Assembly: GCA_964016885.1 (NCBI GenBank)
Contig: OZ024745.1
Location: forward strand, 17,980,001 to 18,044,000
Length of the DNA stretch: 64,000 nucleotides
Origin: Eledone cirrhosa
Lineage: Eukaryota
Direction of reading: 5' to 3'
Numbering within the stretch: position 1 is the first letter of the stretch; each line of letters opens with the position of its first letter. Below, piece after piece: positions 1-64,000 of the stretch. Made by a program: the position numbers and the translations under genes. The notes below the pieces were generated by a model that saw only the letters and a program-made list of their open reading frames with translations, was not told the origin of the DNA and ran no database searches.

Positions 1-122
1 TTAATATTTACTTCTTTCAGTAATGATTAGAGAAATTTTATTAGCATTAACTAAGGAAGAAATACAATTGAACATCGCTAGATGTTTTATTTATTTTCAA
101 TGTAAACAACACCTAGATACAG

Positions 123-716
<594 letters not shown>

Positions 717-1291
717 ACATATGTACATGTAAATATATAAATGCGTCTGTATCTATGTGCATTTGGCTATATCTGGAGTTGTCGGTGTCGCTATGTTTGA
801 ATATATATTACTGTAAATTGAACAAGCGATGCATGTTCAGAAACCAAACAATATATGTGTATGCATATGTATATCACCTTCATATATATATAGGTTTAAA
901 TATAAATCATGCGTGAGTATGAAGGTTTGTTAATACTTTTCAATAGATATAATTATTGCTGTATTTGCATATAGCCAAAGAGATTCTTTAGATAATTTTG
1001 TAAACAGATCATCTTTCAATATTATTTTGTAGCTACTTGTTTCAGACTCCAGGTAAAATCCTTATAAATGCTATTTCTTACTGATAATAATGGAATGTTC
1101 GTTTCTTTATATTGGTTCCTCTTGTGGTTCGTTTCAAGAAACTATATATTAAATATTACTTTATGTTTTTATCCATATCCAATTACGATTGCATTCGTAA
1201 ATATGTGACTGGACAACCTTTATTTTAATATAATATTTGATTCAGTAAGCGGAGAGTTAAACAGCCGGTTTCATTTATAAAATATATAATG

Positions 1292-1451
1292 GGGAGTAAT
1301 GTAATAATAGCATGAATAAATATAAATGTTCATGTATGTATAATCGCACACAAATACACACATTATATATATATATATAATGTGTGTATTTGTATGCGAT
1401 TATACATACATGAACATTTATATTTATTCATGCTATTATTACATTACTCCC
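1292..1451. repeat. Near-perfect ~160-bp palindrome centred on a short (TA)n
   Basis: gggagtaatgtaataatagcatgaataaatataaatgttcatgtatgtataatcgca... is mirrored exactly except for one mismatch. Confidence 0.9.
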
Positions 1452-1456
1452 ATATG

Positions 1457-1557
<101 letters not shown>

Positions 1558-1715
1558 TTAGTTATACTATTTATGGTTATGTAAACACAAAACCTTAAGC
1601 AGTTGTAAGCATTTTACACACACCCTAAATAGTGGTAGGCAGTAATGTATTACTACCTTATTACCAGTAAGTTAAGTAGCTCAATGTAAAAACATCAGAT
1701 GATTTACAGAGCAGT

Positions 1716-2747
1716 TATATGAAATATAAGAATCAAAGAACTGTTCAAAACATTATTGTGCTTACAGCTGTTTCCTCCAAACCGAGGTTTGGATTCTTCG
1801 GAGCAATTTATTAATGCATGGACAGTTATATGACCTCCTTTTCAGCCGAGAGACATACCAAATACATATTCAAACATTGATACATATTCAAACATTGTGG
1901 GTCAACATTCATTACAGAATTTAGAGTGGCAGTACACACTTCGAGATTACATTTATATTACAAGCAAAAATCAAAGATATAGGTTAAAGTACAACATGAA
2001 GATAAGTGGTTATATAGTGCAAATGTTATATGTGTGGCACGCATGTGCGTCTTGTTTATATAGTGTGGCAGAGAGATATGTGTGGTAGAGGCACTTAGGT
2101 AGGTAAATAAGAGTGTTAGGTTGGTAGGTCTGGTGGCAAAGTCTTTATATGATTGATATAGTCTGTGTGTGGAGAAATATTATAAGCATTAAAGATAGTG
2201 CAAGCATTAAAAGTGTTATAAGTATTGGAGATGCACAGCGCAGGGATGTCAGGTAATTCATGTACTTCGGCATTTTCATGGTCAAGGGAGTGTATATTTC
2301 GATTATATGCCTTTCACATAATCCACGACAATCCAGTTAGAGATCGTAGTCTGGTGTTCTTTAGTTCGATACAGGAGGTTGTTACGTTTCGAGAAACGCC
2401 ATTGAATACAGGAAGTGTGTGTGTGGCTAAGGGGAGTTAATGCATGCGGGGAGGTAACTCTGGGGTTTCTATATCTAGCCATTAAAATGTGTCCCAATAT
2501 AGACCCTAAATTCTATGGTGAGGTGCACCTTCCAAGAGAGACTTTTAAAGCATAAAGTGTACTAACTATAGAGTAGTTTAACTAAATTATGCTGAAGGTG
2601 ATCATATTATTATTAAGGTGGATTAACCCATCTTAAGGTGCTACAAATGGAAATTATAGATGATGAGCGAGGATTCTAAATTAATGATCTCTGTGGTTGT
2701 AGTCTGCTCATATGACCAGGCGCGGTGATTGCAGGATTGCTTCAGGA
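1716..2747. repeat. Left arm of ~1.03-kb inverted repeat (3' UTR/pLTR of Naiad #1)
   Basis: Reverse complement of 5643-6678 with only a few differences; the ORF track shows the same spurious peptides on opposite strands. Confidence 0.95.
1759..1805 (-). ncRNA. Minimal type I hammerhead ribozyme motif (Naiad #1 3' end)
   Basis: tgct-CCGAAGA-a-tccaaac(ctcg)gtttgga-g-GAAA-cagctg-TA-agca; palindromic stem III; U4C core variant. Confidence 0.75.
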
Positions 2748-3159
2748 CCCAATGATCTCTGGTAAGATCTGGGTCATCGCTTGCTACATTGGATGTCGAA
2801 AGATAATCGTCCCCAGGCAGGCCAAAGGTCAATCCGCAGTCCTCGCGACCCCTCTCTGACCGTCAGATCATCCATATACGTACAACCCGCACGGCAGTTG
2901 TATTGCATTCACTCACTGCGCTCAGCAGCCCGGTCCTACTGGTCAACAGCGCTACTCGATTAAATCATTTTACATCTGTCTAAGGAAGGTGTTTCCTCTG
3001 CCCAACACCATCCAACCGATCAATTCATGCTCAAATTACCCTTAGAGCGGTGTAGTGCCATCAAGTGGGTGGATGTTGTCACACCTGCCGTAGAGGTATA
3101 AATGGGTATTTTCCCTGCGAAGGGTTCCAGAGGGATGTCGTTGTTTGTGTTATAATGGA

Positions 3160-5642
3160 TCAGCTAGTGTTGGGTATGTAGTATAGGGTGTGTTTCTGGT
3201 GTTTGATGCTAGATGTGGTGTTAGGTTCCAGTCCGACATTGCTATATATAGGGCTTAAATTTTGGAAGGAATGTCTGAGGCGGTGCTGGCAAGTTGCAAA
3301 CACCTCAGATTTTTTGTTAAGTAGGTTACGGTTGGAGAAGATAATATTGTGTGTCTCTAGTATACAGAGGTTACAGAATTTATTAGGTGGTTTGTACGAG
3401 GTCGCGCTGCCTATCACTTCCCATTTGAGTGTGTATGGTTTATTTTTAGATTTTAGATAGTGTATGTAGCTAGAAAGTGAGGTGGAGTTGGCTAGGCTGT
3501 GCTTTTTGAACGAGTGGATGTGCGAGTTATATCTGATTTTGAAGCAGTTAGAAGTGGAGCCTACATAGGTTTCTGAAGAGTTATTAGTCGTGACTGTGCA
3601 TGAGTATATGACATCCTTGGTTAGGCATTTTTTATCTAAAGGGCAGGTTCTATTAGCTCTACAGTTACAATTATTCTGTGCGTTAGTCCGCTGGTTATAA
3701 TGCAATGCGGAAGTCTGTGTGGTGGATATAGGATTTTGGGTGTTCGGGTTGGCAACCCTGGTGTTATTACTTATACTAGTGTTATTTCTATTGTTACTGC
3801 CGTTGCTATTGTTGCTTGCTACAGTGGTATTTAGAGGGTTTGCATCCTGTTGTGATTTTGTTTGTTGGAAGTAAGAACTAATTTTACTATTATTGCTGCT
3901 AGCTATGTGGTATGCTAAGTTAGGCGTCGTAGAGTATGAGATTTTAATGGTGTTTTTGTTTAAGAGGTTGTGGTACTTGTGTCCTAGAGGGAAGTTTTTA
4001 TCTAGTAGTGAGAAGAAAGCCCTAGGTATGTTGGTGGAGACATTTAGGTTGAAAGGAGGGTTGAAAAATGTATTATTTCTTCTTCTATTTTTGCTTTTAG
4101 TGTTTGGTGTGTTGCTTCCTCCTAAGGCCTCACAGTAGTTTCCATGGTAATGGTTACTTCCTGTGGCACCCTCCGCTTTGGTGTACTTGTGGTTGCTATT
4201 CCTATTATTAGATTTCCTCATGGACATGTTGTGCGAGATTATGTTGTAGCTATGTGTTTTCTTAGGTAGGAACTCAATTTCTATATTATGGCCGGAGCTA
4301 GCTAATGCTTGATTGTAATATTGTGAGTTTTTGCTAAATATGTTTGCGTCATAGGACAGACTAGAGATTCTATTGGACACCCCCTTAGAGATAGAGTTTA
4401 ATATTGATCTAGGGTGATTAGACTTGGTATCTACGTAAATAAGTTTCTCATTAGGCTTATGGAAAGGTGTATATATTTTTGAGTCTAGGTATAGTGTGGC
4501 GTCTAGGAAGTTAACATTTTTAGTGTTTTTGTCCATGGTGATACTAAGGTTAAAGTTTTTGAATGTCTTATGCAGTTGTTTTCTAGTTCTTTCTATATTA
4601 AATTTTTTATATTCTATGAGTAGAAGTGCATCATCGCGGTACAAACCACCGTTGAGGTAAGGGAGGTCTTTATGGATTTCATTGAGGAGGTATAGGCCGA
4701 CCAAATCAGTGACCTGCGCCGAGTCACTAGATCCCATGGTTATGTCGAAGTTGTTGTGCGTATCCTTGCGTGTCCATAGTTGGTCCTCGACGGTGATTAT
4801 GGTTTTACGGGCCGCAAGGATGACATCAACCTGGGCTCTAGTCAGGTCGCTATTGGTCATGGCCATGATAAGTGCCTTATTTAATAGGATAGGGGAAATA
4901 GAGATGTAGTATGAATTGATATCAAATTGAATAAATTTGTTGTTCTTATTATTCTTGATATCCTTAAACCATTCAATTACTTCACCCGTATTTCCCCATT
5001 GTTTAAGGTGTATCTTGTGTTTAATTTGTGGGATGATTTTATCCAAAATCTTCTTGCTGATAATACCAATGTCGGACTTGGAAGGGCAGATAAGTCTTAT
5101 CGTGGGGTTGCTGATGAAGTTCTCCTTATGGTCCTTCAGAGAGAATCTAGGGGGGTTCGGAGTGAAAGGTTGTGTATGCCTCTGTAGTCCTAGTTTAGAC
5201 ACTATATTATAACCCTCTACATTAATATCTTCTAAGTTTTTCAAGGTGGTTTTTTTGTAGCTTTTATGTAGTTCATTATATATAAACTTTCTATAAGTAA
5301 TATAATCTAGGCTGTATGTGTTATTAGTTTTATCTGCGTGTACAATAATTTTATTACTAGTTTTGAATCCACTAATAGAAGTGTTAAGTTTGTTTAAGAA
5401 GGTGTTGCTTCTAATATGGTGCTTATTGTATTTAATGTTCTTAACTAGTTTAACTAGGTCATTTTCAAAGGAGTTAAGTAGAGTGTTATGAGGGGGGCTT
5501 TTAAAGGTTTTAAAGCCGAAGGAGTCAAAATTGTTAGTATTATTCAAGTTGTTAGATTTGTTTCTATCATAATGGAATGTCCTCCATCTCACTCTATTGA
5601 TAAATGAATTTACACTGTTGATCAGCAATTTCTCATATGTAT

Positions 5643-5661
<19 letters not shown>
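3160..5661 (-). CDS. Naiad PLE polyprotein: reverse transcriptase + GIY-YIG endonuclease (833 codons, no stops; extreme N-terminus replaced by the inverted pLTR)
   Basis: FINRVRW..FGFKT..PP..FENDL N-terminus, ADKT motif, QFDINSYY (motif A), MGSSDSAQVTDLVG (B'), GLYRDD (C), FLD, CNCR..CPL..CL knuckle, VIY..TYVG, CNLC, LLNKKSE..CQH. The track start is a TTG lying inside the inverted repeat. Confidence 0.93.
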
Positions 5662-7094
<1,433 letters not shown>

Positions 7095-7139
7095 ATATAT
7101 ATATATATATATATATATATTTAAAAAATATGTATTTAA

Positions 7140-7442
7140 AAAAAAACCTTTGTGAGCCCCTTTTTTTAAGTAAAAAGAAATTCAAACACTCATATATGAA
7201 AAAACAACCTGAGCCCCCCCTCTTTGAAGAACTTTGTAACGCGAACCGGCGTGAAATTTATTATACTTATTGACCAACCAATCAAATTACTTCGCTAAAA
7301 ATCTGGCATTTCGAGCCACTTTTTTCCATATAAAAAAGTAACATTCAAAGACCAACCAGATGTGAGAAAAACCACAGACCCTCCATCTCAACTCTACTTT
7401 TGAAAAGCAGAAGAACTGCGAAACCGGTAAAGGAACCAAATA
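7140..7442 (+). mobile_element. Partially tandem 3' tail (pLTR) of a Neptune-like PLE with decayed hammerheads
   Basis: Two copies of gagcc(a/c)cttttt...taaaaa...gcgaa(a)ccgg; cttt-TGAAAA-gca..tgc-GAAA-ccgg-TA-aag at 7397-7433; resembles 48481-48610 and the Neptune pLTR. Confidence 0.55.
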
Positions 7443-7492
7443 AATATATATATATTTTTTTAAATACATACCAGAGTATGATTGTTTAATAT

Positions 7493-7597
7493 AGAAATGG
7501 CTTCTACAGGACTAGAAATGTTCCATTCGGGTAAAATCGTCAGAGCTCCCTGATGATTCCTCCCGAATGAAACACTTCTAGTCCTGTAGAAGCCATT

Positions 7598-7600
<3 letters not shown>
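7493..7600. mobile_element. 108-bp fold-back made of two head-to-head hammerhead-bearing PLE tails
   Basis: agaaatggcttctacaggactagaa...ttctagtcctgtagaagccatttct; CTGATGA..GAAA..ctg-TA on + and CTGACGA..GGAA..ctg-TA on -. Related copies at 41799 and 56749. Confidence 0.7.
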
Positions 7601-7694
<94 letters not shown>

Positions 7695-8190
7695 TTGTGC
7701 GTGTGTACGTGCGTGTGTGTATGTACACGTGCGTGTATGCATGTGTATATGTACACACGCGCACACACACACATATATATATATATATGGATGTATTAAT
7801 ATACATATGTGCATGCATATACAAATTCAACTAGCTAGAGGAGAGACAACGAAATAGACATCATTCTATTGAAGAGTTATTCGTTGTAGTGTTTGTAGTG
7901 TATCACTATATCTAGAATATCTCCTGGGCGTGGCTGCGGCACAGACCATAACCATAAAACCCCGCAAAGAAAACGAAACCTGAATCAATGACAACTATAG
8001 TTGCTTAAAGCATAGAGGCTACCGTTTATATCAATGTCCTGAATCTACTGGAAAAGGAACAATATGTTTTAGGATATTAAATAGACTGTGTCGATTGCTG
8101 CAGAAAGTAGATTGCTACTGAAAGTAGAAACCCAGAAAACTTATCTGCCAACACAGACACACCCGCACATATACATATAAAGATATGTGT

Positions 8191-8294
8191 GTATGTATGT
8201 ATGTATGTATGTATGTATGTATGTATGTATGTATGTATGTATGTATGTATGTATGTATGTATGTATGTATGCATGCATGTATGTATGTATGTAT
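8191..8294. repeat. (TATG)n microsatellite
   Basis: Tandem tetranucleotide. Confidence 0.95.
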
Positions 8295-9892
8295 GATGTG
8301 TCAATAATTGTCACAAGTGTAGTGTTTGTACCAGAGTTTTCAAGTCGCTGGCTGGACTAAAAAGTCACACTTGTTCAGCGCATCGGTAGGGGTTCTCCTA
8401 CATGGATATAAAGTAGTGGCCGTACTCGAAAACGAGTTGGCAGCCACCATGTATGTATGTGTGGATGGATGGATGTATATACGTACGTATATATGTATAT
8501 ATACAAATACACACTTATTATTTCTTCCTTTCCGCCATTATTTACATGCGTGTGTGTGTGTGCATGCGCTTGTGTATTAGCTAGACAGATATTGGCAGGG
8601 AGTGAGACAAACATATTGAGAGAGGGGGAAATGAGAGAGATTATTTGGGAGAGAACTTGTAATTCATAGGGTCTTAGCTAATTTATTACGTCACGTTTCA
8701 AGATAAAATGCTATTTTATTAGAACATCGTTATGGGATCTTAGCGCTTACTATAGAAATCAACCGATTTTCAGCTTGGCTAGTTAAAATGTATTAGTAAA
8801 CCAGTCTTCTGGGAAAGAATGTAGCCGAATCTATCATTAAAAGAACAAGCTTGAAATTACCCATTGGTAATAGCATGTACATTATATTATGAGATATTAC
8901 AGTGGTTGTGAAAGGAATTGCTGTTAACATGAAGCTAATTTAATATTGTGCAACATCTGAAATCTACATTCATTGTATGTTGATTTGAGCATGAATTATT
9001 TGCTTTGATCTTGAAACGAACGGAAATTTAGCTTGCCTGTAGATACCGAAATAACGATTTCATTCATTTTCTAAATTGCATAAACGCCCGAGCGTCAGAA
9101 CGAAAACATAATTTTCAGCACCAATGCCCATTATCCCCAACATATTAAATATCAAAATTTAGTGGTTACATATGGCTTTATCATAAATGTATGAATATCA
9201 TAATAATGAATTAATATTTTATACATATGGTAATTCAAATTTGCCTTACAACTTATGTTCAGTATGATGCGCAATGTACATCAATAATACTGTAAAACAA
9301 ATAGCTTCTGGAAAATCAGAATTACGGAATTATTCTATTACGTTAATGATAGTAGAAACCTCAATGGACATATTAGTGACAAGATATATAACTGATTTTA
9401 AAGATCTGGAAACACACATAATTGTTAATAGATATGAATGATGCGTGGATTGTAGAACAGTAGAGACAGAAAAATGCATTATGGTGTTTCGTCATGCCAT
9501 TATAGTTTCTGAGCTCAACCCTTGTTCGTGTTCACTTTGATTTTCAATTTCCAGATTTTAATAAATGAATACTAGGGTCAATTTAATCAATAATACCTTG
9601 ATAACTGAGCAGCTTCCTCTGAATGGGTGTTCGAAGATATATTGCCTTTTCATTTTATTCTTATTTTCGTCCTCAAATATCCAATGCACACAAATAAAAG
9701 TTCCAACCAGCTTCAGACTTTCGAAAGTATATTTGCTGCTACACTCTTCCCCGGCTACCACATGGGTACATCACCAAACCAAGGAGGAGAAATACCGAGA
9801 GAAAATCTAGAGAGTAAGTGATTCTTTCGGAGAAGCTGCTGTTACTTAGAGCTGAGTTGTTAAAGGTGGCCTTGCTAGAAGAGGGGTTGAAT

Positions 9893-9940
9893 ACCCTCTT
9901 ACTGATGATATTAATGAGAATTTTGAAAACTATAAGGGGT
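9893..9940 (+). ncRNA. Candidate minimal hammerhead motif
   Basis: accc(t)ctta-CTGATGA-weak stem II-GAAA-ac-TA-taaggggt; stem I has 8 bp with one bulge. Confidence 0.4.
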
Positions 9941-11532
9941 GGTTAGAGTCCTTATGTGGGTGTAGCTAATTGATGTTTAGAAGGTCACCGACACGCATAA
10001 CGAAAATCACTTCTCATACGTACACTATTTGGTTACGTGCGTCGGTGGATTTCTAAAATCCAATTCCTCAATTTTACTAATTTAAACCATACTCCCTTAG
10101 AAGGAATGCTTCATTCTACAATTATAAGGCATTAGGAAGATAATTTGGCCGAAGTTGCGGAAGGATTTTGGCTCACATTTATATAATTACATGTCTGATA
10201 GATAGAGTCCTGAGCTGACGATAAATAACAGTAACCACCAGAGCAAATTGTGATTATTTATTTAATAAGCTACATCTGAATAGAATTTGAAATCGACCCT
10301 GCTACATTTTCAATGGACGCAAGCAACATATTTCCATTTCCTCAATACTCCACTCATATCCATAAATCATTAATATTCATGACTATTTACAAATTTTAAT
10401 TGTATTTATGACCTTTAAAATGTATTCGTTGTTTGTGCAATGACCAAAATTTACATTATTCCCGTACGATTACATGTTGGCAACTATAGGAAAAAGTTTG
10501 ATAGCATGCTATTTTAAATTTTTCATAGGTAGAAACTGATTGTGTAGGGCATTAGAAAGGACATAATTTGATTGTCAATAGGAGTAATAGTGAGTTGTAG
10601 AGGAGGCACGAAACAAACCAGAAAGCAGAAAACTAGCAACAATGTGTGCAGGGTTTGGAATTGTTTTGATAATGTCCCACCGCCAAGTGTTTGAGTTGCA
10701 CCATCATCTTACCAAACCTAACACAAATAGTCTATTGTGGTTCTCAATTGGTTGAATGATGATAAATATACGGTCATTATACACAGGTTGTTTCTATAGA
10801 CGTTCTTAGTGATGCTTCTGATCTGACACAACATATCGATGTAAAGGAATTCTATATGTGACTTTTGAATGTATTTTTAAGGTCACTAGATTTTTCAGAT
10901 GCTAGGTGGTGTTTGATGGTGTCATGAGGGACGAGTTAGAGTTTCTTCCGTTATATAGCTGTAACATTTCATACGAATCTGTTTGTCATTTCTTCTACAT
11001 ACTAGCGATTGAATCTTCTGTTGAAATATGAGACTATTTCACGTGTAATAAACATTAAACAGTCATAACACATCTGCAATTTAATACAAGAGAAATATCA
11101 TGGCTGCCTGTCATGTTGCCTTCATTTAGGTAATATCGAATAATCTGTTATATGGAAAGTTAATACTTTCCATACAACAGAATTGAATTTGATGGGTTAA
11201 ATGAAATGAAAGAAGGCATTTATTCTGTAATCGCTGAAATAATGCAATCATCAAGGGCAAAGTTGAAGAAATCTGATTTATTTCTACCGATATTTAGATG
11301 TTTTCTTTCATATTTCGGAATTACTGCCTCACTTTATTCAACCTTTCTATCACCTTCCGGTGACTATTATATAACATAATTACCAGTAAGTGTAGGAAGA
11401 CCATACAATTGTACACACCCATAAAAATATGTGGCGCAGCTTTTATTTAATTCTTTCCGTGACTGAATATTAGCTGTATGTCTCGATTAAATTCTATTTC
11501 TCTCATATCCATGTAATATTATATAACATAAC

Positions 11533-11589
11533 AAAGTACCAGTAATGCACTGGGTAATTGCTGGCCTTGTGCCAAAAGTCGAAACAATT
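11533..11589 (+). mobile_element. SINE 3' fragment
   Basis: aaagtaccagtaatgcactgggtaattgctggccttgtgccaaaagtcgaaacaatt matches the SINE tail. Confidence 0.8.
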
Positions 11590-12304
11590 ATATAACATAA
11601 CAATATTGAACACAATAAACTATAAGCACAATCTCGACGAAAGGCAGATTCTATTGGAAATTCTATTTGAGTATTATATTATCAAGTTTATAACCCCGTC
11701 TAATCATTTATAACATAGCCGAACATGAGTTCATGAATTTCGTTTTAAGTACAACAGGGTGAATAATTGGAGAGCCTCGAATAAATAATTTAGGCAAACG
11801 TAGATCAACAATAAAACACCTCTTTCTGACTTACATGTCCGGGGATTAGATTTTAATTTGATTTCAGAAAGTTCAATCGGGGGTAAACATACAAGATATA
11901 CTTGTCAATATAATAGAAAATGATTTCAAGAAATGTAATAATTTTGCAGAATATGTAGTGATGTTGTAAACAGTATTGTATTAATATCATGTATATTTGC
12001 ATGCTTGTTACTATCTCGAAATAAAGTGTGCGTACGCCATTAAAATATCTTAATCTGCGACAATTATTCAGGGAATTCAGAAATATTTGGTAAATTTCGG
12101 TAAATTTTCTATAAGCCAGTGATTTTCCGAACTATCCACCTATGTTTTAATAACATAAACACACAAACCATTAACATGCACATTCGGCTAACCATAAATG
12201 CGAAGGTAAATACATACGTGCACATCAATATATTCAACATTCCATATGTAAACAAGCACAGATGTAGGCGACTGTATGTCTGCATGTAAATATACATAGT
12301 GTAT

Positions 12305-12365
<61 letters not shown>

Positions 12366-12366
<1 letters not shown>

Positions 12367-12547
12367 CGAAGGAATTGTGGTAAAGAACCAGATGGACCAT
12401 AACGCACCAGAGTACTCAATACTTAGGGTAGTAGAGTGTAATAGTATGACCCCGACGGCAGAGCTCAAGCCGTTTTGAGTCGAAATTCGACGGTCCAGAA
12501 ATAGCTGTCGAAACGGCTTGAGCTCTGCCGTCGGGGTCATACTTTTT

Positions 12548-12549
<2 letters not shown>
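12366..12549. mobile_element. Miniature inverted PLE tail (Naiad #2 family) with 33-bp perfect inverted arms at 12443-12475 and 12511-12543
   Basis: Arms are the 3' half of the hammerhead at 60781 (GAAA-cggcttgagctc(t/a)gccg-TC-ggggt); (TA)n on both sides. Confidence 0.75.
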
Positions 12550-12604
<55 letters not shown>

Positions 12605-12966
12605 AGAGAGAGAGAGAGAGAGAGAGATGGGGAGGGGCTACTGATAGATAGCTACAGATGTACCGAGATAGCGAGATATACGTGGAGAGAGACAGGTAGT
12701 GAGACAGACAGAAAAGGAGAAATAGGGAAATAATATAAGAGCGGTCTCCTGAGCAAATCATGAAAACAGAACAGATTATATACATGTTTGCCATTAAAAA
12801 TTAATATAGCACAGACATCAATGTCGACCATAAAGAGAGCTTCGTGCGGATATATTCATTTTGCATGGAATGTTTGTCCTGAAGTTATTAGGTTATATCC
12901 GAAATGAAAAATATTTCAGTAGTCATCTTGTAAACACTGGAAACATATTGGAAATATCGTTCCAAA

Positions 12967-13449
12967 TGTGATTTATGTGCTTCAATAATTGAAAATATGG
13001 GATCGACAGAAATGATTACAGCGTTATGACTAAAATCTACACACAAATAAAGAAAGAAATTGAGCAATAGATAGATAGACAGGTAGATAGTGAGCTAAGG
13101 TTATAAATAGAGAGTGGGTAACAGATAAACGCAGATACACACATATTTAACATGTAAACATACCAGAAAATACGAATTTCCCTATATATATAAATATGTG
13201 TGTGTCTGTGTGTATGTATGCATATATATACATATAGGGAAATTCGTATTTTCCGGTATGTTTACATGTTAAATATGTGTATATCTGCGTGTATCTGTTG
13301 CCCACTCTCTATCTTAGCACTCTATCTACCTGTCTATCTATCTATCTGTCGCCCAATTTCTTTCTTCATTTGTATAAAGATTTTACTTATAACGCTGTAG
13401 CCATTTCTGTCGATTCCATATTTTCAATTCTTGAAGCACATAAATCACA
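12967..13449. repeat. Older inverted duplication, arms ~12967-13186 and ~13232-13449, with a TA-rich spacer
   Basis: tgtgatttatgtgcttcaa...gaaaatacgaatttccctatat is mirrored with scattered mismatches. Confidence 0.85.
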
Positions 13450-13732
13450 CACACACACACACACACACACATATAAAACATTTATGCTTTCATATATTTT
13501 TATATCTGTATATCTGTTTGACCCGAAATAGGAGATCGAATCTTCGCTGTGTGAATAATTAGTTTAACCACCATCTCAGTGTGTTTGGCCTTTAACGTAA
13601 GTTGTAAGCTCTAATTCTTTTGAATTATTGAGCGCTTGCCTCACAATTCGAAAGTGTTTTTTCGTTATTTCATAGGCTGAAATTCGATTCTCGCTAATTT
13701 TTACTTGTATATATCCATCTTCGTGATTTAAG

Positions 13733-13806
13733 ATCTAACACCAGGATCCAATCAAACATTCCATTATCTGCTCAAGATCTTGTCTCCTGTACTAAACGTA
13801 TTTATG
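13733..13806 (+). CDS. Candidate 74-nt host exon of a papain-family (C1A) cysteine protease
   Basis: AG acceptor and GTAAGG donor enclose an open frame SNTRIQSNIPLSAQDLVSCTKRIYG, matching the LSxQxLVxCxxxxYG motif. No catalytic-site exons were found in the window. Confidence 0.45.
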
Positions 13807-15172
13807 GTAAGGTACGTAGAATCAAAATTAATATATGTTTATTTGAAAATGCAGAAGCTGTTTAAACTGCTATGATCGTCTGATGACGATACCCCACTAA
13901 TTATATAACTGCAACTCTATAATTTTGAGATATATAGCAAAATGCGGAGTGTGTTTACGTGATATTTGGATTTTGTATTAACTTTTTTTCTCTTTTAAGT
14001 GACAAGTGTATAATGTAAACGATTAGACCTTGTGGTTCAATAATAAATTAAACTTGATTATGCACAACGTTCTTCAATATAATCTACCTACTTGGTTATA
14101 CTATATAGCATACTTGAATTAAGAAGGTAGGCTGTTATTTAGTATACGGTTGCTAGAAGCTTACGTATAATATCCATGAATCGTGTGTTAACTTGTGCTA
14201 CACGATGTTACTTATTTTTTGTTCTGGGATATTATATTGTATATCCGTCAACATCGATGATGACTGTCCAAATCGAACGTTGATAGCTCTTTACCTTAGG
14301 TTTTTCTATTTAAATGCTGTTATCTTGGGGAGAACATCAAATTTAAATTGTTTCTTGCATATTTGTATCTTAGTTTCGCTCTAGCTTCATTTCACATAAC
14401 GCTAAAGAACCGTAAATAAAGTGTCTGCATTGGAAAGCAAGGCTTACTTTCCAAGGTTGGGCATACCCAAGCCAATGAAGATTTTTTTCTATAACTATAT
14501 CTTCTATATTACATAATATAACTTTATGTCTCATGGTTTTAATTTTCTCTTCCCGGAAAATGTTTATTAATAAGGAACTACAATTCATGAACATTGACTA
14601 ATGTAATGGTTACATCTTATACTATTGCTTTCATATAACAAGGGATATTATATACGTACTCCTTTAGCGAGTATCTTTGAAATTACAGCAGAAGCTCTAA
14701 CACTTCTATGGTAAATGAGTAAATTTCACACCGATAAAATAACAATAAAAAGAGAATGTTTGTAAGTAATTATCAGATCTAGTACTTTGTATTGGTCACT
14801 TTAAAGACGGCGTCCCCTTGGATGGCTGTCACCAGCTTGTTTTATCTTTCTCTTTGGGATGAGAGTTAATGAAAATATGTTATCATATTAGCGAATTGTT
14901 GTAGAAATTAATAAATATGCATGGTTAATTTATCTCTTTTATCTGTTATGATGTTTACATTTTATTCCTTTATAAATATTACATAGCTGAAATACACAAT
15001 AATCAAATTTCAAGCTTCACATCAGTTCTTCAAATAGATATATTCCCTCTGCTAACATATTCTAACTGAACATATCATTTTCATACAACTATGTGCCTCG
15101 TCTTCCTATTAATTATGTAATACTCTCCTTCTTTACTCAAATATTCGCTTGGCCATCATCTCAAACTATATA

Positions 15173-15174
<2 letters not shown>

Positions 15175-15231
<57 letters not shown>

Positions 15232-15316
15232 CTCTCCCCCTCTCTCTCTCTCCCTCTCTCTCTGTCTCTATATATATATCTATCTATCTCCCTCTCCATC
15301 TCACTCTCTCTCTCTC
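15175..15316. repeat. (TC)n microsatellite
   Basis: Tandem dinucleotide, degenerate at the 3' side. Confidence 0.9.
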
Positions 15317-16704
15317 GCGTATGATATGTTTGTTTTTATGCTTACCTGCATATCTGAATGTGCTCATATGCGTATGCATATATATACGCAAATACTGTGG
15401 AGATAATTCCCTTAAATTTCGAGTAAATATATATGGATCAAACCAAATTCATATACGATCTCGAACAAATATAATCCATAACGTTATATTCGTTAATATT
15501 TACCATCCACCAAACACTGTGAACTAGCTAAATCACACTCAACATCCTAAACTATGCTGCATTCTTCTCGGCATAAAAACCAGCGGCCATTACCAAATAG
15601 TGGTATGGGGATCAGGCTGCAGCTATTTTATTACGCAGTTTCTATGTATGCGTTGTACTCTCCATTACTCTCTCAATTTACTTATCTCTTATCCACTTTC
15701 CGAAACTCAGTCACTCTTTCTATATGCCAAATCAAATACTATTTCACACTATACTGATAATTCTGGAAACAAATTCCCATTTTGAACTCTAATTTATTTT
15801 GATATAAATCTAAACTTATACACTCCCATTCGTTCTAAGATAAAAAAAAAAAAACGTGTGCAAACTATTTGTATTATAATAGTGCAGACCAGTTTCGCGT
15901 GCAACATTAAATCACAACATTAAATGCGAAGGGCATCTTCTCATCGAAAAAGTCTTATATGGTAGCATATCAAAGATACAGAGAATCTCCATATATATAT
16001 ATATATATATATGTTAAATTAACAGATTAAAGTTTAAGCAAAGGATCGCTGCTTTCACCCTTAACGGGGTCTTTCAAGCTCTCTTTGGATTTTAGTCTTC
16101 AAATTTATTACTATATATATATATATATATATATATTGTGTTAGTTTTATAACATCTAGTCGAGAGCTTATCATGATGATTAGCGGAAATTAAAATATTT
16201 CCATTTGCTAGCATTTGAATTGACCCGCCAAAAACCAGGGTTTATTTCCCTTGCCGGAATTAACACGTGATAACTATAGATTCGATTAACAGCCATACGA
16301 GCGGCAACATATTTTATCACTCCTGATTCTAAGCAGAACGAAAACCTGTTGATAAACTGAGTCCTCTGTTCAGTCACCAATACTACGACCTTGCCATTCA
16401 AGTAAGTCTGATATTTGATTTTGGAGTCAGAGAAACACTTCAAATGCCCGTTTGATTTGTCCAGGTGTATTTTTCTCAACCTGATTAGTTTTATCGTTCC
16501 TTTGATATATATTGTGTGTTAGTTTAGCCTACCACAATGTTCGATTTGTCAAGCTATTTAAACGTATGTTATAACTCTGAGACCTATCTTATCGAGTGCT
16601 TGGCTAACTCATCACTTCATATAAGTAGGCCGAATTTACTTGCAAACCGCCAGAGATTCGATTTTACTGATTTCCAATTATATATATATATATATATATA
16701 TATT

Positions 16705-17077
16705 GATATAGATAGGTAAATATACACGGGTGTGTATGATTGTGTATAGAAGATTATATTAATAAGAGGAATTCCAACTTTGTCTGATTTACTCGTTTTA
16801 TTTACAATCCTTTAAAATATATATAATGGTATTATAATGAAATAGTATGATAGAATATTAAATTCTAAGTGTTAATTGAACAAGTACTTTCATGCTTTCG
16901 CAATCTTCAGGTTCATGATATGTGGTGACAGTCGAGTTTGCAATTTTCAACTGTAATGAGATGGGTAAATTTCCTACCTTTTATACATTTTATACAGAGA
17001 AAAGTGGCTCCAGAATGCAAAGCCCTGTAAACTGTATTTCGACCAATCAGTGTGTAGTTTCACTGAATTACTACAGC
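16705..17077 (-). repeat. 3' pLTR of the Neptune element
   Basis: Near-identical to 20920-21292 (offset 4215). Confidence 0.95.
16877..16915 (-). ncRNA. Minimal type I hammerhead ribozyme, intact core
   Basis: tgaac-CTGAAGA-t-tgc(gaaa)gca-t-GAAA-gtac-TT-gttca; palindromic loop III. Confidence 0.85.
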
Positions 17078-17292
17078 TGATTGGTTTAAGCGTCACGGCT
17101 GGTTGAGCATGCTAACGACCAATAGTCATATCCAACGTATCAATTGTTTTGCTTTTTGAAATGATGAGAATAGCATTTTCTATTAATCATCACCATCAAC
17201 ATCACTTTTATTATTATTATTATTGTTGTTGTTGTTGTTGTTGTTAGTGGTCGTGGTCATAGTGGTAGTAGAAGTAATACCCCTAGGCGTTA

Positions 17293-19630
17293 TTATTGTT
17301 CATTTAGCTTGGGTTTGAATTTATCAATAAAATTCTTTTCTTTGATTTTTCTCTTGATTTCACTTGGGCTGTGTAATTTGTAGAATGGGAATATTATAAA
17401 TATTCCCTGACCACATGTTGCCAGGTGGCCGCTTAGGGGTATCTGACGGACATTTGGGTCTCTGATTTGTTGACGGTGTACCCGTGCACGTTCCGATAGT
17501 GCATTTCCAGTTTGACCAACATATAGTTCTTCACAATTCGGGCATTTAATGCAGTAAATTAGATTTCTGCTTTTGCAGTTCATATTTGCATTTGGGAATA
17601 TTTTTCCAGTTTTGTTTTCATATATTGACAGGCGTGTATGGATTGACATGTGCCGCATCGATTATCATTGCATTTAGATACAGTGAATGATTGGTCTTTG
17701 TTGTTAAGGTCAAACTTTGCTTTTGTTAGCAATTGCTTCAAATTTTTTGGCTGTCTTTTACTAAGAGTCAAAGATCGATCTGTGATTAAGCCTTTTAATT
17801 CATTACTTTGAGCAATGATCGGTAGGTTTGCTTTGGCAGTGTTGAAGATATTCTGGTGACATGGGTTGTGTGTCATTATAAATGGTATGACCAGTTCTTG
17901 GTTTCTTCTTCCTTGGGTTGTTCTAAGTTGTTGTATAGGTATTTTTATAGCCCGCTGTATGCCATTTTCTATAAGTAGAGATGGGTATTTTTGTTTGAGC
18001 AAAAATTCTCTTAGTTCTGTTAGGCGTTTGTACCTGGTATTCGTATCTTCTACAATGGTACAAATTCTTCTGGCTAGGCAGTATGGGATGTTGCGTTTTG
18101 TATGATGGCACGGTGGATGGCACGGTGGATGGCACGACTTAAAATTCAGATATTGATGGGTGTCTGTGTGTTTATAATATATATCCGTGGGAATGGTGGT
18201 GTCGTTTTTGATTATCATTATATCTAGGAATGGTAATTTGGTCCTACTCATCTCTTTTGTGAATTGGAGAGATGGGTGTAGGTTATTCAGGATGATATTG
18301 AACTCATCCAGAGTATCTAGAGATTCTGTCCAGATGATGAAACAGTCGTCAAGGTATCTCTTCTAAAATGTTTCAATGTACTTTCTAAAGCCAGTGCAAT
18401 ATTTTTCCTCTATTTCTTGGTAGAGTTGTTGTTCTAAGTATCCCATTACAGAGTTTGCGTAAACGGGAGCAAACTTCGTTCCCATCGCTGTGCCTCTAAT
18501 TTGGATGTAATTCTTTCCATTGAAGAAGAAAGTGTTGTTTTCCAGAATAAGTTTAACTGCGTCTAATATAAATGGCGCTGTGAATCTAATGGGAATCACT
18601 TCTCTATGTTTTTCCACCCAGTATTAACCGCCTTTATTCCTAAATCATGTGTAATGTTGGTGTAAAGGCTTACCACATCAAAACTGAGTAGAAGTGAATT
18701 CGTTTCCGTGGTTTTGGGAAGATGGGACAGGAAGTCGATATCATCCCGGATAAAACTGGGTCTGTGAATACATAGTGGTTTCAAAATAATGTCAACAAAA
18801 TTGCTTAGACGGTGAGTGGGGCATGTTGGACCAGCTATAATAGGTCTAAGTTTTAAGTCTTTTGGGTGTAATAATTTAATGTACTCACTGTTTTGTTCTC
18901 TTACTGCCAGTTGTATTTCTTTTGACTTGTGAACTTTCGGTAGGCCATACAGGTTGCTGGGTTTCGGCTCAAAATTGGTGATGTAGTCTCTTTCCTTATC
19001 AGTAAATGAGTTGTGGTATTTTGAAGCCAGGTTGTTGATCTTCTTCATGATGTTGTGGTCTATATTTGACGGTATTTCATGATAGAATGTTGTGTCTTTC
19101 AGTTGTTCCTCAACCAAATCCTTGTAGTATTCAGTATCCATTATAACAACTGCACCCCCTTTATCTGCTTGTTTAATTATTATTGTTTTATCATTTTGTA
19201 TACGTTTAAGTGCAGACATTTCTGATTTGTTAATGTTTGGCCTAACATTAGTATTATGTCTAAGAGGAAATTTAGACAGGATGTCAATGTATTGGTCGAG
19301 ATAGATATTTCTTCCTTTTGGCGGAGTGAAATTTGATTTATTCTTTACTAGTGATTCATCACTCTCATTATTTTTATCAGCGAAGAATTCTACAAGACGT
19401 AATTTTCGACAGAATTCTTGGGTATCCTCCTTCAGTTCTTGGTGGTTGACTGTTGGAGTCGGTGTGAATTTCAGTCCTTTTGACAGAATTTGCATTTCAT
19501 CATTGTCAAGATCTCTTTTAGATAAATTAATTATTTTAGGATCTACGTGTACAGCTGTTTTGGGTATGTTTCCTCCTGGAGTTTTTCTTTTTCCGGTTTT
19601 TGTTGTCCTGACGTTAAAACATGAATTTTT
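17293..19630 (-). pseudogene. Neptune ORF2: RT + zinc-knuckle linker + GIY-YIG, broken by frameshifts and a stop
   Basis: [89 protein letters not shown]; spread over track ORFs 18596, 18363, 17580 and 17293. Confidence 0.92.
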
Positions 19631-19882
19631 CTCTGTTCAGGATTTATATTCCTGTTGGTGTTCGCTTGATGAACGTTTGGTCGTGATATTATATTTGGTT
19701 TCGTTATGTATTTTGTCCTATTTTTGGTATTCTGTATATTATTTTCCTTCCTGTTAGCATTATTTTTAACAACTGGGAAAATGACTAGGTTTGCTTTCAG
19801 GTTTAGATCGCTTTTTCGTCCAGTTTCTTGTGGGCAATCTCTGTTGAGATCTTGAGAGTGATCTGGTTATTCTACGTTTTGT

Positions 19883-20887
19883 TTACACATTCCTTGTTGG
19901 TAGTCTCTGTTGAGATCTTGAGAATGATCTCCTGGTTTTACTACTTCTCATGGTCTGGTCAAAGGAATACCTATCGTGTTTGTGCTTTTTGTTCATGTTG
20001 TGTGCGATAGGGTGTTTTTGTAGAAAAAGCGAAGAGTTATTACCGTAGTTCTTCTTTGATTCGAGGTAAGGTGAGTGTTTGTGTTGGCACGTGTTCTGGC
20101 GTATGTTGTGTTGATGAGATTGTCCACTTTTAATGCTTTTTCTCAGGGTTCCAGAGTCTTTACCGTAATTTGCAGCATATTCATCGAGAAATAATTGTTT
20201 CTGCTGCAATACCTTTCTTGATTTGTTTTCTTCTTTTGAGATATCTCCGATCCATAGTTCTCGTAGTTTTTCAGCTATAATACCAGTCGTTAGCTTTGAA
20301 ATTTCAACTTCAATTTGGTCATCAATAGCTTCATATTTGGCTTTGTAGCGGGATTGTTTACATTCAGAAATGGAGATGTCGGTCCTGAATGTTGTCAATG
20401 TAAGTTCCCATCGGAGTTTTGTTTCTTCTTCTGGTTCTCCTGCAATTTCTGTAATTAGGTATTTACGAGGGAGTATGGGTGCCGTTAGAGAGAGCCATTT
20501 CGAATGTATTTCGACATATTTTTCGCATCTGTATGCTTTCCAGAAATTTTGTTTTCTTATGTTATGGAATTTTTTCCATGTCTTCCACATTTCTTTTCTT
20601 ATTCGATGTGTTTTGTTTTCCAAATTTCTTTCGTTTATTTCTGACATCCAAGGGGGTTGTGGTAGGCTTTCTCTTGTATCTTTGATAACTGTTGGTATAA
20701 TTTCAGCTAAATTCTTAATTTCAGAGTTTATATGTTCAGTTATAAGTTTGCCGTCTGTAGATTGTTTTTCTATTTCCTTTAAAATAGAGGATTGTGTGTC
20801 CATCATCGTGATAAGTGTTGATAATTTCGATATCTCCTTTAGAAATCTTTCTGATTCTGTTGGTTTCATTTGTTGCTTTCCAGACAT
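19883..20887 (-). CDS. Neptune ORF1, helical/coiled-coil-like protein of unknown function (originally ran to ~19543; premature stop and frameshift)
   Basis: 334-codon ATG-initiated ORF between the 5' pLTR and ORF2; the in-frame repeat SRSQQRLPTRN recurs past the stop. Confidence 0.75.
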   Translation of the reverse strand: MSGKQQMKPTESERFLKEISKLSTLITMMDTQSSILKEIEKQSTDGKLITEHINSEIKNLAEIIPTVIKDTRESLPQPPWMSEINERNLENKTHRIRKEMWKTWKKFHNIRKQNFWKAYRCEKYVEIHSKWLSLTAPILPRKYLITEIAGEPEEETKLRWELTLTTFRTDISISECKQSRYKAKYEAIDDQIEVEISKLTTGIIAEKLRELWIGDISKEENKSRKVLQQKQLFLDEYAANYGKDSGTLRKSIKSGQSHQHNIRQNTCQHKHSPYLESKKNYGNNSSLFLQKHPIAHNMNKKHKHDRYSFDQTMRSSKTRRSFSRSQQRLPTRNV

Positions 20888-20919
20888 GTTGGCATATACA
20901 CAATAGGAATATATATATA

Positions 20920-21292
20920 GATATAGATAGGTAAATATACACGGGTGTGTATGATTGTGTATAGAAGATTATATTAATAAGAGGAATTCCAACTTTGTCT
21001 GATTTACTCGTTTTATTTACAATCCTTTAAAATATATATAATGGTATTATAATGAAATAGTATGATAGAATATTAAATTCTAAGTGTTAATTGAACAAGT
21101 ACTTTCATGCTTTCGCAATCTTCAGGTTCATGATATGTGGTGACAGTCGAGTTTGCAATTTTCAACTGTAATGAGATGGGTAAATTTCCTACCTTTTATA
21201 CATTTTATACAGAGAAAAGTGGCTCCAGAATGCAAAGCCCTGTAAACTGTATTTCGACCAATCAGTGTGTAGTTTCACTGAATTATTACAGC
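20920..21292 (-). repeat. 5' pLTR of the Neptune element
   Basis: Near-identical to 16705-17077; ends about 30 nt upstream of the ORF1 ATG. Confidence 0.95.
21092..21130 (-). ncRNA. Minimal type I hammerhead ribozyme (5' pLTR copy)
   Basis: Identical to 16877-16915. Confidence 0.85.
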
Positions 21293-21395
21293 ATATATAA
21301 TGGTGATGAGTTAGTTTTGCGAGGTTTTTGATATTCTGGCAATATTACACAAATATGACCCTCCCAAGTATAACAATATATAAAGTATAACATCT

Positions 21396-22162
21396 CGGAA
21401 GAAGGAGACATAAACACCACTTTCTACCGCAAAGCAGCGTGCAAGGACTTATTTGTGCATTATAACTCAGCCCTCCCCAACAACGCTAAGAGAGGCTATG
21501 TCCTAAATGAACTGACACGGATCACTAACAGATGCAGCGACCCGATGGGTGTTCTCACCCATACCACGCAATTCCGTAATCTACTCAGATCTAATGGTTA
21601 TCCCAAGCGACTGATTAACGGAATTAGAGACCCCAGACCCAGTAGACTGACACCCACTAGAAAACTTAATATTAGCAGGTGCTTCTTTAAAATCCCCCAC
21701 CTGAGTGAATATACCACGAACGCCATCCGCAGGGCCATACGGACGGAGGGACTTGACATACATTTGGCCCACACAGGACCTTCGCTGCGAAGATGCCTCT
21801 CCAACAAACCCTACGAGGCAGATGGGACGTGTTCCCTCAGCAACTGCCCGATACGGGGGGTAGATTGCCTACGCACCTATGTCGTATATAAGATTCAATG
21901 CGATAAATGTAACAAGTTTTACATAGGTAGCACCATCCGACCCCTACATGTTCGTATCAAGGAACATATCAACACCAACGCATCTTCCTTCCGTAAACAT
22001 ATCCTTAAATGCGGAAACCCACAGGGTAGACCCTTGGTCACAGTCCTAGCGACTGAACGCAGCATCGGATCCTTAAGGATAAAGGAAGCACTTGTTATTA
22101 AGAACCTCAGACCCCCACTTAACAACCGGGCTGAGAGAAATGAGCTGACATGGCTAACTTAA
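21396..22162 (+). pseudogene. PLE RT thumb + GIY-YIG fragment
   Basis: FYRK..HYNSALP..NGYP..CSLSNCPI..C..VVYKIQCDKCNKFYIGST.RPLHVRIKEH..EALVIK..PPLN. Confidence 0.88.
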
Positions 22163-22950
22163 CCATAATGACCATTCACAGCCTACGGCCTGCTATCTTC
22201 ACACACACGCACGTATATGCATACCCATACGCATGCACACACACTTCTATATTTTACACGCACACATGTTTTTACAACCTACCACCTTTCACACCCTTTG
22301 ATTTCCAGCTTCTACAGCCCACTATCTTTCACACACAAACGCACTCACACATATACACACACAGTTACACACACACATGTATACCCATACGCTTACACAC
22401 ACACACATCTATATTTATACACGCACACATATTTTACAACCTACCACCTTTCACACCATTTGATTTCCAACTTCTACAGCCCACTATCTTTCACACACAC
22501 ACACACTCACACATATACACACTTACACTTATACACACACAGTCACACACACATATATATTTACATACACATATCTTACGGCTTTCACACGCTAACGCAC
22601 CCTCTTGATTTAACCCATTTGGTCAGTAGCTTTTGCCACAGCTTATCACGCGCACGCGCATTCTCTCCCTCGTTTAAATTTTAAATATTTTTCTCCCCAT
22701 AACGGCATTCCTGTCTTAACGACATCACCACTTTCTCCGCTTGGCCTGTTTTCCCCCCTTTTGGAACTTTTCCCCCGTTGATGGGCGTGAGCCCGAAATA
22801 TTGGGATTAAATCTCTACTACGGTAACCCTTCTACCTTTGTTTTGTTTTCATCTTTGTCTCTCTCTCAACTTTCACTTTCACCTGTTTTTCCTATCTATA
22901 TTTCACTTCCTACCTCGAGATTTCCCTTTGCATTGTTGTGGCTTTCTTAA
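21396..22950 (+). mobile_element. 5'-truncated PLE (Nematis-like), thumb + GIY-YIG plus CA-rich 3' UTR
   Basis: Coding to 22162; ~165-bp tandem duplication in the UTR; degenerate hammerhead at 22771-22806; ends near (TA)n. Confidence 0.8.
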
Positions 22951-22955
22951 ATACG

Positions 22956-22996
<41 letters not shown>

Positions 22997-23102
22997 TAAA
23001 ATAACAGATTAAATATTTGCTCTACGGTTCTTATATATTTGTTATATATTTATCCTTATCGAGCCCTCTTTGGATTTTAGTCTTCAAATTTATTATTATT
23101 AC

Positions 23103-23141
<39 letters not shown>

Positions 23142-23146
<5 letters not shown>

Positions 23147-23815
23147 AAAATACTGCAGGTAGCACATGGATAACATGTAATAAAATGAGTCCCTCATCAG
23201 TGATTTGCCGACGATCATAGATATTTCATTGCATTAAAAATCATATACCTCACGTCGGTGCAATAATAACCAAAATAAGTTATTAGGACAATTAAAACGC
23301 GTAAAGCGAGTGAGACAGGAGAACAACAAAGAGTATGGCTAACCAGGGGAAAGAAACAAGCTTCAAAAATTATTCTGTTTAGCATAAGCTAGGTGAATAT
23401 ATGAGCGCTTTAGAACAGACCCGACACGAGCGATGGCTATGTGAGGAGAGAGAAAAATAGCCATCGTGGTGTACAGGATGAAATGAAGAGAAGAGAGAGA
23501 AACAGTGAGTGAGTGAAAGTGTGAGGAAGAGTTAACTGACATGACAGAGGGGGAGAAACAGAGAGAATGGGGGAACAGTAAGAGAGAGAGAAAAAAACAC
23601 AGAATCGCAGTGGTAAATATATGTAATAAAATATAGAGAAAAATACTGCAGGTAGCACATGGATAACATGTAATAAAATGAGTCCCTCATCAGTGATTTG
23701 CCGACGATCATAGATATTTCATTGCATTAAAAATCATATACCTCACGTCGGTGCAATAATAACCAAAATAAGTTATTAGGACAATTAAAACGCGTAAAGC
23801 GAGTGAGACAGGAGA
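23142..23815 (-). mobile_element. Non-coding partially tandem element (493-nt unit, identical 181-bp direct repeats), retrozyme-like
   Basis: 23142-23322 is identical to 23635-23815; homologous to 29205-29926 in both the repeat and the pyrimidine-rich interior. Confidence 0.75.
23194..23264 (-). ncRNA. 71-nt structured RNA motif with permuted hammerhead core words (second copy at 23687-23757)
   Basis: Ungapped alignment to 29255-29325 with compensatory changes in three helices. Confidence 0.65.
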
Positions 23816-24526
23816 TCAAGCTAGTGGTGGCTTGTTCTGTTCATGCGTCGGAACTGATTCCATTTTATTGAAGAGTTTGATATTCTGAATATCTACAGTT
23901 TATTGCTCATATTTTAAGTAAATAATCAATTAACATGCTAATAAACGGTATACGTACTACGTAGACACTCTATAGACGATACATCGATATATATATAACT
24001 TTTATCTGATTTTATCTGATGAGGACTTACTGAAAAAACAGTACCTCCGAAATATTTATAATAAAATATGAGTTGATTACGTTGAACGTCTATATTTATT
24101 AATATTTTGAATTAATATATATATATATATATATCAAATACTCCCACATATAAATAATCTCTCATAGCTTAATAAGTAAACCACCTGTAGCTATAAGACA
24201 TCTTCAGCGTTATCAAATAGCTTCATAGATACACGATACCTTTATATTCAGGCAACCATTACTCCATTTATTGCCATAATATTAAGTCAATAACTTAGTG
24301 ACTATCCATTGCTATCCTTCATGCTTGATAAATGTAACTCTGAGATAAATAGATCGATGTATCGTCTATAGAGTGTCTACGTAGTACGTATGCCGTTTAT
24401 TAGCATGTCAATTGATCATTTACTTAAAATATGAGCAATAAACTGTAGATATTCAGAATATCAAACTCTTCAATAAAATGGAATCAGTTCCGACGCATGA
24501 ACAGAACAAGCCACCACTAGCTTGAT
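23815..24526. repeat. Inverted duplication, arms 23815-23988 and 24353-24526
   Basis: 174-bp arms with about 4 mismatches; the spacer holds a hammerhead tail and (TA)n. Confidence 0.9.
24012..24061 (+). ncRNA. Minimal hammerhead motif in a short PLE tail (23990-24115)
   Basis: ttat-CTGATGA-gga..tactg(a6)cagta..tcc-GAAA-tat-TT-ataa. Confidence 0.65.
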
Positions 24527-25929
24527 TACTAGGTCTGGCAGAGATTGTCTAGCAAGTAAGAACGAATAAATAACCTTAATAGAAATACTGCAAAATGTAC
24601 GAAAGGTTAAAATATATCAGACTGCTTCTGCCCTTGTTTGCCAACATGGACTGTATACATACAGACATGATAGGTTTAGATGTATCATACAGAACAGCAG
24701 TTTTATTGGAAAAGAACACATTTCACAAAAGGTATGAACATATAACAAAGAACAATCACATTGGGATATGTTAATTCATACAGACATTAGGAGTGATACT
24801 AGGAATACAAAATATCGCATAATCGATGTATCTATTCCAATAGACGATATTATTTTTGAGTAAAGTGCCAAAAATGTGAAGATAATAAACACTTGATCAT
24901 AATAGATAAACAGAACATGGCGATAGTCAAAACCATCTCCATAAATAAATAGATTAAGCGATGTCAAAAATATATACCCAGCACATCATATCTTAGATAT
25001 ATAAACGACTCATTAATATTAGCATTACTGGACGTTGTATATGCATGTCATAGAGTATGTGGAATATAGAAGTAAGGAAAATGAGGCTGATTGCATTCAA
25101 AGCACAAGGATATCCGCTCGAATGCGCATCGGAAGTAAATAATATCAGCACAATTATTGTATTAATATTAATGATATCACGCATTTAATGTATATTTCCA
25201 GATGATTCCCTGATAACGTCTGATAGTATGGTCAGTAAAGATATCACTACGCAGGTTGGTATTAACAAGTTGTAATAAAGAGAAGAAAGCCGTGTAAAGC
25301 ATGAGGGAATTAAATTATATGGATATATTCACCATAAATTTAATAACAGTGGAGAATGTTTAACATCCATGAAGCTGTGTTGATATACATTATATACTAA
25401 AGACAGGGGTGATAGACGAATTTTCAATATCTCAAGCACCAGATTGTATGAGAATGAAGGGTAACTATATTATTCAACCATGGCAGAATAATATAGAAGA
25501 AAAGAAGGTTTAAAATAAATATAAGAAGATACACAGATTGAAAGAAAAATGAATCGTAATTGTGTTCTATTTGCTAGTGATTCGAACGATATGTTTTAAG
25601 TGGAAATATAAACGGATATTGGGAAACTATGATTCGGAATTAACGCAAAATAGAACAAACTAACTACCATATCATGTTTGACGCCAGCAAAAGAATATTA
25701 ATAGGATACTGTAGGGTTGTATAAGAAAACATATCTGATTGTAACCGGAAATTTGGAATCACATTAATAAGTAATAATATAACTCTCAGCTCTATCATGT
25801 TCTGAAACACAATACACCACCCGGTCCAAGAATCGAAACCACGACCTCATGATCGTGAGACGACACGCTAAACACTAGGATCTGTTTATTTCATATGTGT
25901 AGATTGGTGTTATATATTATTACACGGAA

Positions 25930-26114
25930 CGGTGGTTTGGCAGTATCGGTAGAGCGTCAGATACCATGCTTTTCAGTATAGAGTTATGGGCCTTTGTGTT
26001 CTGAGTTCAAATCCGCCAAGGTTACTTTGTCTTTCATCCTTACAGGGTCTATAAAATAAAATACCAGTGATGCACTGGGGTAATCGCTGGCCTTGTGCCA
26101 AAAGTAGAAAAACT
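25930..26114 (+). mobile_element. tRNA-derived SINE
   Basis: Same head, core and tail as 6912-7094. Confidence 0.8.
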
Positions 26115-26567
26115 ATATATTATTACACGAAACCATAATACAGTATGCCTCATGTTGATGATGTTTGGAGTAGATATAAGATAATAAAGACGAAAGCACA
26201 AAGCCAAAGATAATTAGAGCACATCATAATAACCTAGTAAAAGCAAATGAGATAATCTTTCAGTTTTCAGTTTGGGAGTATTTAAACTATGTAAATCAAG
26301 TTAACAACAGTGATACCAGATTACGTATGAGCAAAGAGAACCTCTTAAATATATATGTAATCTTGGTATATTCCCTTCATTGTACTCATGGGAAAATTCC
26401 AATAGCTTGCACTATACAAATGATTGAATCAGGTAGTAATTCCCAGCTTTAAGGGAAATATTAGTCTTGATAATTGTTCTGCCTCGGGCCATAGAAAAGT
26501 ATGTTGCTTGACATAGAATTTACTGCAGCTACGTAAATAGTTTTTATTTTAGTATATATCAAATTGG

Positions 26568-26781
26568 GGCGGTGGATTGGCAATATCGGTAGTGAGTCGG
26601 ACACCATGCTTTGCAGCATATAGTTACGGTCCTTTACTGTCTGAGTTCAAATGCCGCTAAAGTTGACTTTGCTTTTTACGGAGTCGATAAAATAAAGCAC
26701 CAGTAACATACTGAGGTCGATTTAATCGACTTACCCATCCCCCTCCAAATTACTGACCTTGTGGCTATACGAGAAATCATT
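26568..26781 (+). mobile_element. tRNA-derived SINE, longer subfamily
   Basis: Same core plus the extra gtcgatttaatcgac hairpin and C-rich segment before the tail. Confidence 0.8.
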
Positions 26782-28460
26782 AAATATATCAAATTCTTAT
26801 ATATTATATGTAATTTTACTATGAATCAACATATTTAGTTTACAGAGTTATCGGTAGTGATAAGTATAGAATATTTCCCTTTTGTTTACTCCCTCAAATT
26901 TAATGGATGCACAATATTGCAGTACAATACCAGTATAAGAATAAACGTATAATCATGTTTATTAAGTCAAGCCGACATAGTAAATTTACTAAAATCATAT
27001 TAATGAATTGTTTTAAACGTACTTGCTTTAATGAGGTCGCTTCACATATTAAGGAAAGTGGGTTTCACTATATCTCAGATAGGACTAGACGCAGGCATGT
27101 CTCAGTTTTTAAGAAATGTGCACCCCAAACATGAGTTGGGGGACTAGTTGATCATCGAACTTCTGACACATCATCGTCAACACCGACTGAGAATCCATCA
27201 ATCATCCTCAATACATTTGAAATTGTTAGAGTAAATATTTTATACTCAGTGAATATTTGCCGTGATAGATTAATCCCAAAGAACAGCTTACCTACAAATC
27301 CATTTTCAAACAATATTTTAAACACGTTAATAAATATTTCTAAATATATTTATGACTATGACATTGAAATCTAAAATTATGTTGACGCTCTAATCACAAT
27401 ATAGTGAAATTGTATTCCTCTCTGGTCTTGAAAATAACTTTTCTGCAATTGAATTATTTTCTTTGTAAATAATGAAATTAGTTGGAGGCTAAATTGAAAT
27501 AATAACGAAAATATATTTGCCAAATAGATAGCTATGTTAATATTCAGCCTGTGTTTGACAATTGCCATATAAATGCATGCATTGTTATCCACAATCAGAA
27601 TATAAATTGCCATATATAAAAAGAATTATATTGTAATATTCTCTTTTGTTGGGTTTTAAACAGATTAGCGTGTTACTTAATCAGAAATTATATAAATTAT
27701 TTTCTAGTTATGTCAACATATTTTCAAATATAATTTGAAAAAATAAAGGACTATTTTATTTTCATTCCGTAAACGGGCAATCACGATAATTTAATTTTTG
27801 TCGTGTTCCCAAAATGATCTTAACATAAATTATGTATAAAAATACCCTAGATTTTCATGTTTCCGTTTTCTTCGGTTAAAACAGAATGAAGATATTAGAC
27901 AGTGTGATGCCATACCTGATGCAACGGATATTGCACACTATGTTCGGCGGCACCATTTTATCTGCATAGTGCAGCTGCGATATGCTGTCCAACAAAGTGT
28001 GTACAGTTAACAATCGCAAATACAACATAATGCAAATATCACTATATGTAGCATTATGTATCAAAGAAGTGTGATCAAAGAAGAACCACATGAAAACCAC
28101 AAAGATAGTTTTACTTTAGATGATATATAGCTTTCCTTCACCAACGATATTTATTTAAATACTTATTTACACACAAAAATCAAAATGATTAACATCTTCC
28201 CAGATACCTTTCTTAAATCAAGCGACAACTTATCACGTTTGATATGATTACCTAGGAAGCGTCCATAAACTTCTATAAGTGCCCTAAATTATTCAAACAT
28301 GGTGTTTTCCATTCTGGCATTAAGCATTATGGTAAATCTTGATTATTTTTTTTCTTTTAATCTTTTTACTTATACGCGGTATATAAACATATCACTTTTG
28401 TAATGTTTTGTAATAACTGAATATCATTATATACGTACAGGGCCAATACTGCCAATTCAC

Positions 28461-28639
28461 ATTGGCAGTATCGGTAGAGGGTCGGACGCCATGATTTCCA
28501 GCATAGTTACGTCCCGTTATGGTCTGAGTTGAAATCCTGTCAAGGTTAACTTTGCCTTTCATCCTTACGGGGTCGATAAAATAAAGTAACAGTAATGTAC
28601 TGGGTAATTGCTGGCCTTGTGCTCAAAGTAGAAACAATT
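28461..28639 (+). mobile_element. tRNA-derived SINE
   Basis: Same family; a 10-bp inverted copy of its 5' end precedes it. Confidence 0.82.
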
Positions 28640-29067
28640 ATATACAAATATAGCAATGATACATACTCCGTAAAACTAAATAAAGAAATTATTTGACACA
28701 TTTAATTGTAGAGTAATTGTTTCTAATGGATTACAATAAAATCTCTATGCACCTACATACACCTAGTATAACGCCGCCTTCGATCCATCATCTTGAAATA
28801 GTAGCCAGATGTGCATCAAGCGGTTACTACCTGTACTTAGAAAATCAGAACTTAGGTATACTATAATTCTAGATATAGTATCTTTTTTAATTTATTAAAT
28901 AAATACTATACCTAGAACGGATATTTATATATATATATATATTTGTAGTAAGGTTGCTGGATGCGTCCATAGGCAGTATGCCGGTTGATCACTCATTGCT
29001 TCTTCGGATCAGAGTATAATAATATGGAAAACGAAGAATCAGTGATGCATCGGAACACAATTCATTA

Positions 29068-29160
29068 ACGTATTACAATTGTTTCTCCAGCGAACAGCTC
29101 GAGGTGCGATCTATTTGTGGATCGACACTGACTCTGGATTCGCAAGTTCCTCCGATACGT
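29068..29160 (-). ncRNA. Type I hammerhead motif with long stem II in a PLE tail (28945-29190)
   Basis: acgtat-CGGAGGA-..tccag...ctgga-GAAA-caattg-TA-atacgt; U4G core change. Confidence 0.6.
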
Positions 29161-29204
29161 ATAGTGACTTCGAAGCAAAGCCTCTGTACATATATATATA
29201 TATA

Positions 29205-29923
29205 TACATGTCTCTCTTTCTCCACCCAATTCTTTTTATCCCAATAACTTATTGTTCGCGCTGGTCTGAGGTATCAGATCTTTAATGCGAAGAAATACCT
29301 ATGATGGCCAGAAGATCACTGATGATGGATAGTCCTGGCTTCTTGCTCTATTTTTTAATTCACATGTATCACTTTCGCAACAACGCAGTACGCCATTTTT
29401 CATTCCTATATTTTTCCCTTCGCTGTGTCTTGTCTTTTTCTCTTCCCTTACTGCTATCCTCTTTCTCTATCCACCTTCTCTCTCCTTGTATCTCTTACTT
29501 TCAATCACCCCCTCTGCTTGTCACCCTCTCTCAGCTAGCCACTTCCTCCCACTTTCACTCACTCACTCTCTACTACTCACCCTCTCTCACTTCCACCCGT
29601 CTGACCCGTGTGAAATTCTTTTCTCGCTCACATTTTTCATGGCTTGGATGCGTCTTTCGTCTTCTCATCAAAGATTCGCTAGATCTTATGTTCACATGTA
29701 TCACTGACGTGTTTTCTCATTTTCCACTCTTTACGTTGCCTCACCATTCTTGATTGTTTACATGTCTCTCTTTCTCCACCCAATTCTTTTTATCCCAATA
29801 ACTTATTTTAGTTATTGTTCGCGCTGGCCTTAGGTATCTCATCTTCAATGCGAAGAAATACCTATGATGGCCAGAAGATTACTGATGATGGATAGTCCTG
29901 GTTTCTGCCTCTATTTTCTTATT

Positions 29924-29926
<3 letters not shown>
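29205..29926 (+). mobile_element. Non-coding partially tandem element (~560-nt unit, ~150-bp direct repeats), retrozyme-like
   Basis: 29205-29354 resembles 29759-29917; flanked by (TA)n on both sides; homologous to 23142-23815. Confidence 0.75.
29255..29325 (+). ncRNA. 71-nt structured RNA motif with permuted hammerhead core words (second copy at 29818-29888)
   Basis: Same architecture as 23194-23264. Confidence 0.65.
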
Positions 29927-29954
<28 letters not shown>

Positions 29955-29963
29955 GGAGGGGGT

Positions 29964-30152
<189 letters not shown>

Positions 30153-31091
30153 CAAAGTGCGCACGTCTAAGACATTTTCTTTTCGATAATTTTATCACAT
30201 CTAGCTTTAGTGGCCTGAGATTCTACTTGTAATCATATATCCTATTCGACAATGCAACGTGTTGAGTAGTGAATGGGTGTATAAGCCAGTTCCTTTAATG
30301 TTTGAGAGAGAGAGAGTTAATAATCAAAAGTATTTGAGTTGTTTGTCCTGGGAGTGCCATACATTTCCCTGAAGCATCATTGAATTAGAATTTTTTCTAA
30401 TATCTCTCAGGCCACGTGGGAACATTTTTAATAGTTCTGATGAGATCCTTATAATAATAATAATAATATTTTTTCTCTCTTCAGGAATCGAGAAAGTACA
30501 AAAGAGGCGCTGAAATGACAAATAATAATGAAGAAAATTCTGAAAAAAGAAGCAACAATAGAAACAGAGAAATAGCTGAAATATATATTAAAACGTCTCC
30601 AGAATTCTCTGCTAAAACTTTAGCAGGAAAATAATTCCTATATAGTTAATACGCGGAAAAACTAAATAGAGAGGTTGTAGACGACGGAATTACACAACAG
30701 TGACTAAAATGTGTTCATTACGAAACAGAACAGAGTAAATAAAGAATATAAAGAGATGGAAAATAGAAATTGTCCATGATGTTTTTGTATACCCAGTCTT
30801 AAACAAAAAGGAATATATAGTGCTGGGTTTACATTCAGTGGAATCTATGCCATCATTATGGAATATGAATTCACACAATGCAAATGCACGTTCCTCCTCG
30901 TTGCCTCTTCGTCTTCTCCGACTTCATCCCGTAACACCTGAGGGAGTTGAGGGGCCACTGTCTGTATTGACATGATTCGTTTCTAGGGTATTTTATACCT
31001 GGTGGAGCCCATCTTCTCTCCAGGTCTAATTACAGCAGATTTCTTCCAGAGATTAATAGATATTGGGATAATGAAAATCAGAAAATGATAA

Positions 31092-31242
31092 ATAATCGAC
31101 CCAGTACTAGACTAGTACATTTTATAGACAGCAAATGATTGAAAGGCAAAGGTGACCTCAGCATGATTTGAACTCAGAAAGCTGAAACATATATCACAAA
31201 CCATTCTAATCGACGTTCTAGTGACTCCGCCAATTCACCACC
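31092..31242 (-). mobile_element. Degenerate SINE
   Basis: gaaaggcaaaggtgacctc..gatttgaactcag is the reverse complement of the SINE core and B-box. Confidence 0.6.
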
Positions 31243-31618
31243 ATATATACACATACTTCCACATACACAAACACCAACACTCACTGGCACTGGCACTGGC
31301 ACTAATGCTCAAATATAAACAATACTTCTGTTTCTTAATTAATCTCTCGTCCTTGAGTGCCCAATATAAACGTTCTCCTACTTCCACTCAGTCAGCGGCT
31401 ACTATATAAATATTCGTCACCCTCGGGTTCGAAGCCTAGATTTTGTTTTCCATTCTATTCATATTATTTCCCACACTTTCCAAATAAGGATTGGTTTAGA
31501 AAATAAATATTTTGCACTTATCCTTGAACGTCATAGTTAAAATATCATTTGTTGTTGTTTTGCTTCGGTCATTTGTTTTTATTTATTTCATTATTATTTT
31601 TATAAATATATAAGTTCG

Positions 31619-31755
31619 TGTGATTTGGCAGGATTGTTAGATTGTCGGATTGTTATTTGATCCGTTTCTTTGGTTTCTGAGTTCAAATCCTGTTGAGGTC
31701 AACATATGCATTTCTGTGTTTCGAGGTCGATAAAAAACTACAGAAGTATTGGTAT
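31619..31755 (+). mobile_element. Degenerate SINE
   Basis: ttggcaggattgttag..ctgagttcaaatcc..gaggtcgataaa. Confidence 0.6.
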
Positions 31756-32071
31756 CGCTTCTTCACCTACATCTTTTACTCACTTTTCACGCTCTCTCTC
31801 GCCCTCTCTCTCACTCTCTCGCTCTCTCTCTCTCTCGCCCCCCCCTCTCTCTCGCCCCCCCCCCCCCTCTCTCTCTTGCTGTCTTTCTCTCTTTTTCTCT
31901 CATTGTTTGTTTCCTTCCTTATTTGCTACAAAACGCCGGCTGTAATCAGATGTGGAGACTATTCTGCTCCGTCAGGTTTAAATGCTCAATACTCCTCGAT
32001 AACGTATCTCACAATGACACCCGTACGATTCCATAAAGTTTTACGGTTCAATACCGATAAATAATATAGAT

Positions 32072-32361
32072 ATGTCTTTCATTCACACAGGGTCAATAAG
32101 ATAAATTACCCCTAACGATTAGGGATCGATTTAATTTACATTCCCTCGCCCCAAATTGTTGGCCTAGTGCCTAAATCAGAAACCATTGGGCGCTGGAGGG
32201 TCGGACGCCATGCTTTGCAGCAAAGAGTTACGTCCCTTTATGGTCTGAGTTCAAATCCCGTCGAGGTTAACTTTGCCTCTCATCCTTACTGGGTCGATAT
32301 AATCAAGCACCAGTAATACACTGGAATAATTGCTGACCTTGTGCCAAATATAGAAACAATT
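32072..32361 (+). mobile_element. Two tandem SINEs (3' part at 32072-32187, near-full copy at 32189-32361)
   Basis: Both match the SINE core and tail. Confidence 0.78.
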
Positions 32362-33899
32362 ATTATATCTAAACAATTTGAATATTGTTTAAAAGTATGC
32401 AAAAGTATAAACTCTCTAAGATGCTGTGGAGTACCTGAAAATCATTTATATTGATAATGTTTCACACTTGATAATCGAATTAAATAAAATCTCGAATGAC
32501 GTTTACATGATATTCCCTTGGGAAGCGTGTCTTTCCTGTTAATTTATTAAGAAATGCATGATGTAGAATCGTGTGTAGTTTCCTTAAGCCCATAGGTAAT
32601 TCACTAACGAACAGCATGTGAATGTTTTTAATTAATCAAATATATAAATCTGTCATAGCTAAATAAGAAAACAATTATGCCAAAAGCATAAAACATTCCA
32701 GACAACAACCCTTCCTACATGACGATTTAAATTAGATTAAAAGTAGGATAAGTTAAAGCGGTTTCTTTTCGCTTCTTTTTCCTCATATTTATCTATTTAC
32801 AATCATTAATTAATGTTATGATAAAAAAAGCATTTCATGTACAATCTTGTATGTTTCGGGGCAAATAAGAAACGTAAGCAAATATACGTGTAAATAATGT
32901 TGTTTTGATACTCTCAAAATATATAGAATGTATAGAAAACTAAATCAGGCAATCATTTAATGTAATGAATCCAAATGTATAAACGTAAGTAACTATCTTT
33001 ATAAATCCATTTATTGATATAGAGATAGATACGGCTGCACATATGTTTATGTGTCAGTAACATTATATAATTTCTAATTAGAAGATCACTAAACATAGAA
33101 ATATATTCATACATACATCCAAACATACATACATACACACACATACACATACATATACATATGCATATATACCCCCCCCACCCCACCTCACCCCACCCCA
33201 CACACACACATACCCATATATATATATATGTATGTATGTGTGTATGTATACATGTTTGTATATAAAAGCATATATATATGTATAGAAAACAGATGAAAGT
33301 CTTGCCATGATCATGTCACAGCTATCTCACCACTCACCAGTTTCTGGATTATTACTTCTCAAATGTGAAATTTAGTCACACTGTACTCAGACAATAATTT
33401 GACATTTCGCAGAAATATTTAAATGAACAACTAAAACATAACTTTTGATGTATATTGATACGTTGAACTTATTCAAAACAGACTGACATTAAAAAACCAG
33501 CCATCGGAGAGGTATCTGACAAATAATTATGGAATTAAATCAGACAAGGATATCACACAACAGAATGACTTATGAAAATTATTTAGTGAGACAATTTGGG
33601 GATATAGAATTTAAAACAATAGTCTCCAACCTGCATCAGCTAAAACAATTCCCATCCACAGCTGGAAAATTAAATCATATCTCCGTAACATATAAATTAG
33701 AAATGGAGAATATAACGTTTGCCAGAAATCCCAATAAATCAATCGTAATTTCAATGTAAAAGACTAAATATATGTAAAAGACAGAACGTTTAGTTAGGAA
33801 CTACTGAAGACATGTATCGGATAGAAGCGACTAGTTCAATATAAAAGATGTATAACGGGAAGAACTAATGTATTAATTGTCCCATGTTCAACAAACACA

Positions 33900-34295
33900 A
33901 TACTCGTTAGCCGGTGCATTACTATGACCGACTCTAAACAAAATGTCGTAAAGGAAACCCCCTGGACCAGACATCATTACAAGCTATTGAGTTCAGAAAC
34001 TCATGTTATTAGTCATATCTCATATAGTTGCATGACGAAGGTATCAACGGTACACATGGATTACCCTCAATGACTATCAAATGACATTACTCTCTTCATC
34101 CTCAAAATGTCCAGACATCCCCTGCTAAAACGTTAATACCTAATATTGTGCCAAACATCATGTACAATCTATAATCGGGTTGTGCCAAGAACATGGTGAT
34201 ACCTGAACAGGCTGGAGGAATGAAAGAAATGTGGAGCTATTTAGAGCAGCTACTGATGAAAAGCAGTGTTCGTTGGACAACTAGTAAGCTTTTGA
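33900..34295 (+). pseudogene. Decayed R4/Dong-like LINE RT fragment
   Basis: KPPGPDII..., P.*LS..IT, and EQAGG.KE.WS.LEQLL motifs, with stops. Confidence 0.45.
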
Positions 34296-34961
34296 TAATA
34301 TAACACATGGATGAACTCTCAGGGACTACATTTAGTTAAAGTCCCACAGCGATTAGTAAATTGTATCCAATTCAAATGATTCCATAAACTGTGAAAAAGG
34401 CCTGTTGCTAGGCGTTAGATAGTCAGTGTTGCGTTTCGTCTGCTCTGTAAACTATTTATATCTTCTCACAAAACATAGTGGTGATCGACATAGATCCAGA
34501 AGTATCCCTTATCTGTTTCGTCGAAAAACATTGGCCCTCGTTTCACATGATCTTTCAGAAAATGGTATAAAATTTGATGAGTCAAAAATCGTATTGAAAA
34601 TCAAATTGAAACATGAAAATACAAGCTGCCGAATATTGTTGTTTCAAACCATACATGAAAAACATGATTTGTAGAAGTCAGCTGCCTACTTGATGTTAAT
34701 GCAATAAGAATAATACAGGAGCCTGTTAATGCAGATCCAATACAACAGATGCACGTTTATGCTTCATACCTATTATTATGGGAGCTATAGGCTATATTAG
34801 CATAAGCTGCAAACGACCACGATATATGTAAACTTCAAAATCTGTGAACTATTCTGAAGATTTAAATAAAGAACGATCGCTCAAGGAAATGTTCTTTTCC
34901 TTACAAACTTTCCACCGGGAAGGTGGTCGGTCAAACGTAAATTGAAAATCAAGAGAGACAA

Positions 34962-35058
34962 TACATACATACATACTTATATACATACATACATACATAC
35001 ATACATACATACATACATACATACATACATACATACATACATACATACATACATACAT
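34962..35058. repeat. (CATA)n microsatellite
   Basis: Tandem tetranucleotide. Confidence 0.95.
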
Positions 35059-35409
35059 AAAGTTGGGAGCAGTATGAATGGTTATTGCTAATATTTCCTT
35101 TAGGGAAATGTTCTTTCCGGTGGCAGATGTAAATATGGTCATTCCCTCTTTGAAACCTGGCACTGATTAAGAATGAATATTTAATGATTAATCGCTTCAT
35201 TCATTCGCTGATATCTTATTTGAAATATGGTTATCAGCTTAAGTACAAGACACAGCCAAATATTAAATCGCATACACAAGTATTCATTATTGACAGCTGA
35301 CGATATTTGATTCATCTCTGCAATTCATGTAGATTATTGTTGAAATGATTTCAATAAAATCGAAGCTTGATTTCGTACATACACACTGACACAAGCGCAC
35401 ACACAAACT

Positions 35410-35496
<87 letters not shown>

Positions 35497-35608
35497 TGAG
35501 AGAGAGAGAGGGAGAGATAGAGAGAGAGAGCGATACATATATATATATGTATATATTATAAAATGACAGGAGGCTGGACGGGTGTAATTCCAACAAACTT
35601 AAATATCT

Positions 35609-35646
<38 letters not shown>

Positions 35647-35650
<4 letters not shown>

Positions 35651-37036
35651 GTGGAACACTGGAAGGTAATATCCGTAGTGGTAGAGCACTCAGTCCAAGG
35701 GACGAGTTAGGTAGAAGTGGTTACTCAACAGTTAGTTCACCATACCGAGAACAATTGTTTAACCTTCGCGGATCTTCAGTTCGCGATGTGTATGGTTATA
35801 GGAACAGGAAAGACAACCGTACGAACGCGCATGCGCAGAAACTCGGTCACTTCACACAGGCAATACTAGACTGCGTGCGGGAGGTGTCAGGGAGATAACT
35901 GCGAATGTCCGGAAAGTTTTTAGGTTGGAAATAAAATAAAAAGAATTAAAAATAAAATTACAAAGAATCAGTCCGGAGCCTTGTAGTTATGCAATAGATG
36001 TTTGGTGACGTGTGGACAACGTGTGAAAAATTCACTTCTCGTGTTTAAGCAATCACTATTGCGTAATCTCTTTAGGATAGTTATTCGTTCGTCAATACAT
36101 AAGCCACACGTCGGTTTCCACTTGCGTATGGTTGGGTCTTACTGATGGCTTTCCATTGAATGGAGTAGCCTATACTTGTGTCCTTGAGGGACCATACGTG
36201 GCTCGCGAATTTTGTGGATTAACGTCTGTCCGGGTATCTGAAGGTAGACTGGTGGTTCAGGAAACGCTCCTTGAATCGGCATTCCGCCTAGCCCACATAT
36301 GGTTCGTTTGGTCGGTTGGAAGTGACCACAGCTTCATAGATTACAGCTGGTGTGCTGCATTGCTGTTGAAGGGGGCAAGCTTCAGGCTTACGGCAAGAGC
36401 ACCCTGGTGGGGTGTTGCTCCTAGGGCTGCTGATGTTGTGGGCCTTCAAATCCTATGTGGGCATAGCGGAGGGCCGATTCAAGGAGCGTTTCCTGAACCA
36501 CCAGTCTACCTTCAGATACCCGGACAGACGTTCATCCACGAAACTCGCGAGCCACGTATGGTCCCTCAAGGACTCAAGTATAGGCTACTCCATTCAATGA
36601 AAAGCCATCCGCAAGCCATACGCAAGGGGAAATCCGACGTGTGGCTTATGTATTCACGAACGAATAACTATCCTAAGGAGATTACGCAATAGTGATTGCC
36701 TAAACACGAGCAGTCAATTTTTCACACGTTGTCCACACGTCACCAAACATCTATTGCATAACTACAAGGCTCCGGACTGATTCTTTGTAATTTTATTTTT
36801 AATTCTTTTTATTTTATTTTCAAACTAAAAACTTTCCGGACATTCGCAGTTATCTCCCTTACACCTCACGCGCGCAGTCTAGTATTGCCTGTGTGAAGTG
36901 ACCGAGTTTCTGCGCATGCGCGTTCGTACGGTTGTCCTTCCTGTTCCTATAAGCATACACATCCCGAGCTGAAGAACCGTGAGGGTGAAACAATTGTTCT
37001 CGGTATGGTGAACTAACTGTTGTGTAACCACTTCTA
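35647..37036. mobile_element. Inverted (fold-back) Naiad 3' fragment: arms 35712-36299 and 36454-37036, each with GIY-YIG C-terminus and UTR
   Basis: YVGIAEGRFKERFLNHQSTF..STKLASHVWSLK on +; the spacer encodes CRKPEACP..VIYEAVV on -; (TA)n on both flanks. Confidence 0.88.
36964..37003 (+). ncRNA. Minimal type I hammerhead ribozyme, intact core (mutated mirror copy at 35745-35784, - strand)
   Basis: ccgag-CTGAAGA-acc(gtgag)ggt-GAAA-caattg-TT-ctcgg. Confidence 0.85.
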
Positions 37037-37049
37037 TATATATATATTT

Positions 37050-37186
<137 letters not shown>

Positions 37187-37391
37187 AAAAGTAAACAAAA
37201 ATAACAACACAATCAGTACAGTATATGGAAGGCATATATTAGGTTAACGCTTGAAATAGCCTCAAAATTTGTTGGATTTTTCATTGGAGTTTCACCCCGA
37301 AACTGGATACCATCCCACAGTTCACCTGAACTTCCACAAGCAAATCTTTCATATCATTGAAATTGTCTCTGCTTCTACGTATATATCTCTA

Positions 37392-40300
37392 TCTATATAT
37401 ATATAAAACTGAAGATGTCTGTCTGTGCGTGTGTATGATGTTTATGCATTTCCACATGTCTCTACCGATTTTGATGGGGTTTTTTCCAATGTGCTCCAAA
37501 TTTACTGACGATGGTCAACGCGATACAAACTTTGCCAAAGATTTCCTGCTTCTATGAAAAAAATCTATAAAACTAAATACATGCTCTAACTCTCTCTTGC
37601 CACCTCAACTGCTGCGTCACGTGCTGGTGAGGACGAAGGGCAGCGTTCCAGACGCCGACGTACGGACGCCGCTACTTGAATCTCACCAAAGATATTATAT
37701 TTTCTTGTCCTTTTTGTAATTATATTTTTCTTTCTTTTTAGTAATATGAGAAAAGAAAATAATATAAATATTCTGATTAAAAAAAATAGCGAAAAAACTT
37801 TTTTCAACAAAGTATGATTTTGATGATTTTTTTTCCAGTGTGCTCCAAATTATCGCCCCTGTTTACGCTCTTTTGTGCTATAACTCAGGCGTGCTTGGCT
37901 TACAGGCTTGACCTACTATTTGACGTGCATTCTTGCTACAACTTACTTAGTACTCAATTTCCACTTATTCACTGTTCAATTGAAATTTTTCGCTACCCCC
38001 TTTTTTGCTCCATTACCTGCATAAATATTTACGTGTTCAGTTTAATTAGTACTTCTTGTTTCCCTTTTTAAACTTACTTTTAAAATATACATTGATACTA
38101 CGGTCATGCCACCCAAGAAAAGACCACGACTTAGTCGCCAAACTAAAGCTGCTTCTGTTGACAAACGAAGAAGAGCTACAGAGTCGTCCCTCGAGAATTT
38201 GACTCGGTTGTAACAAAATGCAACTCGAAATGCAATTTCCCGGTCAACCGAGACAGAAAAACAGAGGAGCATTCGGCTTTCTGGGAATGCATTTCTAACT
38301 GCAGTTGCACGTGCAGCGCAAACTGATGAACAATATTCTCGACGACGAAGCAAACATGCTGCCTCCACTGCTGCGGCGCGTGCTGGTGAGAACGAAGAAC
38401 AGCGTTCTAGACGACGAGGAAAAGATGCCGCCTCAACTGCTGCGTCACGTGCTGGTGAAGACGAAGGACAGCGTTCCTGACTCCGACGTACGGAGTCCGC
38501 TTCAACCGTTTCTGCGCGCGCGTCAGAGACTGCGCAAATTCGATTACACAGACCAAACGCCAATGCACTCTGCAGGAGTGCTCAACGATGTACTCCGAGG
38601 ATCTGTTGTACTCAGTGGTCTCATAAGGCTTTCCACTATGGCCCTACATTTATCTATGCACTGCTGCCAATTGAAATTGTCAAAACTTATTGAACTCATA
38701 CAATCAGGTAGGGCCTTTTGACATGTTAGGTGCTACGTATACACCGTTGAGTAGCAAAAGAGAGGCCTCCCACACGCCCACATGCTCATTTGGCTAATAA
38801 CGAAAATCAACGCCAGCAGCATTGACAGCATTATTTCAGCAGAAATACCCGACTCGAAATTGGACAGAGAACTCCTCAACATCGTCACTGCTCACATGGT
38901 TCACGGGCCATGCGGAAACGGTTTCAACATGATTTCGCCATGCTTTAAAGAAAGAAGGTGCACTAAGAGGTATCCAAGGCAATTCCTCCGAGAAACTCGG
39001 ACAGGTGGTGACGGTTACACATTATACCGCCGTAGGGAGCCAGAGGACGGAGGACTTGTTGCGAAAACCTCAAATCATCACGTCGACAACCGGTGGATTG
39101 TACCCCACTGCCGACTTCTGTTTAAAATGTTTAACACCCACATTAACGTTGAATACTGCCACTCCGTCAAATCAATAAAGTACGTCTGCAAGTACATCAA
39201 TAAGGGGTCCGATACTGCGTGTTTCGGTCTTACAATGGAGAACAGCCGAGACGAAATCACTCGATGCCAGGTCGGCTGATACATCAGCAGCAATGAAGCG
39301 TTCTGGCAATTCTTCCACTCTGCAATACACCATAACTACCCCCCAATCAAACAGTTGGGGGGTGCACCTCGAAAACGTTCAAATAGTCTACTTCACCCCC
39401 TCCACCGCTGCTGAGATAGCAGAGGAACCCAAGGACACCACACTTACGGGTTTTTTAAGTTATGCCGAAAGGATCCCTTCGCCAAGACCCACTTCTACTC
39501 TCATGCGCCATCATACTACACTTGGAACACAGACAACAGAATTTGGTTAAGAAGGGTGAAAGGACAACCCGTCGAGGGACATCCAGACATTAAAATCTCC
39601 CCTAACCTTGGGAAAGTCTACACAATTCATCCTAACCAACAGGAATGCTTTTATCTCCGACTTCTACTGCATGAGGTGGTAGGACCGACATCTTTTGACG
39701 ATCTGAAAACAATCAACTGAGAGGTTTGTACTTCATTCCGCGCAGCCTGCTTTAGACGGGGTCTACTGGAAGATGGCGCTCAGTGGGATTCAACATTGGC
39801 GGAGGCAGCTAAATTTACGCTCAGCGTGAAGTTTTCGACAACACTTTGCGGTGCTACTACATACATGCGTGCTAAGCGACCCTGTATCCTTATGGGAGAA
39901 ATACAAAGAGGACCTTTCCGATGACTACATACACCAAGGACAACTGCTACTCCCTCATTCCGGCGTACGACTCAGCGACGAATTCTTCATCAAAGCTCTC
40001 ATTGACATCGAGAACAAAATCCTAACTGGCGGCGGAAATGGCCTTCCATTCTATGGATTGCCAAAGGTTCAGCGAACGGGCTTGGACAAACTTCCGACGG
40101 GCATAATTCAGGAAACTGCCTACGACGTCGACGCCCTCGAACTGTTCATCAACGAAAACGACCCGAAATTGTTGCAGGACCAACGGCAGGCGTATGACAC
40201 AGTTTGCACTTCCATCCTTCAACGCACAGGGGGTATCTCCTTTTTGGACGCCCCAGGAAGAACTGGTAAAACATTCGTCACTAAAATCCTCCTCGCCAGC

Positions 40301-40525
40301 GTGCGACAGCAAAAAGGAGTCGCGCTGGCTGTGGCTTCTTCTCGGATTGCCGCAACTCTGCTGCCCGGAGGTAGGACAGCTCATTCCACATTTAAACTAC
40401 CATTCAACGCGACTTCAGACGGCACAATAACCTGTAATATCACCAAGGACTCTGACAAAGCAGAAGTCTTGAAAAGATGCCAGCTAATTGTGTGGGACGC
40501 ATGCATAATGGCCTATAAATCTACC
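37392..40525 (+). mobile_element. Helitron, internally deleted and 3'-truncated
   Basis: A|TCTATATATATAAAA..GTCTGTCTGT..CCGATTTTGATG 5' end; no CTRR/hairpin 3' end seen. Confidence 0.85.
38106..40525 (+). pseudogene. Helitron RepHel remnant (N-terminal ~23-aa repeats, HUH Rep, PIF1 helicase N-half)
   Basis: MPPKKRPR start, E*QKRGLPHAH (motif II), HGPCG, KYVCKYINKG (motif III), DAPGRTGKTF Walker A, GGRTAHSTFKLP, LIVWD Walker B; several stops and frameshifts. Confidence 0.92.
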
Positions 40526-41946
40526 ACGTAGATTCTGCTAGTCTGAGCTTTAAATTGACTTTGTATAAACTGATGAATTTCTTGTCAACTTCATCCAATG
40601 GATGACTCCGTGTCCCCATACTATGTAGTCCGCCATCACAGTAGATGCCAAACACTGTTGACCTGAAGGAAGTAAATATAGAGCAACACTAATGCTCAAA
40701 TGTATTTTAATACAAAACTCCCACAAGTCAATTTGTGATTACCTACATTATTCGTAAATAAAGCATTTTACAGAGATGTAAGATGTTCACTACTGTAAGA
40801 CATGTTAATCCTTGAGAAATGTTTAACCTAAATTGTTCTGCCAATATCACGAAAGTATATAATCTTAACAATTGAAAGTTTCATTTATCCTCCTACTTTT
40901 CCTCTAACAGAGAATCACTGTCGAATTAAATGATAACTCCGAATGCTTTATATTTTTAAATTTGTTCAATAATCTACAAACATATAATCTTATATTAAAA
41001 ATAATATATCTCTTGACAATAAGGCTTTCACGGAAAATATATCATATGACATATTTTCTATTTGTACAAGATCTGATGAAAATTATGTACTACTAACATT
41101 CCCAAATTGTCTCTGGAAATCGCATATTGTTTACATACGAACACGCTTTGTACAAATCTTGATAGAAACTAACATCTTCACACACAGCTTTCCTCTTGAT
41201 CATATAGAAGAGTTATCTACAGGCTCGTAATGACCTAGTAAATACGAAGACTAGAAATACTTTCAATGCAGACAAGTATTTATACTATTTTGAAATAAGA
41301 TTACTTTCAACAATGTAAGGAAATAAATTTGCGTCTAATTTTATGAACATGAAATAGAAGAAGGAAATAGTTGCACTGTATAATGTCTAAAGGAATCAGT
41401 CTTCAGTTCATATTGATTCCTTTCTTTTTCATATTCCGTAGTGTTAATGGATACTTTTATCGGATTAAGTAAATGAATGCACTTTAAATTTTTATAAATA
41501 TTTCCTGCATAAACGAGTTGTGTTCTAGCAACTATAATCGCTATTATCATAAACAAAATCTATATCGACAAATCTTCGAAGCTATTTTAATCCTCCTGTT
41601 TTTCTTTTTCTAAAGTGGTGGGAGTAGTATTATATAAACGTTCTGACAGCCAGTATGTCGTAAACATAACTAGGCTATCTAAGGGTATTTAAAATTGATA
41701 CCTCAAGACTTCCATACTATAATGAACGAATATGTATATATATATGTATATATATATTTATATATATATATTTATATAAAGTTTTAATATGGATGAGATT
41801 CTACAGGACTAGAACTGTTTCATTCTTTAGAAATCATATGCATTGAGTACCTTACTTACTGTTACTGTGGTTACCTCCGATTCAACCCGGAATAACGTAT
41901 ATTTATATATATATATTTATCTATCTATCTATCTATCTATATATAA

Positions 41947-42006
<60 letters not shown>

Positions 42007-43343
42007 ATGAAGTCAAATATTTAAAATTTGGCTTCGTTTATTAAAGATGCACTGCTATATATATTTCGGTGACCCCTTGAGACAGTCCGAATTGGTGTGG
42101 TAGAGACAGGTACACACGTTGTTCATGTGTTTTACTCCGTCAAAACTCCGATATGTCGAGCTCCTGGTTGGGTTGTTATTTCTCAGAGGAACTGGAATCA
42201 TATGAATTCGAACAAACGAATTTCGGCGTTATAGGAGACTCTCTCCTCCCATTGGTCAGTTGTGAGAACATTCCTCAGTCAAGAGTCTATAGAAATTTTT
42301 CTGAGGCAAGACAATCTGTTGTGTTTGTTTTTGTTAAGTACAGATGACCTCTTCCATTGTGTTGGTAGCAGTAGTGGTATTAAGGGGTCAGCTGGCAGGT
42401 CAGCTTTGGTTGGCTGCTGCTATCTTCAGAAGAATTTGTGTGTGGGGGGGGCTGGCTTCTATCCTGCCACCATTTCACGTGGTGGGGGGGGGGGGCAGAT
42501 GAAAAATAAAATAAAATAAGATAAAGAAATAAAAAAATAAAAAAATAAAATGCGTGTGTGTTACAACCAATATCAAAGTTTGAAAGATTTGGAAAATATT
42601 GACTGAAGTAGAAAGGCTGTGTGTCAGAATCGAGATGTGCAAATGATTGCAATCCTTACACTATCATGGGGTGGTGCGTTTTAAGAGCAGATGAGACAAG
42701 AGTGGAGTGTAAAACGCCAGAACCTGAGTGTCAAAATCATGACAATTCATAATGCCAAAGTTATGATGCTAATCAATTAAAGATATATACTGGTGCTTAT
42801 AGCATTACAATTTCGTTCATTAATATTGCGTATTTCTGTTAGAAAATTATAAAGTTTGGTGCTCTTATAGAAATAGTATGCATTATTATTTCACTGATAT
42901 TGTTAATAATCCAATCATTGAAATAAAACGGGACAGATATTAAATAAATTCCTGTCATTAATGAAAGTCCACTTCAAATGAAGTAATGTTATATTCATGA
43001 TGAACATCATCAATCAACCACGAAAGATATAAAAATATTTCGAATTCCATTAGGAAATCATAAATCCTAGAGGTAAACAAATATATCAGTTATGGAATAA
43101 TGAACGTCTGCACTTCATATGTCTCAATGCCTCTCTCTATATTGAAGACTGTAAATCCAAATGCTGCCATTGAATATCACATAGGATAGAATTTAACATG
43201 CATGAGCTTACACAGTACGTGCGTTGGTTGGTTTTCGCTTCTCGCTTCTGTGTCTTTTATATCGGTAATCTAATATACTCGGTCCTCAATGTTGCCAAAA
43301 ATAATACAGATACAATATAGACACAAACACATATATATAGTTT

Positions 43344-43385
43344 ATCATAAATCTTTCGTTGCACATCTGCAACATCGTCAGTGGT
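43344..43385 (-). ncRNA. Minimal type I hammerhead motif
   Basis: acca-CTGACGA-t-gttgca(gatg)tgcaac-GAAA-gatt-TA-tgat; one stem I mismatch. Confidence 0.7.
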
Positions 43386-43620
43386 GCTATATTTTCCTCC
43401 TGTTGCATTGTATGTCTACGCCATTTTTATTCAGTCTGTCTATATATTTATTTATTTATTTGCTTGTTTGTTTATTTTATTTTGTCTTCTTTGCGCATGC
43501 GTTTGCGTGTGTGTATAGTGTTTTGTTTGCTGTGTGATGGGTGACTAGTGTGTGTTTATGTGCTTGTTGTTATTGTGCTTGTGTATGTATTTATTTATTT
43601 ATTTATTTATTTATTTTATT

Positions 43621-44802
43621 TTATTTACTTATGTATACTTCTCTTAGGTCAGTGTTGTTTGTTTGGGTGTTGTTGTTATTCCATTCATTCTTTCTATTTA
43701 GCCTTGGTCTTCTAAGTTCTATTTCACTGGCCTCTCTGATTTGCCTATCTGCTGGGTCATTTCTATGTTTAGATATTATTCTAATTTCTATGTTGTCTAT
43801 GTTACCGTCATATTGTTGTCTAGCATGTTCGTATGGTACTGACCCGTTTTTTCGTCCTTTTAGTTCCCCCCAGTGTTGGTCTATCCTTTCACCTATGCTA
43901 CGAGCTGTCTCACCTATGTATGTTGTTGTCATGTTTCTGCAAGTACCCTCTGTACAACTTATGCTATAGACTACGTTTCTAGTTTTACAGTTTATCCGGG
44001 GGTTCACCTTACATATGATACATTTCCTATTGGTACAGTGGGTTTTCTTAAAAGGGTAGGTTTTGCTGATCAGGGATTTTATGATGGTTCCTGGCTTTTC
44101 TACCACCTTTATTTTTAAGTGGGTCTTTCTCAGGGCCTTTCTACACTGGTTAGCTAATTTCCCTCCAGGGGTAGCGTCCACAAACATGACACTCTGGTAT
44201 CTCTGGTTGTCGTACCATGAGGTGGCTTTCCCTATCTTATGTCTAGCCCTATCTAAGCTATTCCATGATTTGCTCCTGTATAATGGGCAAATTCCTTTCA
44301 TGTCCACTTCTATGAGGGTCTTATACTTCTCCATGGCTCCTTCGTATACTCTGATTCTGTCTCTTTGGTTGTAGCCAGAGAACTGCATGCGGTTGATGAA
44401 GTGTTGGATGTGTCTTTCCATTTCTGTTGGGTCGCACATGCGGCACACATTCTTTATCACTCGTACCACATCTGCGATCAGAATATTAAACTTAGCACTA
44501 CTGGACATTGCTGAGTTTTTGAGTATCAGGTATTTGGAGGCCATGGGTTTAGCATAGTATGAGTGGAGAATTTGGCCTCTCTCGTCTATGGTGTTAATCC
44601 AGAGTTCTGTGTCTAATACAGGTAGTCTACTGTTAGGGTGTTTGGAAAGGAAGTCGATAGTTACAGTTATTCTCTGGTGTATGGAATTAGCTATCTGCTG
44701 GATGCTTTCCATCGTGCTACGTTCTAAATCAAACTTGTTAGTGTTCTCTAGTGGGGGTGTTCTTATAACTATATTGATATCGTCTACATAACGAGAGTAC
44801 AT
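43621..44802 (-). pseudogene. PLE RT (from YVDD) + GIY-YIG fragment, open frame
   Basis: RYVDD, LPVLD, YYAKPMAS, SGY, C..RKCIIC..C..NVVYSISC..YIGETAR..RQIREA..LNRKNEW. Confidence 0.9.
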
Positions 44803-44913
44803 CTGTTATTAATTCTGGCAATATTACACAAATATAACCCTCCCCAAGTATAACAATATTTGTTTCGATACACGATTTCATATAAAAAACCTCGCAAAAC
44901 TAATTCATCGCCG

Positions 44914-44957
<44 letters not shown>

Positions 44958-44960
<3 letters not shown>

Positions 44961-45003
44961 CTAGACATTCCGTCTTAAAATACGGATGAAACCATGGTAG
45001 AGG
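44958..45003 (+). ncRNA. Degenerate hammerhead motif in a PLE tail
   Basis: ctc-(decayed core)-tccgt..acgga-t-GAAA-ccatgg-TA-gag. Confidence 0.4.
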
Positions 45004-45279
45004 TAATTTGGTATGTACACAATTCTTCTAAGTTCAATTTTTACACCTAATTGTGTTTGGTTGACTGTATATCTGGTCGATTTTTACATGCTGTAGAAAT
45101 GTTAGATAAATAATCTATCGTTGCCGCCGCGAAGGGGCTGTTTTCGGTTATTTGTCGGAGATTTCTACATAGGAACCTTTATTCTTATAGCTTTGTCTAA
45201 TTGGTTTTTTATATGGTTAATTATGCTAATTGGGAGGGGAAATGGTATATATTATATCTAGTGATTCTAAGGACATATT

Positions 45280-45344
<65 letters not shown>

Positions 45345-45349
<5 letters not shown>

Positions 45350-45455
45350 ATATATTAACAAATGGAAACTATATTTATAAAACCATATTTATTTCATTAT
45401 ACATATTTCAAGGGCCACCAAAACAAATGATGGTGCGCTTTCATCGGATACAATA
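45345..45455 (-). mobile_element. PLE tail with hammerhead-like motif, same family as 53600-53720
   Basis: CCGATGA..cacca/tggtg..GAAAtatgtataatgaaataaatatggttttataaatatagtttccattt, shared with 53619-53707. Confidence 0.6.
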
Positions 45456-45687
45456 AAATATAGATTAGTTTTATAAATAAATATTGACATACTCCAATAA
45501 TTTGTTGAGTGCTTTATATCAGTTATAAAAATATTTTGCTTGTTGTATCCCAACAAATTAAATATATAACATATCCATTCTGAATAATTCATAGGCTGGT
45601 GATCATAAAAATGACCAAATGTGGTTTATTTTATGGAAATAAACAATGCAATTATTATTAAGTCACGATACATAATGATATATAAAT

Positions 45688-45874
45688 AACTGTTTCTATT
45701 TTAAGCACAAGGGGCCAGAAATTATACCAGTACATTACTGGTTTCTTTATTTTATCGACCCCGTAAGGATGAAAGGCAAAGTGAATCTCGGCAGGATTTT
45801 TAACTAATGCCATAAAGGGGCGTAACTCTATGCTGCAAAGCATTGCGTCCGACCGTCTACTGATACTGCCAATC
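45688..45874 (-). mobile_element. tRNA-derived SINE
   Basis: Reverse complement of the SINE consensus. Confidence 0.8.
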
Positions 45875-45959
45875 TTCGATAATGATATATAAATAACGTT
45901 GATAGGTTTAATATCTAACATTTTAGTACCAACTGGCGAAGTCTTCCAAATCAGGATTT

Positions 45960-46815
45960 GGAAACCATGGTCCACTCAAGTAGAGAGTTATTGTTTACGG
46001 AGACATATATGGGTGTAGGAGGTTTATCGGGGATTACTACAGGGCATTTGTCCAAAGAGCTTTTTAATTTTATGGGTTCGGTTTCTATTTTAATGCTTTG
46101 TGGTGTAATGTTAAAGAGAGCGGGGCCAATTGAGGTGAAAACATTGTTCTGTATTATTGTTAAATGAATTTTTGTTGTGGGCGGGACCAAGCGATGACAA
46201 TGGGATTTCGGCTCTTCCGACACATTGTACCTGCCAAGAGTGTATTTTCATATTTACACACCTTCCTGTTTATTGTCATATATATTTTCTTTCTTTTTAT
46301 TAAATTGTTTTATCATTCACAGCATGCATCGACCAAACACACTGGCAATCAAAAGAAATCTATTCAGCACTCTTCTTCGAAGCCGTATGTGTACTTTAAA
46401 GTTGATGCCGACATTATTTGGGCAACACTGATGGTATATTTTCCACATCATCCAGATAATGTAGCGCTTATGGTGTCGCTGGAGAGAGTACACTTTGAGC
46501 TTTTCTAGTTGACACCATAGTCAATTCCTGTCCCGCCATCTATCGTTTTTGTGAATAACCTTGAAATGCTTCAATTTTCATAATATTTTGGTTCATGTAG
46601 GGAGATAACTGTGGACACTATTCAAGTTGGAGTTTGGCAAATGTAGAGAAGAGAATGAAAATGGTGTGGATATATTTTCAGTGGACGGTTTTCAGATTCC
46701 AGGAACTAACCCTGCTGCCATGGTAACTTAGCTGTGTATATGAGTGGCCAAGCCTATATTGTTTTCAACAATTACTTCCAGGACTCTGATGATTTTGGCA
46801 TCCAACAATTTCAGG
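45960..46815 (-). pseudogene. Decayed CR1-like LINE 3' fragment
   Basis: SLQRHHKRYII.., FTSIGPALFNITP..K..LDK..IPDKP C-terminal motifs, with frameshifts. Confidence 0.6.
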
Positions 46816-46882
46816 GCCTGACATGTATATCACACACACACACATATATGAATATATCACACACACACACACACACACACAC

Positions 46883-46972
<90 letters not shown>

Positions 46973-46973
46973 G

Positions 46974-47636
46974 TGTTGAAAAAGGACCACAGAATGAACC
47001 AAATCCTACGAACACACGATATCATAAAGAGCAAAAGACAATCCAAGTCAATGAAAATCATCCTAACACATGCCAAAGTACTGCCAACCACAACAACGAA
47101 ACCCACAGTAAAAAAAATGCGATAGACCCAAGTGTGGCATTTGCATCAAGCTAATAGAGGGTTCGGAATTCTATTCCAAAGAAGGACAACGTTTTATAGT
47201 AAAACACAATTTCACATGTGCATCGGAAAATCTAATATATGTATTAACTTGCTCAGGTTGTCGAGAACAATACATAGGCCAGACCAAAAACAGCCTCCAC
47301 CGACGCATGACTGTCCATAGATCCCAAATTAAAATACGGGAATACAGGAAAATACCACTGAGTGAACACATTGATACCTGTGCCGCCCAAAATCATTCCA
47401 ACTTCAGAATCTTTCCCCTCTACAAATTTAAAGATAATGCCACCCACACCCAGCGCATCAGCAAGGAATCTTACTTCATTAACAAATACGGACCCCGTCT
47501 AAACACTTCTCCCTAAGACGAACCCACAACATACACACGTCAACATACATACCTACATCAGCACACATCTCTACCCCCACATATAAACACAATGACATAC
47601 GTAAACACACATGCTCTATGGTGCAACACAAAAAAA

Positions 47637-47681
<45 letters not shown>

Positions 47682-47822
47682 AATATATGTATATATATAT
47701 ATATAGTGAATATCATTTCACACCTCTTATTGTTAAGATTTTTGATGTTCTATTAAGAGAACCGATTTTACTGAAAAAATCGAATTATGTACACCATTTT
47801 ACCAGGGGGAAAACATACTCGT

Positions 47823-47853
<31 letters not shown>

Positions 47854-48002
47854 TTCTCACACACACACAGATATATATATATACACACATACACACGCGT
47901 ACATTAACATACAAAGAGACTTATACACACACACACTTCTCCGTATAAGACAAAAGACACATTCCTACTGACCATCCCTGCTACCACGAATTACTCTGCT
48001 AT

Positions 48003-48066
<64 letters not shown>

Positions 48067-48729
48067 ATCTTAATAGCCATTTGACACACATCCCTGCTAA
48101 CCATTATCACAACATCGAACACCTTACTACTACTACACACACACACACACACTTATCTTAATAGCCATTTGACACACATCCCTGCTAACCATTATCACAA
48201 CATCGAACACCTTACTACTACTACACACACACACACATATTTGTTGTGAAAGAGTCATTTCTCAGTCTTGGCGCAAAATCAATTTTTTATTCACATGACC
48301 TCTACCGACCAATCAAAATTGTTTTGACCACAAGAATTTTTGCAAACACCAAATAGCGCTGGAGCCACTTTTTTAACATAAAAACAGTCTTGGCGCAAAA
48401 TCAATTTTTTACATTCACATGACCTCCACCGACTAATCAAAATTGTTTTGACCACAAGAATTTTTGCAACACCAAACTAGCGCTGGAGCCACTTTTTTAA
48501 CATAAAAAGAGGTAGAATTCCCAAAACTAATCACATCAGAGCAAACAACACGGACACTCTATCTCAAAATTATTTTTAAAAGCATTTAGAAATGCGCAAC
48601 CGGTAAAAACTTAAAAACTTAAAACCACAACTGAATACTAACCTATACAATTACTAATACTCTTTTATTCCTAATTAAACCATTTTTCAACTGTGAACAA
48701 TTTGTCAGCATTTTCTATTCCGTTTACCA

Positions 48730-48730
<1 letters not shown>
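46974..48730 (+). mobile_element. 5'-truncated Neptune PLE: GIY-YIG fragment (46974-47516) plus UTR with tandem duplications
   Basis: KSKRQ..KCDRPKCGIC..NLIYVLTCSGC..YIGQT..VHRSQIK..FRIFPLYK..YGPRLN; duplications at ~48063-48235 and 48263-48508. Confidence 0.8.
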
Positions 48731-48760
<30 letters not shown>

Positions 48761-49652
48761 CGTGTGTGTATGTGTGTGTGATAGTTATGTGTGTAACAGC
48801 TGTTACGGGCGGAGCGCCGTTCGAAAAACTGAATGCTGTTACTTGGTACGTTTCATTCGGGTTGTATTCCAGTGTTACGAATGCAGTGTTCAGAGTTTAG
48901 TCTGTGTGTGCACTTCCGTGTGTGTATCAATGTGTCAGATAAGTATAACACAATAAAATTTCATTTGGTAGTGAGCCACGTACGTGTTCAATTACCTTGC
49001 TAGAAATAGAAAACTTTCCTCCTCCAAATCTCAGTAAAGATTACATTAAGAAATATAGTCCACTGTCCCTTTTACACAAAAATTACTCGAACCTCCTTAC
49101 TGTAATACCTTTACCGAACCAGTTCCGAACATTGCCTAAGGAGCAATATAAATATATAATGTAAATTTCACCAAATAGCACGTATGCTGAATTTTATATC
49201 AACCACATAATACTGCAAACTAATGACGTGTAGTCAGTAGATGCTTCCTTGGGGAATTGAAAACCTATACGTGGTAATGAAACATTAGTATAATTTTACA
49301 TATCTTTTTGTAACTCATAAAGCAAACATAGTTACACACAATTGCACTTGACATGATGAAATATGACAATAGTTAGGACCCTGATTACATTACCACCAAT
49401 TAGCTGAGGATACAATTATATATTATTACTTTGCAATATTTAGATCAAAACTGCAAATGTTCATGCACTTCACTTTACTCTTTTTTTTTTGTTGCTACTT
49501 CTGATGGTGACATGAAATATAACAACATAACAACATTACAATTCCAAATTAATTTACAGATATTTCTTTAGTAATTATGAGAGTAATGCACTTCCGATCT
49601 AGTCGTAGACATTCCGTAATTATCATTATATAATTATATACATATATATACA

Positions 49653-50240
<588 letters not shown>

Positions 50241-50243
<3 letters not shown>

Positions 50244-50726
50244 GGATAGCGATCAAAAGTTTACCCTAAAATGGGAAAAATTAGCTAAAACCCAAAGCTT
50301 TTCCAGGAGCCAAAATTTCTGCAAATTGTGTAATCTTGAGATTTATTACATAATCACACACAAGAAGAAACTGCTGAATAACAGAATTGAACGAACATTA
50401 TTCTGCCGTCACAGAACTAAAACCCTTTTTTCCCACTACAAGCCGAATATTACATAAAAGAGGGACATCCCCCAACTATATAAACCTTAATCTAGTTAGA
50501 AAAATATAAAAACAATCTCTTCTCAACATATATTAATAACCTTAAATTACCACACTAATAATGGAAAGATATGCTGATGAGAATAGGTGCAAATATGAGA
50601 TAATGAATGTGTCTAAAAACGTCCATAAGTATGTATATATATGTGAAAATGTATATAAATAAGTAAATATATATATATGTTTGATGTGTATAGTTAGATG
50701 TAAGTGTATTCATGTATTAAAGTGCT

Positions 50727-50825
<99 letters not shown>

Positions 50826-51543
50826 ATGTATGTATGTGTATATAGATGTGTATGTATGTGTATGTGTGTACACATGGACTAGAGTATGTATGTATATATG
50901 TGTATGTCTATACGTGTGTATATAAAGATAAGTTGAGTATGAAAATGTATACACATGAGCGCGTATGTATGTACATGAATACATGTGTGTATATATATGT
51001 GTATGCATGTGTATATATATATGTAAGTATGAATATGTGAATTGTGAGTATATGTATTTTGTAGAGGTGTGCAAATATATGTGTGTATGAATGCGTGGGT
51101 GAAAGGATACGTACACTTGAAAGAAACATTTAAGTCTGAATGTTAATTAAGTGCAAACACAAAACCAACCACGCATATCTTTACTATCTCTAATCCTTCT
51201 ATAGATTTAGAAAAATAACCAATAATATATTCTATAAAAAATGTCAAAACAACAGATGGGAATCTAATTACTCACTGCCACCAAGAATTCTCACTGCTAT
51301 CGAAAAACCACTCCTCCAACTATTCTTCTAACAACTTCACCCCTCCCTCCTAATATTCTCTATAAAAACTAAATAGGTCCTCAGTAATATTATTCTGATG
51401 AAATGACAGTAAATAATAACATTGAAATATTGAATGTCTGCATAACTAAAAGTTTGTAGATAGCAGCTGTTTTAGGTTATGTAACTGTTATAGAAACACG
51501 TGTCAATAAATTCCTTTCAACTAAACTGTATCCATTCAAATCT

Positions 51544-51548
<5 letters not shown>
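50241..51548 (+). mobile_element. 5'-truncated Naiad PLE: endonuclease C-terminus (50241-50457) plus 3' UTR
   Basis: FTLKW..FCKLCNLE..LLNNR.E..CRHR; hammerhead near the 3' end; (TA)n on both flanks. Confidence 0.82.
51390..51509 (+). ncRNA. Type I hammerhead ribozyme with extended stem II, intact core
   Basis: ttatt-CTGATGA-a-atgacagt...actgttat-a-GAAA-cacgtg-TC-aataa. Confidence 0.8.
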
Positions 51549-51579
<31 letters not shown>

Positions 51580-51878
51580 GACATTTCAGTTTACTGCAAA
51601 GAAACTTCATTAATTGCAGTTACAAGAGTGGTGAGTAGACAAAATTCATTTGCTTAAATGTAATTCTGGTGTCGAATTAAGGAACGAGTTAGATAGGTGA
51701 ATAAAACTGTGTATAGCGTGGAAATATGACTAGGGTTTGTTATTGGCGGTGAGAATTTTGTGCATGTTTCATTTTCAAACGACAGCTGCTTCTCAATGAT
51801 GCATTGAATTTATTGTATTGTCATAGAGCAAGATCACCTAGATTGTATATATATTGCAAAGAAATAATATAAAGCTTT

Positions 51879-51996
51879 AATTGTTTCTACTTTTGGCACA
51901 AGGCCAGCAAATTACTCAGTGTATTACTGGTACTTTATTTTATCGACCCCATAAGGATGAAAGGCAAAGTTAACCTCGGCGGGATTTGAACTCAGA
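51879..51996 (-). mobile_element. 5'-truncated SINE with a 22-bp target-site duplication
   Basis: agaaataatataaagctttaat at 51860-51881 and 51994-52015. Confidence 0.88.
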
Positions 51997-52491
51997 AATA
52001 ATATAAAGCTTTAATGATGAAACATTTTTAGAACTGACTACAATAACTTATAAGTAAATACAAATGGAAGCGTTCCTTGTAATTAACCACCTAATTATTT
52101 AGTAGAGGAAAATGTCGTTAACCAAATTGAAATGGTTGCGAAAGGTCCACGTTATATTTAATTTAATTATTTACATTTTAAATTCGTGTTTTTCGCGCCT
52201 TTCTTTTTTTCCCCAAACATGATATATTTATCTAACTTACTAATTTGCTTTTATTTACAGAAGGCATCCGTGTATATTTTCTTCTGAGTTATTGCTTCAA
52301 GTAGGGAGGAGTTAATATTAGGCTTTAAAGTAATAGCTGCAGATTTTCTTCTCACTGAATATCTTCCTTACAACTACTACAAGATTTGGAGATTATGGAA
52401 ATTCCTATAATGACCAGAGTTTTGGCAAAAGAAAAGAATTCTCTCTAAATGACAGATGATAGTGTGTAGCTGAAGAGGCATAAGCATATAT

Positions 52492-52587
52492 AATTGTTTC
52501 TGTTTTTGGTACAAGGCCAGCAAATTACACAGTACATACTGGTACTTTATTTTATCGACCCCGTAAGGAAGAAGGGCAAAGTTAACC
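52492..52587 (-). mobile_element. SINE 3' half
   Basis: Reverse complement of core and tail. Confidence 0.8.
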
Positions 52588-52607
52588 GCAGATATAATGA
52601 AGAACAA

Positions 52608-52709
<102 letters not shown>

Positions 52710-53614
52710 AAAGTTCAAATTTAAAACTCACGCAGATATTTATTTATACATATGTATGTGTATGTATGGTTGTGTGTGTATATGTTGATGTTGTGTTGCA
52801 GATATGCATAATATTAAATACATGAACGGTATTCATATGTGTGAGGACATGAATATTAATCGTATTTTTATGTATATATACTGTGAAATTGTTATAACAC
52901 AAGAAATGTATAGAAGTGATCAAGTGAAATCATTTGTATGTCTATATTATTGACTGGAGTAGACATCATTTTCTCTTTTTTCAGGGCGTACATATGCGTG
53001 TATATATATATATACATATGTGTATCCGTATTTTTATAAATAGGGTATTTTTTGAAGGTTTTAACTCAGATTTTGGTATATTGACCTCAGGGTTTTAAAC
53101 TAAACATATGGTCATTATTGAACAATGTTATTTTCTCATATTATATATATATGTCTCATTCATGAATATTGATATTTACATTTTTATTATTCATTTCATA
53201 TGAATTGTTAATTCAACTTAATATGACATGACGTAAAGTTGTCACTATATCCTCCTCTCTCTATATAGTACTTCCTCTCTCTTGAGTTTCTCTATCTGTA
53301 TGATGAATTAATATCTCTCTGTTGCTTTCTTTTGTCTTTCCTATTTCTTTCTTTTTTCTTTCTTTTTCATTTTCTCCTATCTATTTATATATATCTTTCT
53401 TTTCTGCATACATTCCTTTTCTCTCTCTCCTTCTTTTTCTCTCTCCTTCTCTCTCTCCGTTTTTTCTTTCTCTCCGTCTTTTTTCTAACTGTGCTTAACA
53501 CTATAACTAATAAAATAATTATAAACATCTCACTATCCAGACAGCTTCCAAAAATAATGGTCGCATCTAATAGGGTACGTCAAAATTATTTATAAAACTG
53601 TTTATATATTGTAT

Positions 53615-53670
53615 TTTGTCTGATGAAGGCATACCATATTTTAATTTGGTATCCCTGAAATATGTATAAT
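53615..53670 (+). ncRNA. Hammerhead-like motif with atypical stem III
   Basis: ttgt-CTGATGA-agg.atacca..tggtat.cct-GAAA-tatgt-ataa. Confidence 0.5.
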
Positions 53671-53717
53671 GAAATAAATATGGTTTTATAAATATAGTTT
53701 CCATTTATTTAATATCG

Positions 53718-53758
<41 letters not shown>

Positions 53759-54148
53759 ATGTATTTATCTATCTATCTCTCTATCGCAATTTAAGTTTCT
53801 GCTCTCGCTATTCATCTATGTATCCCTTCATTTATATTTTAGTGATTTGGAAATGTAGTTTATGTTTTGTTGTTAACTGATTTAGTGTTAAGTACGGACA
53901 TCTTGTATTGCTAATACTGTGTAATGCTCTTAATCTCTTTCACTACAGATTAATAATGTGTGAGTACATGTGTGTGCTGATGTGATAGTGTCTGCATCAT
54001 CATAACTGTGTGTTTGTACGTATATGTATATGTTTGTTTCTTTTTACGTGTATGTATAATATCAATTTATATGTATATATATATATATCTTTATATATAT
54101 ATGTGTGTGTGTGTGTGTGGGTATGTGTGTGTGTGGGGGGGGGGGATC

Positions 54149-54190
54149 AGGACCACGACGGCTGAGCTCCGGCCGTTTCGACAGCTAGAT
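54149..54190 (-). mobile_element. Naiad #2-family tail fragment (3' half of the hammerhead)
   Basis: aggaccacgacggctgagctccggccgtttcgacagcta resembles 60778-60816. Confidence 0.65.
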
Positions 54191-54563
54191 CCGAATATAT
54201 GCCAATCCATTACTGTCAATCCAAAAACCAACTAATCGTCGTTTGTTTTCGCAATGATCGCTTTAGACTTTAGATTGTTAGATATCACAAAATTACAAAC
54301 TACGAAACGAATGATATTGTTTCGAAAACAATATCATACATATTTAGGAAGTACTTTTTATTGATAAACATTAAGAAATGATTAACAACTGGTTAGTATT
54401 ATCAGCCTTGGTTCTATCTTGAAAATGTCTGAATATTTTAATCAATGTAAGACACCCATGTTTATATAAATACAGATTGTCTGTGAATATATATATTCCT
54501 TCGATTGGCCTAAGTGTTATAGCTTATCAAAAAATGAAATAAAAGAAATTTTGAAACAGTTCG

Positions 54564-54596
<33 letters not shown>

Positions 54597-54640
54597 ATAA
54601 CACACCCGCAGACATACACACACACACATATATATATATT

Positions 54641-54970
54641 GTTATACTTTGGAAGGGTCATGTTGCCAATAAGAAACACACGCACCACATGTTTCACTTC
54701 AATTTATTATAAATTTCCGGTTGGTTGGTTAGTTCTATAACCGGATGGTTGTTCATATATTGTCAAAGTTCTTTCGTCACACGTTCTGGGACCTCTTCAG
54801 TGACTGGGGATTCTTTTCAACCAACCGGAAATTTATAATAAATTGAACTGAAAACAACTGGTGCGTGTGTTTCTTATTGGCAACATGACCCTCCCAAAGT
54901 ATAACGATATCGGTTTCAACACACGTTTTCAGATAAGGAATCTTGCTAAACAAATTCAGAAACGAAATAT
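54641..54970. mobile_element. Fold-back PLE tail, arms 54641-54727 and 54818-54905, with a hammerhead in the spacer
   Basis: Inverted arms; the - strand at 54762-54804 reads gtca-CTGAAGA-g-gtc..gac-GAAA-gaac-TT-tgac; TA-rich flanks. Confidence 0.75.
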
Positions 54971-55060
<90 letters not shown>

Positions 55061-55826
55061 ATATATAGAAAAATAAATCAACACATAAAACTACATAGAC
55101 ATACATATTGGCACATTAAGTGCTAAATATATAGATATGCATTAGTGAATCATATCGCTATGTATATATATCGTTTCTGTTTCAAGGAAAAAGGAACGTG
55201 ACGCACGCATATATATTTATACAGCATGCGTAAACATAATATATGCAACTGCGTGTATTAGTTTTAAAACATATATACACAGGCCGTATATTGTAGGTTT
55301 AACATCATTGTTCGACACTGTGTATATCTGCGTATTGTTCTTCTCTGATATCTGTTATTTTTCTTTTAAGTTATATTGTTTTATATAACATCACATGATA
55401 GATGAAAGAAACAGTTTGAAATAGCGTGTATTTTGCTGGCGGCGGTGTAAATTAGAGTGGGTTGTACGAGTGAGATAACAGAAAAAGAAATATACAGCTT
55501 TGATTCGTTTTTAACATGCAGTTAATACAAAAAGCAACATGTATCTGCCTAGAGTGTGAAGAAAAGAAAAAAATAAATACTAATATTAGCTTCAACTTCT
55601 TTAAACGAATAGGGAATAAACAATAGATATTTGTTTTGAAATTTGGAATCGTAGCGGATATTAAAATGGAGGATGAATGTAAACAGACATCAAAACGAAC
55701 ATTTCAAACACGTTAACAACATAAAGAGAAGTTATCATATCATACATCTTTGTCTTTTATTTCTGTATGTATTTGTATGTATCTGTGTTCATCTACCTCT
55801 ACAACCACACACTCAGACATACATAT

Positions 55827-55869
<43 letters not shown>

Positions 55870-55969
55870 TGTATGTATATATGATTGTATGTATATATGT
55901 ATATATATATGCACATATATATATATATTAATATATATGTATATATATATATATATATACATATATATA

Positions 55970-56146
55970 TTTGTTTCTACTTTAGGAACAAGGCCAGCAA
56001 TAACCCAGTTCATTACTGGTACTTTATTTTATCGACCCCGTAAGGATGAAAGGCAAAGTCAACCTCGGCGGGATTTGAACTCAGATCGTAAAGGGACGTA
56101 ACTATGCTGGAAATCATGGCGTCCGACCCTCTACCGATACTGCCAA
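55970..56146 (-). mobile_element. tRNA-derived SINE
   Basis: Reverse complement of the SINE consensus. Confidence 0.85.
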
Positions 56147-56551
56147 ATATATTAATATATATATATATTAATATATATATACATATATACATACATATAT
56201 AATGTAGGAGTTGAATGTTATTGTAGCACAATAAAGCAATGCAAATATCGGATAAGTAGCACTCTACAATTTGTAGGACTGGGGTATAAATAATAAGATC
56301 AAAAGATGGTTAAAATACTTGGAACTCTTTTAACCATCATTTGATCTTATATTACATACATATATATGTATGTATTAATATATGTGTGTATATATATATA
56401 TATACATATATATTAATACATATATACCTTTGTACGATAGTAATATATCCAATAAATATTATTCGTTGCACCACCGATTCTCCGTTTCTTATGTGATATT
56501 ATACTCTGCTCTGTAAGAGCTTTAATCATCCCACACTAATGATATATATAT

Positions 56552-56617
<66 letters not shown>

Positions 56618-56650
56618 AACCATATATATATATTATTTATTCTCTGCTAT

Positions 56651-56852
56651 GTATTGAGTACCTTACTTACTGTGGTTACCCCCGATTCAACCCGGGATAT
56701 ATACACACACACACACATTTATATATCATACTTAATATAGCAATTGCTTTTACAGGACTACAACTGTTTTGTTCAAACGAAATCATCAGGAATCATCACT
56801 AATGTATTGAGTACCTTACTATATGTGGTTACAACGATTTGAACCCGGGACT
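56651..56852. mobile_element. Short PLE-tail repeats (TATTGAGTACCTTAC..GTGGTTAC..CGATT.AACCCGG, twice) with a decayed hammerhead on - at 56748-56793
   Basis: The same ~48-mer occurs at 41842 and 58606; the hammerhead is related to 7493-7600. Confidence 0.6.
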
Positions 56853-56874
56853 CACACACACACACATATATGTG

Positions 56875-56947
<73 letters not shown>

Positions 56948-58671
56948 ACATGCGTGTGTCCATGAGAGAGAGTTTTCTTTTCTGTCTAGTAACTCACTCT
57001 CTCTAGCGCTCTGTATTATTGATATTACAACAAATTCGTTTAACATAATTATCTGTTGTTCTTCGAGAGTGATTGATTTTCCATAAACAAAATTGTGTAC
57101 TGGTTGGTGCTGATATGAATAACATTTTTTTTATATTAGTGGAGACTGGCCATGAATATGTAACCGAATAAAACACAATAGTGTAAGAGAAATCTTCTAG
57201 AACTACGAATACTCTAGTTATTCTACGAATTCTCCTTTTTTTAATGTTGGAAAATATTAGTGCGCGTGCGTGCTGAATGAAAATTTAATGTGACTCGCTC
57301 GTACTGACATACCTTACAGTTATTTCCGTTTCGCTGAAAATGAATTCCCAAACGGTTTTGCAGTCTCTGTCTAAAAGTATTGCAATGGCAGGCAGTTAAT
57401 CTTTGGTGCGTTAGAATTGAAGATCAACATTTAGAATTGTAAGTATGTGACTCCAGGAAAGAATACAAGCAATGATACGATATCTACTTATATAGCCAGG
57501 CTGGAGACAAAAGAAAATATCTAAATACAAGAAACTAACCATTACTTGCTGTGAAAATTCCGGTGAATTGCCATTGAGATGAAGTCATAGAACGTAATTA
57601 TTTCTTATTAAATCAAACAACAAACACGACGAATCTCAAACATAATTTCTTAAAACTATTTATGTGCATTCTACTATGTAGATAAATCAAAATGTCGACC
57701 TTAGGTTAACATATTTCAGTTTTCAATATGGAAGTATATATACAACGTTAGCTTGTAAATATTACTCAAAACAATGAATTTCGTACAAAATTACAAATAT
57801 AAACGAAAGTTTAAGTCAAATAAATCAAACGCGGGCTTTCAAGTGACTGAAGTAAAATGATGTTTACACATTGACCTTAGATGTATTCGGCAGATAAGAC
57901 CTATTAGCAAGCCTAACGAACTTTATGTTTCTGTCGGTTACAATGATTAATAACATAATTACCAATATGTCATAACCGAGTCAGCGGCATGGTTATTAGA
58001 TACATTGGCCATAGTAATTATTACTAATTTAAATTACAATAATGAAAGACACTAATATATCAGTTGCAGTTATTTCCAACGATGAAAACTTCTACATATA
58101 AATGTGAGTGTATATGCACATATCTTCTCAGCTGTGTTTATGAGTGATCATATGTGTCTGTGTGATTTCAAATTTCTTTTCTTATTCGTATCTTTTTCCC
58201 AACTCTCTGTATCTACATTTGGCATGTATGTGCGTAATGTAAGTATTATGTGCATGAGTATAAATATGTATGCATGCAAATACATATGTAGGCCTATATG
58301 TCTGCAATGTGTGTATGCGTATTGAGTGTCGGCGATGCAGAGACAGGAAAGACCACAAATCAAAGTGGTATTCTATGTAAGGTGAGATACAGAGCAAGTG
58401 TATTATTTATGAATTAAATTTCCATCCACAAGTTCTGCGAGATAAAATTGATCTTTTCTATTCCAATGGTCAATAAAATAAAGTGGATGCAATGCTTTAC
58501 TATTTTATCCGGTCCTTTGTTTTATAGGTTCGATCCCGCTCTGCGATGTCTTTTGAATGAAATAGATCTAGTCACGTAGAAGCCTTTTCTATATCAAACA
58601 TATATATTGAGTACCTTACTGTGGTTATCTCCGATTGAACCCGGGACTCATAAATATATATATATATATGT

Positions 58672-59961
58672 ATGTAGACAAATCTACCAAAAGTTTACGG
58701 TAGTGTCCAATCCGTATGAAGAACTCAATGTAATCCGGATATCATGAAAAGAGAAGATGCATTCAAAAACTACTTTCGGTGAAAAATAAACGGAAAACAG
58801 AATCAAGATAAATTAATAAAATAATGAATAAACAAAGAAACAGTTCCTTATATTAAAAAAAATTCATCATTTTACGATCGTTTCTAGGATATATATGTGT
58901 TAGAGTTGGTATGCATATTCTATAGATCTATGTACAATATTTATACAAACTATCAGAGGGAATATACATACCTACACATATATATGCTGTCTTCAGAAAT
59001 AATGATATTTGTTTATTGAAAAAAACAAAGATTCAATACAATAGGTCTGTTTGGGAACAGGTTTTGAGTTGACCAATAGAGATAGTGAGGGTCAAGATAG
59101 TAATATAGTAGTAGAAGAACCTTAAATTATGGGTAGAGGAAGGTAGATTTCAGTTTTGGATGGAAAAGAATATTATGAATGAAGGATTATCTTAGGGAAG
59201 AAATAGGTCTTATGCTGACCTCAGAAATAATTTTATTTGTTCATTGAATAAAACCAACAAAGATCTAATATATTCTGTCTGTTTGGTAAGAGGTTTAGAA
59301 TTAACCAATAGAAAGTTAATAATTGGCCAAATGGTAAAATAGTAGTAATTGAAGCTTATTTTAGGGGTGAAAATAGGTCAGGTGGTCAGTAAAAGGTATA
59401 CAAGCAGTTGCTGTTATAAAATAGTAATGCCAATACAAATATCTAAGGTGACTAAAGTTTTACGATAAGAATGTTAGTGAAAAAAATACATCTTTGAAAA
59501 GAATATAAATTAATTTAATTGATGGGTATATTTATATTGATAAAATTATACTAATACATATAGATATGATAAATAAGAGTTAGATGCAGTTGAAAAGTGC
59601 TGTTAAAGATGAGGGGAAAATAAAAGGTTCTTCTACTACTATAAGGTTCTTCTACTACTATATTACTATCTTGACCCTCACTATCTCTCTATTGGTCAAT
59701 TCAAAACCTGTTCCCAAACAGACCTATTGCATTGAATCTTTGTTTTTTTCAATAAACAAATATCATTATTTCTGAAGACAGCATATATATATGTGTAGGT
59801 ATGTATATTCCCTCTGATAGTTTGTATAAATATTGTACATAGATCTATAGAATATGCATACCAACTCTAACACATATATATCCTAGAAACGATCGTAAAA
59901 TAATGAATTTTTTTAATATAAGGAACTGTTTCTTTGTTTATTCATTATTTTATTAATTTAT
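58672..59961. mobile_element. Fold-back PLE tail, arms 58808-59123 and 59643-59961
   Basis: ~315-bp near-identical inverted arms, each with a hammerhead; a diverged internal duplicate lies at 59211-59357. Confidence 0.85.
59763..59906 (+). ncRNA. Type I hammerhead ribozyme with ~107-nt stem II (mirror copy at 58864-59005, - strand)
   Basis: tcattattt-CTGAAGA-[long hairpin]-GAAA-cgatcg-TA-aaataatga; 9-bp stem I. Confidence 0.8.
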
Positions 59962-59988
59962 ATATATATGTATATATATATGACATCT

Positions 59989-60046
<58 letters not shown>

Positions 60047-60688
60047 GGGGAGGGTGCATGTATTCATGTAATGCAGTGGCAAATGTTCAGGGGTGTTAAA
60101 ACGATATTCGTTCAAGTAATTTGTGCCCTCTGAGATTAAATCCCACCATGGTCGCCTTCTTTCTTTCTTTCATTTGAAGCCAGTAACAGGAGTACCCTTC
60201 CGGTGACGTGGGTTGACGGATTTGGTAGAGCATCGTCTCCTTATTCTATTTATTTCAACTTCTGTATTCTGAAGGAAACTCCTGAAACAAATCTAGCATT
60301 GAATTAGCTAATATCACCACTTCGGTGTAGAATGGTGAGAGTTGCTTGCGTGGTTAACTAGTGCTCTTGCAAAAGAAAAAAAACGGATGAGATCCAATAC
60401 CCCCTTGTGGAGTCGTAGAGGCACCGCCATACGGCGTGTCTAGGTCACTTTTAAAGACAGTGTCCAGAACAACGTATTTGGGAAGATATTACAATTGCAG
60501 ATCCGTATTCTTATGACAGAAGCCAATGCTTAATTGAAATCTAATGACTATTGGTTTTATGGGAACTTAGAAAACTTCATCTGCTTAGACAGATATTCAT
60601 TTATCTGAGTAGGTATGTATATGTGCATGTGTGCATGTCATTGCGTATGCGGTCTGTGATTTAACATACATATTTGCGTATTTGTTTA

Positions 60689-60770
<82 letters not shown>

Positions 60771-60780
60771 AACGAGTAGG

Positions 60781-60876
60781 ACCCCGACGGCTGAGCTCAA
60801 GCCGTTTCGACGGCTAATTCTGGACTAAATGAACATTTTTATCCTGGTATATGAATAGCCGAGCTTCTCAGGGGGT
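60781..60876 (-). ncRNA. Type I hammerhead motif with a true stem III and long stem II (core mutated)
   Basis: acccc-CTGAGAA-g..cggcta...tagccg..c-GAAA-cggct(tgagctc)agccg-TC-ggggt. Confidence 0.65.
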
Positions 60877-62009
60877 AATTCCATATATGGTAAAACTGAT
60901 TGTCACAAGGATTGGTCAAAAGTTTGTTGTTGAGACACATAATGCTATCATGGCAATTTGTGGAAGGAAGGGGTAGCTGAACCTGCCAGTAGAAGAAAAA
61001 GGGAGAGGGAGTGGAGGAAACCTAGTCGTGCGTTAATAGTGCCAACTACAGCAGGGCAGAAGGTCAAGCAAGTATACTAGGGAGGGGGAGGGGGAGTCAA
61101 AACAATAAGTAAATCAATATGGAGTAAATATATAGAAGAATACCAACAATGTTAAAAATATAAAAAAACAATTTCTGGTGACTATACCCTAACGACAGTC
61201 ATCAAGTCTCTCACTGGTACTGCTAAACTATAGGAAAGTTTACTAGGTGGGACGGAATTGTAATGAGACCATTTTAAGAGTTAGTAGTAATCAACCGAGT
61301 ATATCTTACGGTGACAGGTCAACAAGTGGGTGCCAAAATACTAAAGAAACTACCACGAAATAATAATTCAGATCCCGAAACTAATACAAAATAAATGTGT
61401 CAACCCTAGGCACAAGGCCAGCAACCACCCAGTGCAAAAAATAAACTAATACGAAATAATAATTCAGAATCCCGAAAATGAATACTAATACTATCTCTAA
61501 GGGTGCCGCTACGATACAAAAATTCTAGTGCAAATTACATAAATGCTCGTACGAGGTATGTGAAAAATTTGATACGGAAAATTAATTCAGAACCCCCCCC
61601 CCCCCTAAAAAAAAATACTGATATACGAGAAATTAAAGCAGAGATACCACTAAGAAATGTAGAAAGCACGGAAATGGGGCAGCCATCGGATAAGAAAGTA
61701 AGTATCTGGGGTCTATCACATCTGCTATAAAAAGCGGAGTCGGCCAATTCTATCATAGAATAGGGGATGGGGGTGGGGGTACTGAGGCTACAAAGGACCG
61801 AGGGGCTACCTCGGGTGGGCGAGAAAAGGAAAAGGACGACGACAAAGAAGGAGGACTGGGGAGGAAGGACTAAGAAGGGATGGGGTGGAGAAGAAAATAT
61901 AGAGGAAACGATAAAAAGATATAAAAGAAGATCTTACGTCTACCTTTGCAAGCAGGGGTTACCAGTGGGGTGTTACAGCCCTTGTCTACCCCCCGGTCAT
62001 TATGGGGTT

Positions 62010-63354
62010 TGAGGGCGAGGTAATTCCTACGCAATCTGTGTTTGCATGCAGTTACCAGTTCGTCTTTCTTGTTTAGGAGTTGGTCCGTCGAAAACAGCAT
62101 TTGTAAAGTTTCCTCCGAGCATAAATTGCACGGACGGCGTTCTCCCTGGTAAGAGTTGGCTCTGGACAGTAAGCTCCAAGTGAGATCATAGGTAATATTG
62201 TTATCTTTGAGGTCCCAGATGTGGCCCGAACGTGTGGTGGCGTGACGCCGAGCCGGGTTTCGGAAAGTATGTCTGTGTTGGTATAGCCGGGTCTTGAAGT
62301 CACATGCGGTTAATCCTATATAAGCTTTGTTGGAGATGTCCGTCCTCACGTTGCGCTGGTAGATCACATTACGATATCTGCATCTGTTGTCGAGGAGGCA
62401 AATGGATCCATCAGGACAGTTGCACCTCCTGGTCGGCTCTCCACTGCTATTTAGGTTATTTCTTCCATAGGGATTGAGATTTTTGTTGTTAGAGGAGACG
62501 ATGTTTTGTGCAAAGTTTGGTGTGGTGCTGTAGGAGAGTTTGATGGTATTTTTGTTGATTATATTGTGGTAGCGGTGTTGTAGTGGGAAGTGTTTTTCGA
62601 TGAGACGAAAGAAGATTTTTCCCGATAGGAGCTGTCACCTCGGCGTTGTGGGGAGGACTGAACCATGTTACATTGCGTGAGCGGTGGTGTCGCTTGCTGG
62701 TTCCGCTAAAGGAAGCTGGACAGTAGGATATTTCTTCCCGGAAACCACTCCGCTTGAGGGCCTGGTTGTAATAAGGCACATGTTCCCCGAATATCTGCTC
62801 ATTAGCGGACAAACGAGATATGCGGAGGGAGATGTTTTTAACCAGGTTATTGGTGACGTTCCTAGGATGGTTTGACCGGCGGTGGATGTAGTGCAGGTTG
62901 TCGTTGGGTTTCCTGTATGGGTAGTACAGCTCATTATCGAGGTCAAGGGTAACGTCCAGGAAGTTTACTCGGGTCAGGGACGTTTGTAGGGTTATTTTAA
63001 ATCCCCAGTCGCGGAAGAAGCTGATTAATTGTTTACGGACCCGATCTGTACTACTGGGGTTGTACCCTTTAAGGGTAAGGAGCCCATCATCACGGTACAA
63101 TCCACCGCCGAATGCAGTAAACATATCGGTGAGTTTAATTAGTAGGAATAATCCTATAAGATCTGTAACCTCAGCCGAATCCGTCGCGCCCATGCCGACG
63201 TCGAAGGGTTAGTCGGGAGCTCTCTTTATCCATTTGGAGTTGTCGAAAAGTAGGAGTGTCTTCCTGGCGTGGAGGATGAAGTTTCTTTCCTGTTGGGTGA
63301 TGGGCTCAAGTGTCTCGGCAAAGTCCAAGGCAGCCGTAAATAGCGGTAAGGTAA
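62010..63354 (-). pseudogene. Naiad RT + GIY-YIG, with a stop and frameshifts
   Basis: FDVGMGATDSAEVTDLIG, GLYRDDGL, NFLDVTL, SNHP, CNC..C..C, IYQ..YIG, CNLC, LLNKKDE..CKH. Confidence 0.92.
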
Positions 63355-64000
63355 TTTCTACATTTCTTAGTGGTATCTCTGCTTTACTTTAATTTCTCGT
63401 ATATCAGTTTTTTTATTTAGGTGGGGGGGGGGCTTTCTGAATTAATTTACCGTATCAAATTTTTCATATACCTCGTACGAGCATTTATGTAGTTTGCACT
63501 AGAATTTTTGTATCGTAGCGGCACCCTTAGAGATAGTATTAGTATTCATTTTCGGGATTCTGAATTATTATTTCGTATTAGTTTATTTTTTGCACTTGGT
63601 GGTTGCTGGCCTTGTGCCTAGGGTGGAAACATTTATTTCGTATTAGTTTCGGGACTCTGAATTATTATTTCGTGGTAGTTTCATTAGTATTTTGGCCACC
63701 CAATTGTTGACCTGTCACCGTAAGATATACTCAGTGGATTACTACTAACTCTTAAAATGGTCTCATTACAATTCCGTCCCACCTAGTAAACTTTTCTATA
63801 GTTTAGCAGTACCAGTGAGAGAATTGATGACTGTCGTTAGGGTATAGTCACCAGAAATTGTTTTTTTATATTTTTAACATTGTTGGTATTCTTCTATATA
63901 TTTACTCCATATTGATTTACTTATTGTTTCAACTTCCTCCCCCACCCCTCCCTAGTATACTTGCTTGACCTCCTGCCCTGGTGTAGTTGGTACTATCAAC

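Follow-up and report, generated by a model that had tools for sequence, protein, structure and literature searches.

Dispersed tandem families in the Eledone cirrhosa genome with a predicted S-G-C hammerhead, likely inherited from Naiad elements and likely copied from RNA circles

Introduction

Metazoan non-LTR retrozymes carry a type I hammerhead ribozyme, and their circular RNAs have been shown (Cervera and de la Pena 2020, PMC7229834; Li, Clavereau, Pollet 2026, 10.64898/2026.07.22.740005). Hammerheads of type SGC (HRIMA-1 and its variants) are known from metatranscriptomes, the genomes of known organisms having yielded none but one weak bacterial candidate (Eckert et al. 2023, PMC10085705). 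Naiad elements, a group of Penelope-like elements (PLEs), encode an endonuclease and a reverse transcriptase (RT); in the description of Craig et al. (2021, PMC8557442) they lack canonical hammerheads and have long been inactive in cephalopods. Box C/D kink-turns, as set out by Ashraf, Huang and Lilley (2017, PMC5689011), have a consensus of a three-nucleotide bulge, tandem G-A/A-G pairs, a C-G closing pair and U-U at 3b:3n, and do not fold without protein.

The window considered here is the whole stretch of 64,000 nucleotides of Eledone cirrhosa DNA that was analysed, within which a first-pass annotation had read two insertions as a retrozyme-like family. We judge it reasonably probable that both belong to dispersed non-coding tandem families with an S-G-C ribozyme in each unit, which was likely inherited from Naiad, and that these families are likely copied from RNA circles by a Penelope-type enzyme at microsatellites.

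The two insertions and their relatives

The insertions had been described as non-coding, about 1.3 monomers long and carrying a structured motif in their duplicated part, and this holds for both copies, with the following features.

Positions 23142 to 23819, minus strand: copy of family A with two intact motifs, in which a non-coding monomer of 493 nt is repeated 1.38 times
Positions 23682 to 23782, minus strand: upstream motif of copy A, a putative S-G-C hammerhead whose cut is predicted after 23737
Positions 23189 to 23289, minus strand: downstream motif of copy A, a putative S-G-C hammerhead whose cut is predicted after 23244
Positions 23214 to 23252, minus strand: candidate kink-turn, box C/D-like, within stem III of copy A's downstream motif
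Positions 23323 to 23639, minus strand: interior of monomer A, rich in pyrimidines and homologous to that of B
Positions 23103 to 23146, plus strand: 3' (TA)n(GA)n tract of copy A, its target
Positions 29205 to 29923, plus strand: family B copy, 1.28 units of a 554-563-nt monomer
Positions 29238 to 29330, plus strand: first motif of copy B, predicted cut after 29275
Positions 29792 to 29893, plus strand: second motif of copy B, predicted cut after 29838
Positions 29190 to 29206, plus strand: 5' (TA)n tract of copy B
Positions 29927 to 29954, plus strand: 3' (TA)n tract of copy B, its target

Copy A is young and might in principle supply a complete monomer. As first reported, its two repeats are identical: 23147-23322 and 23640-23815 show 0 mismatches over 176 nt. 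The strand order of its upstream motif is e-h-a-b-kink-turn-S-G-C, while in the downstream motif the G-block GAAA lies at 23227-23224 and CUGAUGA at 23200-23194, the kink-turn having its non-bulged strand at 23252-23250 and its bulged strand at 23219-23214. The longest ATG frame of copy A is 59 aa. Its 5' end adjoins another insertion (23816-24526) and its 3' junction falls at about +97 to +102 past the predicted cut. Abutment on (TA)n, which had been claimed for both insertions, is true of copy B at both ends but of copy A only at the 3' end, where (TA)n is reached through a (CT)n-(TA)n compound.

Copy B is older than copy A and both of its motifs are damaged. In the first, hairpin h has lost 9 nt and the first stem I pair is mismatched; in the second, the kink-turn G and one stem I pair are mutated. 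Its repeats (29207-29360 and 29761-29923) are 87.7% identical, and its unit measures 554 nt from start to start and 563 nt from cut to cut because the first repeat lacks 9 nt. A 150-aa ATG frame on the plus strand of copy B had no match in a Pfam search at E 0.1. The proposed homology of the A and B interiors was borne out by a local score of 64, compared with 28.0 +/- 4.4 (maximum 50) in 200 dinucleotide shuffles. A repeat search of the window was dominated by microsatellites.

A first look at the genome gave 4451 and 1584 candidates, and a motif pattern carrying no pairing constraint matched 9,114 times, against 3 for the reversed control. Patterns for diverged forms produced 116 matches (3 in the control), and a pattern with a Naiad-like stem III produced 72 (0 in the control). 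The latter led to an old family that is truncated at the 5' end, lacks an upstream RT and has a simpler, three-way junction. Across families the units are 493-703 nt long (0.5-0.7 kb in the sister families), GC content is 39-44%, and the longest ATG frames, of 32-150 aa, differ from family to family; identity within family A is 95-98%. Insertions range from 0.2 to 10 units, and arrays of 10.1 units (plus one inverted), 8.2 and 6.8 units have (TA)n flanks. Circular folds of the monomers, computed without a shuffle control, had energies of -78 and -72 kcal/mol and placed 42% and 38% of the bases in pairs, and a rod-like viroid fold was rejected on this result.

The copies lie on many contigs and their units close cut to cut without an RT, supporting the proposal of a dispersed, non-autonomous, ribozyme-delimited tandem family. 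Other origins, whether as fragments of the 3' UTR or pseudo-LTR of some autonomous element or as duplications made locally with no dispersed family, are largely refuted and highly improbable: up to 10 repeats follow one another without an RT, 5' flanks differ from copy to copy, and in 5/5 inspected cases the same-strand upstream PLE ends separately in its own 3' region, with microsatellite or unrelated DNA between it and the copy. Some copies do have Penelope frames nearby, and the flanks fetched were mostly of 1.5 kb and searched with canonical PLE queries that Naiad RT remnants could evade. The larger monomer that had been presented as a novelty is not one, since published vertebrate families already span 51-972 bp.

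Ribozyme architecture

Judged from sequence comparison, the duplicated motif reads as a hammerhead in non-circular S-G-C order, with stem II apparently replaced by a four-way junction and a box C/D-like kink-turn apparently held in stem III; the earlier retrozyme finding had missed that animal retrozymes are defined by a type I hammerhead, which this ribozyme is not, and that its form points to Naiad elements. An Rfam scan of the window had no ribozyme among the matches listed (150 of 155), only low-complexity miRNA-type ones. Across 26 aligned motifs, 94.8% of cells pair (30-51% in slid controls), and compensatory change on both sides is seen at 18/34 pairs, with some in every helix, including the crossing stems I and III. 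Ten of 11 core positions are invariant in 26/26 motifs and G5 is kept in 25/26, the letters being CUGAnGA, GAAA, U16.1 and H17, the last always A or C (the not-G rule), although part of these core letters was demanded by the searches that found the copies. Stem II is a single pair, formed in 20/26, in contrast to SGC ribozymes that have been tested; beyond it, either strand has a 5' partner of its own (helices e and a). In a diverged set of 95 distinct motifs parsed from 90 loci, stems I and III pair at 9 or 10 of 10 positions in 44, compared with a mean of 12 and a maximum of 21 in 500 swaps; helix b is weak there, being fully paired in 12/44 (swap mean 6.5, maximum 13). The core nucleotides are thus fixed while the stems covary across families, implying selection for cutting, and the motif is predicted, with high confidence, to cut after AUA or AUC.

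In stem III the closing C-G pair of the kink-turn is present in 26/26 aligned motifs, and the bulged strand keeps its G in 26/26, A in 25/26 and U in 26/26. The partner strand has G in 20/26 (changed in the other 6) and A in 25/26, U-U occurs at 3b:3n in 18/26, and the first two bulge positions are variable; among diverged copies the GA is in place in 25/44. Such letters suggest that stem III would adopt a kinked fold.

A minimal type II hammerhead (G-S-C), in which UGAU after stem III serves as stem I, is a short alternative that can be sketched for families A and B, but its probability is close to nil. Its stem III pair forms in only 14/26 motifs, and its stem I lacks both-sided change and has 7 and 10 broken cells at two pairs, both of which are kept by compensation in the S-G-C fold. 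Hairpin, twister and HDV-like readings were dropped by eye because their conserved letters are not common to A and B.

Insertion ends and the template

Past the ribozyme cut, 24/24 position-picked insertions run into a microsatellite between +66 and +131 (window background 0.26). The 3' ends are therefore fixed and the copies are not random circular permutations of a monomer, as the first-pass annotation had proposed to check. Inverted 5' segments occur in 10/28 B and 2/13 A insertions, so that microsatellite targets, partial tandems and inverted 5' segments, the marks of Penelope-like insertion, are all present. Copying by a local PLE RT, which had also been suggested, is unsupported: the PLE 3' ends read in the window carry ordinary compact hammerhead cores rather than the S-G-C motif, and at E 1e-8 no sequence is common to the family and the window PLEs. 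The retrozyme reading thus stands for the tandem family and its Penelope marks, has indirect support for the circular RNA template, and is unsupported for the larger monomer, the permutation and the local enzyme.

The 5' ends of insertions form no clean peak at the predicted cut: 205 lie at -4..+1 of it, against 84 at -13..-9 and 168 at +14..+18, counts from patterns that differ in length and family coverage and that are all confounded by (TA)n microhomology. Unambiguous ends exactly at +1 number 21/100 among those listed, against 21/84 and about 6/100 (by eye), a modest excess. The modest size of this excess would suit a motif that is a folded recognition signal for a Penelope protein, with hammerhead-like letters and cutting lost, as would the splitting of stem II by the junction and the fact that most insertions cross the site uncut in DNA. 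We nevertheless hold that reading to be quite improbable, given that the catalytic positions and not-G at position 17 are kept in 26/26 (G5 in 25/26) and that scrambled cores with full stems recur in 9/44 Naiad tails.

Any insertion that exceeds about 130 nt necessarily spans the cut site, and its template was therefore either ligated or uncut. The reading that we prefer is a ligated, circular RNA template. A copy with two motifs would be transcribed; each motif would fold into stems I and III, whose pairing is backed by covariation, with the four-way junction in place of stem II, and the kink-turn would bend stem III back towards stems I and II. Cutting after AUA/AUC, as predicted, would release a 0.5-0.7-kb monomer that a host ligase would fairly probably close, by analogy with PMC7229834. 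A Penelope-type endonuclease may then open a (TA)n or (CT)n tract, where reverse transcription would begin on a short run of matching sequence, 66-131 nt past the cut, in keeping with the junction pattern observed, pass the cut site, round the template and halt early or invert, giving insertions of 0.2 to 10 units.

Repeats are closer within than between insertions, with 7.5 against 11.1 differences per 100 nt in B (closer within in 20/22 pairs), 0.9 against 2.3 per 150 nt in A (44/54), and 5.4 against 17.4 for whole monomers, a relation that subfamily structure would produce as well. In two arrays the units alternate in a two-unit pattern, with within-array differences of up to 13, which would not be expected from a single monomer circle. 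Alternating patterns and mosaic units in arrays at C3:132.38 Mb, C3:100.08 Mb and C1:111.79 Mb favour a source in uncut linear multimers of master arrays, with the same family and ribozyme, later local tandem expansion, and circles rare or absent. Published SGC ribozymes are also slow (0.007-0.13 per min), only one of nine Xenopus retrozymes cut in vitro, box C/D-type kink-turns need protein to fold (PMC5689011), and in vitro a Penelope enzyme can start at internal sites of a linear RNA. Private fixed variants (1, 4, 0, 1, 2, 3), present in all but one of the sampled arrays of at least 2 units, speak against such a source, as does the selection for cutting implied by a fixed core and covarying stems, and we regard it as unlikely.

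Relationship to Naiad elements

The consensus ends of Naiad_Obim and Naiad_Ovul, read by eye, have the full architecture with the same hairpin loop, and in these Octopus sequences the motif stands about 120 nt before the 3' end. The scrambled cores with full stems seen by eye in Naiad tails are S-G-C in octopus, coral and ctenophore and C-S-G in nematode. We consider it quite likely that the families described here derive from Naiad elements. A genome search for an Octopus-Naiad-type 3' end gave 8 matches against 4 in the control, none of them a Naiad, and canonical PLE queries, which Naiad RT remnants may escape, found no contiguous RT upstream of 90 + 30 diverged loci in flanks mostly fetched to only 1.5 kb. 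Those searches found no intact Naiad in this genome, although family A is 95-98% identical.

A joint reading may be put forward tentatively, and we think it less likely than not. The kink-turn would gate cutting through a host L7Ae-family protein (15.5K/Snu13), switching the RNA between cut monomer and stable circle; the family would have arisen from Naiad 3' ends, outlived its parent and now be moved by another Penelope-like enzyme, and scrambled hammerheads would be normal in many Naiads.

Comparison with known systems

An animal genome holds at least 9,114 copies of a predicted hammerhead that is not circularly permuted, inside a retrozyme-like family. The motif is invisible to Rfam and to type I descriptors, and animal retrozymes and their circular RNAs are therefore likely undercounted. 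Its presence offers a possible answer to why Naiad elements seemed to lack hammerheads, a natural predicted hammerhead with a built-in kink-turn is a possible protein switch, and the question of which Penelope enzyme copies RNA circles becomes directly testable. A literature search found no description of this architecture.

Like metazoan non-LTR retrozymes, the families consist of non-coding tandem monomers of a few hundred bases and low GC (below about 50%), with one hammerhead per unit, thousands of dispersed copies and a Penelope-like tie. Those retrozymes have a type I ribozyme, circles that have been shown and Neptune or Poseidon as partner, whereas here the ribozyme is not circularly permuted, so that type I descriptors would miss the families, the circles are predicted, and Naiad is the partner indicated. 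Partial tandems, 5' truncation, an inverted 5' segment and a microsatellite target are shared by the families with non-autonomous Penelope-like elements. With Naiad in particular (PMC8557442) the families share (TA)n targeting, partial tandems and inverted 5' copies, and with the Octopus consensus ends both the motif and its distance from the 3' end; unlike Naiad, they have no endonuclease or RT frame, and family A is young.

The predicted kink-turn of stem III resembles the box C/D type (PMC5689011) in its three-nucleotide bulge, tandem G-A/A-G, C-G closing pair and U-U at 3b:3n, but would lie inside a ribozyme stem rather than in a guide RNA, and some subfamilies have G at 3n. With type-SGC hammerheads (PMC10085705) the motif shares the S-G-C order, the full core, covarying stems I and III and a short linker from stem I to the stem II strand. 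The main text of that paper does not contain the words 'kink' or 'k-turn', and the type-SGC ribozymes it describes have a conventional stem II and a stem I-II helix and come from metatranscriptomes, whereas here an inserted 5' strand splits stem II into a putative four-way junction, stem III holds a candidate kink-turn and the motif resides in a chromosomal retroelement.

The Two Inserts and Their Dispersed Relatives

The two non-coding inserts of the window belong to a real retrozyme-like family and lie where the first-pass annotation had placed them:

23142–23819, minus strand: copy A, 1.38 units of a 493-nt monomer
29205–29923, plus strand: copy B, 1.28 units, with 563 nt between predicted cleavage sites

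The two 176-nt repeats of copy A are identical, as had been reported, and those of copy B share 87.7% identity. The proposed homology of their interiors also held, with a local score of 64 against 28 ± 4.4 (maximum 50) in 200 shuffles, a likeness that exceeds compositional chance. Contact of copy A with a microsatellite was seen at its 3′ end only; at the 5′ end another insertion adjoins. The separate insertion at 23816–24526 has 182-nt inverted arms of 97% identity and an ordinary type I hammerhead near 24008–24075 (plus strand), and is likely a second, canonical family derived from Penelope-like elements (PLEs); the 24001–24134 stretch within it is repeated at dispersed sites (379 first-look candidates), often as inverted pairs.

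The claim of a dispersed family was borne out in the 3.0-Gb genome of the species, where the copy A and copy B queries returned 4451 and 1584 first-look candidates, with identities of 94–98% and 84–93%, respectively, among the 40 scored for each. Sister families have units of 497, 531–533, 590, 630–637, and 703 nt, a GC content of 39–44% and a pyrimidine content of 65–70%, and the units examined share no common reading frame. Monomer size, which the annotation had called larger, falls inside the 51–972 bp range given for vertebrate retrozyme families in the available part of a recent report (10.64898/2026.07.22.740005). Three arrays fetched whole contained 10.1 units plus one inverted, 8.2 units, and 6.8 units, with (TA)n on their flanks; inverted 5′ segments occurred in 10/28 family B and 2/13 family A insertions in a sample biased to long copies.

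A Predicted S-G-C Hammerhead

An Rfam scan of the window returned no ribozyme among 150 of 155 matches listed. Comparison of copies A and B revealed hammerhead blocks in which the cleavage site comes first, GAAA second, and CUGAUGA last, an arrangement described as type SGC by Eckert et al. (PMC10085705, as far as available). The strands run e, hairpin h, a, b, UGA, stem III, cleavage site, stem I, linker, and a′, followed by GAAA with stem III, a bulge and GAU, b′, stem I, CUGAUGA, and e′. The motif is intact in both repeats of copy A and damaged in both of copy B. A minimal type II hammerhead fold, tried on 26 aligned motifs, failed.

A hand-picked set of 26 motifs, drawn from several subfamilies, had 94.8% of its cells paired, against 30–51% in slid controls, a comparison that is partly circular because the structure was drawn from copies A and B; both sides had changed at 18 of 34 pairs, each helix contributing, and core positions were fixed. 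Genome-wide, a pattern leaving pairing unconstrained matched 9,114 times (control, 3) and one for diverged forms 116 times (control, 3). Fetching 90 of 100 listed diverged loci gave 95 distinct motifs, chance hits included, and in 44 of these stems I and III paired at 9–10 of 10 positions (swap mean 12, maximum 21). The predicted ribozyme is a rebuilt SGC hammerhead.

It differs from published SGC ribozymes, as far as the sources go, in that stem II is one pair (20/26) followed by a junction with a 5′ strand, and in stem III, whose internal loop conforms to a kink-turn of box C/D-like type (closing C-G pair in 26/26, U-U in 18/26; consensus from the accessible parts of PMC5689011, PMC5061560, and PMC4382518). 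Such a kink would bring the far end of stem III to stems I and II, as the strand order requires. Diverged motifs give weaker support, with helix b in 12/44 and the kink-turn in 25/44. One old, 5′-truncated family (loci L189–L218) has a Naiad-like stem III and, in place of the full junction, a simpler three-way form without hairpin h. The 703-nt family (L094, L106, L112, L122, L150) carries a 2–8-nt insertion in the kink-turn partner strand, so that its kink-turn would be either complex or lost. A literature search with subscription journals mostly outside its coverage found no published account of animal retroelements that carry an SGC or kink-turn hammerhead.

Insertion Pattern and Template

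To assess 3′ ends, loci of the unconstrained search were taken in order of position; of the first 30, 6 were dropped as duplicates of one insertion. In 24/24 a microsatellite was reached 66–131 nt past the predicted cleavage site (background 0.26), with 3′ junctions at short element/target matches; the commonest 3′ ends are at +111 to +119, and 5′ ends differ among copies. With this fixed 3′ zone and variable 5′ ends, the copies are not random circular permutations of a monomer, a question the annotation had raised. Instead they resemble the outcome of target priming with an internal start and a truncated 5′ end, as is typical of Penelope elements (PMC8557442, in part); internal initiation by a Penelope enzyme has been described (PMC11167929, in part).

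Insertions longer than ~130 nt run across the cleavage site, indicating a template that was ligated or uncut. Repeats inside one insertion are more alike than those of different insertions, as a circle model predicts (PMC7229834, available text), but subfamily structure and local expansion would have the same outcome, and two arrays alternate two unit types. Three five-base windows held 205, 84, and 168 5′ ends, with no clean peak, and exact unambiguous ends at +1 showed a modest excess when counted by eye.

Penelope-Like Elements and a Probable Naiad Link

The PLEs of the window have endonucleases at their C-terminal ends, of GIY-YIG type where named:

1716–6678: young PLE, with an 833-aa reverse transcriptase plus C-terminal GIY-YIG frame at 3160–5661, minus strand
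16725–21292: Neptune-like PLE whose frames are broken, flanked by 353-nt direct repeats of 99.7% identity
21374–22960: PLE 3′ part, C-terminal GIY-YIG
43621–44805: PLE 3′ part, C-terminal GIY-YIG
61032–64000: PLE 3′ part, C-terminal GIY-YIG

The first also has a 1-kb inverted arm (99.5% identity), and the 3′ regions of the last three carry variant compact hammerhead cores. Other repeats include a Helitron-like remnant at 38755–40531, with Rep-like and PIF1 helicase matches, and a SINE-like repeat of ~190 nt (75–90% identity) at 6920, 25936, 26576, 28461, 32196, 45680, 51844, and 55956.

The suggestion that a local PLE reverse transcriptase copies the family found no support: the window PLEs have no sequence in common with it, and their 3′ ends, as far as read, carry either ordinary compact hammerhead cores or no core at all, and in no case the motif. 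Elsewhere, Penelope frames near some copies lie downstream or on the other strand; the five inspected among the same-strand upstream cases all stood apart from the copy, each ending in its own 3′ region.

The predicted ribozyme is tied to Naiad, a PLE group. The last 230–280 nt of 44 consensus sequences from the supplement of Craig et al. (PMC8557442) were read by eye, nine others being left out. In Naiad_Obim and Naiad_Ovul the complete motif lies ~120 nt before the 3′ end, a distance that matches the commonest 3′ ends here, and its hairpin loop is the same. By this resemblance the host would probably be an octopod. Three Acropora Naiads, and probably one from a ctenophore, have S-G-C order with no clear kink-turn, three Nippostrongylus Naiads have C-S-G order, and 35 of the 44 tails held no parsable hammerhead. 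Bivalve and hemichordate Naiads in that supplement have in common a different conserved structured 3′ motif. In its available parts, the same study describes Naiads as lacking canonical hammerheads and as long inactive in cephalopods; with limited means, none was found in the E. cirrhosa genome, although family A is young.

Comparison With Known Retrozymes

The best explanation, which we hold to be fairly probable, is that these are non-coding tandem families with a predicted S-G-C hammerhead in each unit, likely derived from Naiad and likely copied from circles by a Penelope-type enzyme at microsatellites. Compared with non-LTR retrozymes, the family appears to work alike, yet its hammerhead is not of type I.

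What the first reader, a model, noticed from the sequence alone, without database searches (positions are those of the whole stretch)
23194..29888. 71-nt covarying RNA motif with hammerhead core words in permuted order (4 copies, 2 subfamilies)
Seen: the - strand at 23264-23194 (and 23757-23687) reads attgca ccgacg tg aggtat a tgattt ttaa tgcaat GAAA tatc TA tgat cgtcgg c aaatca CTGATGA. The + strand at 29255-29325 (and 29818-29888) reads ttcgcg ctgg(t/c)c tg aggtat c agatct ttaa tgcgaa GAAA tacc TA tgat ggccag a agatca CTGATGA. They align without gaps and imply four helices in the order a b c d a' c' b' d'. Compensatory changes occur in a (attgca/tgcaat to ttcgcg/tgcgaa), b (ccgacg/cgtcgg to ctggcc/ggccag) and d (tgattt/aaatca to gatct/agatc), and the G-U pairs fix the strand. 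Known: type I/II/III hammerheads always join CUGANGA directly to stem II. Here CUGAUGA is the last element and helix a, which sits where stem II should be, opens at the 5' end. Inference: either a hammerhead circularly permuted inside its core with a loop1-loop2 pseudoknot (helix b), or a dimeric or switching ribozyme with two possible cleavage sites (aggtaU-H or the UA after GAAA-tacc). I do not recognise this architecture.
Basis: partly seen in the sequence, partly recalled or inferred. Interest (0 to 1): 0.9.

Follow-up and report, generated by a model that had tools for sequence, protein, structure and literature searches.

The report
Rewired hammerhead ribozyme in mobile repeat
Thousands of copies of a short mobile repeat in this animal genome carry every catalytic base of a hammerhead self-cutting RNA, joined in a knotted order that I could not find in print; it likely cuts the repeat's RNA, and the same fold appears at the ends of published Naiad jumping genes, which were reported to lack a normal hammerhead.

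Summary
The four copies are real, but the motif is about 100 nt, not 71, and has at least 7,006 copies genome-wide (control 0). It holds a full hammerhead core in S-G-C order (the non-circular order of Eckert 2023). Unlike published type SGC, stem II is opened at the core: after CUGAUGA the chain enters a closing helix and a hairpin, and the rest of stem II plus the stem I/II interaction helix lie at the 5' side. A kink-turn-like loop joins that helix to stem III. All helices covary (18 of 35 pairs compensatory, 0/500 shuffles). The carrier is a non-coding tandem unit of 445-624 nt with Penelope-like insertion anatomy. Truncated copies start about twice as often as expected at the predicted cut. 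By eye, the same wiring ends Naiad consensus sequences from octopus, coral and a box jellyfish. Cleavage itself is untested and no RNA data were available. This scan found the same fold before, on other pieces of this genome and in other genomes.

The parts
23119..23819 (-). Insertion of the non-coding tandem repeat, subfamily 1: about 1.4 units, 5'-truncated, ending near a (TC)n/(TA)n tract
   Evidence: monomer BLAST on the window; direct repeat with 493 nt spacing
23682..23782 (-). Rewired hammerhead motif, upstream copy (helix e to e'); predicted cut between 23737 and 23736
23189..23289 (-). Rewired hammerhead motif, downstream copy: e 23289-23286, hairpin f 23285-23264, a 23263-23259, b 23258-23253, kink-turn strand 23252-23250, stem III 3' strand and UH 23249-23244, stem I 23243-23238, linker, a' 23233-23229, GAAA 23227-23224, stem III 23224-23220, kink-turn bulge strand 23219-23214, b' 23213-23208, stem I 23206-23201, CUGAUGA 23200-23194, position 10.1 at 23193, e' 23192-23189; predicted cut between 23244 and 23243
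   Evidence: first row of alignment A1; pair counts
23244..23736 (-). Predicted 493-nt cut-to-cut monomer RNA (non-coding, 67% pyrimidine)
29201..29935 (+). Insertion of the same repeat, subfamily 2 (57% identical to subfamily 1 over the monomer), flanked by (TA)n on both sides
29238..29330 (+). Motif copy with a 9-nt loss in hairpin f and a broken first stem I pair; predicted cut after 29275
29792..29893 (+). Motif copy with a stem I mismatch and a changed kink-turn G; predicted cut after 29838
29276..29838 (+). Predicted 563-nt cut-to-cut monomer RNA

Best explanation
The motif holds a complete hammerhead core in knotted S-G-C order, with stem II opened at the core by two extra helices, and it likely cleaves its own RNA after AUA or AUC. 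Shown by sequence and covariation: the order is e, hairpin f, a, b, stem III 3' strand, UH, stem I, a 4-nt linker, a', GAAA, stem III, b', stem I, CUGAUGA, one base, e'. In this genome's young families the base after A9 pairs with the base before G12, so stem II is one pair followed by a four-way junction (e, f, a). Inferred: helix b replaces the loop I/loop II contact; a kink-turn between b and stem III bends b back along the core and could bind the L7Ae-family protein 15.5K/Snu13 (established kink-turn biology, recalled); read-through transcripts of tandem 445-624-nt units are cut into monomers, which may be circularised and are copied by a Penelope-type reverse transcriptase, probably of Naiad descent, into (TA)n sites.
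For: Covariation on 19 subfamily representatives: 95.3% of cells paired against 86.4% shuffled, 18 of 35 pairs compensatory, 0/500 shuffles, slid controls 28-50%. RNAalifold finds e, f, b and III unaided. With 7 older copies added to 3 young ones (54% mean column identity), stem III covaries in 4 of 5 pairs while A15.1-U16.1 is fixed in 10 of 10, and stem I covaries in 6 of 6. Positions not fixed by the genome patterns: U16.1 143 of 144; base 17 is A or C in 141 of 144, G in 1; kink-turn 1b G 139, 2b A 141, 1n A 141, 2n G 123 of 144. Bases 10.1/11.1 form a standard pair in 127 of 144. Truncated copies begin at the predicted cut 28 times against 13.7 expected, and at the cut or one base before it 55 times against 32.5; the excess held in all 36 null settings. 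Type-SGC hammerheads cleave in vitro (PMC10085705), and engineered hammerheads with a one-pair helix II cleave (PMC544870). The same wiring is seen by eye at the 3' ends of Naiad consensus sequences.
Against: No cleavage assay and no RNA data. The one-pair miniribozyme precedent uses G10.1-C11.1, which only 16 of 144 copies have (U-A 60, G-U 48, C-A 11). The octopus Naiad consensus appears to take its 10.1 base from the 5' strand instead (by eye), so the junction register is not settled. One family has U at kink-turn 2n (16 of 144 overall). Nested folding alone scores no better on the sense strand than on the antisense. The 5'-start excess is only about twofold, was tallied by hand from 200 of 359 listed-or-counted matches with 10 rows dropped, and weakens to p=0.04 under the least favourable null. 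No Naiad reading frame was found next to any copy, and no autonomous partner is known in this genome. Related copies inflate shuffle tests.
Confidence: 0.72

Rival explanations
1. The fold is real but cuts only slowly or conditionally: it needs a partner copy (domain-swapped dimer) or a bound protein, and acts as a regulated switch.
For: Non-standard 10.1-11.1 pairs in most families; copies are tandem; Penelope hammerheads are slow and cleave as dimers (PMC6765202 passage); a kink-turn offers a protein handle.
Against: Stem III here is a full 5-bp covarying helix, unlike the short palindromic stem III that forces dimers; every helix can form within one copy.
Confidence: 0.15
2. The fold no longer cuts; it is a 3'-end recognition element for the retroelement protein that keeps hammerhead letters for structural reasons.
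For: Insertions end at family-specific distances just past the motif; many copies are damaged; Craig et al. saw no cost to Naiads from lacking a canonical hammerhead.
Against: The catalytic letters and the not-G rule at the cut site are kept across families only 52-66% identical; 5' starts pile up at the predicted cut.
Confidence: 0.1
3. One reading: a second cleavage site at the UA after GAAA, as in minimal Penelope hammerheads.
For: In the window's two subfamilies the four bases after that UA can pair with the stem I strand.
Against: The required A-U pair holds in 9 of 19 rows, and the whole alternative is not above shuffles; those bases fit kink-turn positions.
Confidence: 0.02
4. Chance complementarity copied along with a repeat.
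For: All copies share ancestry; shuffle tests ignore relatedness.
Against: Double changes recur in seven helices and between young and old families; the 80 fetched metagenome loci with the same words lack the helices.
Confidence: 0.01

Closest known systems
Type-SGC non-circularly permuted hammerheads (HRIMA-1 and variants; Eckert et al. 2023, PMC10085705)
   Same: Order S-G-C; short linker from stem I to stem II; a helix as the stem I/II interaction; about the same size; same core.
   Different: There, block C runs on into stem II and the RNA ends lie before block S and after the interaction helix. Here stem II is opened at the core, all three links between blocks are closed, the ends lie in a new helix e beside hairpin f, and a kink-turn-like loop joins the interaction helix to stem III. 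Published examples come mostly from metatranscriptomes; this is an animal repeat with thousands of copies.
Type-CSG hammerheads (same paper)
   Same: Short link from stem II or the interaction helix into stem III.
   Different: There CUGAUGA comes first; here it comes last.
Non-LTR retrozymes of animals (Cervera and de la Pena 2020, PMC7229834; review PMC7761336; bioRxiv 10.64898/2026.07.22.740005)
   Same: Non-coding tandem units with one hammerhead each, thousands of copies, probably moved by Penelope-like elements.
   Different: Those carry type I hammerheads and fold into highly self-paired circles. These monomers are pyrimidine-rich and weakly paired (37-46%) and show inverted 5' parts and (TA)n targeting.
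Naiad Penelope-like elements (Craig et al. 2021, PMC8557442)
   Same: (TA)n targets, partial tandems, inverted 5'-truncated copies; by eye, the same wiring at the 3' end of several consensus sequences, with the same hairpin-f loop letters in the two octopus Naiads.
   Different: Naiads encode a protein and were described as lacking a canonical hammerhead (flags HHR_core, HHR_half_core); the repeat here encodes none.

Membership tests
Hammerhead ribozyme | Core letters CUGANGA, GAAA and UH with H not G | tested here: met
   U16.1 143 of 144, base 17 G in 1 of 144; CUGAUGA and GAAA were partly selected for by the search patterns
Hammerhead ribozyme | Stems I, II and III around the core, with fixed A15.1-U16.1 | tested here: met
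Hammerhead ribozyme | G10.1-C11.1 (purine-pyrimidine) pair closing stem II | tested here: inconclusive
   G-C 16, G-U 48, A-U 3, U-A 60, C-A 11, other 6 of 144
Hammerhead ribozyme | Site-specific self-cleavage | not testable with these tools
   Indirect only: excess of 5' starts at the site
Hammerhead types I, II, III | Nested order C-G-S or its circular shifts; match to an Rfam model | tested here: not met
   Order is S-G-C; no Rfam hit
Type-SGC hammerhead | Block order S, G, C; short stem I-II linker; interaction helix | tested here: met
Type-SGC hammerhead | Uninterrupted block C: CUGAUGA(U)G followed by at least 2 more stem II pairs, with CGAAA | tested here: not met
   Descriptor read; bases after CUGAUGA pair upstream in helix e; C before GAAA in 17 of 144
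Non-LTR retrozyme | Non-coding tandem units with a hammerhead in each | tested here: met
   31 same-strand spacings of 445-624 nt among 33; no shared extension into coding DNA among 174 hits
Non-LTR retrozyme | Type I hammerhead; highly self-paired monomer | tested here: not met
   (z from -0.25 to -2.85 in 5 monomers, 12 shuffles each)
Non-LTR retrozyme | Expressed circular RNA | not testable with these tools
   No RNA holder listed
Penelope-like (Naiad-derived) element | 5'-truncated partial tandems, inverted 5' copies, (TA)n targets, fixed 3' end near the ribozyme | tested here: met
   30 tandem, 25 divergent and 3 convergent neighbour pairs; family-specific 3' ends
Penelope-like (Naiad-derived) element | Autonomous Naiad partner with the same tail in this genome | tested here: inconclusive
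   Patterns found none; no such reading frame in 206 loci, searched only with other Penelope proteins and motif words
Kink-turn | 3-nt bulge followed by tandem G-A/A-G pairs between two helices (definition recalled) | tested here: met
   1b G 139, 2b A 141, 1n A 141, 2n G 123 (U 16) of 144; 1n A also fixed in 10 of 10 rows of alignment A2
Kink-turn | Kinked geometry and L7Ae/15.5K binding | not testable with these tools
   No RNA 3D or binding tool

The most novel reading that the evidence does not exclude
An active hammerhead topology outside the six-permutation scheme: a non-circular core caged by a four-way junction in stem II and a kink-turn, possibly the first natural hammerhead folded or controlled by 15.5K/Snu13. 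It would be the missing ribozyme of Naiad retroelements across animal phyla and drive a circular-RNA repeat family in this genome.
Probability: 0.5. Interest if true: 0.88.

Novelty: new variant of a known kind. Interest (0 to 1): 0.76.

Why it matters
Eckert et al. assumed that the three hammerhead blocks cannot be interrupted, which gives six possible orders; this fold breaks block C and so escapes their descriptors and Rfam. If it cuts, it is a non-circular hammerhead in animal genomes at high copy number, it explains why Naiads seemed to lack a hammerhead, and the kink-turn suggests how the short stem III-to-interaction-helix link that puzzled those authors can be bridged. It is cheap to test: a 100-nt transcript with natural compensatory variants.

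Tried and rejected
Rfam: nothing relevant. Genome DNA search with the subfamily 1 motif returned no candidates, a tool blank, since patterns found these copies. Sequencing runs: no RNA holder listed; two contig runs of unrecorded kind only showed many copies; no evidence either way on expression. Second cleavage site and sixth pair of helix a: rejected. Penelope reading frames near motifs (for example L054, L059): these carry their own ordinary hammerheads and are separated by (TA)n, read as independent insertions. The exact words of this repeat's motif are absent from the Craig 2021 supplement; only the later core-word look-ups showed the shared wiring. Searches for an octopus-Naiad-like tail in this genome: 0 matches and 16 matches that were all variants of the repeat. 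A twister reading (the UUAAUGC linker resembles twister rows seen) was dropped by eye, since the other twister elements are missing; it was not tested by model. Pfam recognised GIY-YIG in only 2 of 9 window proteins. No covariance model or tree-aware covariation test was run.
Full report
OBSERVATION. The window is animal DNA rich in microsatellites and retroelement fragments, from a 3.0-Gb assembly; that it is a cephalopod is my inference. A pattern covering linker, GAAA and CUGAUGA has 7006 exact matches, with 0 for the reversed control. This is a lower bound. Rfam has no match.

ANATOMY. I collected 174 hits from 130 loci plus the window. Of these, 135 were full length, and I aligned 19 real copies that represent the subfamilies. 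The order is e, hairpin f, a, b, three bases, stem III 3' strand, UH, stem I, a UUAA linker, a', one base, GAAA, stem III, six bases, b', one base, stem I, CUGAUGA, one base, e'. On this 35-pair structure 95.3% of cells pair (86.4% shuffled), 18 pairs change on both sides, and 0 of 500 shuffles reach either value; the count of extra pair types is not above shuffles (117 of 500). Slid controls give 28-50%. Pairs with compensatory change, per helix: e 1 of 4, f 5 of 7, a 1 of 5, b 5 of 6, III 1 of 6, I 4 of 6. RNAalifold recovers e, f, b and III by itself. A spacing pattern that excludes the young families found 177 matches against 14 controls. Many of the 30 fetched are old, decayed relatives and some are chance. 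With 7 of them, chosen for an intact 5' half, added to 3 young copies, stem III covaries at 4 of 5 pairs while A15.1-U16.1 never changes, and stem I covaries at 6 of 6. That pattern is what a hammerhead requires. Monomers of the main family groups are only 52-66% identical, and conservation is highest over the motif.

THE OPENED CORE. The base after A9 and the base before G12 form U-A in 60, G-U in 48, G-C in 16, A-U in 3, C-A in 11 and other mismatches in 6 of 144 regularly spaced copies. So in these families stem II reads as one pair, then a four-way junction with e and f, then a. The RNA's ends lie in e. The loop between b and stem III has a 3-nt bulge followed by GA opposite GA, a kink-turn signature (definition recalled; the lead came from earlier scan notes): G 139, A 141, A 141 and G 123 of 144, with U in place of the last G in 16.

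THE CARRIER. Same-strand neighbours are 445-624 nt apart in 31 of 33 spacings. Upstream homology between loci never runs beyond tandem units into coding DNA. Neighbour pairs are tandem in 30, divergent in 25 and convergent in 3 cases. The first (TA)n after the core lies at family-specific distances, for example 55-73 nt in 41 of 49 copies of one group. This matches the Penelope-like anatomy described by Craig et al. (passages). The monomers fold weakly as circles, unlike published retrozymes.

INDIRECT SIGN OF CUTTING. Two patterns selected copies that have lost the stem III 3' strand: 238 and 121 matches, of which 200 were listed. I tallied apparent 5' starts by hand and dropped 10 rows (internal deletions, ambiguous inversions, one unclassifiable). 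Counts by distance from the linker, with 7 as the predicted cut: 25 (5), 11 (6), 28 (7), 27 (8), 14 (9), 13 (10) and 72 (11, ambiguous with TA repeats). A simulation of uniform truncation with real flanks expects 13.7 at 7 (p=2e-4) and 32.5 at 7-8 against 55 seen. Across 36 settings of flank type, microhomology and class set, p for 7-8 ranged from 0.04 to far below 1e-6. This fits reverse transcription running off a cleaved 5' end, but it is a twofold effect and other causes, such as polymerase stalling at the fold, are not excluded. Arrays longer than one unit, with 3' ends beyond the cut site, fit a circular or multimeric template (inference).

NAIAD LINK. I proposed the link; exact words were absent from the Craig supplement. 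After earlier notes pointed the same way, I looked up core words (only part of the occurrences were shown). By eye, the last 150 nt of Naiad_Obim and Naiad_Ovul have e, f (with the same loop letters as here), a, b, the kink-turn, stems III and I, and GAAA before CUGAUGA at the same spacing. The three Acropora Naiads and a record that by file order is Naiad-1_Movir show the same e-f-a-b wiring without a clear kink-turn. In these Naiads a C before GAAA pairs with helix a, so the opening lies right after A9. Record names come from the order. Several other tails show GAAA before CUGANGA and were not parsed fully, and the nematode tails seen have the ordinary order. None of this was computed. No Naiad partner was found in this genome, and Craig et al. 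call cephalopod Naiads remnants, so the present mobiliser is unknown.

WHAT IS KNOWN. Eckert et al. 2023 (PMC10085705; read: abstract, introduction, methods, four results sections, first part of the discussion, supplement parts 7-8) define blocks C, G and S as uninterruptible and show that SGC RNAs cleave at 0.007-0.19 per minute. Their SGC descriptor needs CUGAUGA(U)G plus at least two more pairs and CGAAA, which this motif fails; their supplement does not mention octopus. Retrozyme papers were seen as passages (PMC7761336; PMC7229834; PMC6765202) or as the first two of five parts plus passages (bioRxiv 10.64898/2026.07.22.740005); all use type I hammerheads. PMC544870 (passages) shows cleavage with a one-pair helix II. 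Ten literature searches found no description of this wiring. The library lacks most subscription papers, bioRxiv supplements were closed, and figures were not visible.

VERDICT. A real, strongly supported fold that works like a type-SGC hammerhead but is not a member as defined. Cleavage is likely (about 0.85 in some form, 0.72 as a plain monomer) and unproven. It is a new variant of a known kind, already noted by this scan on other DNA.

Noticed in passing
window 43354-43381 (-): An ordinary-order minimal hammerhead core with a 6-bp stem II, downstream of the Penelope-like reading frame at 43621-44805; a handy control in the same window.
   Followed up: partly
window 3160-5661 (-), 17293-20968 (-), 21374-22162 (+), 43621-44805 (-), 47112-47516 (+), 61870-63208 (-): Several Penelope-like reverse transcriptase or GIY-YIG frames, one open for 833 codons; Pfam recognised GIY-YIG in 2 of 9.
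   Followed up: partly
window 38755-40531 (-): Broken frames that look like a Helitron Rep/helicase (recalled motifs, not tested).
   Followed up: no
window 25930-26110, 26570-26776, 28461-28634: Three copies of a SINE-like repeat that recurs elsewhere in the window; resembles a cephalopod tRNA-derived SINE (recalled).
   Followed up: no
window 23815-23996 and 24345-24526: A 182-nt, 97% inverted repeat with a 348-nt spacer, directly at the 5' end of the subfamily 1 insertion.
   Followed up: no
window 1862-1897 and 6497-6532: Inverted 36-nt repeats next to (TA)n tracts on both sides of the 833-codon Penelope-like frame.
   Followed up: no
L283, L291, L294, L295, L300, L305, L309: Older decayed repeat families with the same core wiring and a longer spacer before e'; 177 matches against 14 controls.
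   Followed up: partly
L054, L059, L138, L324: The motif lies 0.7-1.3 kb downstream, on the same strand, of one Penelope-like family (relative of window 43621-44805); in the two loci read, it is a separate insertion behind (TA)n, so a shared target or a mobiliser link is open.
   Followed up: partly
window 28867-29160: Another repeat beside the subfamily 2 insertion, shared with L009, L010, L012, L020, L039 and L043.
   Followed up: no
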